Assembly: GCA_023394875.1 (NCBI GenBank)
Contig: JAEXAB010000003.1
Location: forward strand, 364,334-428,333
DNA from: Bacillota bacterium
GTDB taxonomy: Bacteria > Bacillota > Clostridia > Christensenellales > DTU072
DNA: 64,000 nt
Reading direction: 5' to 3'
Part shown: positions 1 through 64,000 of the stretch, one piece after another
Layout of the letters: each line of letters starts with the position of its first letter
Position numbering within the stretch: position 1 is the stretch's first letter
Translations under genes and position numbers: made by a program
The notes under the pieces: model-generated
Told to the model about the DNA's origin: nothing
The model's database searches: none
Seen by the model: only the letters and a program-made list of their open reading frames with translations

Positions 1-205
1 TGCCTTTTTGTCTCCAAGGTTTGATACCGCCGCCGCGTACTTCAGTACGTGTTAAAGCGCTCTTTGTACCTTGTCTTTTGTTTGCGAGTTGGGCAACGAT
101 AACCTGATGGATAAGTGCCTCATTGTATTCGGCGTTAAAAATCTCATCTCTTACCGTGATTTTGTCCACTTCTTTTCCGCTTAAATTGTATACTTTCAAT
201 TCCAT
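1..205 (-). CDS. rplD: 50S ribosomal protein L4 (partial, runs off left edge)
   Basis: The reverse complement of 1-205 reads [74 protein letters not shown] lies 7 nt before the ATG at 205. It sits directly downstream of rplC, as in the S10 operon. Confidence 0.9.
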
Positions 206-218
206 AATAAAACCTCCA

Positions 219-836
219 CTACGCCTTGATGATAACAAGACTTCCCTTTGCTCCGGGGATTCCGCCCTTTATCAGCAAGAGATTTCTGTTTGTGTCAATA
301 CGCACTACTTCGAGGTTCTTGATGGTAACCTGCTCATTGCCGTAATGACCGGGCAAATGCTTGTTCTTGAACACGCGGCTGGGATCGGAGTTTGCGCTCA
401 TACTTCCTACGCCTCTGTGATAGCCCGAGCCGTGAGCCATAGGTCCTCTGCTTTGATTCCATCTCTGGATAACGCCCGAAAAACCTCTACCTTTGGTGGT
501 TCCGACTACGTCTACTTTGTCGCCTACTACAAAGCTGTCACACTTAATAACGCTGCCGACAGCATAGCTAGAGCAATCGTCAAAACGGAATTCTCTGAGA
601 TTCCTTTTTGCCTGCGCGCTTGCTTTTGCATAATGTCCGGCAACGGGCTTTGTAACGTTCTTTTCTTTTATATCGCCAAAAGAAACCTGAACGGCATCGT
701 ATCCTTCCTTTTCCTTAGTCTTTACTTGGACTACGGCGCAAGGTCCCGCTTCCACTACGGTTACGGGGATGAAAGTGCCATCCGCGGTAAATATCTGGCT
801 CATACCTAATTTCTTGCCTAATATAGCTTTCTTCAT
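219..836 (-). CDS. rplC: 50S ribosomal protein L3
   Basis: 205-aa [36 protein letters not shown]... has a typical uL3 N-terminus and lies between rpsJ and rplD. Confidence 0.97.
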
Positions 837-846
837 TATAAGCCTC

Positions 847-1155
847 CTATAACTTTATCTGGATGTCCACACCGGCGGGTAAGTCGAGTTTCATCAACGC
901 ATCCACCGTTTTGCTTGTGGAATTATAGATATCAATCAATCTCTTGTGAGTGCGAAGCTCGAATTGCTCGCGTGAATCCTTATACTTGTGGGGAGCACGC
1001 AAGATTGTTACGATTTCCTTGTCTGTAGGTAAGGGTATCGGGCCTGATATACTAGCGCCGGTACGCTTTACCGCCTCAACGATCTTCTCTGCGGAATTGT
1101 CGATGAGATTGTGGTCATAGGCTTTAAGCTTAATCCTAATTTTTTGACCTGCCAT
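847..1155 (-). CDS. rpsJ: 30S ribosomal protein S10
   Basis: 102-aa [37 protein letters not shown]...[11 protein letters not shown] is a canonical uS10 and the first gene of the S10 operon. Confidence 0.97.
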
Positions 1156-1226
1156 TTGTTTGTACCTCCTGTTTTTTTACCTAACATTTTACACTTATCC
1201 GTGTGTGTCGAGCTGTCTTTTAATAA

Positions 1227-1242
1227 AAGGCGCATGCGCCTT
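1227..1242 (-). promoter_or_regulatory. Terminator-like GC hairpin inside the S10 operon 5' leader (possible attenuator)
   Basis: Perfect palindrome AAGGCGCATGCGCCTT is followed on the minus strand by TTATTAAAAG. It lies between the predicted promoter and the rpsJ ribosome-binding site. Confidence 0.35.
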
Positions 1243-1342
1243 ATTTCAGTTAGTCACGTCCATCGTTGTGTCCGTGTAAGTCCGTGGAAACTATCCGTCT
1301 TTACGGTAACCTCCCACATCTACCCTATAATACAGCCTTGTA

Positions 1343-1371
1343 ATAATAGCATAGTAAAAACTTGCTGTCAA
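1343..1371 (-). promoter_or_regulatory. Sigma-A-type promoter of the S10 operon
   Basis: The minus strand reads TTGACA (1371-1366), a 17-nt spacer, then TATTAT (1348-1343). This is about 180 nt upstream of the rpsJ ATG. Confidence 0.5.
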
Positions 1372-1416
1372 ATAATTTTTTGCAATTTTTTCAAAAAATA
1401 ATCAAAATGGGAAAAA

Positions 1417-4400
1417 TTATACCATTTTATAAAATTCCATATTGTTATAACCGTATTGAGTTTTGAATTTATTCTCATAGGTTATTATATAGCTTTCTTC
1501 CAAAACGTTAACTCTTATAGCCAAAGACGTCATAAACGCGTTCGTCCCCAGATTGGGCGGAGTGGTCGGGAACATATTAACAATAGTAAGAATCAGACAA
1601 TTATTAAACGCCCTATCGCCGATTGTTGTAACGTTTGCCCCTATATTAATGGCGAAAAGAGCACTGCAACCCTCAAAAGCCGCAGTTTCTATTTCTGTTA
1701 AGTTGGACGAAAAAGTAATTCTGTATAATTTTACGCAGTTTGCAAACATTCCGCTTGAAACGTGTGTGGCTTCATAAGTAAGCGTTTCCAACAAGCTGCT
1801 GCCTTTGAAAATATTGTTGCCCATATTAATAACATTTGCAGGCACTCTTACCGACGTAATTTTGCTGTTTTCAAATACGCTGTTGCCTAAAGTGGTTACC
1901 GTATCGGGAATATTAATAGAATTTCCGCCGTAATTATAAAAAGCCTTGTTGCCTAAATTGGTTATCATTGTGCCTATGGCAAAAGTAATTTGCGCGTTTA
2001 CATTATAGAATGCCTCTTCTCCTATGGAAGTAACTTTATTGGGGATTATTATTTGTTGTATATTGTTTGCATTGTAAAAAGCGGCATTGGCTATTTGGGT
2101 TACATTACTTGGTATAGTAATTGCGTTACCTTTATAACCTTTCAAAATTCCATATGTCAAAACCGTAATATTGGGATTTAGTGTTATGGGCGCGGAAATG
2201 TTAGACACCCACTCACTGCCGTAACTTGTTACCGATTGGGGAAGTATGATGGTAGTAAGAGAACTAAAATCCTTCAAAAACTCATTAGGCAGAGCAGTTA
2301 GGCTTTGACTAGTTAGCTCAAGTTTTGTACAGGTATATCTTGTGTATACGTTTTCGCCGGCGTTACTGCCTATTAAAAAAGCAATAGTCCTTATATCGCT
2401 TATACTGCTTCCGACAAAGGGAAGTGTTATTTCTTTTAAGTTATAGCAATAGCGGAAGATAGTTTCGCCTATTGTATTAATACCGTTGCCTAAGGTTACT
2501 TTCTCTAATTTAGCGCAGCTTTCAAAAGCTCTGTCCCCTACGCTGGTAACTTGACTTAAATATGCTATCTCTTTGATATTAACAGCATTTGCAAAAGCAT
2601 TGGCGCTGACTTCTCCGTCTAGACTTATAATAACTTTTTCCAAAGTTGCTGGCAGATTGTCATTAGTCCCGCCGAAAACTCTACCTAATACTTCTCCCGA
2701 ATTTTGGGTTCTCCCCACAAAAGGCAAAGTTATTTCTGTAAGGTTAGGAATACCCGAAAATGCGCTCTGACTAAAGGAAATTACGCTGTCAGGAACGGTG
2801 ATTGTTCTAACATAAGTATTATCCTTAAAGGCTTCGCTTCTTATTGACTGCGTGCCGTCCATAATACTTACGTTGACGCTGGAACCCTTATATTTTACAA
2901 GCTGTAAGCCTTCGTATTGGTAAAGACTGCCCGAATATATGCAAAAATATCTTGCTCCTATGGTAGGCGGATTTATAAAAGTATAGTTTACGGTGTCGAT
3001 TAGGGTTACGTTAATAGAACTTACGTTATGCCTGCCTATAGAGGTCATATCGGTGTCGCAAACAAACTCCAGTTTCAGCGCCCCTTTGTTGCCGTTAACG
3101 GTAAAATTAGGGTTGGCGATTTGTCCTGTAAAGGGTAAAAACTGGCTGTCTATAACCATAGTAGCCCCGTTAATTTCCGCTTGCGTAATATTGAGCGTCA
3201 AACCAAACTGAAAATCGTTATAATTATTGACGTCGGGATTATAAATAACTCTATAAGAAGTGACGTTTACCGTAGGCACGGTCGTAGGGTTAACCCATCT
3301 TATTTTGCTGCTTTCTATTCCCGATATTGAGTAATCTGCCAAAGTCTTGGTATGGTCGTAAACACCGCCCGTTGCGGAGCATTCCGGCACGTCTTCGCTA
3401 GTCAACGTAGCCTTATTTATCTTCAAAGCTGCCGTTAACGCGCTTATTGTTTTTCCGTTTAACGTAAAGTAATAATTAATCGGATCAATAAATCCTTTTT
3501 TATAAAATAAAATAGCCGTTACGGTATACGTTCCTGCGTTGGTCTTATCATTATTGGTGTAATCGGCGGTAACGTTTTCGGGAAGGTTAATAACATTTAA
3601 TGAATGTTCCTCTTCATTATAAGTAACTTCCATTCCTGCAAAAACGGCTCCGTCAATCGGTATTGCCTTTTTTGTAATTACTATCTGAATGGATTTGGAC
3701 GGTATGGTCAAATAATTTTCTTTGTTGGTTTTTAGCTCGAACTCAGCGGTAATTACGTAGGTTGCCACGTTGGTAAGTCCAACGCCTTCGCTAACAATAA
3801 GCACCGAAGCGCCGCCGTTTACTTTGAGATAATATTTTATATTCAGGCTGTCTAATATACTCTGTCCTGCAGTTACCGAAAAAGTGTGCGTAATCTCATC
3901 ATAAACTCTAGCTTCGGCAAAGTTAATATCGTTTTCGTCTACAGGGAGGAAACTAACTCCGCTCATATCGAAAGTAGCTTTATTAATAATGATTGTAAAG
4001 GACATATCTTCCAAAGCGTTATAGTTTGTTTCATAGCCTGCGGGCATGGTAAAGACAGCGTTAATGGTATATCTTCCCGCATTGATAAAGTCTACGCTTT
4101 GAGCATCCTTAATAATGCCGTTGTCGGTATATTTATAAGCAACGGTAGCCCCTTGAGGAAATTCTCCGTTAACCCCTGTAGGCAATCTCCCCACTAAGCC
4201 AACGTCAAAACCTGCGCCCGTACCTATATTAAGTCTGTTTCCGTTATAAACGAAACCTTCGTTTGGCATGGCTTTCCACCTAAGATCGGCGCTGACAAAA
4301 TTGGCTTTACTTATTACTAAGGTTACCGTTTTCGGGGATATGGAATTATAGTTCTGATAGAATATAGAACCTTGCTCAACAAAAAATACCGCTTTAATAT

Positions 4401-5361
4401 TATAAGTTCCGCTACTAACAACGCCGTTTTCGGGCATAGGGACGTCCGCTTGCCCCGCGCTAAATAGATAATATTCCACGCTGAGTCCTTGTGGCAGATT
4501 ATTTAATTCCACCTTATGACCAAGTCCGTCGTAAGTTATATATTTATTATCAAAGCCGTTGGTGTTCAGTTCGAAATTTTTGCGGTTAATTGTGAGCCTA
4601 GCCGTCATTTCGGTTATCGGTTCATAATGCTCTTCATCACCTAAAAAAATGGCATTGGCAAAATACGTTCCGGCGTTGGTTGCCTTGTTGTTGACGTATC
4701 TTACCGTCACACCCTCAGGCAAGGTTCCGCTGATTTCCACCTTCTTTTCCTGTCCGTCATAAGTAAAGGTCTTGCTTGCAAAAGAAATATTATGCATATC
4801 GTATACCCCTTTAATTATGGTAAGAACAGCGGATTTACTGATATAATTTGCCTTATAACCTTTGGGCAAAACAACTTCTATATTTATGTTATAGCTTCCT
4901 ATTTCTTTGGCGCCAAAAAAAGGCTCTCCGTCAAGGAAATATTTTATTTCACTGTTTTCGGGCAAAACGCCGTTTACCTTCAGGTTCTTTATTTCGCCGT
5001 CATATTCAATTGTGGTGTCGACCGCCTCTATATTAACGTTGGAACCATCGGTTACGACTACATTAAAACGGGCGCTCAATTCTCCGCTGTCCACAATAAC
5101 CGCGCCTGTCCCTAAGGCTACTGCGATCACCATATTTTTTTCCAATTTTAGAACGGAGGTGTTTTCCACCGAATAAAAAAGCTTGCCCTTTCCCTCATAC
5201 TCTATATAGTTATCTATATTTATAGTAGAGTTAATCGGCAAACTTATTTTTTCATACTTTGCTTTAAGCGTAGTAATGCCTTTATTATCGCATGCAAAAA
5301 AAGACACTGCCAAGAGTATCATCAGAGCTATTGAAACGATAATAAGAATTTTTCTTTTCAT
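1417..5361 (-). CDS. Large surface lipoprotein with N-terminal MBG/YGX-like Ig repeats and C-terminal BspA-type LRR (LRR_5-like) repeats
   Basis: 1314-aa ORF. Signal peptide plus lipobox: MKRKILIIVSIALMILLAVSFFAC. At least six repeats of about 80 aa end in NAGTY/SGTY/AGRY-type motifs. From about aa 800, repeats follow the pattern I.IP.SVT.IG..AF..C..L. A GGAG RBS precedes the ATG. Confidence 0.85.
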   Translation of the reverse strand: MKRKILIIVSIALMILLAVSFFACDNKGITTLKAKYEKISLPINSTINIDNYIEYEGKGKLFYSVENTSVLKLEKNMVIAVALGTGAVIVDSGELSARFNVVVTDGSNVNIEAVDTTIEYDGEIKNLKVNGVLPENSEIKYFLDGEPFFGAKEIGSYNINIEVVLPKGYKANYISKSAVLTIIKGVYDMHNISFASKTFTYDGQEKKVEISGTLPEGVTVRYVNNKATNAGTYFANAIFLGDEEHYEPITEMTARLTINRKNFELNTNGFDNKYITYDGLGHKVELNNLPQGLSVEYYLFSAGQADVPMPENGVVSSGTYNIKAVFFVEQGSIFYQNYNSISPKTVTLVISKANFVSADLRWKAMPNEGFVYNGNRLNIGTGAGFDVGLVGRLPTGVNGEFPQGATVAYKYTDNGIIKDAQSVDFINAGRYTINAVFTMPAGYETNYNALEDMSFTIIINKATFDMSGVSFLPVDENDINFAEARVYDEITHTFSVTAGQSILDSLNIKYYLKVNGGASVLIVSEGVGLTNVATYVITAEFELKTNKENYLTIPSKSIQIVITKKAIPIDGAVFAGMEVTYNEEEHSLNVINLPENVTADYTNNDKTNAGTYTVTAILFYKKGFIDPINYYFTLNGKTISALTAALKINKATLTSEDVPECSATGGVYDHTKTLADYSISGIESSKIRWVNPTTVPTVNVTSYRVIYNPDVNNYNDFQFGLTLNITQAEINGATMVIDSQFLPFTGQIANPNFTVNGNKGALKLEFVCDTDMTSIGRHNVSSINVTLIDTVNYTFINPPTIGARYFCIYSGSLYQYEGLQLVKYKGSSVNVSIMDGTQSIRSEAFKDNTYVRTITVPDSVISFSQSAFSGIPNLTEITLPFVGRTQNSGEVLGRVFGGTNDNLPATLEKVIISLDGEVSANAFANAVNIKEIAYLSQVTSVGDRAFESCAKLEKVTLGNGINTIGETIFRYCYNLKEITLPFVGSSISDIRTIAFLIGSNAGENVYTRYTCTKLELTSQSLTALPNEFLKDFSSLTTIILPQSVTSYGSEWVSNISAPITLNPNITVLTYGILKGYKGNAITIPSNVTQIANAAFYNANNIQQIIIPNKVTSIGEEAFYNVNAQITFAIGTMITNLGNKAFYNYGGNSINIPDTVTTLGNSVFENSKITSVRVPANVINMGNNIFKGSSLLETLTYEATHVSSGMFANCVKLYRITFSSNLTEIETAAFEGCSALFAINIGANVTTIGDRAFNNCLILTIVNMFPTTPPNLGTNAFMTSLAIRVNVLEESYIITYENKFKTQYGYNNMEFYKMV

Positions 5362-5424
5362 AACAACTCCTGCTCAGGCAATTATACTACACTATTATTA
5401 AAAATAGCTTAACACAAAATATTG

Positions 5425-6933
5425 TTAAATCGTCTTTAGTAAGGCTTTGATAAATTTTTCAAAAGCCGTCTGACCTTCTTTGGTATTCTTAAAAACAGCC
5501 GTGCATTCCAAAATTTTGACGCAAGTTTGGTTAATATAATCAATAACGGCATCTAAAGCCTGTTTCTTATCTATTGCAAGCCCTTTCGTTGCCGAAATCT
5601 GGGCAATTAGACCTATATGCTTATTTAATGTTTCATCGGCGTTTACGCTTTGGAAATCAATTTGCTTTTGCCCCAAAATATCAATTACTTTGGATATTTC
5701 CCCTTTCAGTCTGCCCGGAAGAATGAATAGTCCCATAGCTTCTATTAGTCCTATACCCTCTTTCTTTATGTTGTGCATATCCTCGGTGGGATGATAAATA
5801 CCAAACGGGTGCTTTTCGTCGGTTCTGTTATTGCGCAAGATTATATCGATGCAATAAATGTCGTCTTTCATGCTGGCAATGGGAGTAACCGTATTGTGTC
5901 TTTCCTCTCCGGTATGGCTAAGTATGCCGACTTTATCGTCGCTGTATTCTCTCCAAAATTCCAAGACTTTGCAACTTAGGCTAATAACTTCCTGCTTGTC
6001 GGTTCCCTTAATAGTAACAACGCTGTTATACCAGTCTTTAATACCTATGGAAGCTGTTCCGCTGTTATAAAAAATCTTTCTTTGCGGACGGCTGAACATC
6101 GGTAGAACTTTCTTTCCGCCCTGATAATGCTCATGGGATAAAATAGATCCGCCTACTATTGGTAAATCGGCGTTGCTTCCCAAAAAGTAATTAGGGAAGG
6201 CGTCCACAAAGTCAACAAGTCTTACAAAAGTCTTGTCGGTAATACTCATCGGTCTGTGTTCGTCGGAAAAAGCTATGCAATGCTCGTCATAATAAACGTA
6301 AGGGGAATATTGCACGTGCCATTTTTCTCCGCATAAGGTAATGGGGATAGCCCGTAAGGTTTGTCTTGCCGGATGGCTTACGGTACCGCAAAAACCTAAG
6401 TTTTCCAAACAGAGCATACATTTTGGATACTTTTTACCCTTAAAGTTCTTTTCAAAAAGTACCTGTTTGGCGTCTTTTTCGGGCTTACTTAAATTTATGG
6501 TAATCCCGATATCGCCCTTATCGCCTTCGGCATACCAGCAAATATTCTTTTTGATGTCGCATAGCCTTATGTAGTTGCTGTTTACCGAAATACGGTATAA
6601 ATAAGCGGTGGCGGTTTCTACCCCTTCGTCCTCATAATAACTTAGGAAGTTTTTTACCACAAGCCCATTAGACGGAGTAACCAATCCCATAATTTTGGTT
6701 TCGAAACGCACGTCCGTACCTTCCTCGGTAAGTCCGTTTTCTAATGCGTACTCTACCAGAGGATTGAGTATTTCTTCTTGAAAATTACTTACGTTTTCCC
6801 CCTTTTCTTCGCTAGGCTCTACCTGAAATAGTTCCAACAGTTGGTTCCTCGCATAGACTGAGTCTTCCAACCCCAAATCCAAATTCTTTTTTGCATAAAA
6901 AATCAGATTTTCAATTAGTTTATTAATTTCCAT
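5425..6933 (-). CDS. galT: UDP-glucose--hexose-1-phosphate uridylyltransferase (type 2 GalT)
   Basis: 502-aa ORF with the length and N-terminus (MEINKLIENLIFYAKKNLDL...) of Gram-positive type-2 GalT. It overlaps the galK stop by 11 nt. Confidence 0.88.
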   Translation of the reverse strand: MEINKLIENLIFYAKKNLDLGLEDSVYARNQLLELFQVEPSEEKGENVSNFQEEILNPLVEYALENGLTEEGTDVRFETKIMGLVTPSNGLVVKNFLSYYEDEGVETATAYLYRISVNSNYIRLCDIKKNICWYAEGDKGDIGITINLSKPEKDAKQVLFEKNFKGKKYPKCMLCLENLGFCGTVSHPARQTLRAIPITLCGEKWHVQYSPYVYYDEHCIAFSDEHRPMSITDKTFVRLVDFVDAFPNYFLGSNADLPIVGGSILSHEHYQGGKKVLPMFSRPQRKIFYNSGTASIGIKDWYNSVVTIKGTDKQEVISLSCKVLEFWREYSDDKVGILSHTGEERHNTVTPIASMKDDIYCIDIILRNNRTDEKHPFGIYHPTEDMHNIKKEGIGLIEAMGLFILPGRLKGEISKVIDILGQKQIDFQSVNADETLNKHIGLIAQISATKGLAIDKKQALDAVIDYINQTCVKILECTAVFKNTKEGQTAFEKFIKALLKTI

Positions 6934-8206
6934 TATGTTTTCCCTCTATCATATTTATATGAGCAACCTGTGTCGCTCCATATTTTCTTACCGACAGCAA
7001 AAAGACGTTTTCTTTGCCAAAATATTTTGCCATTTTGCCTACATATTCCTCACCCTTTTCCCTTTTGACCATAGTAAGAATGGTTCCGGCAAAACCTCCG
7101 CCGTGAACACGGCACGCCAAAGTATCGTTGTTGAGTTTAACTAAAGCCAATGCTAAAGGTACGCTTTGCGCTGTGTCTCCCAAAGGATAGCAGTTTTGGA
7201 GTAGCATATAACTGCTTAGTCCGCTTGCATTTATTAAATTCAAGAACCCTTCTTCGTCTCTTTCGTTAAGCGCTATATAAGCCTTGTTTACTCTTTCGTT
7301 TTCCTTAAAAAAGTGAATGGCGCGCATAATGGCTCTGCCGCTGAATTTTTCTTTCAAAAGAAGTAAATTTTCTTCAAAAACGCTAAAGTCTACTTCTCTT
7401 AAAACTTTCTTGCCGAAAAAAGCGGCGATTTCGTTCATTTCCTTTCTTATTGCGGCGTATTCTCCGGTAAGGTTGCAATGATCCCCCCCGCAGTTTATAA
7501 TAACCAAACTAAGATCGTCCATATTCCAGGGCGCTTTCTTAACGGTAGGTTTTTTGACGTCGGCAAAGTCCATAAAGCTTACACCACCGCAGGATATTGT
7601 AAGCTGGTCCATTAATCCCGACGGCTTGCCGAAATATACGTTTTCTGCAAATTGAGAAATTATCGCTTTTTCGATAGCGTTGATTTTTCCGTCGTTATAA
7701 AGTACGTTGAATACTTCGCAAAGGAGTAATTCAAAAGCCGCCGAAGAGCTAACCCCCGCGCCCTTAAAAATATTGCTGTGGGCGTTCATAACAAAACCGC
7801 CTACGTTATGTCCTCTGTCTAATAAGCCTTTTATTACACCTTGCAACAAAGCTACCGAAGTGCCGTATAAGCTTTCCTCAACGGAAAGGTCGTCTAAACA
7901 AACCTTGAACTCCGGAAAGCCCGCGCTTTTAATAGTAACAGCTTTTTCTTTGGTTTTTACAACGGCGCCCACAACGTCAAGATTTATACAGCCTGCTATA
8001 ACCAGTCCGTTGTTGTGGTCGGTGTGATTGCCGACAAGTTCTACCCGTCCGCTGGAAGAAAAGAAATATATGTCCCCGACTAACCCCTCGGTCAAAGAAG
8101 AGTAGCGTTCGGCTACTGTCTCTATATTTTCGGTATATAATTCTTTACTTTTGGAGATAAAATCGATATCGCGTAACAATAACTCTTTACTTAAAGTCCT
8201 TGCCAT
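6923..8206 (-). CDS. galK: Galactokinase
   Basis: Carries GRVELVGNHTDHNNG (galactokinase signature) and GAGVSSSAAFE (GHMP kinase motif). I chose the ATG at 8206 (GGGAG 6 nt upstream) over the TTG at 8212 in the ORF track. Confidence 0.9.
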   Translation of the reverse strand: MARTLSKELLLRDIDFISKSKELYTENIETVAERYSSLTEGLVGDIYFFSSSGRVELVGNHTDHNNGLVIAGCINLDVVGAVVKTKEKAVTIKSAGFPEFKVCLDDLSVEESLYGTSVALLQGVIKGLLDRGHNVGGFVMNAHSNIFKGAGVSSSAAFELLLCEVFNVLYNDGKINAIEKAIISQFAENVYFGKPSGLMDQLTISCGGVSFMDFADVKKPTVKKAPWNMDDLSLVIINCGGDHCNLTGEYAAIRKEMNEIAAFFGKKVLREVDFSVFEENLLLLKEKFSGRAIMRAIHFFKENERVNKAYIALNERDEEGFLNLINASGLSSYMLLQNCYPLGDTAQSVPLALALVKLNNDTLACRVHGGGFAGTILTMVKREKGEEYVGKMAKYFGKENVFLLSVRKYGATQVAHINMIEGKHNGN

Positions 8207-8328
8207 ATACAACTCCCGGTGCTATAATTAAGAAAAATAATTTTATAAGATTATACCATACCAATTCATTATATAGCAAGTATTTAAGGGAATTTGCACT
8301 GCAAACGCCATATATAACGGGAGAAGAA

Positions 8329-9756
8329 ATGCGAAACCTCACTTTATTAACGGATCTATACCAATTAACCATGATGAACGCCTATTTGGAGACCGACAAA
8401 GCCGAAACGATGTCGAATTTTGACGTCTTTTATCGAAGCAAACAGTACTTAGAATACGCACTGTGCGCCGGGTTGGAACAGGTTATTGAATATATCAACA
8501 ATTTACATTTTACCGATGACGATATGGCATATTTGAGAAGCCTTAATATTTTTGGAGAAAAGTTTTTTCAAAAGTTAAAAGACTTCAAATTTACGGGCAG
8601 TATTTCGGCAGTAAAGGAAGGAGAAATCGTTTTTCCGGGGGAGCCGATTTTGACGGTTACCGCTCCTTTATACCAAGCCCAGCTTGTGGAAACGGCTATT
8701 CTTAATATAATAAATCACCAAACTTTGATTGCCACCAAAGCAATGAAAATTTGTCAGGAAGCCAAAGCTTCGGTTATGGAATTCGGTCTGCGCCGCGCCC
8801 AAGGTCCCGACGCAGGAATATACGGGGCGAGGGCTGCCATTATCGGCGGTTGTAATTCTACCAGCAACGTACTTGCTGCGCAAATGTACAACGTTCCTTG
8901 TTCGGGCACTCACGCCCACAGCTGGGTTATGAGCTTTGATTCCGAACTGGAAGCCTTCCGCGCTTATGCGCAAATTTATCCCAAAAACTGCTTATTATTG
9001 GTTGACACCTACGACACTTTGCGTTCTGGTGTCCCTAACGCTATTAAGGTTTTTGACGAAATGAAGGCAAAAGGACTAAAGCCTATCGGCATACGCCTTG
9101 ACAGCGGCGACCTTGCCTACCTTAGTAAAAAAGCCCGCAAAATGTTAGATGACGCCGGACATAAGGATTGCAAAATCTGCGCAAGCGGAGATATAGACGA
9201 ATATATTCTATCTTCACTAAATCAGCAAAACGCCAAGATAGATATTTACGGTATCGGAACCAAGCTTATTACTTCCTCATTGGTTCCTGCCTTAGGCGGC
9301 GTGTACAAAATGTCGGCTTTAATGGAAGACGGCGTATGGATGCCAAAAATAAAACTTTCCGATACTGTAGAAAAGATAACCAACCCGGGGATAAAAACCA
9401 CTTATCGTATTTACGACAGAGAGAGAATGGCTGTTGCCGATCTTATTTGCTTAAAGGATGAATTTTTTGACACAAGTAAACCTCTTACCATTTTCCACCC
9501 TCAGGAAACCTGGAAAAAAACCACCTTTACCGAATACAGTATGCGCAATCTTATGACCGAAATATTTGTAGACGGCAAGCAGGTTTATGTCAGCCCCTCA
9601 CTAAGAGAAATTGCCGATTATTCCCGCCTTGTTCAGTCGGAATTCTGGGAAGAATACCGCCGACTGGTAAATCCCCATACCTACAAAGTAGATTTGAGTG
9701 AAAAACTTTATAATCTCAAGCAAGAACTGACCTTCCAAAACGCAAAAAGAGATTAA
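8329..9756 (+). CDS. pncB: Nicotinate phosphoribosyltransferase
   Basis: Starts MRNLTLLTDLYQLTMMNAYL..., a typical NAPRTase N-terminus. The ATG at 8329 is preceded by GGGAGAAG. The ORF-track start at 8200 would add an unlikely 43-aa extension that overlaps galK. Confidence 0.9.
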   Translation: MRNLTLLTDLYQLTMMNAYLETDKAETMSNFDVFYRSKQYLEYALCAGLEQVIEYINNLHFTDDDMAYLRSLNIFGEKFFQKLKDFKFTGSISAVKEGEIVFPGEPILTVTAPLYQAQLVETAILNIINHQTLIATKAMKICQEAKASVMEFGLRRAQGPDAGIYGARAAIIGGCNSTSNVLAAQMYNVPCSGTHAHSWVMSFDSELEAFRAYAQIYPKNCLLLVDTYDTLRSGVPNAIKVFDEMKAKGLKPIGIRLDSGDLAYLSKKARKMLDDAGHKDCKICASGDIDEYILSSLNQQNAKIDIYGIGTKLITSSLVPALGGVYKMSALMEDGVWMPKIKLSDTVEKITNPGIKTTYRIYDRERMAVADLICLKDEFFDTSKPLTIFHPQETWKKTTFTEYSMRNLMTEIFVDGKQVYVSPSLREIADYSRLVQSEFWEEYRRLVNPHTYKVDLSEKLYNLKQELTFQNAKRD

Positions 9757-10544
9757 TCGAAATATATTTTGGAATTTATCTGATAAATAACCGCCTGGGG
9801 CATAATTTTTGTCAACCCGACCGATAATTTGTTAATAATGCCGCTCGCTATAGTGTGGGCGGCTATTCTATTATTACATAGCCTAAAAATTGTGTTAGCC
9901 ACCGTTGTCGCTTTGGCTCCGTTTTGCTCTATTTTTGCCAAACTCTTAGCCGCTTTTTCTTTATCGGAAGCATAATCGAAACAATCTTTGTCACTGTAAA
10001 CCTTTCTTTTGAAAGTAAACTTAGTTTTTGTGCCCCCGGGCAGAACGCTTATTATCTTAACGCCTTTGGGTAGAAGTTCATAACTCAATGTACTAACTAG
10101 CATATTAACGGCGGCTTTGGATGCCGAATAATAACTGTCGTACGGTATGGGTATCATACCGCCTACGCTGCTTACCACAACGGCAACGCCTTTACTTAAC
10201 CTAAGTAGGGGTATAAAGGCTTTTAGTATTGTCATAAAACCGAAAAGGTTAACTTCAAAAAGATATCTGTAATCCTCATCATTGACGTGCTCTAGAGGAC
10301 ATTCCATAGAAAAACCGGCGCTGTATATAAAAATATCCAAGTTCTTATTGTTTGCTTTATAATTTTCTATTTCCCTGTTTAATTTTTCCCTATCGGTTAC
10401 GTCACAAAGTATATTTTTTACGTTATTTAAGTCGCACGGAGTACGGGATAAATTAGTAACGTAATCCCCTTCCGATAAAAATTTTTTTGCCGTGGCGTAG
10501 CCGATACCGGAGGATGCGCCCACTATAAAAACCTTTCTTTCCAT
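9753..10544 (-). CDS. SDR family oxidoreductase
   Basis: 263 aa. N-terminal Rossmann motif VGASSGIG, plus a YSASK catalytic Tyr/Lys motif. Confidence 0.85.
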   Translation of the reverse strand: MERKVFIVGASSGIGYATAKKFLSEGDYVTNLSRTPCDLNNVKNILCDVTDREKLNREIENYKANNKNLDIFIYSAGFSMECPLEHVNDEDYRYLFEVNLFGFMTILKAFIPLLRLSKGVAVVVSSVGGMIPIPYDSYYSASKAAVNMLVSTLSYELLPKGVKIISVLPGGTKTKFTFKRKVYSDKDCFDYASDKEKAAKSLAKIEQNGAKATTVANTIFRLCNNRIAAHTIASGIINKLSVGLTKIMPQAVIYQINSKIYFD

Positions 10545-10636
10545 TGTTTTTCCTTTTTTATTAGTATAAGAAATTTTTAATTTTCAATACCAAATACGAC
10601 TGACATAAAAGTCAATTTTCCGCCATAAAATACACT

Positions 10637-11395
10637 ATGACACTTATAAAAAAGACTATTATATTGGCATCACAAAATACCGAAGGGTACTGCACTGTAG
10701 TAAGGGTCGGCAACGACGTTGGGGCAAAAATCGTGGGAACGAATTTTACCGAAAATATGCTTGCCGGTATAAAAATAGGCTCTCAAAAAACCTATATCGG
10801 CAAAATGCAGGGACAGAAAACCGAACTTAATTTGCCGCTTAGTTTTTCTCAAAGCGACAATATCGGCTGTATGATTTTAGATAACGACAGAGTTTTCTGC
10901 AAAGGCGGTATTTATATAAGTAAAGAGGACTTTTTTTCCGATATAACCGACGTAGAAACGGCAGCGCCTATTGAGGAAGAAACTATACCTGTAGTGGAAA
11001 TTGAGGCCGATATCGTCATACCCGAAGATGACGATGAAAACGATATGTTAAAGCGACTGGGGGGAGAAAATAACGATTTCTATGCCTCGGCAAAGGAAAA
11101 AATAGACGAACTTTTTGTAATTTATCCACCCGAAAAGAATTTGGAACTATTAATACCCGATTCCAAATGGATAAAAATATCCTACGACGGCGATGATTAT
11201 TATGTGGTAGGACAACTCCTGAGCGACAAAAAACTTACCTATATAGGCTACGGCGTGCCGGGCATAAAAGCCGTGCTCCCGCCAAAAATTACCGAAGGTT
11301 ACGCCGATTGGCTCCCCGTTGACAATATTAAGCCTTATGATGGGTATTGGTTGATATTTCAGAACGCAGAAAATGGAAAAATGTCTAATTTATAG
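10637..11395 (+). CDS. Hypothetical protein with an acidic central linker
   Basis: 252-aa ORF. I recognise no motif. The central stretch is very acidic (EEETIPVVEIEADIVIPEDDDEND), and the C-terminus reads YYVVGQL...YIGYGVPG...GYWLIFQNAENGK. Confidence 0.6.
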   Translation: MTLIKKTIILASQNTEGYCTVVRVGNDVGAKIVGTNFTENMLAGIKIGSQKTYIGKMQGQKTELNLPLSFSQSDNIGCMILDNDRVFCKGGIYISKEDFFSDITDVETAAPIEEETIPVVEIEADIVIPEDDDENDMLKRLGGENNDFYASAKEKIDELFVIYPPEKNLELLIPDSKWIKISYDGDDYYVVGQLLSDKKLTYIGYGVPGIKAVLPPKITEGYADWLPVDNIKPYDGYWLIFQNAENGKMSNL

Positions 11396-12112
11396 CGAAA
11401 AACCACCGTTTACACCGATTACCTGACCGGTAATATAAGACGCCTTATCCGAAGCAAGAAAGACCGCGACTTGCGCCACTTCATCGGGGTTGCCCATTCT
11501 GCCTAAAGATACGTTTTCTAAAAACTCTTTCTTATCTTCAGCGGAAAAACAGCTGTTCATTTTTGTATCGATAATCCCCGGACTAATGCAGTTTACTCTG
11601 ATATTACTTTGCCCAAGCTCTCTGGCTAATGCTTTTGTAAATGCTATTATCCCGCCTTTTGTTGCCGAATAAGCTACTTCGCAGGAGCCGCCGCATTCGC
11701 CCCAGATTGAAGAAATATTGACAATACTTCCTTCCCTTATCCATTGCATTTTTTTAGCTATTTCTCTGGTAATACTCATTGCCGATACAAGATTTATTTG
11801 CAAAATTTTTGCAATATCCTCATCTAATGTATCCACAAACAGCTTTTGCATGGATATCCCTGCATTATTAATAACTACGCTTATATCTTCATGCTGACTT
11901 GTTATTAATTCCGCAAAGGCTCTTGCGCCGTCAGCCGTAGAAAAGTCCCCGAAAACAGGAATAACTTTGCCGATAAATTTATTCTTCAAAAACTCAATTC
12001 TATTAATATTGGAAAAATATTGGGCAACTACGGTATATCCTTCTTCAACCAACCGTTCCACAATTTTTTCCCCTATGCCGCCGCTTGCTCCGGTGACTAA
12101 CGCTTTTTTCAT
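11390..12112 (-). CDS. SDR family oxidoreductase, 3-oxoacyl-ACP reductase (FabG)-like
   Basis: 240 aa with TGASGGIG, NNAG and YSATK motifs. Confidence 0.85.
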   Translation of the reverse strand: MKKALVTGASGGIGEKIVERLVEEGYTVVAQYFSNINRIEFLKNKFIGKVIPVFGDFSTADGARAFAELITSQHEDISVVINNAGISMQKLFVDTLDEDIAKILQINLVSAMSITREIAKKMQWIREGSIVNISSIWGECGGSCEVAYSATKGGIIAFTKALARELGQSNIRVNCISPGIIDTKMNSCFSAEDKKEFLENVSLGRMGNPDEVAQVAVFLASDKASYITGQVIGVNGGFSL

Positions 12113-12122
12113 ATTTTCTCCA

Positions 12123-15100
12123 TTACGGTACTACGGGAATAAAATCTACTCCTCTCAATTCACCTAACATATCGGTGAAAGCGTTCAAATCAACATTCTC
12201 CAGATTATTGAAAAGTTCTATTGAAATATTCAGTTGTGTATTTTTGAATGCGTATTCACCTATATCTCTGATGACGGTTTTTTTCTTATCCATCGGATAA
12301 CCAATATATAAGGTGTTTATGACTTTACCAATTATCGTACCCATACCGCCATCTTCAAACAGGTCGACGTAATTGGTCATATAAGTTCCTTCATTTTCCA
12401 TATCAAAGCTTATGTTAGTGGTATAAGCCAGGCTTGTGCAATTATAAAACGCATAATCGCCAATTGTCAAAACGTTATCGGGCCAACGGAAAGTGGTCAT
12501 ATTTTCGCAGCCTTCGAAAGCGTGAGCTCCGATATCGCTGATATATGCCGACAAATAAACATCGACTAATCCACTATAAGCGAAGGCATATACACCTATC
12601 GTGGTTATCTGATTGTCGCAGTAGCCCCAGCCTACGGATTCACGGAAAACAATATCGTGGTTTTGATTTACAACAGACAAGTTTTCGCAGTGATAGAAAG
12701 CATATGGACCTATCTCGGGCACTTGCATGAAATTGACTGTTTCCAGTTCCTCTACCGATGAGTATGCAAAAGTATGGGTGCTTAATAATGCGTCCCCGGA
12801 TTTTTTCATCATGACGTTGCCTAAAGTTACTTTAATAATATCGGGACAGCGGTAAAATGCGTAATCGCCTATATAAGCATAAATATTATCAGCTTCCGTG
12901 ATGCCTAAAACAACGTCCGTCAGCTTACCAACGCCGGCAAAGGCATAATCGCCGATTTCTATTCCCGGATTAGCTATGTTAAGCTCGATTATATTTATCG
13001 TCCATTCTCCTATTTCTCCGTCAATACCGAAGTTTTCGAAATTGTGCATAAAGTGGTCGGGGATATAGTTTACGTTCTCGGCTATATGTAATATAAAGCC
13101 TTCCTCTCCCCCTACGCCCTTGAATATCGTATTATACCCAACAAACGGATTCCGCGGCAAATTGGTTGTATTAACGTAAACGTTTTCTACCGAAGAACAA
13201 TCCATATATACTGCGGTATTACCCAAAGTTTCCAGATTTGTAGCTAAATATAATGCAGGTAAAGACGCGCAGTTATAGAAAGCTTCGTTCTTAACGGTTG
13301 TAGCGTACTCCATAACTTCGGCAGAAACAAAGCTACTACAGCCGTAGAATGCGCTTTCTCCTATTATAAGAATTGTAGTTCCGATATTACTAATTGTAGT
13401 AAGACTTTCCTGCATAAAGAAAGCGTTGTTGGAAATGGTAACAAGATTTGTAGTAAGTTCTAATACCACTTCTTTTATTTTGGCTCTGTTATCAAGACTG
13501 TAGAACATATTTTCGGGAATAGTTTCCACTAAGTTGCCAATAATGACAAGCACTCCTTCATTTGTATAGAATTCATCGGAATAATTGCCCATACCAATAA
13601 ACACCTCGGTCTTGTTAATTTCGGTGTTATCGTTGTTAAAGTCCGAACAATTAACGGCGTTATAAACAAGATCTGTTAGTTTATTAAGGTTAGCGAAAGC
13701 CCTGTATTTTATCAAAGTAACCGAACTTGGTATTGTCAGCTGCTCTAAGTTTAGGCAGTTGGCAAAAGCTTGGTCCTGTATTGTTAAAAGACCTTCGGGC
13801 AGAACTAAAATTTGTAAGTCTTTTGCATAATAGAAAGCTTTTATACCAATTTCCTGAACGCTGCTCATTCCGCTTACCGTTTCAAAAACTATGCTGATAA
13901 TTTTGGGCGAACTAGCTAGCGTACCGTAGAACAAAAAGCTAGGTATTTTCTTAACCGACGCGCCGATTACTAAATCGGCTCCTGCGCCATCAACGCCAAC
14001 GTTGCCGAATATATTATTATTTTCGGTGTTTTCCATTTCAATACCAAACGCTACCGGCAAATAATTTATTGTGGTTGCACCTGCGCAGTTATAGAAAGCC
14101 TTGTTGCCAATATGCGTTACTTTTTCGGGAACAGTAAGTTCCGATAAGGCGGTACAGCCCTCAAACGCGCTCTCTCCGATATATTCTATATTAGAGTGCA
14201 TAACAACGGTTGTTAGTGAAATACAGTTCTTAAACGCTCCTTCTAAAATTATGATAACTTCATTAGGTATTGTTATAGAAGTTAGCGATTCGCAATTTTC
14301 AAATGCGCTAATGCCTATTCCACCTGTTATTTGTCCTTCAATTACGGTGTTTTTTATTGAAGAAGGCAAGGTTAAATCAAGGGCGATACAATTATAAAAC
14401 GCATAATCGCCGATATTTTCAAGGATATATTCCGTTCCGAAATCTATTGTAACAAGACTTATACAATCATAAAACGCGCGCGCGCCTATTGCTGTCAAGG
14501 TACTGTCGCTTGCCAAAATAACTTCCACCAAACCAATACAACCGCTAAACGCCGAATCACTGATAATTAAGTTGCCAGTGTTTGCCGTTAGAGAAATTAC
14601 TGTTAGCAAAATACATCCCTCAAACGCGCTCACTCCTACGCTTGTTACCGAAGACGGCAAGTCCACTACCGAAACTAAATTCTCCAACATATAGAAGGCT
14701 TTTTCTCCGATAGTTACTAAGTTTTCGTTGCCGCTGAAAATAACACTCTGGATATAATCGCAACCAACAAACAAATAGTTGGGTATGCGTTCTACCGCGC
14801 TGCCAATATTAACGGTAACGGGAGAAGCTTCGCTACCCGCTCCGTCAAATGCCCTGTTACCATACAAATCGGCTACACTTACCGCGTTATAATTTATGAT
14901 AATTAATCCTGTGGCGTTGCCAAAAGCGTTGATTCCTATTCTGGTAACACTTTCCGGTATGGTAATTTCTGTTATCGCTTCCCAATTATTGAAAGCTCCC
15001 TCGCCGATTATACTTAGATTTTCGGGCAAGGTTAAGGAATCAATTATATTCATTCCCGCAAAGGCGTTATTACCTATAGTTGTTATACTGTCGGGAAGAA

Positions 15101-18100
15101 TAAGTGAAGAAAAGTTCAGATTTTCAAAAGCGCTAGCGCCGATTTCGGTAATACCGTCAGGTAGAGTTATTTCCACGATGGAAGTTCCCTTAAAGGCAAA
15201 TTGTCCTACGCGCAACAGTTCAAGGCTATTAATGGTAACAAAATTTACTTTTATTAGATTATAAGCAAAGTAATCAGGAATGTTTTTGACGTTTTCCCCT
15301 ATGATTACGCTTACATAATTTTCCTCATCAAGCGCGCTTCCTAAGTTTTGGAAGATATTGTCGGTAGCTAAACTGTTACTTAACAATGTCGCGTTAAAAT
15401 TAAGGGTATCAACAAGGGTATTGTTGCCAAAGGCTTTTTCTCCGATAAAGGTTACGTTTTCGGTAATTAATATTTCGGTAAGCTTTGCTTGATAGAAAGC
15501 GTATTTTCCTATACTCTCCAAAGCATCGGACAAATATACTAGTTCTATAATATTAATTTCATAATCGCTTCCCGCAGAGAAGATATAATCGGGTATGCTA
15601 ATAACGTTTGCGCCGATATAAACAATAATGCCTGATGATAACGTTCCCGCTAATGCAAACGCTCCGTTATCAACTAACAGGTTATTTAGACTAATCGGAT
15701 TATAATTTATCGTTTCCAACAAAACAGTATCTCTGAATGCGTCGTTTCCTATGCTGATTAAACTTTCGGGCAAAGTAATGTTAGTAATTTTGGCTCCCAC
15801 AAAGGCGCCTTGACCGATACTTAATAAGTTTTCGCCAAAAATTATCTCAATTACAAATGCATCAATATCGTTAAATAAATTATCGGGAATATTAATTATG
15901 TCGCTACCGAAAGTTATTATAATTCCGCTCCCTTCTTTACCTGCGCTGACAAACAGACAGGTATTGTCGGTAAGGGCGTCAATGGCGTTATAATTAATTG
16001 TTACTAAATTAACGCAATATTCAAATGCGCCAGTACCTATTACGGTAACCGTATTAGGAATGGTAATGCTAACTAAATTAACGGCATGGGAGAATGCGTA
16101 AGGAGCAATAGAACTTACAGGCGATAAAATTTCGTAGGTATCTCTTATATCTCCGACAGGATAAGCTATTAGTTCGCTTCCGTCCTTATTAAACAATACG
16201 CCGTCACTTGCGCTGAAATAAATATTGTTTGTATCAACTAGATAATAACCTAAATATGCGCAACCCAAGAAAGCGTCTTGAGCTATTATAGTAACGTTAG
16301 CCGGTATTGTAATACCGATAAGTGAAGTACAATAAGCAAAGGTCTGGGCTTTTATCTCTGATAATAGGTCGGATAAAGTAATTTCTTCTATATCTTCGCA
16401 ACCGTAGAAAGCCTTTTCTCCGATTATACTGATTCCGCTTAAATTAAGTTTGTTTCCGCTAACGCTTATTAAGGAAGAACAGTTATAGAAAGTGCCTTCA
16501 GAAATTTCGGTTATAGTGGGCGGTATGGCAAAGGTAGTAAGGCTGCCGCAGTTGTTAAAGGCATATTTTCCTATAAAATTAATATCCCCTAAGTATGTTA
16601 CCGTTGTTAGGCTGTAACAGTTACTGAAAGCATAATCGCAAATTTGATGAATTCCGTCAGGAATAACTATGGAAACAATATTTTCGTTGCCTTCATAAGT
16701 ATTGCCAAAGCACATAACAGTGTAGCTGTCGATTTCCGCAGGAACGGTTATTTCGGTTTCCAAGCCGTTGTATTTGGTAATAAACGCCTTTCCGCCGTGT
16801 AATGCGTAGATATAATCTCCGTTAACTATCGTATTATAATTATACTCAATAGGCGCGGTAATATCCTTCCAGTCGGTCGCCCAACCACCCAAAGCGGCGT
16901 AAACTTCACACTTTATTTCAATTGAACTACAATTTGCAAAGGCATTAGTACCGATATACCTTGTAGCCGCCGAAATCACGATTTCCGTTATACCGGAGCA
17001 ATTTTCAAACGCGCTTTCTCCAATATTTCTTACCAGTTCGAACTGCTCAACCGTCACTAAGTTATTAAGATTATAAAAAGCAAACTTACCTATCAAAACG
17101 CATTGTCCGCCCTCTTCTATTACTATACCAATAACGTTGGCGCTGTTTTCTACAGAATAGAACAAGTATTCGGGAATGGAAAGCACGCTGCTTCCTATGG
17201 TTAAAACTATGCCCTCACTATCTATACCACTGTCACAGAAAACTTCGGAAAGTGCAGTTAAGTTATTTAATTCTGCGGCATCAAAATAAATTTCGCTAAG
17301 TATCTTTGTATTTGCAAAGGCGTAACCACCTATGGTTTCTACTGAGGAAGGTATTTGAATTGAAATAAGATTTTCGTTATTTGCAAAAGCGTAGCTTCCT
17401 ATGCTGATACATTGGCTGTTTTCCGCAAAAATAACAAAACTAAACGCGGCGTTACAGAACAAATAATCGGCTATATTGCTTAGGTTGTTTGCAATAGTAA
17501 GCTGTCCTGCAGTGTTATAGAAAATAACCGTGTTTTCATCAACTACGTTGGTTATATTCGCTCCATAATTTAGATTTAGGTTGCTTATTTCGGCAAAGGC
17601 TCTGGAGCCTATTTCGGTTATGCTAGCGCCTAGGCTTAATGAGGTTAAATCCGTTCTTTCAAAGGCAGAAACACCTATCGTGGTTACCGTAGTCGGTAGG
17701 CTAATAGAAGTTATCGGCACGGCAAAGAAAGCATAAGCCCCTATTGAGGTAACAGAATATATTCCGTCGTCGGACAGGAACTCAACGTTAACAGAGTTTG
17801 CCAAAGTCGTCGGCGTTTCTAAGTCAACAGGCACGGGATAGAACAAATATGCGGGGATTGCGGTAACTGTACTACCTATTATAATATTAAGGTTATTTGC
17901 TCTCAGGTTGAACACGTAGTTTGCTTGATTAAAATCGTTAAGTAATATAGCGTTATAATAAATATTCGCCACGTTACTACAACCGCTGAAAGCATCGTCG
18001 CCAATATCGGTAACGGTGGAAGGAATTGTTATTTCCAATAAGGCTACGCAAGAAGCAAAGGCGTTATTCCCGATAGATATCAAGCCTTCGGGCAAGTTGA

Positions 18101-18560
18101 CAGAAGTTAATGCCGCACAACCATAAAATGCGTGACTGCCTATAGTTTCTATTACGTTCGGCAACACAACTTCTTCTAGATAGATTAAATCAGCAAAGGC
18201 ATAATCACCAACGGCGGTATCAGAAGCAATTATTACGGTCGTCAAGCTAACGGGAACAAGGCTATCAAAGATATACTCAAATTTGTCTTCCGCTCCTGTT
18301 GCGTCTATGTTTTTGCCGATAAACGGTAGCCCAATAGTTTGTAAATTACTACAACCTCTGAAAGATCCTTGTCCGATTTCCAAAATATTATCGCCGACAG
18401 TTACCGAAGTAAGAGTTGTTAAATAAACAAAACCTTCGGGAGCAACTGCCACTACCGGCAAGCCGTTATAAGTTTCGGGTAAAATTATACTGCTTGGATA
18501 AATATCGTCACTTACGTTTTCGCTTCTTGAAACGATATAACCTGTTTCTAAGTCGTTTAA
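12123..18560 (-). repeat. Coding repeat region of BspA-type LRR units (about 23-25 aa each)
   Basis: Starts after ...YEHIYSYELNDLETGY (about nt 18560-18590). IG..AF..C..L..I.IP..V motifs continue to the C-terminus. Confidence 0.7.
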
Positions 18561-21500
18561 TTCATAACTATAGATATGTTCGTATCTGCCGTAGGCATTT
18601 ATTATCCTGCCGTCAACGTCGGGCATAGAAATAGGAAGGCTGTTGCCTTCAATATCATACCAACCGATAAACACGTAACCTATTATTTCTTCGGGAGAAT
18701 CAAGATAATTTATACTATCGCCGTAGTGGTATAAATATTCTTCGGTGTCAAGATAAGGAGTATTTTCTTCATACTCTGCGCCGATTATATAGTATTTAAC
18801 CTCATAATCATAATAATTATAAACCGCGCTATAGTTTACGTTCTCTCCTAAACCGAAAGTAAATTCATTTTCGGTGCTTACGTCAATAATACCGCCGTCG
18901 TTTATCCATTTAACAAAATACTGACCGATAATGGTGTCGGCTTTTATGTTAATCGATGTTCCGTAGTCGTAAGTACCTTGCGTTAACGGCGTTTGCAAAT
19001 CGGCACCGTTTACTTTGGTAATTTTTCCGTTAGTAAGGTTTACCGTGTGTTTATCAATAACGTAAGAACCGGTAATAATAATATTTCTGTCCAAATTAGT
19101 AATTACCGACGGGAATACTTGATATCCTATAAGCTGCCAGCCACCAAAGGAATAATGTTCAATATAATCAGGATGCGGCAACGTTTCTATAACGTCGGTA
19201 TAAATGTAATATTCCGAAGAATAAAGGAAGTTATCATATCCCGCTCCGTTTATGAAATATTCTACTTTGTAAGACACATACTCATATACTACCTCAATTT
19301 CGGTATCTGTCTGAATATAAAAGCTGTATTCGGTACTAGTGGTTACCGTTATTCCGTCCATTCTTATTTCCACAAATCGGCGACCTGGTTGATTGCCTAT
19401 GTTGGCAACGCTTACAGCTGTATTATAATCAAATATTGCCGATTTTACTTCGTATCCTACAATCCTACCGTCGTTGTTTACCGTCAAAGTATGTCTGGAG
19501 GGTACGAATATCGCCGACAAATGGATATCTTTACTTAAGGTATAGACGTATTCTCCGTTATATTCGGCATAAGGCGTATCTACCACGTTGTAATTTTCAT
19601 TGGGATACTGAGTTATCCATTTCTTAAACCACTTACCTATAGGCAACTGAGCTTGAATAGTAAACTCTGTACCGTAATCATATGGATACGGTCCGCCGGT
19701 TATCGGTGTTTCCAAAGTAACTCCGTCAACAGCTACGATAAAGCCGTATTCTATGGTAACTTCGTGTTGGTCAATAATAAATTCTCCCACGCAAATAAGG
19801 TCGTAAGCGGGCATTCTTGAGGGGATTTCTCCTCCGCCTTCCAAAGTCCAACCGCTGAAATGATAATTCTCTTGAATAGGATCGTCAGGCACTGCTATTA
19901 CTTGGTCATACTTGTACATATACTGCCAAAGCGGATTGTCATAATCGCCGTCTAGTATATAAATAACGTTATAAAGGGTATCCCCAAAGTTAGCGGTAAA
20001 GGAAATGTTCCCCGTCAAAGTAAAGGTATATTCCTCAAGGGAACTTATTGTCAGTCCTGCCGACTTCCAATTTTGGAAATATTTGCCTGTTATGGTATCG
20101 GATTTGATTGTTAATTGGTCGTTGTAATCAAAAGTACCGCTTGTACTCGGGGTTATACTTTCGCCGTTTTTCTTAATTATCTTGCCGTCAACAATGCTTA
20201 CGGTATGTTTGTTGTAGTAGAAAATACCCTCTACTCTGACGTTACCGGCAGGCATTCTGTCGGGGATTTCCGACCAGTTGCCGAAATAATGGTTGGCTCT
20301 TACCGGTGAAGAAAGTTTCACTATCGGCTCATCAAAATCATAAGACTGCGCTTGATAGAGTTCAAAATCGGATTCGTAAACGGCCTTAATATAATACTCC
20401 ACAAGGTAAACGCCTTTGTTGATATAGGCAGTGTATGCCTTGTTGCCCGAAACTCTGAATACATAAGGATTGGTATAACTTACTATTTCGTTGGCGCCCA
20501 CTTTCCAATGCATGAAAATATAACCCGTCGGAACCGTCGCGCTGATGGAAATCTCTTGGTTATAGTCATATACATTGGTTGTTTCTTCGCCCGTTAGCCC
20601 GTTATAGACGGTTATTGTATGCTTTTCTATTGTGAAAGTACCGTAAATGGTAAGGTCGTGAGCAGGCATGGTAGTGGGTACGTCACTCCATCCGCTAAAA
20701 GGCAGATAATGTTCGCAAGAAATATTGCCGGGCACAACAACCGTTCTGTCCCCGTAGTTTAATTCAAAGCTGGCGTATATTCCGCCAACCGACTTATTAA
20801 TTTCTGACTGATATGCCTTTAGGTTTGCTAAATCTTCCCCTACAACCAGTATTTCATATCTAAGAATATAATTTATTTTGGTAAACTCGGCTGTCAAAGT
20901 CACTGCTGAAGTTACGTTGAAACTATACGGGTTTGCCGTACTAATAACATTGCCTACACCATCTACCCAACGGGAAAAACGCTGCCCGATAGGCTCGGTA
21001 GCAACAGCTGTGGCAACCGAATTCCAACCGTAGCTGCCTGTTCCGCTACCGTTAATTACGTTTACCTGGAATTTGTCTATATTAAATACCCCTGTGACTT
21101 CAATGTCTCTCGCCGGCATTTTCATCGTGGGCGGAAGACCCGTCCAGCTGGAAAAAGTATAATGCTCTCTCGTCGGTTCGGCAAGGGGGATTATTGTTTG
21201 GTTGAACTTGTAATAATCGACCTGAACCACTACATTATCAACTTTGTAGGATATCGAATATAATTTATCCTGCGTTACCGCGACGAACTTTATTCTGCCG
21301 TTTACAACGTGCGTGAAGCTTCTTTCGTTGGTAAACGGTTCTTCTTCTCCGTCGATTTTCCAGCCTACGAATTCCTTTCCGCTGGCTGCCACAGTAAAGT
21401 TAACGGTAATAACGGTGCCTTTTTCATAAATTCCCTGTCCGTTACCGCCTGATACTTCAACTCTGTAGGCTTCTACGTATCTTGCTACCAAAGTAAGGTT

Positions 21501-22295
21501 GTTTTTTACCACCAAAGTAAAGGAGCTGTCCGTTGTGACAACGTCCCCGTCGCCGTTAAGCCAGCCTCTGCTTTGCCTGTCCTCTACGGCAAGCGCGCTT
21601 ATAACTACTTCTTCATCTAAGTGATAATAAAAATCGTTGGTAACCAAAGAAGCTCCGTCGCCGTTGGTTACGCTAACTTTATAAATAGGCTTTTCTTGAT
21701 ACTTAGCCTCCAATAATATGTTTTCTTCGTCAAGATAATTGCCTTTGGATACGCCCTTGTCGTCGGTATAGGCTTTGGAAGAATAAAACCATCCCAAAAA
21801 GTAGTAGTTCTTCAAGGTAGGCACAGGCAAAGTGTAGCCCTGTCCGTAAAGGACGGTAAAGGAACTAACTTCCGCCTCTCCTTCGTCCGCATCAAGAAAA
21901 ACAGTATAAATATCGGTATAAACGGCGGTAAGGGTTACGTCGTTATTGATAGTAAAAGTAAAAGACCTGTTTTCGGTTACTTTTGACGCCTCAAACTCCC
22001 AATACAAAAACGCCTTGTCAGTTTCGTCGGCATTTACCGTTACGCTATCCCCTTGATTATATGTATATTTTTTTATACCGTTGCCGTTGTTTACGGTAAG
22101 GGTGTAAGTTTTTGTAGTGGGAGTTGGCGGATTACCGTTGTTATCTTGTGGATTTGGTTGCAGAATTACTGCGCCGCCGTCATCCTTAATAGTTTCTTCC
22201 CCGCAGGAGACCAGCAAAAGACAGGTTAGCATCATCACTATCGCTATAGCTAATAATGTTAGTAACCTTCTCTTCATACTACCTCCGAAATACAT
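12123..22295 (-). CDS. Giant surface lipoprotein with an N-terminal Listeria-Bacteroides (Flg_new-like) B-repeat region and a C-terminal BspA-type LRR array of about 2100 aa
   Basis: One uninterrupted 3390-aa ORF. The signal peptide and lipobox (MKRRLLTLLAIAIVMMLTCLLLVSC) begin at the second ATG, 22277, which has a GGAGGT RBS. Motifs such as HY.F.GW...MPA.D recur six times. Dozens of I.IP.SVT.IG..AF..C..L repeats follow. Confidence 0.9.
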   Translation of the reverse strand: MYFGGSMKRRLLTLLAIAIVMMLTCLLLVSCGEETIKDDGGAVILQPNPQDNNGNPPTPTTKTYTLTVNNGNGIKKYTYNQGDSVTVNADETDKAFLYWEFEASKVTENRSFTFTINNDVTLTAVYTDIYTVFLDADEGEAEVSSFTVLYGQGYTLPVPTLKNYYFLGWFYSSKAYTDDKGVSKGNYLDEENILLEAKYQEKPIYKVSVTNGDGASLVTNDFYYHLDEEVVISALAVEDRQSRGWLNGDGDVVTTDSSFTLVVKNNLTLVARYVEAYRVEVSGGNGQGIYEKGTVITVNFTVAASGKEFVGWKIDGEEEPFTNERSFTHVVNGRIKFVAVTQDKLYSISYKVDNVVVQVDYYKFNQTIIPLAEPTREHYTFSSWTGLPPTMKMPARDIEVTGVFNIDKFQVNVINGSGTGSYGWNSVATAVATEPIGQRFSRWVDGVGNVISTANPYSFNVTSAVTLTAEFTKINYILRYEILVVGEDLANLKAYQSEINKSVGGIYASFELNYGDRTVVVPGNISCEHYLPFSGWSDVPTTMPAHDLTIYGTFTIEKHTITVYNGLTGEETTNVYDYNQEISISATVPTGYIFMHWKVGANEIVSYTNPYVFRVSGNKAYTAYINKGVYLVEYYIKAVYESDFELYQAQSYDFDEPIVKLSSPVRANHYFGNWSEIPDRMPAGNVRVEGIFYYNKHTVSIVDGKIIKKNGESITPSTSGTFDYNDQLTIKSDTITGKYFQNWKSAGLTISSLEEYTFTLTGNISFTANFGDTLYNVIYILDGDYDNPLWQYMYKYDQVIAVPDDPIQENYHFSGWTLEGGGEIPSRMPAYDLICVGEFIIDQHEVTIEYGFIVAVDGVTLETPITGGPYPYDYGTEFTIQAQLPIGKWFKKWITQYPNENYNVVDTPYAEYNGEYVYTLSKDIHLSAIFVPSRHTLTVNNDGRIVGYEVKSAIFDYNTAVSVANIGNQPGRRFVEIRMDGITVTTSTEYSFYIQTDTEIEVVYEYVSYKVEYFINGAGYDNFLYSSEYYIYTDVIETLPHPDYIEHYSFGGWQLIGYQVFPSVITNLDRNIIITGSYVIDKHTVNLTNGKITKVNGADLQTPLTQGTYDYGTSINIKADTIIGQYFVKWINDGGIIDVSTENEFTFGLGENVNYSAVYNYYDYEVKYYIIGAEYEENTPYLDTEEYLYHYGDSINYLDSPEEIIGYVFIGWYDIEGNSLPISMPDVDGRIINAYGRYEHIYSYELNDLETGYIVSRSENVSDDIYPSSIILPETYNGLPVVAVAPEGFVYLTTLTSVTVGDNILEIGQGSFRGCSNLQTIGLPFIGKNIDATGAEDKFEYIFDSLVPVSLTTVIIASDTAVGDYAFADLIYLEEVVLPNVIETIGSHAFYGCAALTSVNLPEGLISIGNNAFASCVALLEITIPSTVTDIGDDAFSGCSNVANIYYNAILLNDFNQANYVFNLRANNLNIIIGSTVTAIPAYLFYPVPVDLETPTTLANSVNVEFLSDDGIYSVTSIGAYAFFAVPITSISLPTTVTTIGVSAFERTDLTSLSLGASITEIGSRAFAEISNLNLNYGANITNVVDENTVIFYNTAGQLTIANNLSNIADYLFCNAAFSFVIFAENSQCISIGSYAFANNENLISIQIPSSVETIGGYAFANTKILSEIYFDAAELNNLTALSEVFCDSGIDSEGIVLTIGSSVLSIPEYLFYSVENSANVIGIVIEEGGQCVLIGKFAFYNLNNLVTVEQFELVRNIGESAFENCSGITEIVISAATRYIGTNAFANCSSIEIKCEVYAALGGWATDWKDITAPIEYNYNTIVNGDYIYALHGGKAFITKYNGLETEITVPAEIDSYTVMCFGNTYEGNENIVSIVIPDGIHQICDYAFSNCYSLTTVTYLGDINFIGKYAFNNCGSLTTFAIPPTITEISEGTFYNCSSLISVSGNKLNLSGISIIGEKAFYGCEDIEEITLSDLLSEIKAQTFAYCTSLIGITIPANVTIIAQDAFLGCAYLGYYLVDTNNIYFSASDGVLFNKDGSELIAYPVGDIRDTYEILSPVSSIAPYAFSHAVNLVSITIPNTVTVIGTGAFEYCVNLVTINYNAIDALTDNTCLFVSAGKEGSGIIITFGSDIINIPDNLFNDIDAFVIEIIFGENLLSIGQGAFVGAKITNITLPESLISIGNDAFRDTVLLETINYNPISLNNLLVDNGAFALAGTLSSGIIVYIGANVISIPDYIFSAGSDYEINIIELVYLSDALESIGKYAFYQAKLTEILITENVTFIGEKAFGNNTLVDTLNFNATLLSNSLATDNIFQNLGSALDEENYVSVIIGENVKNIPDYFAYNLIKVNFVTINSLELLRVGQFAFKGTSIVEITLPDGITEIGASAFENLNFSSLILPDSITTIGNNAFAGMNIIDSLTLPENLSIIGEGAFNNWEAITEITIPESVTRIGINAFGNATGLIIINYNAVSVADLYGNRAFDGAGSEASPVTVNIGSAVERIPNYLFVGCDYIQSVIFSGNENLVTIGEKAFYMLENLVSVVDLPSSVTSVGVSAFEGCILLTVISLTANTGNLIISDSAFSGCIGLVEVILASDSTLTAIGARAFYDCISLVTIDFGTEYILENIGDYAFYNCIALDLTLPSSIKNTVIEGQITGGIGISAFENCESLTSITIPNEVIIILEGAFKNCISLTTVVMHSNIEYIGESAFEGCTALSELTVPEKVTHIGNKAFYNCAGATTINYLPVAFGIEMENTENNNIFGNVGVDGAGADLVIGASVKKIPSFLFYGTLASSPKIISIVFETVSGMSSVQEIGIKAFYYAKDLQILVLPEGLLTIQDQAFANCLNLEQLTIPSSVTLIKYRAFANLNKLTDLVYNAVNCSDFNNDNTEINKTEVFIGMGNYSDEFYTNEGVLVIIGNLVETIPENMFYSLDNRAKIKEVVLELTTNLVTISNNAFFMQESLTTISNIGTTILIIGESAFYGCSSFVSAEVMEYATTVKNEAFYNCASLPALYLATNLETLGNTAVYMDCSSVENVYVNTTNLPRNPFVGYNTIFKGVGGEEGFILHIAENVNYIPDHFMHNFENFGIDGEIGEWTINIIELNIANPGIEIGDYAFAGVGKLTDVVLGITEADNIYAYIGDYAFYRCPDIIKVTLGNVMMKKSGDALLSTHTFAYSSVEELETVNFMQVPEIGPYAFYHCENLSVVNQNHDIVFRESVGWGYCDNQITTIGVYAFAYSGLVDVYLSAYISDIGAHAFEGCENMTTFRWPDNVLTIGDYAFYNCTSLAYTTNISFDMENEGTYMTNYVDLFEDGGMGTIIGKVINTLYIGYPMDKKKTVIRDIGEYAFKNTQLNISIELFNNLENVDLNAFTDMLGELRGVDFIPVVP
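18590..22100 (-). repeat. Coding repeat region of alternating beta-sandwich and Flg_new-like modules in the giant lipoprotein
   Basis: Super-repeat of about 150 aa seen in the translation, for example REHYTFSSWTGLPPTMKMPARD, CEHYLPFSGWSDVPTTMPAHD, ANHYFGNWSEIPDRMPAGN and QENYHFSGWTLEGGGEIPSRMPAYD. Boundaries are approximate. Confidence 0.6.
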
Positions 22296-22325
22296 ACTGC
22301 TCCGATTATATATAGCATATATAAT

Positions 22326-22354
22326 ACTATATTACTTTTTAAGTGTATTGTCAA
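22326..22354 (-). promoter_or_regulatory. Sigma-A-type promoter of the giant lipoprotein gene
   Basis: The minus strand reads TTGACA (22354-22349), a 17-nt spacer, then TATAGT (22331-22326). Confidence 0.5.
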
Positions 22355-22385
22355 TCCTAAACTTTCTTGCACTTTGCCAAAAATT

Positions 22386-22419
22386 AAAAACAGCAGCTTA
22401 AAATTTAGCTGCTGTTTTT
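22386..22419. terminator. Bidirectional rho-independent terminator
   Basis: AAAAA-CAGCAGCT-(8-nt loop)-AGCTGCTG-TTTTT, immediately downstream of the DUF4364-like gene. Confidence 0.75.
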
Positions 22420-22437
22420 GTTGTTTTTTTATAAAAA

Positions 22438-22968
22438 TCAGTCTATTATCATATCTAGGTAAATTTTGTAAACTTCGGTAGCTTTACTTTGCCAGGCGTT
22501 ACTTACGCTTACTGCCTTAGCTAAAGTGGGAACATCGAATTTGAACTCAAAAACAGGTTTTTCCAAATTAATGATAGCGCAATTTATCGTATAACCGCCG
22601 TCGTTGTTTTTGACGTAATTGCAAGCGAATTCCTGCTTTTTGCGGTAAATCAGTTTGTTATTTCTTATGTAGTTTGTGACGTCGTCCCTTACCGATTTGT
22701 AAATATCCTTGAAAAAATGGCTAAGACAAATTTTGCCGTCCTCGCTTATTGTAAGAACGTAGTCTTTTTTGCTGTTTTCATCCAATTTTCTGTTGATAAA
22801 ACGGGCGGCTGTTAGTTCCTGAATCATTTGCCCGAAACAAAAATAAGGTATCCAGTTGTTGTCCAACGAACACATTTGCAAAAGAATTTCCTCATTTATA
22901 GGCATTTCCAGCTTTTCTAGAATAAATAGAATCAGCAGTTTGCTTTTTATGTCCTCGTCGTTAATCAT
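22438..22968 (-). CDS. DUF4364-like putative transcriptional regulator
   Basis: 176 aa. The N-terminus KSKLLILFILEKLEMPINEEILLQM resembles the winged-helix-like start of clostridial DUF4364 proteins. Assigned from memory only. Confidence 0.5.
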   Translation of the reverse strand: MINDEDIKSKLLILFILEKLEMPINEEILLQMCSLDNNWIPYFCFGQMIQELTAARFINRKLDENSKKDYVLTISEDGKICLSHFFKDIYKSVRDDVTNYIRNNKLIYRKKQEFACNYVKNNDGGYTINCAIINLEKPVFEFKFDVPTLAKAVSVSNAWQSKATEVYKIYLDMIID

Positions 22969-23139
22969 CTTTTTCCTCGTAAAATTATATGCCGCGCTTC
23001 AATAAAAAAACACTGCAGAAAAGATTATACATAAAAAAAAACGTTATGTAAACACCTTTTTATTAATAAAAAAATTAAAAAAATTGACACCACAACATAT
23101 AGTATTTGTTAAAAAATCCGACCACTAGAAGGAAAATTT

Positions 23140-24345
23140 TTATTTTTCGGGCATCAGATTATTAAGCATATCTTTGTCGTGACTTTTATAAATAAGTTTC
23201 AGCAGTATGGGCGAAAGCAGGCTACTTAAAATAACCAACGTAGCGCCCAATACCAAGTAATTGGCTTCTATAAACCCTACTTGTATTCCTTTTTGCATAA
23301 TAATGAGGCATACCTCTCCGCGGGCAATCATGCCAACGCCGATAATTAAGGATTCCTTTACGCTGTTTTTCAAGCTCAAAGACGCCAAGAAGCAACCGCC
23401 CATTTTTGCCACAATGGCAACGGCGACAAAAGCTAAACAGAACCATAGCATACTCAAATTAAAGCCGGCAAAACTGGCGTTTATCCCGATACTGGCGAAG
23501 AACACAGGGGCAAAAATCATATATGCGCTGATTTCCACTTTTTTATCTACGTAGTCAGTCTCTTTTAGCCCTGCCATCATAATGCCGGCAAGATACGCTC
23601 CGGTAATGTCGGCAACGCCGAAAAATTTCTCTCCCACGTAGGCATACAGAAAGCATACTACAAGTCCGAAAATAGGCACTCTGCGCTTATGCGGAAACTT
23701 GTTTGCCAACCACTTGAACAGAAAATGTATGCCGATACCGACCACAATTGCCGCCACAAAGAATATACCGGTATTAAGGATTGTTCTTACGTAGCTTACT
23801 TCGGGGTTTTTCATACCGATTATGACGCTTAGTAAAATAATACCGATAACGTCGTCAATAATAGCCGCCGATAGAATAATCGTGCCGGCTTTGGATTTTA
23901 ATTTGCCCAGTTCCCGCAAAGTTTCTACTGTTATTGATACGCTTGTGGCGGTAATTATTACCCCTATAAAGATATTTTTTAGCACCCTTTCGGTGTCCAT
24001 ACCCTTAAAACCGCCGTTAAAAGCCGCGCTTACTACAAAGCCAAGAACAAGGGGAAGCAGTACGCCGGCAGCCGCCACCAATAACGATGCAAGCCAGTTG
24101 GATTTTATATCTTTTAAGTTGGTTTCCAGTCCGGCGCTGAACATTATTAAAATTACGCCCACTTCGGCAAGAACTTTCAACGTTGTGGAAGGGTTAACCC
24201 AACCTAAAATAGACGGACCCAACAACAATCCGCCGATTAAAGCGCCCACTACCTGGGGCAAGCCCATTTTCTTGAATATTATTCCTAGGAGTTTGGTAAA
24301 GAGTAATATCAGAGCAAGTTCTAACAAAATTGTATAGTCACTCAT
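23140..24345 (-). CDS. Cation:proton antiporter (CPA2 / Na+-H+ exchanger family)
   Basis: 401 aa, polytopic. The N-terminus LELALILLFTKLLGIIFKKMGLPQVVGALIGGLLLGPSILG is typical of the KefB/NapA family. Confidence 0.85.
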   Translation of the reverse strand: MSDYTILLELALILLFTKLLGIIFKKMGLPQVVGALIGGLLLGPSILGWVNPSTTLKVLAEVGVILIMFSAGLETNLKDIKSNWLASLLVAAAGVLLPLVLGFVVSAAFNGGFKGMDTERVLKNIFIGVIITATSVSITVETLRELGKLKSKAGTIILSAAIIDDVIGIILLSVIIGMKNPEVSYVRTILNTGIFFVAAIVVGIGIHFLFKWLANKFPHKRRVPIFGLVVCFLYAYVGEKFFGVADITGAYLAGIMMAGLKETDYVDKKVEISAYMIFAPVFFASIGINASFAGFNLSMLWFCLAFVAVAIVAKMGGCFLASLSLKNSVKESLIIGVGMIARGEVCLIIMQKGIQVGFIEANYLVLGATLVILSSLLSPILLKLIYKSHDKDMLNNLMPEK

Positions 24346-24383
24346 TTTTTTTATGCCTTCTTATCTATAGTATTAAAAATTAA

Positions 24384-24887
24384 TTAGTTTGTGCTGCCGA
24401 AACCGCCGTTTCGCATAGCAAATACTTGGTCGTCTTCGGTAATGCCGTATTCGGTAAAAATGCCTTGGCAAAAGCCTTTGCCTTTTTCCACTTCCACCGA
24501 CTTTTGTTCGTATGAGGCGTTGGTAATTTTGCAGAAAATATGCCCTTCGTTGTCGCTGAAATAATAATCGGAATCAATAATTCCCACAGTATTATCAAGT
24601 TGCAGACGGAACTTAAAGCCTAGTCCGCTTCTGGGAAAAATCTGCAGTAGCCAACCATCGTTTATTTTTACCCTTATTCCTGTGGGTATCGTAATACTTT
24701 GCCCCGAAGTAAGAGAAAAAGAAAAGGGCGCAAAAAAGTCATAACCTGCGCTGCCTAACGTCGCTCTGGCGGGGATTTTTATGTCCGAATATGCGTTTTT
24801 TGCTTCACTGTCCGAAAAACCTATCTTTTGCATAGCAGTTATAAAATTTTGTTCGCTCACTTTTTCGAATCTGGCTACTTTTTTCAT
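24384..24887 (-). CDS. dut: dUTP diphosphatase (trimeric dUTPase family)
   Basis: Motifs GSAGYDFFAP, GIIDSDYY and a C-terminal RNGGFGSTN. Confidence 0.85.
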   Translation of the reverse strand: MKKVARFEKVSEQNFITAMQKIGFSDSEAKNAYSDIKIPARATLGSAGYDFFAPFSFSLTSGQSITIPTGIRVKINDGWLLQIFPRSGLGFKFRLQLDNTVGIIDSDYYFSDNEGHIFCKITNASYEQKSVEVEKGKGFCQGIFTEYGITEDDQVFAMRNGGFGSTN

Positions 24888-24895
24888 AGTTTCTC

Positions 24896-26245
24896 CTAGT
24901 TCTTGTTCGCCCAGACAGGCGCGGGGATTCTGCCCCCTCTGGAAATAAATTTGTAGGGAGAAGAAAGGTTAATGGGCATAATGGGAGCGGTGCCCAACAG
25001 TCCGCCGAAACAAACGCTGCCTTCTTCCTTGCCGTATACGGGAATAATCCTTACCGCGGTGGTTTTGTTGTTAACAACACCTATTGCCGCTTCGTCTGCG
25101 ATAAGAGCGCTTATTACTTCGCTTGGCGTACTTCCGCTTACCGCTATCATATCAAGTCCAACGCTACATATAGAAGTCATTGCCTCAAGCTTTTCTATTT
25201 TGAGAACACCTTTTTTTACTGCCTCTATCATACCTATATCTTCGCTTACCGGTATAAAAGCTCCGCTAAGTCCGCCTACGTGAGAGCTTGCCATAATGCC
25301 CCCTTTCTTCACTGCGTCGTTAAGTAAAGCTAGACACGCGGTAGTGCCGCAGCCGCCTACGCATTCCAGCCCGATTTCTTCTAAAATATGAGCAACGGAG
25401 TCGCCCATAATGGGAGTGGGGGCAAGACTTAGGTCTACTATGCCGAAATTAGCATTTAATCTACGGCTGGCTTCCTGGGCTACGTACTGACCTACTCTGG
25501 TTATTTTATAGGCCACTTTTTTTATTGTTTCCGACACTTCGCTAAGGTCGCCGTTCTTTACTTTTTCCAAAGCAACCTTTACAACGCCGGGGCCGCTTAC
25601 ACCTACGTTTATCATGGTGTCGCCCTCTCCCACGCCGTGGAAAGCTCCCGCCATAAAAGGATTATCCTCTACGGCATTGGCAAAAACAACCAACTTGGCG
25701 CAACCGATACTGTTGTTATCTCTGGTTAGATATGCCGTCTTTTTTATTATGTCGCCCATTATTTTGACGGCGTCCATATTGATTCCCGATTTTGTGGACG
25801 CGATATTTACCGAAGAACAGACCTTGTTAGTTACCGAAAGCGCTTCGGGTATTGTTTCCAAAAATTCTCTTTCGAAAGCCGTCATACCTTTATGGACCAA
25901 CGCCGAATAACCGCCGATAAAATCAACGCCGATTTCGGTGGCGCATCTATCCAATGTTTTGGCTATTTCCACGCTCCTGCCCGTTTTACCTACCAAAAGA
26001 CTTATCGGAGTAACCGATACTCTTTTATTTACGATAGGTATGCCCGTTTCGCTGCTAATCTCGTTGCCTACTTTTACTAGCCTTGAGGCTTTTTCGACAA
26101 TTTTGCTGTGGACTCTTTCGCAGGTTTCTTCAACGGTGTTACCGATACAGTCAAGTAAGGATATACCCATGGTTATGGTTCTTACGTCCAGATGCTGAGA
26201 TTTTATCATCTCATTGGTTTCTAAAACCTCGTTAATTGAAATCAT
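24896..26245 (-). CDS. UPF0210 / DUF711 (PFL-like) family protein
   Basis: 449 aa. The N-terminus ...[23 protein letters not shown] is characteristic of UPF0210. It is paired with an upstream ACT-domain gene. Confidence 0.8.
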
Positions 26246-26253
26246 AAATACCT

Positions 26254-26523
26254 CTAAATCCTGTGCATGCTGTTAAAAATAGCTTCGTTCTGGATATGAA
26301 TCTCCACTCCTATATCTTCGGCTGTTTCATGTAGTTTTTGGGACACGCCGTTAAAATCACAATCGGCGCCGGTTAAATCAACCAACATAATCATGGTAAA
26401 ATAATCCTGCATGACCGTTTGGGATATATCTTCGATATTTATGTTTAATTCAAAAAGGGCGTTACTTACCTTGGCGATTATTCCTTTCTTGTCTTTGCCG
26501 ATAACGGACACTATAGCTTTCAT
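26254..26523 (-). CDS. ACT domain protein (UPF0237 family)
   Basis: [49 protein letters not shown] at 26523 with a GGAG RBS; the ORF-track start at 26550 is less likely. Confidence 0.8.
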
Positions 26524-26644
26524 ATATACTCCAATATTTTTTGCAATCAAAAATTTTCTACTATTATACCAAAAATCTTTCAGTTAGACAAATATCTACA
26601 AAGAAAATCAGTATTTTTTATTTTTTTCTACCCATAATTAGATT

Positions 26645-27175
26645 ATGAAAAAAATTATCAGTAAATCAAGCAAAAAAACCGACCAAAATAAGCTAATTGA
26701 ACTAATTAAAGAGCAGTCCGAACGGATAAACGAACTCCGTCAGGAAAACAGCGACCTTTTAGTTGCTTTAGAGGCCTATCGAAAAAAGGAAAAAGAAATT
26801 TCCGAACTCCTTTCCTTTGCCAAAAAGCAGAGCGAAGAGCTAAAAAGCGAAGCCAAAGTAAAACTTGCCTTAGAGTGTGAAAGGATAAAACTCTACCGCA
26901 AAAAGTGGTTGGCTGTCGCTGATATAAAAGACGGCATTGCTCTTGCCCAAAACTTTGAAAAAACCCTTTCCACCCTCAAAGTCTGCCAAAAGGAAATGGA
27001 AGAAATGCTGGCAAACGACCTTGGCGAAAGTATGCAGATATACCTAAAAGAACGCGACCGCATTGACGATGACCCGATACTTGACTATCAGGCAATTTTA
27101 TGCGACAAAAAAACCCCCGACAACATAGATAGTTTATCGGGGGAAGAAATCGAAGATCTTTTAAGACAATTATAA
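26645..27175 (+). CDS. Coiled-coil hypothetical protein (possibly DivIVA-like)
   Basis: 176 aa, rich in heptad-like E/K/L segments, with no transmembrane segment. No diagnostic motif recognised. Confidence 0.55.
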   Translation: MKKIISKSSKKTDQNKLIELIKEQSERINELRQENSDLLVALEAYRKKEKEISELLSFAKKQSEELKSEAKVKLALECERIKLYRKKWLAVADIKDGIALAQNFEKTLSTLKVCQKEMEEMLANDLGESMQIYLKERDRIDDDPILDYQAILCDKKTPDNIDSLSGEEIEDLLRQL

Positions 27176-27180
27176 AAAAA

Positions 27181-28605
27181 TCAGCACTTTTCCCTTCTTT
27201 GGACAATTTCTGAACGCATCTGTTCTTTTACGTTTTTGTCTATCTTATAGAAGAATACAGGCAATGCGGCTAAGAAAGAGCAAACACCGGGAATAAATAG
27301 AAACGCGGCGAAAACTATGTTCTGCATTTTAACAGAAATTGCATCTACTGCAATACCGCCGAAATACCCCGACGCGCCCACGATAAAGATACCGACCGCC
27401 ACGCTTAGCGCGTTACTTATCTTTATAGATAAACTAAGTACGGCAAACTGCGTACCTTCGGTACGTTTGCCCGTTTGCCATTCCCGATAGTCCACTATGT
27501 CGCTTACCATTACCATCGGCAAATATCCGTGCGGACCAAACATAATTCCCACAAAAAATTGATAGATAAGTATCGCCCACAGAGAGCGGAAAGCAGTACC
27601 GCCTAAGCCGTAGCAAAGCATAGCTATCAAACAAACCACAAGCCCGTAGATGCCAAAAACGATAAAGGTTTTCTTTTCCCCCCATTTTTTGTTGATTACA
27701 GGTACGGCAAGGATACTAATCATAGAAGATATTGCCGCCGTTATACCCACCAGCCAAGGAAGATTTTCTCCAGCCGCTTGATAATGGAAAGAGCCGATAG
27801 TAATATCAACGCCCTCTTTAAGGAGTACCGCCGAAGCCTGAACGGTTATACCCATAGCCATGTTTCTGCCGAAACCAAGCATAAAGGTTAAGAAAATTAT
27901 TAGTAGCATTTTGTTGTTCTTGAGTTCCATAACCATTTGCTTTAACGTCATTTTGTTGTTGGAGGAAACAACCAGTTCTTCGGTAAAGAAATATACCAGA
28001 ATATAAAGTACCAACCCAATAACGCCTATAAATAACGCGGTTATTAAAAACTCTTTTTCGGTTATTACGCTTGATTTTGTCAAAGCGCATACTACCGGCA
28101 CAACCAGTCCGGGCGCCGCTAGAGCAATTGATTTCATTACGTTGGTGATGCCCGCGGCGGCGTTTCTTTCTTCGCAATCGGGACTAAGAAGAGCCAGCAT
28201 ACCTTGACTGGGGATATCGGCAAAGCTCATAACTATGTTCCAAAGTATAGTGGTAACGGTAATATAAATATACATTGCGGTGTCGTTTACAAAGTTTATT
28301 TTTATAAACATAACCGTGGTAAGAACCGCCAAAGGTACCGAACTCATCAAAATAAAGGGCTTCATTTTGCCCGACTTGAAATTTGACCTGTCGATAAGAT
28401 TTCCGATAAACGGATCGGCAAGCGCGCTAATTACTTTAGCTATAAGAATAATCGCCGCGATTATCATAAGGTTGGCGTTGAATACCGTAGTATAAAACTG
28501 CGACTGGTAAGAGTTTATGTAGCCTATGAACAACTGCATTCCGAATATCCCGAATGCATATATCCACATAGAACTCGCTTTCATGTATTTTTTCTGCCCT
28601 GCCAT
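27181..28605 (-). CDS. MFS transporter, glycoside-pentoside-hexuronide (GPH):cation symporter family
   Basis: 474 aa with about 12 transmembrane segments. The DPFIGNLIDRS..GKMKPFIL motif is typical of the MelB/GPH family. Confidence 0.85.
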   Translation of the reverse strand: MAGQKKYMKASSMWIYAFGIFGMQLFIGYINSYQSQFYTTVFNANLMIIAAIILIAKVISALADPFIGNLIDRSNFKSGKMKPFILMSSVPLAVLTTVMFIKINFVNDTAMYIYITVTTILWNIVMSFADIPSQGMLALLSPDCEERNAAAGITNVMKSIALAAPGLVVPVVCALTKSSVITEKEFLITALFIGVIGLVLYILVYFFTEELVVSSNNKMTLKQMVMELKNNKMLLIIFLTFMLGFGRNMAMGITVQASAVLLKEGVDITIGSFHYQAAGENLPWLVGITAAISSMISILAVPVINKKWGEKKTFIVFGIYGLVVCLIAMLCYGLGGTAFRSLWAILIYQFFVGIMFGPHGYLPMVMVSDIVDYREWQTGKRTEGTQFAVLSLSIKISNALSVAVGIFIVGASGYFGGIAVDAISVKMQNIVFAAFLFIPGVCSFLAALPVFFYKIDKNVKEQMRSEIVQRREKC

Positions 28606-28641
28606 AATCCACCTATCCTTTTTATTGAATTTCGGTTATTT

Positions 28642-30666
28642 TTATCCGCCGTTTTTCAGCGTTTCTATCAATATTTGATACTTTCTCTTTTCGTCTAAGA
28701 ACTTCTGTTCGGCTTTTTTGTAGTTTGTTATATCGTTCATTGCCGCATACAGCAAATATCTGTCCCCTTTTTTGGCAATAAACATAACGCTCACTTCCAG
28801 CCATATGACACTACCGTCATAGGCGTACCTTCTGTACTCTCCTTTGACGGGTTTTTTTAAAGAAATTGCCTTTTTAATAAGCTTTTCCAAAACAGGCTTG
28901 TCTTCCTTAAATACTTTTGATGCGGCATTAGTGTTATCCCCTTCAAAATATTTGTGGCGGGTGGTCTTCATAATTTCAAAATATTGGTCGTTACACCTAA
29001 TAACCTCCACGTTGCCGTTATAAGCCTCTATTATGGCAAGGGCGTTTATTGCTGTATTGAAAAGATCGTTAATAGCTCCGTTCATTTCCCAAAGCTCGGC
29101 GATTTTTAATTGTAGCTCTTCACTTACCCTTTCGCTCTCTTCCTCATACTTATATTTCTTCGCCGCGTTTATATATTCGCTAACTTCCATAGCTTCGGCA
29201 AAAAAACTTCCTTGTCCCATATTGCATCCGATGCTGCGTAAAAACTCTACTTGCTCCCTTGTCTCCACTCCGCCGGCAATAACCGGTATACCAAACCACT
29301 TTGCCATTTTTATTACCGAAGTAAATATATTACGTGGTTTTACACCGCTTTCCCCTTCGGCTGTTAAGAATTTCATATCTATTTTCAAAATGTCTATGGG
29401 AAAATCCTTGAACATATTGAGAGAAGAATACCCGCTTCCGAAGTCGTCCATTATTATACTAAAACCGCATGCCTGCAGTTCTCTAAGGACTTTTAGAAGG
29501 CTCTCATTATCGCTGTAATATGCGCTTTCTGTTACTTCCAACTCTATTAACTTCGGCAAAACGCCGTATTTGCTGACAATTTTGTTTAATTTGGTCACTA
29601 TTTCGGGGTCGTACATGTTTACTCTTGATACGTTGACGGCAACAGGGCGCGTTACCGCTCCACTACTTATTGACTTACCTAAAAATGCGCAAACCTCTTC
29701 CCAAACATAGTTATCAAGCTGGGCGATAAATCCGTTCTTTTCAAATACAGGTATAAATTTAGCGGGCGGAATTTCCCCTTTTGTGGGATGAATCCACTTT
29801 ATAAGGGCTTCGGCTCCCACAACGCTATTTGTATTAAGATTGTATTTCGGCTGATAATAGACAACGAATTCCTTATTCTTAATAGCCTTTTCCATATCTA
29901 CAACTATTTCTTGTTCAGCCGTTACTTTTTGGAGCATATCTTCATCGAAAACGGCGCAGACCTTGTTATATTGTCCTTTTATAGTTTTTGACGCCATAAT
30001 AGCCCTATCGACCATAGACCTTACTTCTAAATTTCTATCCCTAATAAGATAAACGCCCAAATAAGGAAAAACTTTGAAATTGATAGTATAAATATCCGAT
30101 AATTCCTTGCTTTTATTTGAAATTTTATTTATTGCGCTTTCGCTGTAAGGTAAAAACAACACGAACTTATCATCGCCAATTCTTCCGTACGTTACTTGCG
30201 GATGCTCATCAAAAGACCGTAAATTGTCGGCAATATAGCAAAGCAATTTATCCCCTGCCATTTTTCCGTAATATTCGTTAATCAACCTAAACCGCGCAAC
30301 GTTAATGGTTACAATCATAAAGTCAGTTTCTGTCTCGTCTTTAAGCTGTTTTTCCACTACTTTTACAAAATAAGGATAGGTATAAATACCCGTTAGTTTG
30401 TCATAAATGGAATCTCTGAACATTTTATTGCGCCTGACAAGCACTACGGATATAAAAATAACCGCCGCAATAAGGGCGATTATCAATAAAAGCAAAGAAA
30501 AAAATATGTATAAAAACTTGGTGTTATCGAACAAATTTTCTATGTTCGCAAGCATTTCCATTCTGATTTCGGAGATAGAAAAAGAAAGGCTCTTAATAAT
30601 ATCAGAGCCGCCAAAAGCATTGTTACCCATGCTTTTTAATATGCCTTCACCGATTATTTCTTTCAT
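28642..30666 (-). CDS. Membrane-anchored c-di-GMP phosphodiesterase with degenerate GGDEF, EAL and C-terminal PAS-like domains
   Basis: One transmembrane segment (FLYIFFSLLLLIIALIAAVIFISVVLV). The GGDEF position reads GRIGDDKF. EAL motifs are intact: EALIKW, ELEVTES, DDFGSGYSSL and GGVETREQ. Confidence 0.85.
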   Translation of the reverse strand: MKEIIGEGILKSMGNNAFGGSDIIKSLSFSISEIRMEMLANIENLFDNTKFLYIFFSLLLLIIALIAAVIFISVVLVRRNKMFRDSIYDKLTGIYTYPYFVKVVEKQLKDETETDFMIVTINVARFRLINEYYGKMAGDKLLCYIADNLRSFDEHPQVTYGRIGDDKFVLFLPYSESAINKISNKSKELSDIYTINFKVFPYLGVYLIRDRNLEVRSMVDRAIMASKTIKGQYNKVCAVFDEDMLQKVTAEQEIVVDMEKAIKNKEFVVYYQPKYNLNTNSVVGAEALIKWIHPTKGEIPPAKFIPVFEKNGFIAQLDNYVWEEVCAFLGKSISSGAVTRPVAVNVSRVNMYDPEIVTKLNKIVSKYGVLPKLIELEVTESAYYSDNESLLKVLRELQACGFSIIMDDFGSGYSSLNMFKDFPIDILKIDMKFLTAEGESGVKPRNIFTSVIKMAKWFGIPVIAGGVETREQVEFLRSIGCNMGQGSFFAEAMEVSEYINAAKKYKYEEESERVSEELQLKIAELWEMNGAINDLFNTAINALAIIEAYNGNVEVIRCNDQYFEIMKTTRHKYFEGDNTNAASKVFKEDKPVLEKLIKKAISLKKPVKGEYRRYAYDGSVIWLEVSVMFIAKKGDRYLLYAAMNDITNYKKAEQKFLDEKRKYQILIETLKNGG

Positions 30667-30809
30667 CCTTTTCCCTTAAATTCTCCGCATACGTATAGTG
30701 TAAACCGTTTTTTTCATTATAAGTGACAATGTCAGTAAAAGTCAATAAGGAACTAAAAAATGTTCGCCTGGAGTTGACAAAACCATAAAAAAAATATTAT
30801 AGTTGTCCT

Positions 30810-31286
30810 ATGAAAATTTTAATTGTATGTTCCAGTAACGTTTGCAGAAGTCCTTACGCAGAATTTTATCTGCGCCGCCTTATTAACGCCGATGAAAATA
30901 TGAAATCAAAAATTGAGTGGGTAAAAAGCGGAGCAGTCTTAAACAAATCTTTTTTGCGGCTCTTTGATAAAGCCGAAGTGTATATGCGTATACAAGGTTT
31001 CTCCGAAGAGGAAATTTTTAGCCACAAGCCCGCGTATTTTTGGCTAAATAAGCAACGCTTCCGCGATGCCGACGTAATTATTTGCATGACGAAGTTCCAT
31101 AAATATCTTGTTCCCAAAAAATACCGCCAAAAAATGCTTACCCTATCGGAGGCGGCAATCGGAGAATACGTAAAAATCCCCGACCCGTTTATTTTGAGAA
31201 CTCAGGAAGAATACAATGAAGCTATGAAACAGTTGGAACACTATCTTGACCTTTACTTTGAAAAACTGAAAAAAGAATTAACTTAG
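30810..31286 (+). CDS. Low-molecular-weight protein-tyrosine phosphatase / ArsC-like
   Basis: N-terminal CX5R(S) P-loop in ILIVCSSNVCRSP, plus a downstream DPF motif. 158 aa. Confidence 0.8.
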   Translation: MKILIVCSSNVCRSPYAEFYLRRLINADENMKSKIEWVKSGAVLNKSFLRLFDKAEVYMRIQGFSEEEIFSHKPAYFWLNKQRFRDADVIICMTKFHKYLVPKKYRQKMLTLSEAAIGEYVKIPDPFILRTQEEYNEAMKQLEHYLDLYFEKLKKELT

Positions 31287-31351
31287 ACTATAATCGCCAA
31301 TATTTTTATTGCAAAACCAAATACTTTGTAATATAATAGTATGCGCAATAA

Positions 31352-31428
31352 CGAGGTGTAGCGCAGTTTGGTAGCGCGCTTGGTTCGGGACTAAGAGGCC
31401 GTGGGTTCGAATCCCGCCACCTCGACCA
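31352..31428 (+). tRNA. tRNA-Pro (anticodon CGG)
   Basis: Acceptor stem CGAGGTG/CACCTCG, anticodon stem-loop CTTGG-TTCGGGA-CTAAG, T-arm GTGGG-TTCGAAT-CCCGC, encoded CCA. 77 nt. Confidence 0.93.
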
Positions 31429-31431
31429 TAC

Positions 31432-31462
31432 AAAAAGGGAGGGTAGTTTACTCTCCCTTTTT
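31432..31462 (+). terminator. Rho-independent terminator after tRNA-Pro
   Basis: AAAAAGGGAGGG-(loop)-CTCTCCCTTTTT hairpin followed by a T run. Confidence 0.8.
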
Positions 31463-31742
31463 GTATCCGTTTGAAAAAAAGGCGGGATTCGAACACCGTT
31501 GGGGGCGTTTTCCGTTATTATTTTGCCCCTGTGCGGGCGAAATTAGGAAAACGGGAATGTGCTGTAGGCTTGAAGCACAAGCGGCATATCTGTATAAGTG
31601 CTGAACTCCGGTGTAAGTAGGAGCCAATTTTTCGAAGGTCACTTCCGGCTTGCTGTATACAGCTTCAAAATACCAATCATAAGTAAAAAAATGAATAGTC
31701 TTATGTTTGAATTCCTCATCGTCGGGTTTTGCTTTTGTATAG

Positions 31743-31749
31743 AAAAAAA
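31743..31749 (+). repeat. A7 homopolymer at the n-region of a lipoprotein signal peptide
   Basis: agAAAAAAAtc lies directly after an in-frame TAG (31740-31742) and directly before the sequence encoding IVGILILLTIVIGILFTFSGC. Confidence 0.9.
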
Positions 31750-31811
31750 TCGTTGGAATACTAATTTTATTAACTATCGTTATTGGTATATTATTTACTT
31801 TTTCGGGTTGC

Positions 31812-32735
31812 GTGTCTACTTATAATTCAAAACCGGGTCCCATTGAAGAGGTATGCGGCACGTATAAATTATCAAAATATGAAAAGAAAGACGAAAACGG
31901 CGAAAATTATGATTATAAGTCAGCTAACGGCATTTCCGCCTATATGATAGTAAAAGAGGACGGCTACGGCTATTATTTTTATAAAGATAACGTAACTCCG
32001 CTAAAAAGCGAAACTACTCTCGTTACTTTTATTAACGACGAAGAAAAAACCGAACTTATAAAAAGTATTGACGTAACAACAGGTGCCGATGTAAAACAAT
32101 GGGATAAGAAAGTAGGTTGCGGAGACGAACCGCAAATGGGCTTTAACGTAAAAAACCACACTCTAAATTGGACAATTCATTCCGGCACAGCAAATTTCGG
32201 GACAAAAGAGGTTGAATATTCTACCGTTCATTATACAAGAATAAGCGCAGACACTTCCTTTGAAACGGTCGGTAAAGAACTTAATACCACCATAGCCGAA
32301 CTTCCCAGATACGAATTAAAGAGAATAACAAGCCCTCTTGTTTTAGTGGACAATCAAAGCGCCACCATGCCGAAAAGATTCGAATACTTTATCGTTGATA
32401 TTGATACTATTAAACAAACGGCTGATATTTATTATCAAAAAGTCGGCGGAGAAGAAATTGCCATAAATAATTATGACGGTTTTGAAATTACTTTTGGGGA
32501 AGCAAATGGCAACAAATACGCAGAAATAACCTTAGATAAAGACAAAACCGGAGAGGATATTTTAATCGGGCATAATTTTACAGGCTATTGCGATTATAAA
32601 AAAACCGCCCCAAGTATTTTTTGGTTTAACGATGAAGTCTGGCAAAATGATACCTTGAATATGTATTACGGTGAAAGTAAAACAATAAGTGAAATAATCG
32701 CCGAATTAAAATCTATAAATAATAATGCCGAATAA
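31812..32735 (+). CDS. Hypothetical lipoprotein; the canonical GTG start falls after the lipobox Cys
   Basis: 307-aa ORF from GTG 31812. The same frame is open from 31743 and encodes KKIVGILILLTIVIGILFTFSGC with no ATG, GTG or TTG codon. See findings. Confidence 0.7.
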   Translation: MSTYNSKPGPIEEVCGTYKLSKYEKKDENGENYDYKSANGISAYMIVKEDGYGYYFYKDNVTPLKSETTLVTFINDEEKTELIKSIDVTTGADVKQWDKKVGCGDEPQMGFNVKNHTLNWTIHSGTANFGTKEVEYSTVHYTRISADTSFETVGKELNTTIAELPRYELKRITSPLVLVDNQSATMPKRFEYFIVDIDTIKQTADIYYQKVGGEEIAINNYDGFEITFGEANGNKYAEITLDKDKTGEDILIGHNFTGYCDYKKTAPSIFWFNDEVWQNDTLNMYYGESKTISEIIAELKSINNNAE

Positions 32736-32761
32736 TAAAATTCTAGTTGGTACAATAACAA

Positions 32762-32788
32762 AAAATCATTTCGCAGGGAAATGATTTT
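32762..32788 (+). terminator. Rho-independent terminator after the lipoprotein gene
   Basis: AAAATCATTTC-GCAGG-GAAATGATTTT hairpin. Confidence 0.6.
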
Positions 32789-32852
32789 CTCATTTATTAG
32801 CGTGTTCAAAACTTATGGTCAATTTTAGACTTTACCCGTGAACGGGTAAAGT

Positions 32853-33779
32853 CTATTCAAACAACTCTGTAGACAAATATCTATCTCCGCCGTCGGGGAA
32901 AATAACTACTATGTTTTTATTCTTATTTTCCTCTCTTTGGGAAAGCACCTTAGCAGCATAAAGGGCGGCGCCTGAGGAGATGCCTACCAACGTGCCGTCT
33001 TCTCTTGCTATCTCTTTGGCGGTAGATATGGCGTCTTCGTCGCTTACGGTTATTATTTCGTCAACTAGTTCACTGTCAAAATTATCGGGAATGAAGTTTG
33101 CGCCGATGCCTTGAATTCTGTGCGGAGCGGCATAGCCTTGCGAAAGTAAAGGTGAGGCTTTGGGTTCCACTGCGACTACTTTTATATTACTATTTTTAGC
33201 TTTTAGGAATTCCGCTATACCTCTTATTGTTCCTGCGCTGCCTACCCCTGCCACAAAAATATCCACGTTGCCGTCTAGGTCTTCATATATTTCTCTGGCG
33301 GTATTTTCTCTATGGGTTTTCGGGTTGGCTTTGTTGGAAAACTGATAAGGTATAAAGCTGTCCGCTATTTCTTTATGCAGTCTTTCGGCTTCTTCAACAG
33401 CTCCTTGCATACCTTTTGCTCTGTCGGTTAGAACTAGTTCGGCGCCCAAAAAAGCAAGTAGCTTTCTTCTTTCTATACTCATTGTTTCGGGCATAGTAAG
33501 TATACAACGGAGTTTCTTTACCGAACAAACCATGGCAAGCCCGATTCCCGTATTTCCGCTAGTCGGCTCTATTATGGCTGTATTCTTACCAATAAGTTCT
33601 CTTTCCTCTCCGTCGTTTATCATAGAAAGGGCAATCCTGTCTTTAATACTGCCCGCTGGGTTAAAATATTCCAGCTTGGCAAATATTTTGGAAGCTAAAT
33701 TATACTTCTTCTGATAATTAACTAGTTCCAAAAGAGGCGTTTTGCCTATTAAGTCGGTAATGGAACGGTACGTGTTCAT
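32853..33779 (-). CDS. cysK: Cysteine synthase A (O-acetylserine sulfhydrylase)
   Basis: 308 aa. DLIGKTPLLEL...LEYFNPAGSIKDRIA contains the PLP-lysine motif, and TSGNTGIGLA is present. Confidence 0.92.
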   Translation of the reverse strand: MNTYRSITDLIGKTPLLELVNYQKKYNLASKIFAKLEYFNPAGSIKDRIALSMINDGEERELIGKNTAIIEPTSGNTGIGLAMVCSVKKLRCILTMPETMSIERRKLLAFLGAELVLTDRAKGMQGAVEEAERLHKEIADSFIPYQFSNKANPKTHRENTAREIYEDLDGNVDIFVAGVGSAGTIRGIAEFLKAKNSNIKVVAVEPKASPLLSQGYAAPHRIQGIGANFIPDNFDSELVDEIITVSDEDAISTAKEIAREDGTLVGISSGAALYAAKVLSQREENKNKNIVVIFPDGGDRYLSTELFE

Positions 33780-34729
33780 AATCCCTCCGAAAATTCCAGT
33801 AATTTTTTAACGTCAAAGTTTGCGCCCTTAACTGCAACGGATAAGGAACTTGCCTTGCAGGCAAACATTAATGCTTTTTTTAGGGTTTCTTCTTTAAGGT
33901 TGTCAATATTAAGAACATTTTTTTCAAAATAATAAAGGAAAGAGCCGATAAAAATATCTCCCGCGCCTGTGGTGTCAACTACCGTTTCTACCTTGTAGCC
34001 CGAAAATTTTACCGCAAAATCCTTAGTAATTGCCATTGCGCCGTCTGCCCCTAAGGTAAGCAACAACAATTTTGCTCCATTACTAAGCAAACTTTTTGCT
34101 CCTCTTATAATATCGGTATCGTCTGTAAGAAACTCCACTTCGTCATCACTCACTTTTAGGATATCGGCATATTTACAAAATTCCAAAACGGTGTTTTTTA
34201 GTTCCTCTTTGCTATCCCAAAGAGGAAAACGCAAATTAGGGTCAAAGGATACTATCCCTTTGTTTTTCTTTGTATAATTTATAGCTTCTATATGGGCGTA
34301 TTTCGTGGGGCATTCTACCAAGTCAACCGAACAAAAATGCAGGATATTATTATTAAAATATTCTTCTTTTAGTTCTTCTTTATCAATGAGCATATCGCTG
34401 CCCGGCTTGCGGTAAAAGGCAAAATCTCTGTCGCCGTTCTTATCCAAACTGACAAAGGCAAGAGAAGTGTTTGCTAAATCGGTTCTTAATATAAGTGAAG
34501 TATCCACGCCCTTTGACATTAAGGTAGCAATGATAAAATCCCCGAAAGCGTCAAAGCCTAGTTTCGTTAAAACCTTTCCCTCTCCGCCTAGCGTTGCGTA
34601 AGCTGTCGCTACGTTAGTAGGCGCCCCGCCTAAGTGCCTTTCAAAATTAACCACTTGAGATAACGGCACACCTTTTTCTTTTGGTATAAAATCTATGAGG
34701 GCTTCTCCGATTGCTATCAAACTGCGCAT
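33776..34729 (-). CDS. PfkB-family carbohydrate kinase (fructokinase-like)
   Basis: 317 aa with N-terminal IGEALIDFIP and C-terminal DTTGAGDIFIGSF motifs. It overlaps the cysK start by 4 nt. Confidence 0.8.
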   Translation of the reverse strand: MRSLIAIGEALIDFIPKEKGVPLSQVVNFERHLGGAPTNVATAYATLGGEGKVLTKLGFDAFGDFIIATLMSKGVDTSLILRTDLANTSLAFVSLDKNGDRDFAFYRKPGSDMLIDKEELKEEYFNNNILHFCSVDLVECPTKYAHIEAINYTKKNKGIVSFDPNLRFPLWDSKEELKNTVLEFCKYADILKVSDDEVEFLTDDTDIIRGAKSLLSNGAKLLLLTLGADGAMAITKDFAVKFSGYKVETVVDTTGAGDIFIGSFLYYFEKNVLNIDNLKEETLKKALMFACKASSLSVAVKGANFDVKKLLEFSEGL

Positions 34730-34763
34730 AATATTTCTCCGATATTTTTATTCCGTTAAATAG

Positions 34764-34792
34764 AGGATACCCTTGCAAAGTATATTTGTCAA
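34764..34792 (-). promoter_or_regulatory. Candidate promoter of the pfkB-cysK operon
   Basis: The minus strand reads TTGACA (34792-34787), a 17-nt spacer, then TATCCT (34769-34764). Confidence 0.35.
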
Positions 34793-34933
34793 TAATATAG
34801 TAATAATTTTACGCTGTTTTCAATAAGGTTATTTTTATGCCCCTTTTGGTATACCAAATCAGCGTGAATTCTTAGCTAATAAGATGCCATTACAAACTAA
34901 ATTTATTCTATCTGCGTAATTTCCATAATTTTA

Positions 34934-35070
34934 CCCTGATTTGGGATAATTTAGGGTAATTGAAACAAGCATTTTATAGTATTTTCGCCGTTGAAAAAAT
35001 ACCTTTAATTACCCTTAATTTAGGTGCCCATAATTGCGATTATAGTTGTTTATAACTGCCCAAATCAGGG
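34934..35070. repeat. Nested inverted repeats in the gene-free region
   Basis: Outer pair, perfect 12-mers: CCCTGATTTGGG (34934-34945) and CCCAAATCAGGG (35059-35070). Inner pair, 13 of 14 matching: AATTTAGGGTAATT (34948-34961) and AATTACCCTTAATT (35007-35020). Confidence 0.8.
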
Positions 35071-35072
35071 AC

Positions 35073-35133
35073 TTATCCACAATTATTCAAAAAGTTATCC
35101 ACAATTATGCACAGTTATCCACAGTTTTTCACA
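35073..35133 (+). promoter_or_regulatory. Head-to-tail DnaA-box array
   Basis: TTATCCACA at 35073, 35095 and 35115. TTATGCACA at 35105. One-mismatch boxes TTATTCAAA at 35083 and TTTTTCACA at 35125. All share one orientation, and the last four are spaced exactly 10 bp apart. Confidence 0.7.
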
Positions 35134-35195
35134 TTTTGTAACTATTCTGTTGCTAGGTTACAATAAGGTAATTTTTGTTTAAGTTACCCAAACTG

Positions 35196-35224
35196 TTTAC
35201 TAATATGCTTATTTAAGATATAAT
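35196..35224 (+). promoter_or_regulatory. Sigma-A-type promoter of the 526-aa LRR lipoprotein gene
   Basis: TTTACT (35196-35201), a 17-nt spacer, TATAAT (35219-35224), an AGGAG RBS, then the ATG at 35251. Confidence 0.5.
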
Positions 35225-35250
35225 TAACTTGCTTAATTATAATTAGGAGT

Positions 35251-36831
35251 ATGAAGTTGAAGTTTAAGAGTTTGTTTACCATATTATTAGTCATTCTTTG
35301 CGCTTGCATTTTTTTCGGATGCAATAATTATGACTTTACCAAATTGAACATTGAGTGCGAAAACGTAATCGACGCGCCCGAAGGTGACTATACTCTTATT
35401 TATTCCATTAAGGATTACGAAAAATTCGCTCAAAAGTACGACCTTACCATAAAGGTAAAGGCGTTTGACCAAAACAACGCCGAAGTGGAAGTAAAAAACA
35501 ACCGTACCATAAACGTAAAAAAGGATTACGAATACACAGTAATTGTATATTGCTCTACGTTAATAAAAGAAGAACCGACAACCAAACAAAGACAATTTAC
35601 CGTTAAAGCGGTAAAGAGCCCCCCTTCGGTCAATTTTGTGTTGAAATACGGCACAATTACCCAAACCCACAGGACGATAGTCGTTGACTACGCGGGAAAC
35701 TTAAGTATGGCCGACGTGCCCGAACTTCCCAACTGGTATCCCGACTATAAAGAAGGTATTCAAAAAAATATCATTTCAAAAAAATGGGTGGTAATAATAG
35801 ACGGCAACGAAGAAGACCTTGCGCAGTCGCATTTAGAGAATATCACCACGCAAATAACCGTTTACGGCGTATATGAATTTGAAATAGTTTACGTTAAGTT
35901 GAGTATAAAGTTCAATTCCAACGGAGGCTCTTCGGTAGAGGACATTTCGGGAACGTTGCACCAAACCATTAACCGCCCGAATAATCCCACCAAAGACGGG
36001 GCAACTTTTGACGGTTGGTACGTTGACGCCGACTTAAAAACTCCTTACAACTGGAACGAACAAAGTGTATTTGCCAAAAATATGACGGTATACGCCAAGT
36101 GGTTGGACGTTGTGGGCAATCATATTGAATTTGATAAACTAAATTATACGTTGGCAACCGACGACTACGGCAACAACTACTATTCAATAACCGCCAAAGA
36201 AAGCGCAGAAATACCTACTTTGCTAGTTCTTCCCAACGGTTATAACAATATCCCCATTAAGAGAATCGGCGATAACGCTTTCCAAGGGAAAGGTATTGTT
36301 AGTTTGTATATTCCATCGTCCATAACGATTATTAGCACCGAAGCCTTTATGGATTGCGGAGAACTACTATCGGTAGAATTTGAAATCGGAAACAAAATGC
36401 TTGCTTTAGGTTGGAAAGCCTTCAAGAACTGTACTAATTTAAGTTCCATAATAAATTTACCATCTACCCTTACCGACTTAGGTAAAGAAACTTTCTATGG
36501 TTGTTCTTCTCTTACTTCCTTTGTAATCCCGTCGGGCGTGGATTCTCTTAAAGAAGGGGTATTCAGAAACTGCACGGCGCTTACCGGCATAATAATACCA
36601 GATAACGTGGTGGAAATAATAAAGGACGCCTTTAAGGGTTGTACTTTACTTGAAACGGTCACCATTAATCAAACCTCCAAACTGGAAGCTATAGCTCAAG
36701 GAGCCTTTGAAAACACCGCCGTAACTTCTATTACTCTGCCGTTTTTCTTCGATGGCAAAACCAATCCTTTTGACGGAACAAGCATAACGGTTACTTACCA
36801 TGCAAAAGTAACGGTTGAGGAAGAAGAATAA
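35251..36831 (+). CDS. Surface lipoprotein with one Flg_new-like B-repeat and BspA-type LRRs
   Basis: 526 aa. Lipobox LVILCACIFFGC. The B-repeat reads GATFDGWYVDADLKTPYNWNEQSVFAKNMTVYAKW. LRR units follow, such as IPIKRIGDNAFQG...IPSSITIISTEAFMDC. Confidence 0.85.
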   Translation: MKLKFKSLFTILLVILCACIFFGCNNYDFTKLNIECENVIDAPEGDYTLIYSIKDYEKFAQKYDLTIKVKAFDQNNAEVEVKNNRTINVKKDYEYTVIVYCSTLIKEEPTTKQRQFTVKAVKSPPSVNFVLKYGTITQTHRTIVVDYAGNLSMADVPELPNWYPDYKEGIQKNIISKKWVVIIDGNEEDLAQSHLENITTQITVYGVYEFEIVYVKLSIKFNSNGGSSVEDISGTLHQTINRPNNPTKDGATFDGWYVDADLKTPYNWNEQSVFAKNMTVYAKWLDVVGNHIEFDKLNYTLATDDYGNNYYSITAKESAEIPTLLVLPNGYNNIPIKRIGDNAFQGKGIVSLYIPSSITIISTEAFMDCGELLSVEFEIGNKMLALGWKAFKNCTNLSSIINLPSTLTDLGKETFYGCSSLTSFVIPSGVDSLKEGVFRNCTALTGIIIPDNVVEIIKDAFKGCTLLETVTINQTSKLEAIAQGAFENTAVTSITLPFFFDGKTNPFDGTSITVTYHAKVTVEEEE

Positions 36832-36908
36832 ATATTAACCTTACTTGACTTTTATTGCAAATTTTTGTAACATTTTTATAATAAACTATAAATATACAGG
36901 GGGATATA

Positions 36909-37634
36909 ATGGAAATACTTAATGCGGGAGACAAAGTCATTAATCGTTACCTTTTGCCGGTGGGCGAAGATTATTGCCTTATTGATACAGGTTATAAATG
37001 GTCTTATGAAAGCTTTGTAACCTCTATGAAAAAAATGGGTGTTTCCTTAGAAAAGATAAAATACCTTGTATTGACGCACATACATGCCGACCATGCAGGC
37101 TTTGCCAAAGAACTGTTAAAAAATTATCCCGAAATCAAGCTTATTTATAATGAAAAAGGCAAACCGCGTCTTGAAGCCGGCAAAAACGATATGAACGTTT
37201 ACATATCTTCCCTTACCAACTTGTTTTTGTCCTACGCTAGCGTAATTTTCGTTGATAAAACGCAATGTTTCCCCGCCGTTTTTACCGACAACGTTCTTGA
37301 CTACAAAACCCAGCCGTTATCAGAATACGGCATTGAATTTATAGAGCTTAGCGGTCACACGTCGGCTGATTTGGCGGTAAAATATCAGGATATGCTCTTT
37401 TGCGGAGATATTTGTATGAACGGCATACCCTCAACTAAGCATTTCCCTCTGTGGTTAGAGAATAAATTCGAAGTGATTAAAAGTTGGGAAAAAATAATAG
37501 ATATGAAGGATATAAAAACACTCTACCCTGCCCACGGCAAGCCCTTTGACAAAACAGAACTGTCCAAATATATAGAATACTGGAGAGTTAAAGGCGTTTT
37601 TAAGCTGTTTAAGAAAAAAAGTTATTTGGTTTAG
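36909..37634 (+). CDS. MBL-fold metallo-hydrolase
   Basis: 241 aa with an LTHIHADHAG (HxHxDH) motif. Confidence 0.85.
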   Translation: MEILNAGDKVINRYLLPVGEDYCLIDTGYKWSYESFVTSMKKMGVSLEKIKYLVLTHIHADHAGFAKELLKNYPEIKLIYNEKGKPRLEAGKNDMNVYISSLTNLFLSYASVIFVDKTQCFPAVFTDNVLDYKTQPLSEYGIEFIELSGHTSADLAVKYQDMLFCGDICMNGIPSTKHFPLWLENKFEVIKSWEKIIDMKDIKTLYPAHGKPFDKTELSKYIEYWRVKGVFKLFKKKSYLV

Positions 37635-38290
37635 AGATGGAAATATCTCTTAAATTCTCCCGCTATAATCTTTCTGCCCACAAATAGGCTAACTAACATT
37701 ATAGCAATGGAAAAAGCGGTTACCGTAATACTGGGCCATTTTACCGAAATATCCAAAATATAAGCAACACAGATAGGTATTATACCCAAAATAGTCAGAG
37801 CCAGGAGAGAAATAATATACTTTCTTGCTCTTTTTTTGTTGATTAACATATACGCCGAAAGCAAAATTTCGCTTACGAAATAGACGATAGGTAGCCAAGT
37901 AATAAAAATCCAGTTGTTGCCGTCAAATATCCATCTTACGCTAAATAACAATAAGGTAAGCGCCACCGTCTGCCCGAATACCCGCGCCGTAAAATGCCCT
38001 TGGGAAATAAAAGTAAACCTTACTAAATAATAGATATAAGTTAGACTAATTAGTACCATTACGCTCCACATAAAATCAGGGTTGGTAATAATGTTTACAG
38101 CAATACAAGCAATGACGATAACGGCGGCTATAACGGTATACGCTAAAGAAAACTTGGTATGGAGCCTTTTGTCAACTTTGGGAATAGGAAAAGCCCTTTC
38201 AATGTTGTTATCAGCCTCAACAGGTTCATGGCAAAGAGGACAACGGTCGGTAAGGCAATCTATATGGACGTTGCATTTTTTACAATACAT
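37631..38290 (-). CDS. Zinc-ribbon membrane protein (DUF6320-like)
   Basis: 219 aa. The N-terminus carries CKKC...CPLC, followed by about 5 transmembrane segments. Its start overlaps the upstream acyltransferase-like gene by 11 nt. Confidence 0.65.
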   Translation of the reverse strand: MYCKKCNVHIDCLTDRCPLCHEPVEADNNIERAFPIPKVDKRLHTKFSLAYTVIAAVIVIACIAVNIITNPDFMWSVMVLISLTYIYYLVRFTFISQGHFTARVFGQTVALTLLLFSVRWIFDGNNWIFITWLPIVYFVSEILLSAYMLINKKRARKYIISLLALTILGIIPICVAYILDISVKWPSITVTAFSIAIMLVSLFVGRKIIAGEFKRYFHL

Positions 38291-39563
38291 CGCAATCCTC
38301 CCTAAAATTGCTCACTACTCCTATATCGCCCACTATTTTAGCAAGTTCGGTACAAAAATATCTTTCTATATCGGTGCTTATTATCTTTCTTGTAAAGGAA
38401 ATAACCGTTTTATCCTTATAGGATATTATCCCCATATTTATAGGCGTTTTTGCGCTGCAATTTAGATTAAACATAAAGTGGTTGATTTTATCCCCCGCCT
38501 CAATATTGACGTTACCTAAGTTACTTATAATCATAGTTTGTTTTGGTTTGGTGGAACTGATTCTTCCCACCTTAGAAATAAACGCCTTTATGGCAAGGGG
38601 CAAGTAGCGTAGTAACGGCATTTTATCCATTAGGGAAGTAAAACTAAGCTTGGTTTGAAGTTCCTCAATGGTCAACTGTTCGTTGATTCCGTTTTTTATA
38701 ACTTCTATAAAAGCTTCCAACGTTTTCGGGGTGTTAAAAGGTATAATACACTTTGCAAAAACGGTAAAATTCCCTAAGGTGTCGGAAGGGAACTGCTTGC
38801 GTAAATTAACAGGTATAAAGGCTACCAGATTTTCTTTTTTTGTATCGTAATCGGCAGATTGCGCAACAGAAAGCATAGCCAAAGCCGATATAAACACCGT
38901 AATAGTGGTTTTATAAGCTCTAGCGCTATTAAGTAAGCCTTGAGTGTTGACAGTGGCTTGAATTAGTCCAAAACCGCTACCCGAAAATTGCTTTGACTTT
39001 ACGCCGTAGGCGTAGCCTCCCGCCATTTTCTTAGTGCCCTCTATCAAATCGACTTTCTTATAATATTTTTGAAAAGCGTCTTCAATTTCTCCAGGCTTTT
39101 TTATGGTAGACAAAGTTATTATGCCCTGTTTTGTAATAGGGTCGTTTTTTAGTTTGAAATAATAGTATATTATGGTTTTCAAAAATTCCAACGCGCCGCT
39201 CCCGTCGCAAAGTCCGTGGAAAATGTCCATAAAAATGCGTTTTTTATAATAAGTGACGCGGAAAAGATAATTTCTGTTGTGCCTGAAGTTGAGAATTTTC
39301 AATAACGCTCCGTCATCCTCTTCCACAATGGGAGTAAGGTTGTTTTCATCTAAATAATGACGGAAAAAGCCTCTTTTTAGTTCTACCTTATAAAAAGGAT
39401 ACCTTACCAGAGCCGAATTTAGCGCAGAACTAAGGTGGTCTTTGTCAACGTCTTCGTTAAGACAAACTCCTACGCGGAACAGGCTTTGGGATTTTAAGGT
39501 AATTACCAACGGATAAATCATTGCCGAATTATCCAGTCGGTACCATTTATGTTTTATTATCAT
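38280..39563 (-). CDS. Condensation/alcohol-acetyltransferase-like acyltransferase (HxxxD)
   Basis: 427 aa with DIFHGLCDGSGALEF, the HxxxD catalytic motif of the condensation/WS-DGAT/PapA5-like superfamily. The family call is from memory. Confidence 0.6.
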   Translation of the reverse strand: MIIKHKWYRLDNSAMIYPLVITLKSQSLFRVGVCLNEDVDKDHLSSALNSALVRYPFYKVELKRGFFRHYLDENNLTPIVEEDDGALLKILNFRHNRNYLFRVTYYKKRIFMDIFHGLCDGSGALEFLKTIIYYYFKLKNDPITKQGIITLSTIKKPGEIEDAFQKYYKKVDLIEGTKKMAGGYAYGVKSKQFSGSGFGLIQATVNTQGLLNSARAYKTTITVFISALAMLSVAQSADYDTKKENLVAFIPVNLRKQFPSDTLGNFTVFAKCIIPFNTPKTLEAFIEVIKNGINEQLTIEELQTKLSFTSLMDKMPLLRYLPLAIKAFISKVGRISSTKPKQTMIISNLGNVNIEAGDKINHFMFNLNCSAKTPINMGIISYKDKTVISFTRKIISTDIERYFCTELAKIVGDIGVVSNFREDCDVL

Positions 39564-40945
39564 TTGGATTTTATATATTTGTCTATGGCTGCGGCGGCTT
39601 TTTTACCCATGCCCATTGCCAAAATGACAGTTGCCGCTCCGCTGACAGCATCCCCGCCGGCATAAACCCCTTCTCTACTGGTTAAGCCGTCGGAATCTAC
39701 AATTATTCCTCCCCATTTCTGTGTGGCAAGTCCGTCTGTTGTGTTCTTTAATAGCGGATTAGGGGAAGAGCCTATGGACATAATGACAGCGTCAACGTCC
39801 AAAATAAACTCACTTCCTACTTTTTCTATCGGTCTTCTTCTGCCTGTGGAATCGGGCTCTCCTAATTCCATTTCCGAACATTTCATACCGATAACGTTGT
39901 AATTATCATCCCCCAAAATTTCAATAGGGTTAGTAAGCAGCTTAAAAATAACTCCCTCTTCCTTAGCGTGATGAATTTCTTCGGCTCTGGCGGGCAGCTC
40001 CTTTTCCGAACGGCGGTATACTATATAAACCTTTTCGGCGCCCAGTCTTAGAGCGCATCTTGCCGCGTCCATAGCCACGTTGCCGCCACCTATTACCGCC
40101 ACATTTTTATAGCGGTTAATGGGTGTGTCCGAACCATCCTTATACGCTTTCATTAGGTTAATTCTAGTCAGAAACTCATTGCTTGAGTATACTCCGTTGA
40201 GGTTTTCTCCCTTTATATTCATAAAGTTAGGTAATCCCGCTCCGCTTCCGATAAAAATAGCTTCATATCCTTTCGCCATTAGGTTATCTACCGAAAAAGT
40301 CTTTCCTATTACGCTGTTTGTCTTAATTTCCACGCCCAGTTCTTTTAGGTTTTCGATTTCCTTTTGCACAATGGTTTTGGGCAGACGGAATTCGGGTATG
40401 CCGTACACCATAACGCCGCCCGCAACGTGAAGAGCCTCAAAGACGGTCACTTTATAGCCCATTTTTGCCAAATCTCCGGCACAAGTCAGTCCCGACGGGC
40501 CCGAACCTATTATAGCCACCTTGTGACCGTTAAAAACAGGTTTAGGCAGTTTTTCTTTGCTGTTTTGCATATGATAATCGGCAACGAAACGTTCCAGTTT
40601 GCCAATAGCTACCGGCTCTCCGTTTTTGCCTCTTACGCACATACTTTCGCATTGAATTTCTTGCGGGCAAACTCTTCCGCAGACTGCGGGAAGAGAAGTG
40701 GATTCCTTTAGCACCTTATACGCTACTTCAAAATTTTCTTTGGCTACTTCTCCGATGAATTTTGGTATATCTATCCCAACCGGGCAAGCCGAAGAACAGG
40801 GCTTGTTTTTACAGTTTAAGCATCTTTTTGCTTCGTCGACAGCCTGACTTACGCTATACCCAAGCTCCACTTCGGAAAAATTCTTTATCCTCTCAATCGG
40901 AGACTGCTCGGGCATTTTGTTTTTATCTTTTCTCATGTTATACAT
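39560..40945 (-). CDS. nfnB: GltD-like NADPH-dependent oxidoreductase, probable NfnB subunit
   Basis: 461 aa. N-terminal Cys clusters CLNCKNKPC...CPV and CGRVCPQEIQCE, two dinucleotide-binding motifs (IIGSGPSGL and VIGGGNVAMD), and pairing with an NfnA-like gene. Confidence 0.75.
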   Translation of the reverse strand: MYNMRKDKNKMPEQSPIERIKNFSEVELGYSVSQAVDEAKRCLNCKNKPCSSACPVGIDIPKFIGEVAKENFEVAYKVLKESTSLPAVCGRVCPQEIQCESMCVRGKNGEPVAIGKLERFVADYHMQNSKEKLPKPVFNGHKVAIIGSGPSGLTCAGDLAKMGYKVTVFEALHVAGGVMVYGIPEFRLPKTIVQKEIENLKELGVEIKTNSVIGKTFSVDNLMAKGYEAIFIGSGAGLPNFMNIKGENLNGVYSSNEFLTRINLMKAYKDGSDTPINRYKNVAVIGGGNVAMDAARCALRLGAEKVYIVYRRSEKELPARAEEIHHAKEEGVIFKLLTNPIEILGDDNYNVIGMKCSEMELGEPDSTGRRRPIEKVGSEFILDVDAVIMSIGSSPNPLLKNTTDGLATQKWGGIIVDSDGLTSREGVYAGGDAVSGAATVILAMGMGKKAAAAIDKYIKSK

Positions 40946-40950
40946 AGTTA

Positions 40951-41787
40951 TTATCCTTTTTTATAAAGGTTGCAGGAGTCTTCGCGCTTTTTGTTCTCTC
41001 TGTCGCGGTACTTAACCGAATTCTTAATCGCGCCGTCAAAGTCTACCAGATGTCCGTCAAAATCCGGCCCGTCCACGCAGGCAAACTTCATTTCTCCCCC
41101 GACTCTCAATCTACACCCTCCGCACATACCTGTGCCGTCTATCATAATGGTATTCATGCTTACCGTTGTTTTTACGTTGTATTTTTTAGTTAGCAGAGAA
41201 ACAAACTTCATCATTACAAGGGGACCTATGGCAAAAACTTCGTCATATTCTTCTCCGCTCAAAATAAGCTTTTCCAAAGCGTCGGTTACTAAGCCTTTTG
41301 TGCCGTAACTGCCGTCGTCGGTAACAATAATTAGCTTGTCACTAACTTCCTTCATTTCATCTTCCAATATAAGAAGGTCTTTATTTCTAAACCCTGCAAT
41401 CAAATGTACAACCGTGCCTTGATTATGCAGTTTTTTCGCCACCGGAAAAGCTATGGCGCAACCAACACCCCCGCCGATTACCGCAACTTTCTTTAGTCCT
41501 TTTGTTTCGGTCGCTTTGCCAAGGGGCCCTACTAGGTCTTGTATATATTCCCCTTCATTTACGCTGTTTAATTTTTGGGTAGAAGAACCCACTATTTGAA
41601 ACATTATTCTTATAGTGCCCGCTTCCCTGTCAAAATCGGCAATGGTAAAAGGCACTCTTTCGCCCTCTTCGTCCACCCTCAAAATAATAAACTGCCCCGC
41701 ATCGGCGCTTGCCGCCACGTCGGGAGCTTCTATTACCATTTCGGTAACGAAGTTATTAAGGTTTCTTTTACTTAAAACTTTAAACAT
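40951..41787 (-). CDS. nfnA: Sulfide/dihydroorotate dehydrogenase-like FAD/NAD-binding protein, probable NfnA subunit
   Basis: MFKVLSKRNL... The C-terminal GTGMCGGCR...CVDGPDF is a 2Fe-2S motif. I chose the ATG at 41787 (GGAG RBS) over the TTG at 41799. Confidence 0.75.
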   Translation of the reverse strand: MFKVLSKRNLNNFVTEMVIEAPDVAASADAGQFIILRVDEEGERVPFTIADFDREAGTIRIMFQIVGSSTQKLNSVNEGEYIQDLVGPLGKATETKGLKKVAVIGGGVGCAIAFPVAKKLHNQGTVVHLIAGFRNKDLLILEDEMKEVSDKLIIVTDDGSYGTKGLVTDALEKLILSGEEYDEVFAIGPLVMMKFVSLLTKKYNVKTTVSMNTIMIDGTGMCGGCRLRVGGEMKFACVDGPDFDGHLVDFDGAIKNSVKYRDRENKKREDSCNLYKKG

Positions 41788-41801
41788 AATTTTCTCCAAA
41801 A

Positions 41802-42659
41802 TTATTGGATTTCGGTACTGTTAAACTTCTTTTGCAAAGTCAGATAAAAGCTGTTCTCTTTGGTTTTTATTAGAGGCAGGCTTATATCGCTTACTTTGAC
41901 GTAAAGGGGTGTTTTTTCATTGACGTCGGCGACTTTCTGTCCATCAACAGCAAGTACGGGGTAGCCGTCGTTTCTGATATTAGTAACCAAAATCTTTATT
42001 GTATCCTCATTGCCGACCACTATTGACTTAACCGCCAAAGAATGGGCGCAAATGGGAGTTATTACCAAACTTTTTGCCGAAGGCATAATAATGGGTCCCC
42101 CCGCAGAAAGGTTATAGGCGGTAGAACCGGTAGGCGTTGATATAAGTAAACCGTCGGCGCGCAGTTTTTCTATATGCTGACCGTTAATATCTACCGATAT
42201 TTCCACAATGTGCGGCAAACATCCTCTGTGAATAACCATTTCATTAAAGCCAAGATACTTATTGCCATTGCCGTCGCTTATTTCCAAAGTTATGCGGTTT
42301 TCTAAAGTAAACCTGTCTTCAATAAGCTTATCAAGGGAATCCATAAGTTCGGACGGTTCCACTTCGGACATATATCCAAGATGCCCTAAATTAATGCCGA
42401 TTAGAGGGATTTTACCGTAACCAAGTCTTCTTGCGCTCTCTAAGAAAGTGCCGTCACCGCCGAAAATTATCGCCGCCTCAATTTTATTAAAATCCTTATC
42501 CTCAATAACGTTTATTCCCAAAGGAAGAAGCTGTTCGGCTCTTTCTTTTAGACAAAAAACCGAACAGTTTTTTTCCTTGAGGTAAGAGGTTACTTTCTTA
42601 ACAGCTTCAAAGCAACCGTTTTTTTTCAGGTTAGGGATTATTAAAAATCTTTTTGCCAT
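41802..42659 (-). CDS. nadK: NAD kinase
   Basis: IFGGDGTFL (GGDG motif) and STPTGSTAYNLSAGGPI. ATG at 42659 (MAKRFLIIPN). Confidence 0.9.
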   Translation of the reverse strand: MAKRFLIIPNLKKNGCFEAVKKVTSYLKEKNCSVFCLKERAEQLLPLGINVIEDKDFNKIEAAIIFGGDGTFLESARRLGYGKIPLIGINLGHLGYMSEVEPSELMDSLDKLIEDRFTLENRITLEISDGNGNKYLGFNEMVIHRGCLPHIVEISVDINGQHIEKLRADGLLISTPTGSTAYNLSAGGPIIMPSAKSLVITPICAHSLAVKSIVVGNEDTIKILVTNIRNDGYPVLAVDGQKVADVNEKTPLYVKVSDISLPLIKTKENSFYLTLQKKFNSTEIQ

Positions 42660-42673
42660 AAATTTTCCTTTTA

Positions 42674-43726
42674 TTATACTTTTTCCACCCAATGGAATTC
42701 ATCGGGAAGACGTCCGAATTGGATGCCGGTTATATTATCGTAAGCATAACTGGATATTTTGCCCATTTCGTTGTTGTTTATTATCAAATCTTCCCCTTTG
42801 TAGTGCAATAAACCTACAGGAGAAACAACGGCTGCAGTACCTGTGCCGAAAACTTCGTCAAGCTTGCCTAACCTATACGCTTCCACAACTTCGTCAATGC
42901 TTATTCTTCTTTCTTCTACCTTATAGCCACGGCTGGAAAGTAAGTCTATTACGCTTCTTCTTGTTACTCCGTGAAGGATAGAACCCACCAAAGCCGGGGT
43001 TATTACCACGCCGTCGATTACAAAGAAGATGTTCATAGCGCCCACTTCTTCGATATACTTTCTGTCTTTGGCGTCCAGCCACAAAACCTGGTCGTAACCC
43101 TTTCTGTTTGCCATTTCTCCGGCAAGCAAAGATGTGGCATAGTTACCCATGCACTTGCATTCTCCCGTTCCTCCCAAAGGCGCTCTTACGTATTCTTCCT
43201 CTATCAATATCTTGGTAGGAGCAAGACCGTGGGCATAATAGCTGCCAACAGGGCAAAGTATTACGAAGAAAATATAGTTATGGGCGGCGTGAACACCCAA
43301 AGCCTTGTCATCAGCTATCATCGTAGGGCGGATATAAAGAGAAGTGCCCGGATCGGTAGGTATCCAGTCGCTGTCAATTTTTATTAGCTCTTTTATGCCG
43401 TTTAGTACTGCTTCTTCGTCAAAATTAGGCATGCACAGTCTGGAGGCTGACAAGTTCATTCTCTTCATGTTGTCGCGGGGACGGAACATTGTAATATTGC
43501 CTTGTTTATCCTTATATGCCTTCATTCCCTCAAATATGCCCTGTCCGTAGTGCAGTACGTTGGTGCAAGGCTCCATAGAAAAATCGCCGTAAGGAATAAT
43601 CTCCATTTCCTGCCATTTTCCCTCGGTATACTTCATTACCAACATATGGTCGGTAAAATACTTTCCAAAGCCCAGTTTTGTAAAATCGGGTTTCTCTTTC
43701 TTGTTCTTCGTCAATGTTATTTTCAT
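42674..43726 (-). CDS. ilvE: Branched-chain amino acid aminotransferase
   Basis: About 350 aa with FGKYFTDHM, LHYGQGIFEGMKAY and GECKCMGNYA motifs. ATG at 43726 follows GGAGGTG. Confidence 0.9.
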   Translation of the reverse strand: MKITLTKNKKEKPDFTKLGFGKYFTDHMLVMKYTEGKWQEMEIIPYGDFSMEPCTNVLHYGQGIFEGMKAYKDKQGNITMFRPRDNMKRMNLSASRLCMPNFDEEAVLNGIKELIKIDSDWIPTDPGTSLYIRPTMIADDKALGVHAAHNYIFFVILCPVGSYYAHGLAPTKILIEEEYVRAPLGGTGECKCMGNYATSLLAGEMANRKGYDQVLWLDAKDRKYIEEVGAMNIFFVIDGVVITPALVGSILHGVTRRSVIDLLSSRGYKVEERRISIDEVVEAYRLGKLDEVFGTGTAAVVSPVGLLHYKGEDLIINNNEMGKISSYAYDNITGIQFGRLPDEFHWVEKV

Positions 43727-43744
43727 TTTGCACCTCCACAAAAT

Positions 43745-44359
43745 TTAATATTTCAAATACTTTTTTTCTGTCCAGTTAATTGTTCTTTGTCCGTTGGTAG
43801 CTTTTGCAAAAAGCTGTTCGCTTTCTTCCTTAATACCCAATGGCGCGCTCAATACAAATTCCACATTGTCACCGTAATTGGTATCCAAAACCCTGATTTC
43901 GGTATCCTTAACTAATCTTAATAAGTTCTGATACTCTGCATAACTTGCTTGGCTCTTTCCGATAACGCATTCTTTTTTTGTTATTATCTTTGCGTTTTCT
44001 ATAGCTTGCGCTACCGCTTTGGTATATGCTCCGATAAGTCCGCTGGCTCCTAGCTTAATCCCCCCGAAATACCTTGTTACCACCGCTACTACGTCTGACA
44101 AATTCTTATTCTTCAAGGTTTGTAAAATGGGGTTTCCCGCAGTGCCTTGCGGCTCTCCGTCGTCGGAAAATTTTTGCTCTCCGCCTCTTGAGATTATCGC
44201 ATAACAGTTATGCCTTGCATCGTTATATTTTGCCGATATACCTTTAACGTATTCCATTCCCTCATCAAAGCTGTCAATATTTTTCAAGTTGCAGATAAAA
44301 ACCGAACGTTTTATTTCCAGAGTGGCGGATATAGAACCTTCGATTGTAAGATAATCCAT
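43745..44359 (-). CDS. YigZ / IMPACT family protein (UPF0029)
   Basis: 204 aa with KFSDDGEPQGTAGNPIL and VVTRYFGGIKLG motifs. Confidence 0.85.
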   Translation of the reverse strand: MDYLTIEGSISATLEIKRSVFICNLKNIDSFDEGMEYVKGISAKYNDARHNCYAIISRGGEQKFSDDGEPQGTAGNPILQTLKNKNLSDVVAVVTRYFGGIKLGASGLIGAYTKAVAQAIENAKIITKKECVIGKSQASYAEYQNLLRLVKDTEIRVLDTNYGDNVEFVLSAPLGIKEESEQLFAKATNGQRTINWTEKKYLKY

Positions 44360-45573
44360 TACTTAACTATTACCTTAATATGAACTTTCTTGCCTTTATG
44401 CAATATAAATCCGTTGTTTATATGGCTGTCGGATAGTTCATAGCCGTATTCTTTGACCGTTTCTTCGTTGATTTTTACTCCGCCGCCGTCAATTAGTCTT
44501 TTTGCTTCGCCTTTAGATTTGACTACGTTAAGTTCAACCAGTACGTCGGTTATGTTGCGGGAAGAAAACGTAATTTCCACTGTAGGCATAGAACTTTCGT
44601 CTCCGCCAAACGCTCCCTTTGCTTGGGCTAAGGCCTTGTCCGCTTCTTCCTCGCCGTGGACGATTTTTGTTACTTCATAAGCCAGTCTCTCTTTGGCTAT
44701 ATTCATTCTTTCGTCCATATTGACAGTAAGCGCGTTAATGTCTTCCATTTCCATAAAAGTTAAGAACCGCATGCACTTGTTTACGTCGGCGTCGTCTACG
44801 TTTCTGAAATATTGGAAGAACTCATAAGGAGTGGTCTTTTTTGGATCCAGCCAAACGGCGCCTTTTTGAGTTTTGCCCATCTTCTTGCCTTCGGACGTAG
44901 TCAAAAGTTCAAAGGTCATAGCGTACGCGTTTTTGCCTTCCTTTCTTCTTATTAGGTCGGCGCCTTGTAATATATTGCTCCATTGATCGTCGCCGCCGCA
45001 TTGTAAAAGACAGCCGTATTTTTGGAAAAGTACCAAAAAGTCGTAACTTTGCATCAGCATATAGTTAAATTCAAGAAAGCTCAATCCCTTTTCCATTCTT
45101 TGCTTGAAACATTCCGCTGTAAGCATTCTGTTTACCGAAAAATGCACTCCTATATCTCTGATAAAGTCCACGTAATTAAGATTCAACAACCAATCGGCGT
45201 TGTTAACCATAATCGCGGCGTTTTCCCCTTCAAAGCTAAAGAACTTGGACATTTGTTCCTTAAAGCAAGCGCAATTGTACTCAATAGTTTCTTTTGTCAT
45301 CATGCTACGCATATCGCTTCTTCCCGAAGGGTCGCCTATCATAGCCGTACCGCCGCCAATCAAAATAATGGGCTTGTGACCGGCTTTTTGCATATGGCTC
45401 ATAGCCATCAGCGCCAAAAAGTGCCCGACGTGTAAGCTATCCGCAGTAGGGTCAAACCCGATATAGAAAGGAACCGAAGTTTTGCTTAGCAGTTCATACA
45501 GCTCGTCTTCATAGACCGTCTGCTTGACAAATCCCCTTTCTCTTAGTACGTCCATTATGTTACTCTTGGTCAT
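44359..45573 (-). CDS. tyrS: Tyrosine--tRNA ligase
   Basis: 404 aa with a HIGH-type motif (DSLHVGHF), a KMGKT (KMSKS) motif and a C-terminal S4-like domain. Confidence 0.95.
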
Positions 45574-45617
45574 TTTGCCTGCTCCATAAATATTATTATA
45601 AAAGTGTATTAAACTAT

Positions 45618-45646
45618 ATTATAATTACAGGCATAAAAAAAAGCAA
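45618..45646 (-). promoter_or_regulatory. Candidate promoter of the tyrS-led gene string
   Basis: The minus strand reads TTGCTT (45646-45641), a 17-nt spacer, then TATAAT (45623-45618). This leaves a leader of only about 40 nt. Confidence 0.45.
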
Positions 45647-45734
45647 CCAATATACTTAAAAATATCCTAATTTATTTCATAAACAAAGCAAAAAAAATTT
45701 GCAAAAATATTTTTATGATAATATAATACATAAT

Positions 45735-46475
45735 ATGAAAAAGTATTACAGCCCAATAAAAGAATATGACAAAAGGAAAAAACATCACCCATTTTATGCT
45801 TTGACCAGAGCCATAGTCAAGAGGTTTTTTCCTGAAAACGAATTTATTTGGAAGACAGAAAAGCCAACGGACGGAGAAGCTCCTTTCTTTGTGTGCAACC
45901 ACACAAAAATCTATGCGCCGGTATATTTTCTACTGCAAAAGGACACCAGAGTGTGGGCTAACTATTACTTCCTCTTTATGAAAACCTGCTGGCAGCATCT
46001 GAGCAAACGGGTTCTCCCCACCGTCAAAATGAAGTTCCTTTTGTATCCTATTGCGTTTTTGATTACTCCGATTATTGTGCTTACCTTCCGCGCGTTCAAC
46101 CCGATACCCGTTTACCACTTCGGCAAGACGGTGTGCGAAACCTTTAATAAGAGTATCCAAACAATGGAAGAAGGTATCCCGCAAGTCATTTTCCCCGAAA
46201 GGACGGAAAACAGAGTCAACAAATACATCTATGAGTTCAACGCAGGCTTCCCTATGGTTGCCAAAGAGTATTATGACAAAACCGGCAAGATTATGAAGTT
46301 CTATCCATTATACTGCGCTCAGAAACTTAATACCTTTGTTGTGGGAGAGCCGATAAGCTACGACCCCAATGTTCCCATAAAAATTCAAAGAGCGGCAATT
46401 TGCCGTTATTTAGAAAAGAAAATTGAGGAACTAGGCGACATCCTGCCTCCTCACGAAGTCGTCCCTTACGTATAA
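45735..46475 (+). CDS. PlsC-like (lysophospholipid) acyltransferase family protein with a variant catalytic motif
   Basis: MKKYYSPIKEYD... VCNHTKIYA sits where HX4D is expected, and FPERTENR resembles the FPEGT block. The ATG at 45735 is preferred over the ORF-track 45699. Confidence 0.5.
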   Translation: MKKYYSPIKEYDKRKKHHPFYALTRAIVKRFFPENEFIWKTEKPTDGEAPFFVCNHTKIYAPVYFLLQKDTRVWANYYFLFMKTCWQHLSKRVLPTVKMKFLLYPIAFLITPIIVLTFRAFNPIPVYHFGKTVCETFNKSIQTMEEGIPQVIFPERTENRVNKYIYEFNAGFPMVAKEYYDKTGKIMKFYPLYCAQKLNTFVVGEPISYDPNVPIKIQRAAICRYLEKKIEELGDILPPHEVVPYV

Positions 46476-46481
46476 AAAAAT

Positions 46482-46505
46482 AACGCCCCGTTACGGGGCG
46501 TTTTT
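46482..46505. terminator. Bidirectional rho-independent terminator
   Basis: AAAAAA-TAACGCCCCG-TTA-CGGGGCGTT-TTT, between convergent genes. Confidence 0.8.
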
Positions 46506-46506
46506 G

Positions 46507-46950
46507 TTATTTATTAGCTAAGTATTTTTCCACCAATGGATTTACCAATGCTTTGTCAAATTTTCCTGCCACTTGCGGCATAATGGTTTTTATTATCATT
46601 CCTTTTGTTTTTGCCGAATTATCATCGTAGATGTCGGCGGCTTTAATCAGAGCAAGAACTTCCTCTTCGGTCATTTGCTTAGGAAGATATACAGTCAAAA
46701 TTTCCACCTTTTTGTTAGCTTCGGCGGATTTTTCCTCATTTCTGCCCTTTGACATTTCCACAATCTCTTTCTGAACTTTGATTTCCTTAGTAATGCATTC
46801 TATTACTTCGCTGTCCGATACTTCTCTGCCTGCTTCTATTTTTTCTTTCTGCAAAATCCCTGCGATTATTGCTTCCAGAGCGTTTTTAACTTCGGTATTG
46901 CCCGTTTTGCGCGCGTTGGTAAAATCTCTTCTTACGTCGTCTTTAAGCAT
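46507..46950 (-). CDS. GatB/YqeY domain protein
   Basis: 147 aa; ...ARKTGNTEVKNALEAIIAGILQKE... is typical of the YqeY family. Confidence 0.8.
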   Translation of the reverse strand: MLKDDVRRDFTNARKTGNTEVKNALEAIIAGILQKEKIEAGREVSDSEVIECITKEIKVQKEIVEMSKGRNEEKSAEANKKVEILTVYLPKQMTEEEVLALIKAADIYDDNSAKTKGMIIKTIMPQVAGKFDKALVNPLVEKYLANK

Positions 46951-46960
46951 AACTCCTCCT

Positions 46961-49900
46961 TTATTTGGCTACAGCCAATTTAACAATAAATTTGTATTCC
47001 CCTATTTCTATTTCCGAAACAACGTCGGTATTAAGTTCGTTTACTATTTCGATAGCCAGTATATCCTGCTTGATTCTGTCGGCGTATTGCTCTATAGAAT
47101 CGTTGACAAATTCATCAGAAGAAATAAAGCAAGCCTTGATTCTCTGCTCTACGGCAAAACCTGCGTCCTTTCTTAAAACTTGAATTTTCCTTATGGTTTC
47201 TCTGATAAAGCCTTCTCCGATAAGGTCGGCTGTTAGGTTGGTATCAATTGCATAAGTGCCGTTATTTTCTTTTGCTACCACAAAGTTTTCTTTAGGTCTG
47301 TCGTGGCAGTCAAGTATAGATTTTTCCAGATTTTCAAACTGACCGATAGAAATTATTCCGCTTTGATATTGTTCATCTAAGCTTAACATTTCTTCTCTAT
47401 TTAGGTTGTCAACCAAAGTTTTGAGCTTTTGCGCTTCTCCCTTTAGTTTGGCTCCCGCCACGCGGAAATTGACGGTGAAATAATGTTCATTAAAGGCTTT
47501 TTCGTCCTCCGCAAAGACAACTTCCTTTATGTTAAGCTCTTCTTTTACTACGTTAATAAGAGGTAGAATATTATTCTTTTTATCCTCGGAAGTTACTATA
47601 TAGAGAGTCATTAGCGGTTGCTTAATCTTTATTTGAGCTTCGTTTCTCATTCTTTGCGCGGTGGCAATTACGTCTCTTACTAAAGCGGTCTGAACAAGTA
47701 TTTTTTCATCGGCGGGCATTTCTATACTATTCGGATAGTCCGCCAAATGTACGCTTATAGGAGCGTCCTTTTCTATCTCTCTTACCGTGTTTTGCCAGAT
47801 ATAATCGGTTATAAAAGGTATAATGGGGCTCATTACTTTAATGGCGGCTTTTATTGCCTGATACAAGCACCAGTATGCGTTCATTTGGTCGTTTTTGTCT
47901 ATGGACTTCCAAAAACGCTTACGGTTGATACGGATATACCAGTTGCTTACGTCATCGGTAAAGCTCTCAAACTCTTTTATGGTATTTGTGGTGCGGTAGC
48001 TCTTATAGCCAGCGTCTGCCGCTGCCAAAAACGCGTTTGTTCTCTCAATTATCCACTTGTCGCTATGGGTAAATGTGCTGTAATCGGGCTTGAAATTGCC
48101 GATGTCGGGGTTGTCTAGACTTGCATACAGATTAAAGAACACGTAAATATTCCAAAAAGCAAGTATCTTTCTGCGCGCCTCGTCGGTAAGGCTGTAGCCA
48201 AAACGTACGTCCCCTGTTACGGGAGAAGAACAGAACAAATATCTTATTGAATCGGCTCCCATCTTTTCGGCGGCTTCGTCAAACCTTATCATAAAGCCTG
48301 TCTTGCTGAACTTTCCACCCTCTTCGTTAACTACCGATGAGTGAGTAACTACTCTTTCGTAAGGCGCTTTGCCCGTTATAACAACGCTCATAAATAATAA
48401 GGAATAGAACCATAATCTTATTTGCTCTTTCATTTCGATAACAAGCTCACTAGGGAAGTTGTTATTAAAATACTCTTTATCCTCAAAATACTTTTTGGTG
48501 CTAAAAGGCGTAATTCCCGCGTCAAGCCAGCAGTCGCCCACCTCAGGCACTCTTTCTACCAGTTCTCCACACTGCGGACAACGGATTTTTATTTTATCAA
48601 TATATGGTCTGTGCAGGTGAGGCACGCCTTCCAAAGAATGATTTTCGCTAAGTTCAATTAACTCTTCTTTACTGCCCACAACGGTAACTTTACCGCACTT
48701 TTTGCAGACGTAGAAAGGTAAGGGCAGACCGTAAAATCTTTTTCTGGAAATATTCCAGTCGCCCATATTATTGAGCCAGTCCACCATACGCTTGCCCGCA
48801 AAATCAGGCTCCCATTTAACGGTGTTGGCGGCGGCAATCAACAAAGGTTTCAATTCTGTAGTAGCAATGCTCCATTCGTCAACCAATTTGAACACAACTT
48901 CGCTCTTGCATCTCCAGCAATGGGGATAGCTGTGAGTAACAGGGTCGGTTTTATATAATGTACCGTCACTTTCCATACGGCTGACAACCAAATCGATTAC
49001 TTCGTTGGTCTTCTTTCCGGTAAGGTTTCCGAAACCTTCCAAAATAGTACCGCTGTCGTCAACGGGACAAATTTCGGGCAGATTAAATCTCTTACCTAAG
49101 TCAAAGTCTTCGGCTCCGCAGCCCGGCGCAATATGCACAACGCCGCTACCTTCGGTTGCGTCAACGTCTTCCCACGGGATTATCTTATGTTCAAAATTCT
49201 GAATGCCAAACTCCGGGAAAACAGTTTCATAAGCTTTTCCGATAAGTTCCGCGCCCTTAAATTCTTCAATAATGGTTACTATATCGCCCTTTAGTTTACC
49301 CAACGCGCCTTTACCGATAATGATATTGCGGTCGGTAGACTTAACCTTAACTCTGACGTAGTCGATTTCGGGGTTTACCGCCAAAGCCACGTTACTGGTT
49401 AACGTCCACGGAGTGGTCGTCCATACTATTATACTGTCGTTACTGTCCTTTATTTTTAACTTAGCGAAAATGGAAGTATGAGTAATATCCTTATAGCTTC
49501 CGCTCATTTCGTGTTCGCTTAGCGACGTTCCGCAGCGGGGGCACCAGGGCATAGGTCTGTGGCTTTTTACCAGCCAGCCTTTTTCTTGACAAATCTTCAA
49601 GAAATGCCAGATAGAAGTTATATTGAGGTCGGTATTGGTAAAATAGCTGTTCTCCCAATCCATCCACTGTCCCAGACGCTTGCTTTGTTGGGTTATTACT
49701 TTGGAAAATCTGTTAACCCTCTCCATACATTTTTCGGTAAACTTATCAAGTCCGTATTCGATAATTCCCTTCTTGTCGCTTACGCCGATTTCCTTTTCGG
49801 CTTCTACTTCCACCCAAAGCCCTTGAGAATCAAAGCCGTTTTGGTATTGACAGCTCTTGCCGTGCATGGCGTTGTATCTTATATTTACGTCTTTTAAGGT

Positions 49901-50083
49901 TCTGCCCCAAGCGTGATGAATGCCCATAGCGTTGTTGGCGGTAATAGGCCCGTCAAGAAAGCGGAATCTCTCCCCGTTCTTGTTCTTTTCCACAAGCTTA
50001 TCAAAGCAATTATTATCCTCCCAAAACTTCAGCATATCCTTTTCAAGCTGAATAAAATCGGGATTTTGGTTTTCCTTGCGCAT
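46961..50083 (-). CDS. ileS: Isoleucine--tRNA ligase (type 2, about 1040 aa)
   Basis: FLDGPITANNAMGIHHAWGRTLKD (HIGH region), a KFSKTG (KMSKS) motif and Zn-binding CPRCG/CWRC/CKKCG/CPQCG motifs. Confidence 0.95.
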   Translation of the reverse strand: MRKENQNPDFIQLEKDMLKFWEDNNCFDKLVEKNKNGERFRFLDGPITANNAMGIHHAWGRTLKDVNIRYNAMHGKSCQYQNGFDSQGLWVEVEAEKEIGVSDKKGIIEYGLDKFTEKCMERVNRFSKVITQQSKRLGQWMDWENSYFTNTDLNITSIWHFLKICQEKGWLVKSHRPMPWCPRCGTSLSEHEMSGSYKDITHTSIFAKLKIKDSNDSIIVWTTTPWTLTSNVALAVNPEIDYVRVKVKSTDRNIIIGKGALGKLKGDIVTIIEEFKGAELIGKAYETVFPEFGIQNFEHKIIPWEDVDATEGSGVVHIAPGCGAEDFDLGKRFNLPEICPVDDSGTILEGFGNLTGKKTNEVIDLVVSRMESDGTLYKTDPVTHSYPHCWRCKSEVVFKLVDEWSIATTELKPLLIAAANTVKWEPDFAGKRMVDWLNNMGDWNISRKRFYGLPLPFYVCKKCGKVTVVGSKEELIELSENHSLEGVPHLHRPYIDKIKIRCPQCGELVERVPEVGDCWLDAGITPFSTKKYFEDKEYFNNNFPSELVIEMKEQIRLWFYSLLFMSVVITGKAPYERVVTHSSVVNEEGGKFSKTGFMIRFDEAAEKMGADSIRYLFCSSPVTGDVRFGYSLTDEARRKILAFWNIYVFFNLYASLDNPDIGNFKPDYSTFTHSDKWIIERTNAFLAAADAGYKSYRTTNTIKEFESFTDDVSNWYIRINRKRFWKSIDKNDQMNAYWCLYQAIKAAIKVMSPIIPFITDYIWQNTVREIEKDAPISVHLADYPNSIEMPADEKILVQTALVRDVIATAQRMRNEAQIKIKQPLMTLYIVTSEDKKNNILPLINVVKEELNIKEVVFAEDEKAFNEHYFTVNFRVAGAKLKGEAQKLKTLVDNLNREEMLSLDEQYQSGIISIGQFENLEKSILDCHDRPKENFVVAKENNGTYAIDTNLTADLIGEGFIRETIRKIQVLRKDAGFAVEQRIKACFISSDEFVNDSIEQYADRIKQDILAIEIVNELNTDVVSEIEIGEYKFIVKLAVAK

Positions 50084-50137
50084 ATATCCTCCGTATAGAG
50101 TAAATTTATTATTCCATTAATTTTTATAATTTAATTA

Positions 50138-50166
50138 ATAATACTAAAATAAGTATTAAATGTCAA
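50138..50166 (-). promoter_or_regulatory. Candidate ileS promoter
   Basis: The minus strand reads TTGACA (50166-50161), a 17-nt spacer, then TATTAT (50143-50138). The leader is about 50 nt. Confidence 0.45.
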
Positions 50167-50318
50167 TAAATCCGCTATGAAAATAACTATTTATTGCCAA
50201 AATCACCGACTCTTTCTTTCCATAAAGAACCAAATAATCTAAAATAAGAATACCATTGCCAGTTTGCAATAAATGGGTTATAATATATTCTTGTTAACAA
50301 AATACAAGAGAGGGACAC

Positions 50319-51803
50319 ATGGAAATCGGTTTTAGCAATGAGCTTTATATCCAGAAGCAGACAGAGAAAATTTTAGAGAGAATCGCACATTTTGACAATA
50401 AGTTATACTTGGAATTCGGAGGAAAGCTCTTTGACGATATGCATGCTTACCGCGTTTTGCCGGGCTTTGCTTACAACTCCAAAATCAATATACTGCATAA
50501 ACTGAAAGACAAAGCGGAGATTATTTTTGTAATAAGCGCCGCCGATATAGAGAGAAACAAAATCAGAGCCGATTTCGGGATTACCTACGGCATGGACGTG
50601 CTGCGCCTAATCGACAGAATAAGAGAAATGGGTATTCTTATTAACAGCGTAGTTATTACTCAATACAGCAATCAGACTGCCGCCGACGTTTTTGTAAACA
50701 AACTTCAAAGACGGGGAGAAAAAACATACATTCACCGCTACACGAAGGGCTATCCTACCGACGTTGATACTATTGTAAGTGACGAAGGTTACGGAGCTAA
50801 TCCTTATATAGAAACAACCATGCCTTTGGTGGTAGTGACCGCCCCGGGTCCGGGTAGCGGCAAGTTGGCTACTTGTCTTAGTCAGCTTTATCATGAGTAT
50901 AAGCGCGGAGTAAAGGCAGGGTACGCTAAGTACGAAACCTTCCCTATTTGGAATCTTCCCCTCCGCCACCCCGTAAACGTAGCCTACGAAGCGGGCACGG
51001 CTGACCTTGGCGACGTAAATATGATAGACCCGTACCACCTAGAAGCTTACGGAGTAAGCACGGTAAATTATAACCGCGATATAGAGTGTTTCCCCATAGT
51101 AAGAAGCATTCTCAATAAAATTACCGGCGATGAGGACCTCTATAAATCCCCCACCGATATGGGCGTAAATATGGCAGGATATGCCATAATAGACGATGCG
51201 GTAGTCCGCAAGGCTGCTAGGCAGGAAATAATAAGGCGTTATTTCAAGGCGGCTTGTGATTATAAGCAAGGACTTTGCGATCTTACCCCCAGTCAAAGAA
51301 TACTCCTTCTCATGAACGAAAACAAAATAACCATAAGCGAAAGAGCTGTGGTTCAACCCTGTCTTGACAAAGCCGAAATTACCAAAAAACCTTCGGTTGC
51401 CATTGAGCTTGCCGACAAGCGCATAGTTTGCGGCAAGGCTACTTCCCTTATGACTTCCTGTTCCAGCGCCGTTCTCAACGCCGTTAAGACCTTAGCCAAT
51501 ATCGACGATGATATTTTACTGCTGTCCCCCAGCGTGTTGGAACCTATAATAAAACTGAAAAAAGAAGTTTTAGGCGGACAGAACGCCAAACTAAATTTAG
51601 CCGACGTTTTGACTGCGCTCAGTATTTGCGCCGTACCCGATTCTATGGTGGAAAAGGCATTTGACTGCTTAAAAGAGCTAAAAGACTGCGAAGCGCACAG
51701 CTCTTGTATGCTGCCCGAAATCGATTTGAGTATGCTACGAAAGCTGGGTATCAATATAACCAGCCAGCCCGAATTCTCCTCCAAACTGCTTTACGGGATT
51801 TAA
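50319..51803 (+). CDS. DUF1846 / UPF0371 family protein
   Basis: 494 aa. The N-terminus FSNELYIQKQTEKILERI...LYLEFGGKLFDDMHAYRVLPGF matches my memory of UPF0371. Confidence 0.75.
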   Translation: MEIGFSNELYIQKQTEKILERIAHFDNKLYLEFGGKLFDDMHAYRVLPGFAYNSKINILHKLKDKAEIIFVISAADIERNKIRADFGITYGMDVLRLIDRIREMGILINSVVITQYSNQTAADVFVNKLQRRGEKTYIHRYTKGYPTDVDTIVSDEGYGANPYIETTMPLVVVTAPGPGSGKLATCLSQLYHEYKRGVKAGYAKYETFPIWNLPLRHPVNVAYEAGTADLGDVNMIDPYHLEAYGVSTVNYNRDIECFPIVRSILNKITGDEDLYKSPTDMGVNMAGYAIIDDAVVRKAARQEIIRRYFKAACDYKQGLCDLTPSQRILLLMNENKITISERAVVQPCLDKAEITKKPSVAIELADKRIVCGKATSLMTSCSSAVLNAVKTLANIDDDILLLSPSVLEPIIKLKKEVLGGQNAKLNLADVLTALSICAVPDSMVEKAFDCLKELKDCEAHSSCMLPEIDLSMLRKLGINITSQPEFSSKLLYGI

Positions 51804-51889
51804 TACTACAAAATATCTCTCATTTCTTTATAATCTTGCAATAAGCACCCCTATATTGCCTTTATACTGTATTTTAACAGAAAATAAAG

Positions 51890-54136
51890 GTGATTATGGC
51901 GAAAAAAATTATTGCAAAAATTGTTGTCTATTCCATTATATTTTTACTTTTAAGTCTTACCGAAAAGTTTTTAGGCTTGTTCGGCTTTAGCGTTGGTCTG
52001 CTCTTTGCACTTTTTTATTGCAAAGAAAACCTCTTTATTCTCTTACCGACGTACGCTTTTGCTTCTTTACTTATTAACTTTTCCGTACCCTATCTTATAT
52101 GCGTATCGGCGGTAATTTTAGTTGTTTTCTTAGTAGCTTTATTTCATTATAAAAGCGGCAAAAAAATTTATCTTCTAGAAAACAGTATCCTAATAATTGT
52201 ATCTCAGATACCCGTTATGGTGTTTTTCTCGCAAACGCTTAACCTGTTTGCCCTGACGATTATCGGCGTGGTTATTTCCGTTGCCTTTCATTACATATCT
52301 ATAATTGTTTTTTACCCTGTGCTTATTCGGGGGTTAAGATATCGCATTTCCGCCAAGGAATACTTTGCTGCGGCTTTAGTTATTATCGCCCTTAGCATTG
52401 GGCTGACTACAATAACGATATTTGATATAAGGATATATTATTTTGTGGCAACGGCGGCAATAATCGTCCTTTCTAATATTGACAAAAAGCAACTGATGCC
52501 ACTTTCCTGCGCTCTGGGTATCGGTGCTACAATAGCAACATCAGACCCGAACTTTACGGCGGTTACCTGCATTTTATCTCTTATCTGCCTATCTATTTCT
52601 GCCGCCCCAACCTATCTTAGGGCGTTGGGTGTACTCTTCGGTTACGTAATTTTGTATTACTTCCTAGTCGATTATTTTGACCTTATAGGCGCGATACCCG
52701 CTTTTGTGGGATGTCTTATCAGTGGAGTTATACCCCAAAAACTTTATAACAGACTGTCCGATATTAAACAGAGCTATCAGCAAAAATTTGCGCTGCGTAC
52801 CGTTGTCAACCGCGACCGTGAGGAAATAGGTAAGAAGCTTAATAAAATTTCTTCAGCATTTTACGAAATGCAACAACTCTTGGTAAGTGAAAATCCTGTG
52901 GAAGAAACACCGGAAACGCTTACCTACTCCGTTTGTCAAGGTTGCTGTTTTACTTGCCCTAGATACGCGCGCTGTCGGGATAAAATGGGAGACACCGCCA
53001 CCCCCGTGTCCAAACTTGTTCTGTCGGCTTTGGACAACGGCAAGGCTACCCTGCTTGACGCCGGCATAAGCTTGGGAGAGAACTGCACCAAACTTTCCCG
53101 CCTTATTTCCTTAGCCAACGATACCGTAAAACAATACCGCAAAATGCAGGAACGTAAGAGCGGAATTGAACAAGGCAAAGAAATGGTAGTTTCTCAACTA
53201 GGAGGTGTGAGCGAACTGTTAAACGAACTTTCCCTCTCCCTAACAAGCACTCTTACTTTCGATACCGATTTGGAAAAAAAGCTCATTGAGGAATTGGGCT
53301 ACGCTAATATAATAGCCACCGATGCAGTAATTTACACCGATAATGAAATTCCTAAGGAAGTTAATTTAATAGTAAGGGAAAGTGACGTCAATAAAGCGGC
53401 TTTACCAAAAATTCTGTCCGACGTGGTGGGTATAAATATGGAAGAACTAAGCAGGGCAAGAGCCGTCAAAGGTATGGTAAGCCTCAATTATTCTTTGGCT
53501 CCGCGCTATAAGATACTGTACGGAGAAAGTATTGTCAGTAAAGAAGGAAGGCACTGCGGCGACACCCGTCAGGCGGTAAAAATAGCCCCAAGTAAAATAA
53601 TGTTCGTACTATCGGACGGTATGGGTACGGGGATAAGCGCCCATGATACCAGCAGCCATATGCTTATGCTTATAGAAACCTTTTATAAAGCGGGTTTTTC
53701 TCACAAGGCTATTTTTTCTTGTGTGTCAAGGCTACTTGCCTTACGTAAAAAAGAGGATTTCAGCGCCCTTGACTTGGCTGTGGTAGACCTTGAGAGCGGT
53801 GACGTTGATTTTATCAAACAAGGAGGCAGAGAAAGCTATATACTCTCCGACAAAAAACTTGACGTTATTCAAGGCTCCGCTCTGCCTTTAGGTATCGTAG
53901 AAGATGCCGAACCCTTTATTGAACGGAGAAGGTTAAAAAGCGACGACATATTAATAATGTTAAGCGACGGCATTACCGATAATATGTCAAACGAAGACTT
54001 CGCAACTTTACTTTGCGGCGATTTTTCCAAAAATCCACAGGATATTGCCGAAGCCATTACCGCCGATACCATCAGACTGTCTGATGAACACGCCGACGAT
54101 ATGACGGCTATGGTAATAAGATTGGTTCACAAATAA
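51890..54136 (+). CDS. spoIIE: Stage II sporulation protein E (PP2C phosphatase)
   Basis: About 10 N-terminal transmembrane segments and a C-terminal PP2C domain (FVLSDGMGTGISAH, LMLSDGITDN, DDMTAMVIRL). The start is GTG 51890 or ATG 51896. Confidence 0.88.
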   Translation: MIMAKKIIAKIVVYSIIFLLLSLTEKFLGLFGFSVGLLFALFYCKENLFILLPTYAFASLLINFSVPYLICVSAVILVVFLVALFHYKSGKKIYLLENSILIIVSQIPVMVFFSQTLNLFALTIIGVVISVAFHYISIIVFYPVLIRGLRYRISAKEYFAAALVIIALSIGLTTITIFDIRIYYFVATAAIIVLSNIDKKQLMPLSCALGIGATIATSDPNFTAVTCILSLICLSISAAPTYLRALGVLFGYVILYYFLVDYFDLIGAIPAFVGCLISGVIPQKLYNRLSDIKQSYQQKFALRTVVNRDREEIGKKLNKISSAFYEMQQLLVSENPVEETPETLTYSVCQGCCFTCPRYARCRDKMGDTATPVSKLVLSALDNGKATLLDAGISLGENCTKLSRLISLANDTVKQYRKMQERKSGIEQGKEMVVSQLGGVSELLNELSLSLTSTLTFDTDLEKKLIEELGYANIIATDAVIYTDNEIPKEVNLIVRESDVNKAALPKILSDVVGINMEELSRARAVKGMVSLNYSLAPRYKILYGESIVSKEGRHCGDTRQAVKIAPSKIMFVLSDGMGTGISAHDTSSHMLMLIETFYKAGFSHKAIFSCVSRLLALRKKEDFSALDLAVVDLESGDVDFIKQGGRESYILSDKKLDVIQGSALPLGIVEDAEPFIERRRLKSDDILIMLSDGITDNMSNEDFATLLCGDFSKNPQDIAEAITADTIRLSDEHADDMTAMVIRLVHK

Positions 54137-54140
54137 AAAA

Positions 54141-54166
54141 AAGCTATCCGAAGTTTCGGATAGCTT
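54141..54166. terminator. Bidirectional rho-independent terminator
   Basis: AAAAAAA-AAGCTATCCGAA-GT-TTCGGATAGCTT-TCTT, between convergent spoIIE and nifJ. Confidence 0.8.
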
Positions 54167-54185
54167 TCTTAATTTAATGTTTTTA

Positions 54186-57758
<3,573 letters not shown>

Positions 57759-57920
57759 TTAACATTATATATAGAAAATCTCTCAAAGTCAATCTAATTT
57801 GAATATTGTTTCCAATATATTTACAATATATTACCATTCAAAAACATAAGGAAATTACTCGTTGACTAATGGGTGCAGATGTTTTATAATATTTGTATAT
57901 TTTATTAAATTTGGAGAACA

Positions 57921-59381
57921 ATGATGAAAACTGGCTTAATCGTACTTATATGTGTTCTGGGCGCCTTTGCAGCCCTACTTCTTTTTATGATTATACGCGC
58001 CGCTTTAGCAAAACCGAAGGCGTTAAATAATCAAAATTATACCCCCATTGAGGTAAATAAAGAGGAAGTTACCGAACATTTAAGTCAAGCCGTACAAATA
58101 CCTACCGTTACGGTAATTACCGAAAATCAGAGCTATCAACCTTTTTTGGATTATCATAAATTTTTGGAAAAAACCTACCCGCTAATTCATGCTAAAGCCG
58201 AAAGAACGGTAATCAACGGCTATAGCCTAATTATAAAATATCCGGGAACAGACAGTAGTTTATTGCCCGGTTGCTTCCTTGCTCACCAGGACGTTGTACC
58301 CGCCCCCGCCGAAGGTTGGGAAGTGGACCCCTTTGCCGGAGTTGTAAAAGACGGCTACGTTTACGGCAGAGGCAGTCAGGATATGAAGAGCCAAATGATA
58401 GCGGCTTTGGAAGGCTTAGAAATCCTTTTACGGCAAGGCTTTACACCTAAGAGAACAATTTATTACTGCTTCGGACACGACGAAGAATATACCGGAAAAG
58501 ACGGCGCTAATTCTATTTCCGATTATCTTTTTAATAACGGCATCCGCTTTGAATTTGTTATCGACGAAGGGGGCACGGTTCTTGACGGCGGTATGCTAGG
58601 TATCGACGGTATGGTAGCTCTTATCGGCACTTGCGAAAAAGGCTACGTTGATTATCTCCTTACTTCAAGAATGGACGGCGGACACGCTTCTGCTCCCCAA
58701 AAACGCAGCGCGGTCGACGCTATCGCCGAAGCAATTTTGGACTTAAAACATTTACCTATGAAGAGTTATTGGTCAAAACCCGCCAAACAGACTTTCAGAA
58801 CTCTGGCGCCCTATATGATGCCAATCTATAAGTTCTTATTCGTAAACTCCGATATTTTAGGACCTTTACTCAAAATGGTTCTTTCTTTGATTAATCCCAT
58901 TACCAATAGCTTACTAAGAACTACTTTTGCCTTCACACAAATGGAAGGAGCCAGTGCGCCCAACGTTATTCCCACCAAAGCGTCGGCTGTTGTCAACTGC
59001 AGAATAAATATCGGTCAAACTCAAAAAGAAGTTAAGGAACATATCCAAAAGGTTGTGGGCAAAAATATAGAAGTGACCGAACTCAACCCCGGTTTTGACC
59101 CCTCCCCCGTAAGCCGTACCGATACCGAAATATACAACGTGTTGGTAAAATCAATAACACAAGTATTTGATAAGTTTATACCGGCGCCCTATCCGTTTAT
59201 TGCGGCTACCGATGCGAAATATTATTACAAAGTAAGCGACAACGTATACCGTTTTACACCATTCTTGGTCAGTATGGACGACCAACACAGAATCCACGCC
59301 CTAAACGAACGTTGCGACATAAACGGACTTGTAAAAGCCACACAATTCTTTGCCTGCTTTATCCAAAACACCTGTCAATAA
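57921..59381 (+). CDS. M20/M25/M40 family metallopeptidase with an N-terminal membrane anchor
   Basis: 486 aa with AHQDVVPA, GRGSQDMKS and FGHDEE motifs, plus an N-terminal transmembrane helix. Confidence 0.8.
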   Translation: MMKTGLIVLICVLGAFAALLLFMIIRAALAKPKALNNQNYTPIEVNKEEVTEHLSQAVQIPTVTVITENQSYQPFLDYHKFLEKTYPLIHAKAERTVINGYSLIIKYPGTDSSLLPGCFLAHQDVVPAPAEGWEVDPFAGVVKDGYVYGRGSQDMKSQMIAALEGLEILLRQGFTPKRTIYYCFGHDEEYTGKDGANSISDYLFNNGIRFEFVIDEGGTVLDGGMLGIDGMVALIGTCEKGYVDYLLTSRMDGGHASAPQKRSAVDAIAEAILDLKHLPMKSYWSKPAKQTFRTLAPYMMPIYKFLFVNSDILGPLLKMVLSLINPITNSLLRTTFAFTQMEGASAPNVIPTKASAVVNCRINIGQTQKEVKEHIQKVVGKNIEVTELNPGFDPSPVSRTDTEIYNVLVKSITQVFDKFIPAPYPFIAATDAKYYYKVSDNVYRFTPFLVSMDDQHRIHALNERCDINGLVKATQFFACFIQNTCQ

Positions 59382-59471
59382 TATACATTTTTACATATCT
59401 TGTTTTGTCCGGGCTTTTCCCTTAGGGGTTAAGCCTAAATTTTCTAAAATATGTATCTAAGGGAGATAAAT

Positions 59472-60716
59472 ATGAGAAACGCAGGATTTAACGACGAAAA
59501 CGAAAGAAGAAGACTTAACCGAAAACTTATCCCATACAATTTGATAATTATATTAATATCGGTTGCTTGCGTGATATCTTTGGCAATGGGCACTTTTTGG
59601 AAATTCGGTATTGCCTATCAGATGCCAAAGGATATGATGAAAAACCTTTTGCAAAGTACCGGAGAGCCTCAACCGCTAGAAGAAGGCGCCGAAGACTTTT
59701 TTGAAAAAATCGATTTTGAAAGCATAGCGACTAATGCCAAATTCGAATTCGGGCTCACTATTAACCCCGACGTATTGTTTACCTCTTTATCGGGCGATAA
59801 TACGGCTACGGTCACTAAAGCTATCAATTCCGCCTCTTCGGAAATTGTCAAAAACGTAAATACCATTATTAAAAATATGTTCGCCGCAGGTATGAAACTT
59901 GCCGTAGCAATGGCGGTGGAAGAAGTGAACTCCGCTATTGAAGAAAGCGTGGATCAATTAAACCAACAAAGCGCAAACATAGATTTGTCGGGTATGGACA
60001 ATATTATTGACGAAATGCTAAGCGACAATCCCAACTCAACCCAAATAAAAGCCGACCTAATTGCTTTGGTAAACGCGCAGATAGATAACGCAACCGATCT
60101 TACCGAAGAACAAAAAAATCAGTTGAAAGCGGAAAGCGAAACCAACGTCGGAGATTTTTATGACAACATAGTGGAAGAATTCGGTGATGAAAACGGCTCA
60201 CTCCAACCGGTTAATATCGCCGCTTCTTTACTTGGAGACACTCTTAATATTAACGTAGAAGGCGGAAGCGGAGACGCTGCGGAAAATCTTTCTTTGGCGG
60301 TAACTAATAAAATTATGTCTTCTATGAACCCGGATACAATAAATAAAATAAGCTTGGTATTAAAAGGTATAGCTATATTCTTAGTTGTCGTTATGGCGGC
60401 TTGGGGGCTCCTTGCCTTAAAAGCGCTGTTGAAAATTTTCGCTAAAAACAAAGGCGTTGGTTTAGGTCTAGCTAGATTTCTTGGTTGGATACCTCACGTG
60501 TTGTTAGTTGGTCTTCCTATGCTGATAATTTTGCTGCTGCCAAAAATAATCGCCTCTGTTTCGTCGGAGCAATTTACTCAGTACGCCGAATATGCAAAGG
60601 GGCTGTCGCTGACGTTTAGCAGTATGACCTATATATCGGCGCTAGGTACTGTGGCGCTGATGCTTATTAATTGGTTCGGATACAAATCCACCAAGAAAAA
60701 GATAAAAAGATTATAA
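59472..60716 (+). CDS. Hypothetical membrane protein with a long acidic ectodomain
   Basis: The ATG at 59472 follows AAGGGAG. One N-terminal transmembrane segment, an acidic D/E/N-rich region of about 230 aa, then 3-4 C-terminal transmembrane segments. No motif recognised. Confidence 0.6.
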   Translation: MRNAGFNDENERRRLNRKLIPYNLIIILISVACVISLAMGTFWKFGIAYQMPKDMMKNLLQSTGEPQPLEEGAEDFFEKIDFESIATNAKFEFGLTINPDVLFTSLSGDNTATVTKAINSASSEIVKNVNTIIKNMFAAGMKLAVAMAVEEVNSAIEESVDQLNQQSANIDLSGMDNIIDEMLSDNPNSTQIKADLIALVNAQIDNATDLTEEQKNQLKAESETNVGDFYDNIVEEFGDENGSLQPVNIAASLLGDTLNINVEGGSGDAAENLSLAVTNKIMSSMNPDTINKISLVLKGIAIFLVVVMAAWGLLALKALLKIFAKNKGVGLGLARFLGWIPHVLLVGLPMLIILLLPKIIASVSSEQFTQYAEYAKGLSLTFSSMTYISALGTVALMLINWFGYKSTKKKIKRL

Positions 60717-60721
60717 AGATA

Positions 60722-60763
60722 AACCGCCATTACGAAAAAGAATGGCGGTTTTTAATTTTTTTT
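60722..60763 (+). terminator. Rho-independent terminator
   Basis: AACCGCCATT-(loop)-AATGGCGGTT followed by TTTAATTTTTTTT. Confidence 0.8.
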
Positions 60764-60835
60764 GTCGACAACCTCTTGACAAAATACATATTGATGTTAT
60801 TATGTATATAAACACATTATATATCGGAGGACAAA

Positions 60836-61165
60836 ATGGCAGTCAGCAGCGATATTTTACGCGGGCATACCGAAACCATCATTTTGCGACAGCTTCTTGA
60901 TAACGACAGCTACGGCTACGAGATAAGCAAGAATATTATCGAAATGGGCAAAGGCATGCTTGATATCAAGGACGCGACGATTTATACCGCTTGCCGTAGA
61001 ATGGAAAGCGACGGACTGATTGTCACTTACTGGGGAGAAGGTTTTGAGGGGGCGAGACGGAGATACTACTCAATAACCGAAGCAGGAAAAAAGTTCTACA
61101 ATGAAAAAGCAACAGAATGGCTGCAAGTTAGCAGTATCTTAAACAAACTTATTATTGGAGGGTAA
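60836..61165 (+). CDS. PadR family transcriptional regulator
   Basis: 109 aa; LRGHTETIILRQLLDNDSYGYEISKNI...YYSITEAGKKF is a typical PadR winged helix. Confidence 0.9.
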   Translation: MAVSSDILRGHTETIILRQLLDNDSYGYEISKNIIEMGKGMLDIKDATIYTACRRMESDGLIVTYWGEGFEGARRRYYSITEAGKKFYNEKATEWLQVSSILNKLIIGG

Positions 61166-61166
61166 A

Positions 61167-61940
61167 ATGTTACAAAGATTCCGCGCATTTTTGGAAATTG
61201 AATTCCGCTTTATCGCAAGCAGTAAAGAAGCGGACGCTTACAAGGCCGAGCTTTTGGACAATCTTATGGCGAGAGCCGACGACATGGTCAAAAACGGAGA
61301 AAAAGACGAAGACAAAATATACAAAAGCTGTATAGAACAATTGGGAGATTTCCGCGAGACTTTACAAAACTTCAAGAAGACAATCAACCCCAAGTTTCAG
61401 GCAAAACGCGCTATAAATTGCCTTATATACAGCCTTATTTTCGCGGTGCTGGTTGTGGGCGCCTACCTTGCGGTCAGCTTTACCAAAGCTATGCCCTGGT
61501 CAAATAGCTGGCTGATTTTGGTCTGTGGTTTCTTAGGCGGTATTGTTGTTGTTTCGGTATACGCCTGCGTAGTTCTTGTTATGAAAAAGAAATTCGCTCT
61601 TGGCCGTCCGTTTTTACACGTTGCCATAGTACTATCGGTGGTTGTGGCGTATCTTTGCTACTCTGTACTTACTCCCAACGTTTGGAAGACAAGCTGGCTA
61701 CTATTCCTTATTATGGCTATTTTGTCAACAGGTATCGAATGCATTTACGACTTCCTAACCGAAAGCAAGCTAGCTAATCTTAGTTTAATGGTCTTTATGC
61801 CGGTAGCTTTTTCCGTCGTTTACGTTATGCTCTGCCTGTCAAAAATGCTTACTTGGCATCCCTATTGGTTCATACCCGCTATTGCATTGGTATTTGACGT
61901 AGTATACGCCTTGATTTTGGTAAAAAGAAAATTAAAATAG
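61167..61940 (+). CDS. Membrane protein commonly paired with PadR (DUF1700 / permease-prefix-like)
   Basis: The ATG at 61167 follows GGAGGG. A soluble helical N-terminal domain is followed by about 5 transmembrane segments. It is adjacent to padR. Confidence 0.6.
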   Translation: MLQRFRAFLEIEFRFIASSKEADAYKAELLDNLMARADDMVKNGEKDEDKIYKSCIEQLGDFRETLQNFKKTINPKFQAKRAINCLIYSLIFAVLVVGAYLAVSFTKAMPWSNSWLILVCGFLGGIVVVSVYACVVLVMKKKFALGRPFLHVAIVLSVVVAYLCYSVLTPNVWKTSWLLFLIMAILSTGIECIYDFLTESKLANLSLMVFMPVAFSVVYVMLCLSKMLTWHPYWFIPAIALVFDVVYALILVKRKLK

Positions 61941-61941
61941 T

Positions 61942-62526
61942 ATGGAAAACAAAGAGGATTATAGAAAATGTCAAACTAGAAAAGCTCTTTTCGACACGAT
62001 ATTCCGACTTCTGGAAGACTACCAGATAGACGAATTAAGCGTTGTGGATATTTGCCGCGAAGCAAATATCCACCGCACCACTTTCTATTCTCACTTTGAG
62101 GATAAATATCATTTGGTTTACAGCGCCTTTCAAGAGTTACGGCAAAACTTATTCGACGGCTTTACCGAAAGGTCAAAGCATTTGTCCTTGATAGAATTAG
62201 CTAGACTTACCGCCGGAATTACCTTCGAATACGTGCAAAAACACTATATCAGAGTTTGCCGCATTTTTGCCACCAACAAAAACAACGCCGTGCAGGAAAT
62301 ATTGCGTAAAGTCGTAGAACGCAGTATAAACGATATGCTGCTTTACTACAAAGCAAAAGTGGAATACCGCCTTCCGATAAGCGTTATTTCGGGCTTTCTT
62401 GCAGGTGGTTTTATTAACCTTGGCATGATGTACTTCGGCAACAGCCACATGAAAATAAACAAGCAGGAACTAACCCACTACATAGACATAATCTTAGAAG
62501 AGGGCTTATATATCCCCGAGCAATAA
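61942..62526 (+). CDS. TetR/AcrR family transcriptional regulator
   Basis: 194 aa. The N-terminal helix-turn-helix reads LSVVDICREANIHRTTFYSHF. Confidence 0.88.
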   Translation: MENKEDYRKCQTRKALFDTIFRLLEDYQIDELSVVDICREANIHRTTFYSHFEDKYHLVYSAFQELRQNLFDGFTERSKHLSLIELARLTAGITFEYVQKHYIRVCRIFATNKNNAVQEILRKVVERSINDMLLYYKAKVEYRLPISVISGFLAGGFINLGMMYFGNSHMKINKQELTHYIDIILEEGLYIPEQ

Positions 62527-62602
62527 GTTTTTGTCAATATCAACACTATTTTGTTTGACAATTAACTAACATAAAACTATAATATTGTGGTAAATATAAC
62601 AT

Positions 62603-62679
62603 GCGCCATTAGCTCAACTGGATAGAGCGTTGGTCTACGGAACCAAAGGTTGGGGATTCGAGCTCCTCATGGCGCGCCA
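62603..62679 (+). tRNA. tRNA-Arg (anticodon ACG)
   Basis: Acceptor stem GCGCCAT/ATGGCGC, D-arm AGCTCAACTGGATAGAGC, anticodon stem-loop TTGGT-CTACGGA-ACCAA, T-loop TTCGAGC, encoded CCA. Confidence 0.93.
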
Positions 62680-62685
62680 AAAAAA

Positions 62686-62719
62686 GCAAGTACCCATTTT
62701 GGGTTGCTTGCTTTTTTTT
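62686..62719 (+). terminator. Rho-independent terminator after tRNA-Arg
   Basis: GCAAGTACCCA-TTTT-GGGTTGCTTGC followed by T8. Confidence 0.8.
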
Positions 62720-62861
62720 GTGCAGTGAGGGGCGAGAATCATCCAAGGGGATTCGCAAATTGCCCTGATAAGGGCAATCTGACCGTTGTAGACAATACTT
62801 AAAGAACAATACTCAACTATTAGCCGCAATTACTTAATGTACGAATAACACAAGTAAGGTG

Positions 62862-62877
62862 GCTCCTCATGGCGCGC
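62862..62877 (+). repeat. 16-nt direct copy of the tRNA-Arg 3' end (att-like)
   Basis: GCTCCTCATGGCGCGC at 62862-62877 is identical to 62662-62677 inside the tRNA. The offset is exactly 200 bp. Confidence 0.85.
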
Positions 62878-62884
62878 TTTTATT

Positions 62885-63673
62885 TTATCCAAACGCCACG
62901 TCAAGAACCATCATTACGGCAAAACCAGCCATAACGCCCCAAGTGCCTAGGTGAGGGCGTTCGGTAAGTCTGGCTTCGGGGATAATATCTTCGGCGACGA
63001 CGAAAATCATCGCTCCCGCCGCAAAGGAGAGAAGCCACGGTTGTAATACCGCTATGTACGCCGCCAAAAAATAACCGATTACGGCAAAAACAGGCTCCAC
63101 TATTCCGCTGCCCATGCCGTACAGGAAGGCTTTATTATTACTTTTCGTTATACTTTTCATAGGGAGAGAAAGGGCTGCGCCTTCGGGAAAGTTTTGTATG
63201 CCGATACCGATTGCCAAGCCTAATGCGGAAATATATGCGGCGTGATCCCCTATCATTGCCGCCGCGCCGAAAGCAAAGCCCACAGCTAAACCTTCGGGTA
63301 TATTATGAATTGTCACCGCCATAAATAATTTGGTGGTTTTTGTAAGTGAAGTATGCGGTCCTTCTTCTTCGTTGGTCCCTCTATGCATGTGAGGAATAAT
63401 TTTGTCTAAGAGCATTAAAAACATACCGCCGATAAGAAAACCTACCGCCGCAGGAGCAAAGTTGAATTTTCCGTAGCTTGAGGAACCTTCTATGGCAGGG
63501 ATTAATAATGACCAAACTGATGCGGCTATCATAATACCAGCGGCAAAGCCTAATAATACCGTGTTTAACTTTTCGGAAATTTCCTTTCTGAAAAAATATA
63601 CCGTCAAGGCGCCCAAGGACGTCATAACAAAGATAAAGGCTATTCCGAAAACGGTCAAAGCTGTATTGTTCAT
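62885..63673 (-). CDS. zupT: ZIP family metal transporter
   Basis: 262 aa with about 8 transmembrane segments. Contains HNIPEGLAVG and IGIQNFPEGAA, the ZIP/ZupT signature helices. Confidence 0.85.
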   Translation of the reverse strand: MNNTALTVFGIAFIFVMTSLGALTVYFFRKEISEKLNTVLLGFAAGIMIAASVWSLLIPAIEGSSSYGKFNFAPAAVGFLIGGMFLMLLDKIIPHMHRGTNEEEGPHTSLTKTTKLFMAVTIHNIPEGLAVGFAFGAAAMIGDHAAYISALGLAIGIGIQNFPEGAALSLPMKSITKSNNKAFLYGMGSGIVEPVFAVIGYFLAAYIAVLQPWLLSFAAGAMIFVVAEDIIPEARLTERPHLGTWGVMAGFAVMMVLDVAFG

Positions 63674-63747
63674 TATTTTCTCCTAATTTTTTTCCTATTA
63701 TATTTATTGTAACTAATATCTGCCATTATTTCAATGAGTAATATAAT

Positions 63748-63772
63748 AAAAAAGCGCCGAAAGTTCGGCGCT
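63748..63772 (-). terminator. Rho-independent terminator of pyrG
   Basis: The minus strand reads AGCGCCGAA-CTT-TCGGCGCT followed by TTTTTTATTAT. Confidence 0.75.
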
Positions 63773-63796
63773 GGAAAATTTACGATGTTCGTAAAT

Positions 63797-64000
63797 TTAT
63801 TTTTGGGCTCTTTTCAAGGCGGCGGCAACTAATCCTAAGAACAACGGATGGGCTCTGTTGGGGCGGCTCTTGAATTCGGGATGGAACTGCACTCCCACAA
63901 AAAAGTCATTATCGGGCAATTCTACGGTTTCCACAATTCTTTCATCGGGGGATGTACCGCTAATAACTAAGCCCGCCTTAATAAACTGCTCTCTGTAATC
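63797..64000 (-). CDS. pyrG: CTP synthase, C-terminal fragment (runs off right edge)
   Basis: The reverse complement translates ...[66 protein letters not shown], the conserved end of the PyrG glutaminase domain. Confidence 0.88.

Follow-up and report, generated by a model that had tools for sequence, protein, structure and literature searches.

In an uncultured, gut-associated lineage of Clostridia whose relatives are labelled Christensenella, a 51-bp array of five head-to-tail DnaA boxes in a fixed register was found between two divergent promoters, upstream of a gene for a leucine-rich-repeat lipoprotein. The array lies in a window of 64,000 nucleotides, the whole stretch of DNA that was analysed, and all coordinates below refer to this window. 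The same register is present at the orthologous position in eight lineages, and the tests described below did not find the features that mark a bacterial replication origin. The array is very probably a DnaA-binding cluster located outside the origin, and the fuller statement, in which this cluster scaffolds a head-to-tail DnaA oligomer and has a transcriptional output, is on balance favoured when taken as a whole.

Composition of the box array

Three strong DnaA boxes with the sequence TTATCCACA occupy positions 35073..35081, 35095..35103 and 35115..35123 (registers 0, +22 and +42), and a fourth perfect match to the consensus, TTATGCACA, is present at 35105..35113, where it takes up the second of two weak positions (box b, register +32); these four sites, identified by sequence reading and pattern search, are all on the plus strand. 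The first weak position (box a, register +10) is held by the one-mismatch box TTATTCAAA at 35083..35091, and another one-mismatch box, TTTTTCACA, follows at 35125..35133, both likewise on the plus strand. The four perfect and two single-mismatch boxes that the original prediction had placed here in one orientation were, accordingly, all recovered. An additional weak box is inverted (TTATAAACA on the minus strand, 35049..35057) and lies 16 bp before strong box 1.

Repeat-finding programs reported the region as tandem units of 10, 20 or 22 bp. The earlier description of the site as a tandem decamer missed a conserved alternation of strong and weak boxes: the repeat amounts to about 2.5 copies of a 20-22 bp unit (approximately 21 bp) composed of a strong box, one nucleotide and a weak box TTATGCAnn, which places the box starts at 0/+10/+22/+32/+42. 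Elsewhere in the 64 kb, a pattern search found only two other TTATNCACA sites, at 13043 and 42227. The chance expectation for such sites across the whole window is 2.15, while that for a same-strand cluster of four boxes within 51 bp is approximately 2e-10. Two other explanations for a conserved intergenic sequence were considered. A small ORF running across the array was rejected, as units of 22 and 20 bp break any reading frame and the conservation is, on inspection alone, not codon-like. A search for structured RNA gave no Rfam match in positions 34600-35400, even at E <= 1, and the only tRNAs of the window numbered two.

Conservation in related lineages

The eight lineages compared were the window genome and those designated L004, L005, L019, L021, L024, L025 and L031. 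Contigs carrying an identical PfkB protein also had an identical intergenic region, which identifies them as the same strain or species. L004 and L005, obtained by scanning species-representative genomes, are MAGs labelled "uncultured Christensenella sp." with PfkB proteins showing 87% and 70% identity to that of the window. Members of the lipoprotein family are very few: among 5.8 billion proteins searched, four full-length homologues (57-39% identity) were found, which are encoded on contigs L019-L025, and a scan of JGI metagenomes based on the lipoprotein sequence gave no matches. L031 was added by a scan of metagenomes for the DNA pattern of the array.

An alignment of the orthologous intergenic regions, which had been suggested along with the original prediction, showed that the boxes are kept in 8/8 lineages, in each case upstream of the lipoprotein gene and in the same orientation. 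The strong boxes start at 0/+22/+42 and the weak boxes at +10/+32 throughout. The 10-bp phasing that had been proposed for the array was retained in part, in that the starts 0/+10 and +22/+32/+42 are common to the eight lineages, but the sixth box at 35125 belongs to the window genome only and has an A-run or unrelated sequence in its place in every relative. In a fixed-register comparison, 39 of the 51 array columns were invariant as against 3 of 105 flanking columns (Fisher p = 1e-22), the flank figure being conservative because gaps were disallowed. Among the same lineages, the protein encoded downstream retains 76-39% identity, and the M20 peptidase found beside some of the arrays 65-56%. 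By this comparison, the array is under strong purifying selection in the syntenic relatives.

Within the array, strong box 2 is invariant in 8/8 lineages, including the AG that precedes it, strong box 1 is TTATCCACA or TTGTCCACA in 8/8, and strong box 3 is TTATCCACA, TTGTCCACA or TTATACACA in the eight; a G nearly always stands directly before the strong boxes. Weak box a follows the pattern TTAT(G/T/A)C(A/G)nn in the relatives, with bases 1-4 and 6 invariant, base 7 an A in 7/8 lineages and bases 8-9 free, and weak box b has an invariant TTATGCA followed by CA, TA, TG, GG or CG. An inverted box 16-26 bp upstream of the array also recurs, as a perfect TTATACACA in the closest relative, L004, as TTTTCCACA in L005 and L025, and with two mismatches in L019 and L021, but is absent from L024. 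Single additional boxes in the vicinity have the sequence TTATACACA, TTATTCACA or TTATCCACA and occur on either strand. Weak boxes of the form TTAT.CA with free bases 8-9, together with these extra-box variants, represent the degeneracy expected of TTATNCACA.

The DNA pattern of the array also matched eight metagenomic contigs and nine IMG/VR contigs, mostly 4.1-4.7 kb in length, three of the metagenomic ones being shorter or truncated. These contigs are Microviridae with a Phage_F capsid gene and a Rep gene, and are related to Microviridae records from pig faeces. In each microvirus, a single intergenic region contains 3-5 perfect DnaA boxes along with TTATGCA/TGCATAA elements, and the strong boxes start at 0/+21/+41/+73 or 0/+11/+31/+63. 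No joint mention of "Microviridae" and "DnaA box" was found in the literature searched.

Genomic context and promoters

The array occupies an AT-rich intergenic region of 521 bp. The lipoprotein gene to its right (35257..36831, plus strand) encodes a protein of 524 aa with a signal peptide, an FFGC lipobox, an N-terminal domain that lacks an assignment, and Flg_new and BspA-type LRR_5 repeats, and the divergent left neighbour is the pfkB-family sugar kinase gene (33776..34729, minus strand). Pfam assignments agreed with the flanking genes as first described, namely PfkB and PALP/CysK-type proteins encoded on the minus strand and an LRR_5 and Flg_new lipoprotein on the plus strand. The window also encodes SpoIIE.

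The genes beside the array vary among lineages. On the left, the window genome and L004 have pfkB; L005, L019 and L021 have a PP-loop ATPase gene; and L024, L025 and L031 have an M20 peptidase gene. The M20 orthologue of the window lies 22 kb away (57921-59381; 65% identity to that of L024, 63% to L031 and 50% to L028) and has no boxes upstream. A related cluster was observed in L028 and L034, two low-GC contigs, one from an activated-sludge metagenome; there its neighbours are the M20 orthologue on one side and an esterase gene on the other, and the region has no LRR gene. Three core boxes at 0/+10/+20 are joined by three or four scattered ones, of which one is inverted, and the whole set extends over about 190 bp within an intergenic region of 550-940 bp with a GC content of 30%. 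Such a cluster can thus be kept in the absence of the LRR gene. The ancestral order was likely M20 gene, array and LRR gene, with later breaks on either flank of the array (about two to the left, one to the right), and it is the array that is the constant element of the locus. The proposal that the array travels with the LRR gene was set aside: the linkage in 8/8 orthologues is not statistically compelling, and L028 and L034 weaken it further.

The sigma-A-type promoter that had been predicted for the lipoprotein gene at 35196..35224 (plus strand) was found, with a -35 element TTTACT (35196-35201), a 17-nt spacer and a -10 element TATAAT (35219-35224). TTTACT-17-TATAAT is present in 8/8 lineages, +123 to +169 relative to strong box 1. 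A candidate promoter for pfkB, TTGACA-17-TATCCT, lies on the minus strand at 34792-34764. In five lineages, a strong leftward TTGACA/TTGACT-17-TAnAAT promoter is located 90-107 bp to the left of the array, and it lies further away in L025 and the window genome. The array accordingly has a central place within a divergent promoter region, with no overlap with either promoter; in the window it is 63-123 bp upstream of the lipoprotein -35 element. The distance from the start of strong box 3 to this element is 81 bp in the window, 101-104 bp in L024, L025 and L031, and 125-127 bp in L004, L005, L019 and L021, and the two closest relatives differ in it by 45 bp. Differences near multiples of 22 bp raised the question of a conserved helical phase between array and promoter, for which the independent lineages are too few. 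An additional promoter directly upstream of the array, TTTAGG-16-TATAGT, was discounted, since it occurs in the window genome and L004 and is not conserved elsewhere.

Several motifs lie between the array and the lipoprotein promoter. About 10 nt after strong box 3 is a semi-conserved motif, YTTTGTARC (35134..35142, plus strand), recognized by eye, of which the variants TTTTGTAAC, TTTTGTATC, CTTTGTAAC, CTTTGTAGC, TCTGTATC and TTTTGTTGC were seen. An inverted repeat, GGTAA-N12-TTACC (35167..35192, plus strand), runs into GTTACCCAAAC directly upstream of the -35 element. GTTACCCAAAC, conserved in the window genome and its closer relatives, contains a box-like 9-mer with two mismatches in the orientation of the array (TTACCCAAA, beside the -35 element in the window). 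GTTACCCAAACTGTTTACT is kept in the window genome, L004, L005 and L021, and is almost unchanged in L019 and L024. Finally, a perfect inverted box, TTATACACA, overlaps the lipoprotein -10 element in L005, L019 and L021.

Comparison with known DnaA-binding clusters

The eight stable DnaA-binding sites of B. subtilis are all dense intergenic clusters, and a metric, A, which divides the summed affinities of four boxes in succession by the mean spacing between them, exceeds 0.3 at sites that are stable in vivo and reaches a maximum of 1.64 in that organism (PMC2533591). Counting boxes with at most one mismatch to TTATNCACA, A was 5.25 for the four boxes at 35095-35133 and 3.94 for two neighbouring sets of four, and exceeded 0.3 nowhere else in the 64 kb. 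Values in the relatives were 1.67-3.75, except for 0.18 in L024, where the weak boxes have two mismatches. The match to the consensus, the A value and the conservation support one part of the original prediction, which had listed four candidate roles: a non-origin cluster, possibly one regulating the adjacent lipoprotein gene, was supported in general form, with DnaA control of an adhesin in a spore former as an inference beyond that, whereas a displaced or relic origin and iterons for a different protein were not.

The array most resembles the B. subtilis clusters at yqeG-sda, ywlC-ywlB, ywcI-vpr, yydA-yycS, gcp-ydiF and thdF-jag (Ishikawa et al., 2007; PMC2533591). Both are intergenic and outside oriC, comprise at least four packed boxes with at most one mismatch, the highest-affinity TTATCCACA among them, are conserved among relatives and pass the density-affinity metric. 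Both also adjoin promoters of unrelated genes, and B. subtilis vpr, like the gene considered here, encodes an exported protein. Several of the B. subtilis clusters control adjacent genes, with sda being activated and ywlC and yydA repressed (PMC2533591). The array differs in being more than threefold denser (A of 5.25 versus at most 1.64), in its strict alternation of strong and weak boxes with gaps of 1-3 bp, in its unrelated neighbour genes, and in its occurrence in a Clostridia lineage (MAGs labelled Christensenella) rather than in Bacilli.

A second likeness is to the arrays of E. coli oriC, in which low-affinity DnaA sites lie between high-affinity anchors (the R1-tau-I sites and R4-C sites). 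In both cases, weak sites in the same orientation are placed between anchors at a spacing of about one helical turn, a layout that supports cooperative filling dependent on nucleotide state. However, the array has neither a DNA unwinding element nor a trio run nor an origin context, its spacing is 10-12 bp rather than a strict 11 bp, and its anchors alternate with single weak sites, whereas those of E. coli oriC flank a run of weak sites. ATP-DnaA boxes in the promoter of E. coli dnaA form a further example (Speck, 1999, cited in PMC8203912).

A model for DnaA assembly on the array

The array may provide DnaA, the replication initiator, with a fixed scaffold for building a short head-to-tail oligomer. 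Because the strong boxes at 0, +22 and +42 are about two helical turns apart, they lie on the same face of the DNA, and the three high-affinity TTATCCACA boxes would serve as anchors. The TTATGCAnn boxes at +10 and +32 would be filled only when DnaA, probably DnaA-ATP, is abundant, by cooperative binding; this expectation is drawn by analogy with the ATP-DnaA-specific weak sites present in oriC of E. coli and in its dnaA promoter. Anchors and filled weak sites together would form a five-protomer complex on one face of the helix.

The most likely output of such occupancy is that the lipoprotein promoter, and perhaps the divergent one, would become responsive to DnaA or to replication status, and an influence on initiation timing is also conceivable. 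A stereospecific contact with an activator is disfavoured by the variable distance between the array and the -35 element (81, 101, 104 and 125-127 bp), and simple occlusion is excluded in the window genome, in which at least 80 bp separate the array from each promoter. The effect could instead run through weaker, promoter-proximal boxes, such as the box over the -10 element in three lineages or TTACCCAAA in the window. In addition, the array would necessarily sequester several DnaA molecules, as the B. subtilis clusters do.

Alternative explanations

The strongest rival explanation holds that the array is an autonomous element for DnaA buffering or for control of the DnaA state, that it has no role in the transcription of its neighbours, and that its place in the divergent promoter region is simply tolerated. 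This is a possibility to which we give appreciable though minor weight. The internal geometry, including that of the weak sites, is invariant while the distance to both promoters drifts, the flanking genes have been swapped on both sides, and a related cluster remains beside the M20 gene without an LRR gene; the variable promoter distance and this LRR-less cluster in L028 and L034 keep the explanation a serious one. Furthermore, the conserved gcp-ydiF cluster of B. subtilis has no known transcriptional role (PMC2533591). However, titration alone needs neither conserved weak sites nor exact spacing, three lineages have added a perfect box over the lipoprotein -10 element, and every LRR orthologue found (8/8) has the array upstream in the same orientation. 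In B. subtilis, at least several clusters do affect neighbouring genes (PMC2533591).

A related and more far-reaching proposal, which we regard as rather unlikely, is that the 51-bp array would be a dedicated DnaA-state control element of Clostridia, the functional counterpart of datA and DARS, whose five-site geometry was selected independently of its neighbours, and that a clade of gut microviruses would have taken over this building block (TTATCCACA-N-TTATGCA-NN-GTTATCCACA, with two turns between strong boxes) so as to attract or titrate the DnaA of the host. Like E. coli datA, DARS1 and DARS2, the array is a chromosomal cluster of a few boxes outside the origin, and exact geometry matters for datA and DARS function. 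datA requires an IHF site and promotes hydrolysis of DnaA-ATP, while DARS has oppositely oriented boxes and releases ADP. The five core boxes of the array are head to tail, unlike this DARS arrangement.

It is unlikely that the repeats serve as operator sites or iterons recognized by some protein other than DnaA, such as an OmpR-family response regulator or a small protein with a DnaA domain IV-like fold. OmpR-family response regulators recognize direct repeats phased at 10-11 bp, and the array consists of direct repeats phased at 10-12 bp; moreover, the G at position 5 of the weak boxes, the C at this position in the strong boxes and the AG before the strong boxes exceed the minimal needs of TTATNCACA. 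Against this, C at position 5 is the highest-affinity variant of the DnaA box, which the strong boxes match exactly (PMC2533591), and the accessory boxes fit the DnaA consensus in both orientations, with position 5 varying as that consensus allows. Any such array would bind DnaA in vivo regardless of other binders. No lineage has a regulator or rep gene linked to the array, and no plasmid similarity was found, the context being a syntenic chromosome with housekeeping neighbours.

Very unlikely, and the least probable of these readings, is a displaced, relic or auxiliary chromosomal origin, which the dense box cluster, the AT-rich 521-bp intergenic region with divergent genes on either side and, in L028 and L034, the spread of boxes over about 190 bp at 30% GC might suggest, but which was negative on each test. 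The bipartite oriC of Firmicutes and clostridia (rpmH-dnaA and dnaA-dnaN) similarly places a cluster of consensus boxes in AT-rich intergenic DNA, and origins in these groups are reported to adjoin dnaA (PMC7561715); the array has no nearby dnaA or dnaN, no DnaA-trio or unwinding element and no switch of strand polarity. The absence of dnaA and dnaN noted in the original prediction held among the ORFs scanned with Pfam (most of those of at least 150 aa, the 3390-aa ORF excepted). None of the genes of the rnpA-rpmH-dnaA-dnaN synteny was present in these ORFs or in the annotations of identical contigs, from which precomputed domains were taken for 39560-45573. No parS site was found in the window. 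No DnaA-trio run (at least four TAR/YTA) and no positionally conserved trio was detected from -300 to +250 bp in the eight lineages by a regular expression that did detect the published trio of C. difficile (PMC7561715).

Strand composition likewise speaks against an origin at this position. The reported figures for strand usage were reproduced, with 86.6% of coding bases on the minus strand to the left of the array and 58.5% to the right, but the change that had been placed at this point is not a replication boundary, as the polarity of the skew is the same on either side. Windowed GC skew, extended past the right-hand edge of the window, takes negative values to the left and right of 35 kb and for the most part follows gene orientation. 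A comparison of sense-strand GC skew between gene orientations, which separates the two effects, gave the same direction on both sides: the average was 0.104 for minus-strand genes versus 0.020 for plus-strand genes on the left (Mann-Whitney p = 0.007) and 0.104 versus -0.014 on the right (p = 0.001). Because minus-strand genes have the higher skew on both sides, the minus strand is the G-rich leading strand throughout the window. A single polarity across the array was also found with the sense-skew test in L028, L034, L031 and L024, giving five lineages in all, and IleRS, TyrRS and PFOR are all encoded by minus-strand genes lying right of the array.

Implications

To our knowledge, experimental mapping of DnaA-box clusters outside the origin covers very few organisms, chiefly B. 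subtilis as well as E. coli. The type of element described here and its general logic are already known, and the practical value of the finding is for that reason moderate; what is new is the Clostridia lineage, the neighbouring genes, the density of the boxes and the base-for-base regularity of their alternation. The array is unusually clean, in that five sites are kept in a fixed register while the flanking noncoding DNA is almost without conserved columns, and is thus a natural substrate for the question of how anchor sites and fill-in sites cooperate. It also provides a sequence signature with which more such clusters may be found in Clostridia, and bears on whether DnaA couples replication status to the expression of a surface protein in this gut-associated lineage.

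Sequences around the array and the lipoprotein family

A perfect 12-bp inverted repeat, CCCTGATTTGGG (34934-34945) and CCCAAATCAGGG (35059-35070), lies just upstream of the window array, its arms separated by 113 bp and its right end 2 bp short of the first strong DnaA box. The segment between the arms contains many TTACCC/GGGTAA motifs (34931, 34954, 35009), and the repeat itself was not conserved in L004, a relative's contig with an array upstream of the lipoprotein gene. Some 50 bp before the array, at 35021-35035, stands the motif TTTAGG(T/C)(G/A)CCCATA; the five closer lineages (the window, L004, L005, L019, and L021) share it, and it is not conserved in the clade in which an M20 peptidase gene is the left neighbor of the array. 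Upstream of the M20 peptidase gene of the window (tttgtgtcgaatt, 57715-57725) and downstream of the L019 array (TTTGTCGAAA, ~3074-3083), TGTCGAA sequences resemble Spo0A boxes; these may be chance matches.

The lipoprotein encoded downstream of the array (35257-36831) belongs to a very small family, with only four full-length homologues (P0001-P0004) found in a search of 5.8 billion proteins, and it diverges faster than the neighboring M20 peptidase (41% vs. 65% identity for the same genome pair). No DnaA boxes were found upstream of either of two other large genes of the window, both on the minus strand: a 3390-aa ORF (12123-22295) and the gene for a second BspA-type LRR_5 protein of 1314 aa (1417-5361).

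DnaA-box clusters in other genomic settings

On two contigs of low GC content, L028 (recovered from activated sludge by metagenomics) and L034, 5-6 DnaA boxes, including a single inverted one, form a less compact cluster (L028 oriented 4314-4509, original 9732-9927; L034 likewise). It lies in an intergenic region of 550-940 bp with 30% GC that has the orthologous M20 peptidase gene on one side and a BD-FAE esterase gene on the other; the LRR gene is absent, and strand composition exhibits no origin-type switch at the cluster.

DnaA-box arrays were also observed on Microviridae contigs from metagenomes (L029, L032, L033, L035-L039) and IMG/VR (L040-L048), mostly ~4.1-4.7 kb in size, with three shorter or truncated. 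These contigs carry Phage_F capsid and Rep genes, and their closest GenBank records are Microviridae from pig feces; the literature library searched yielded no paper linking Microviridae to DnaA boxes. Every one of them has 3-5 perfect boxes, densely packed with TTGCATAAAG/TTATGCA elements, in an intergenic position after the Rep gene and immediately upstream of a TTGACA-17-TATAAT promoter, beyond which lies a membrane protein gene (~210 aa). The array of L036 (2454-2535), for example, has a score of 4.3 on the Ishikawa A scale, the B. subtilis density-affinity measure for DnaA-box clusters.
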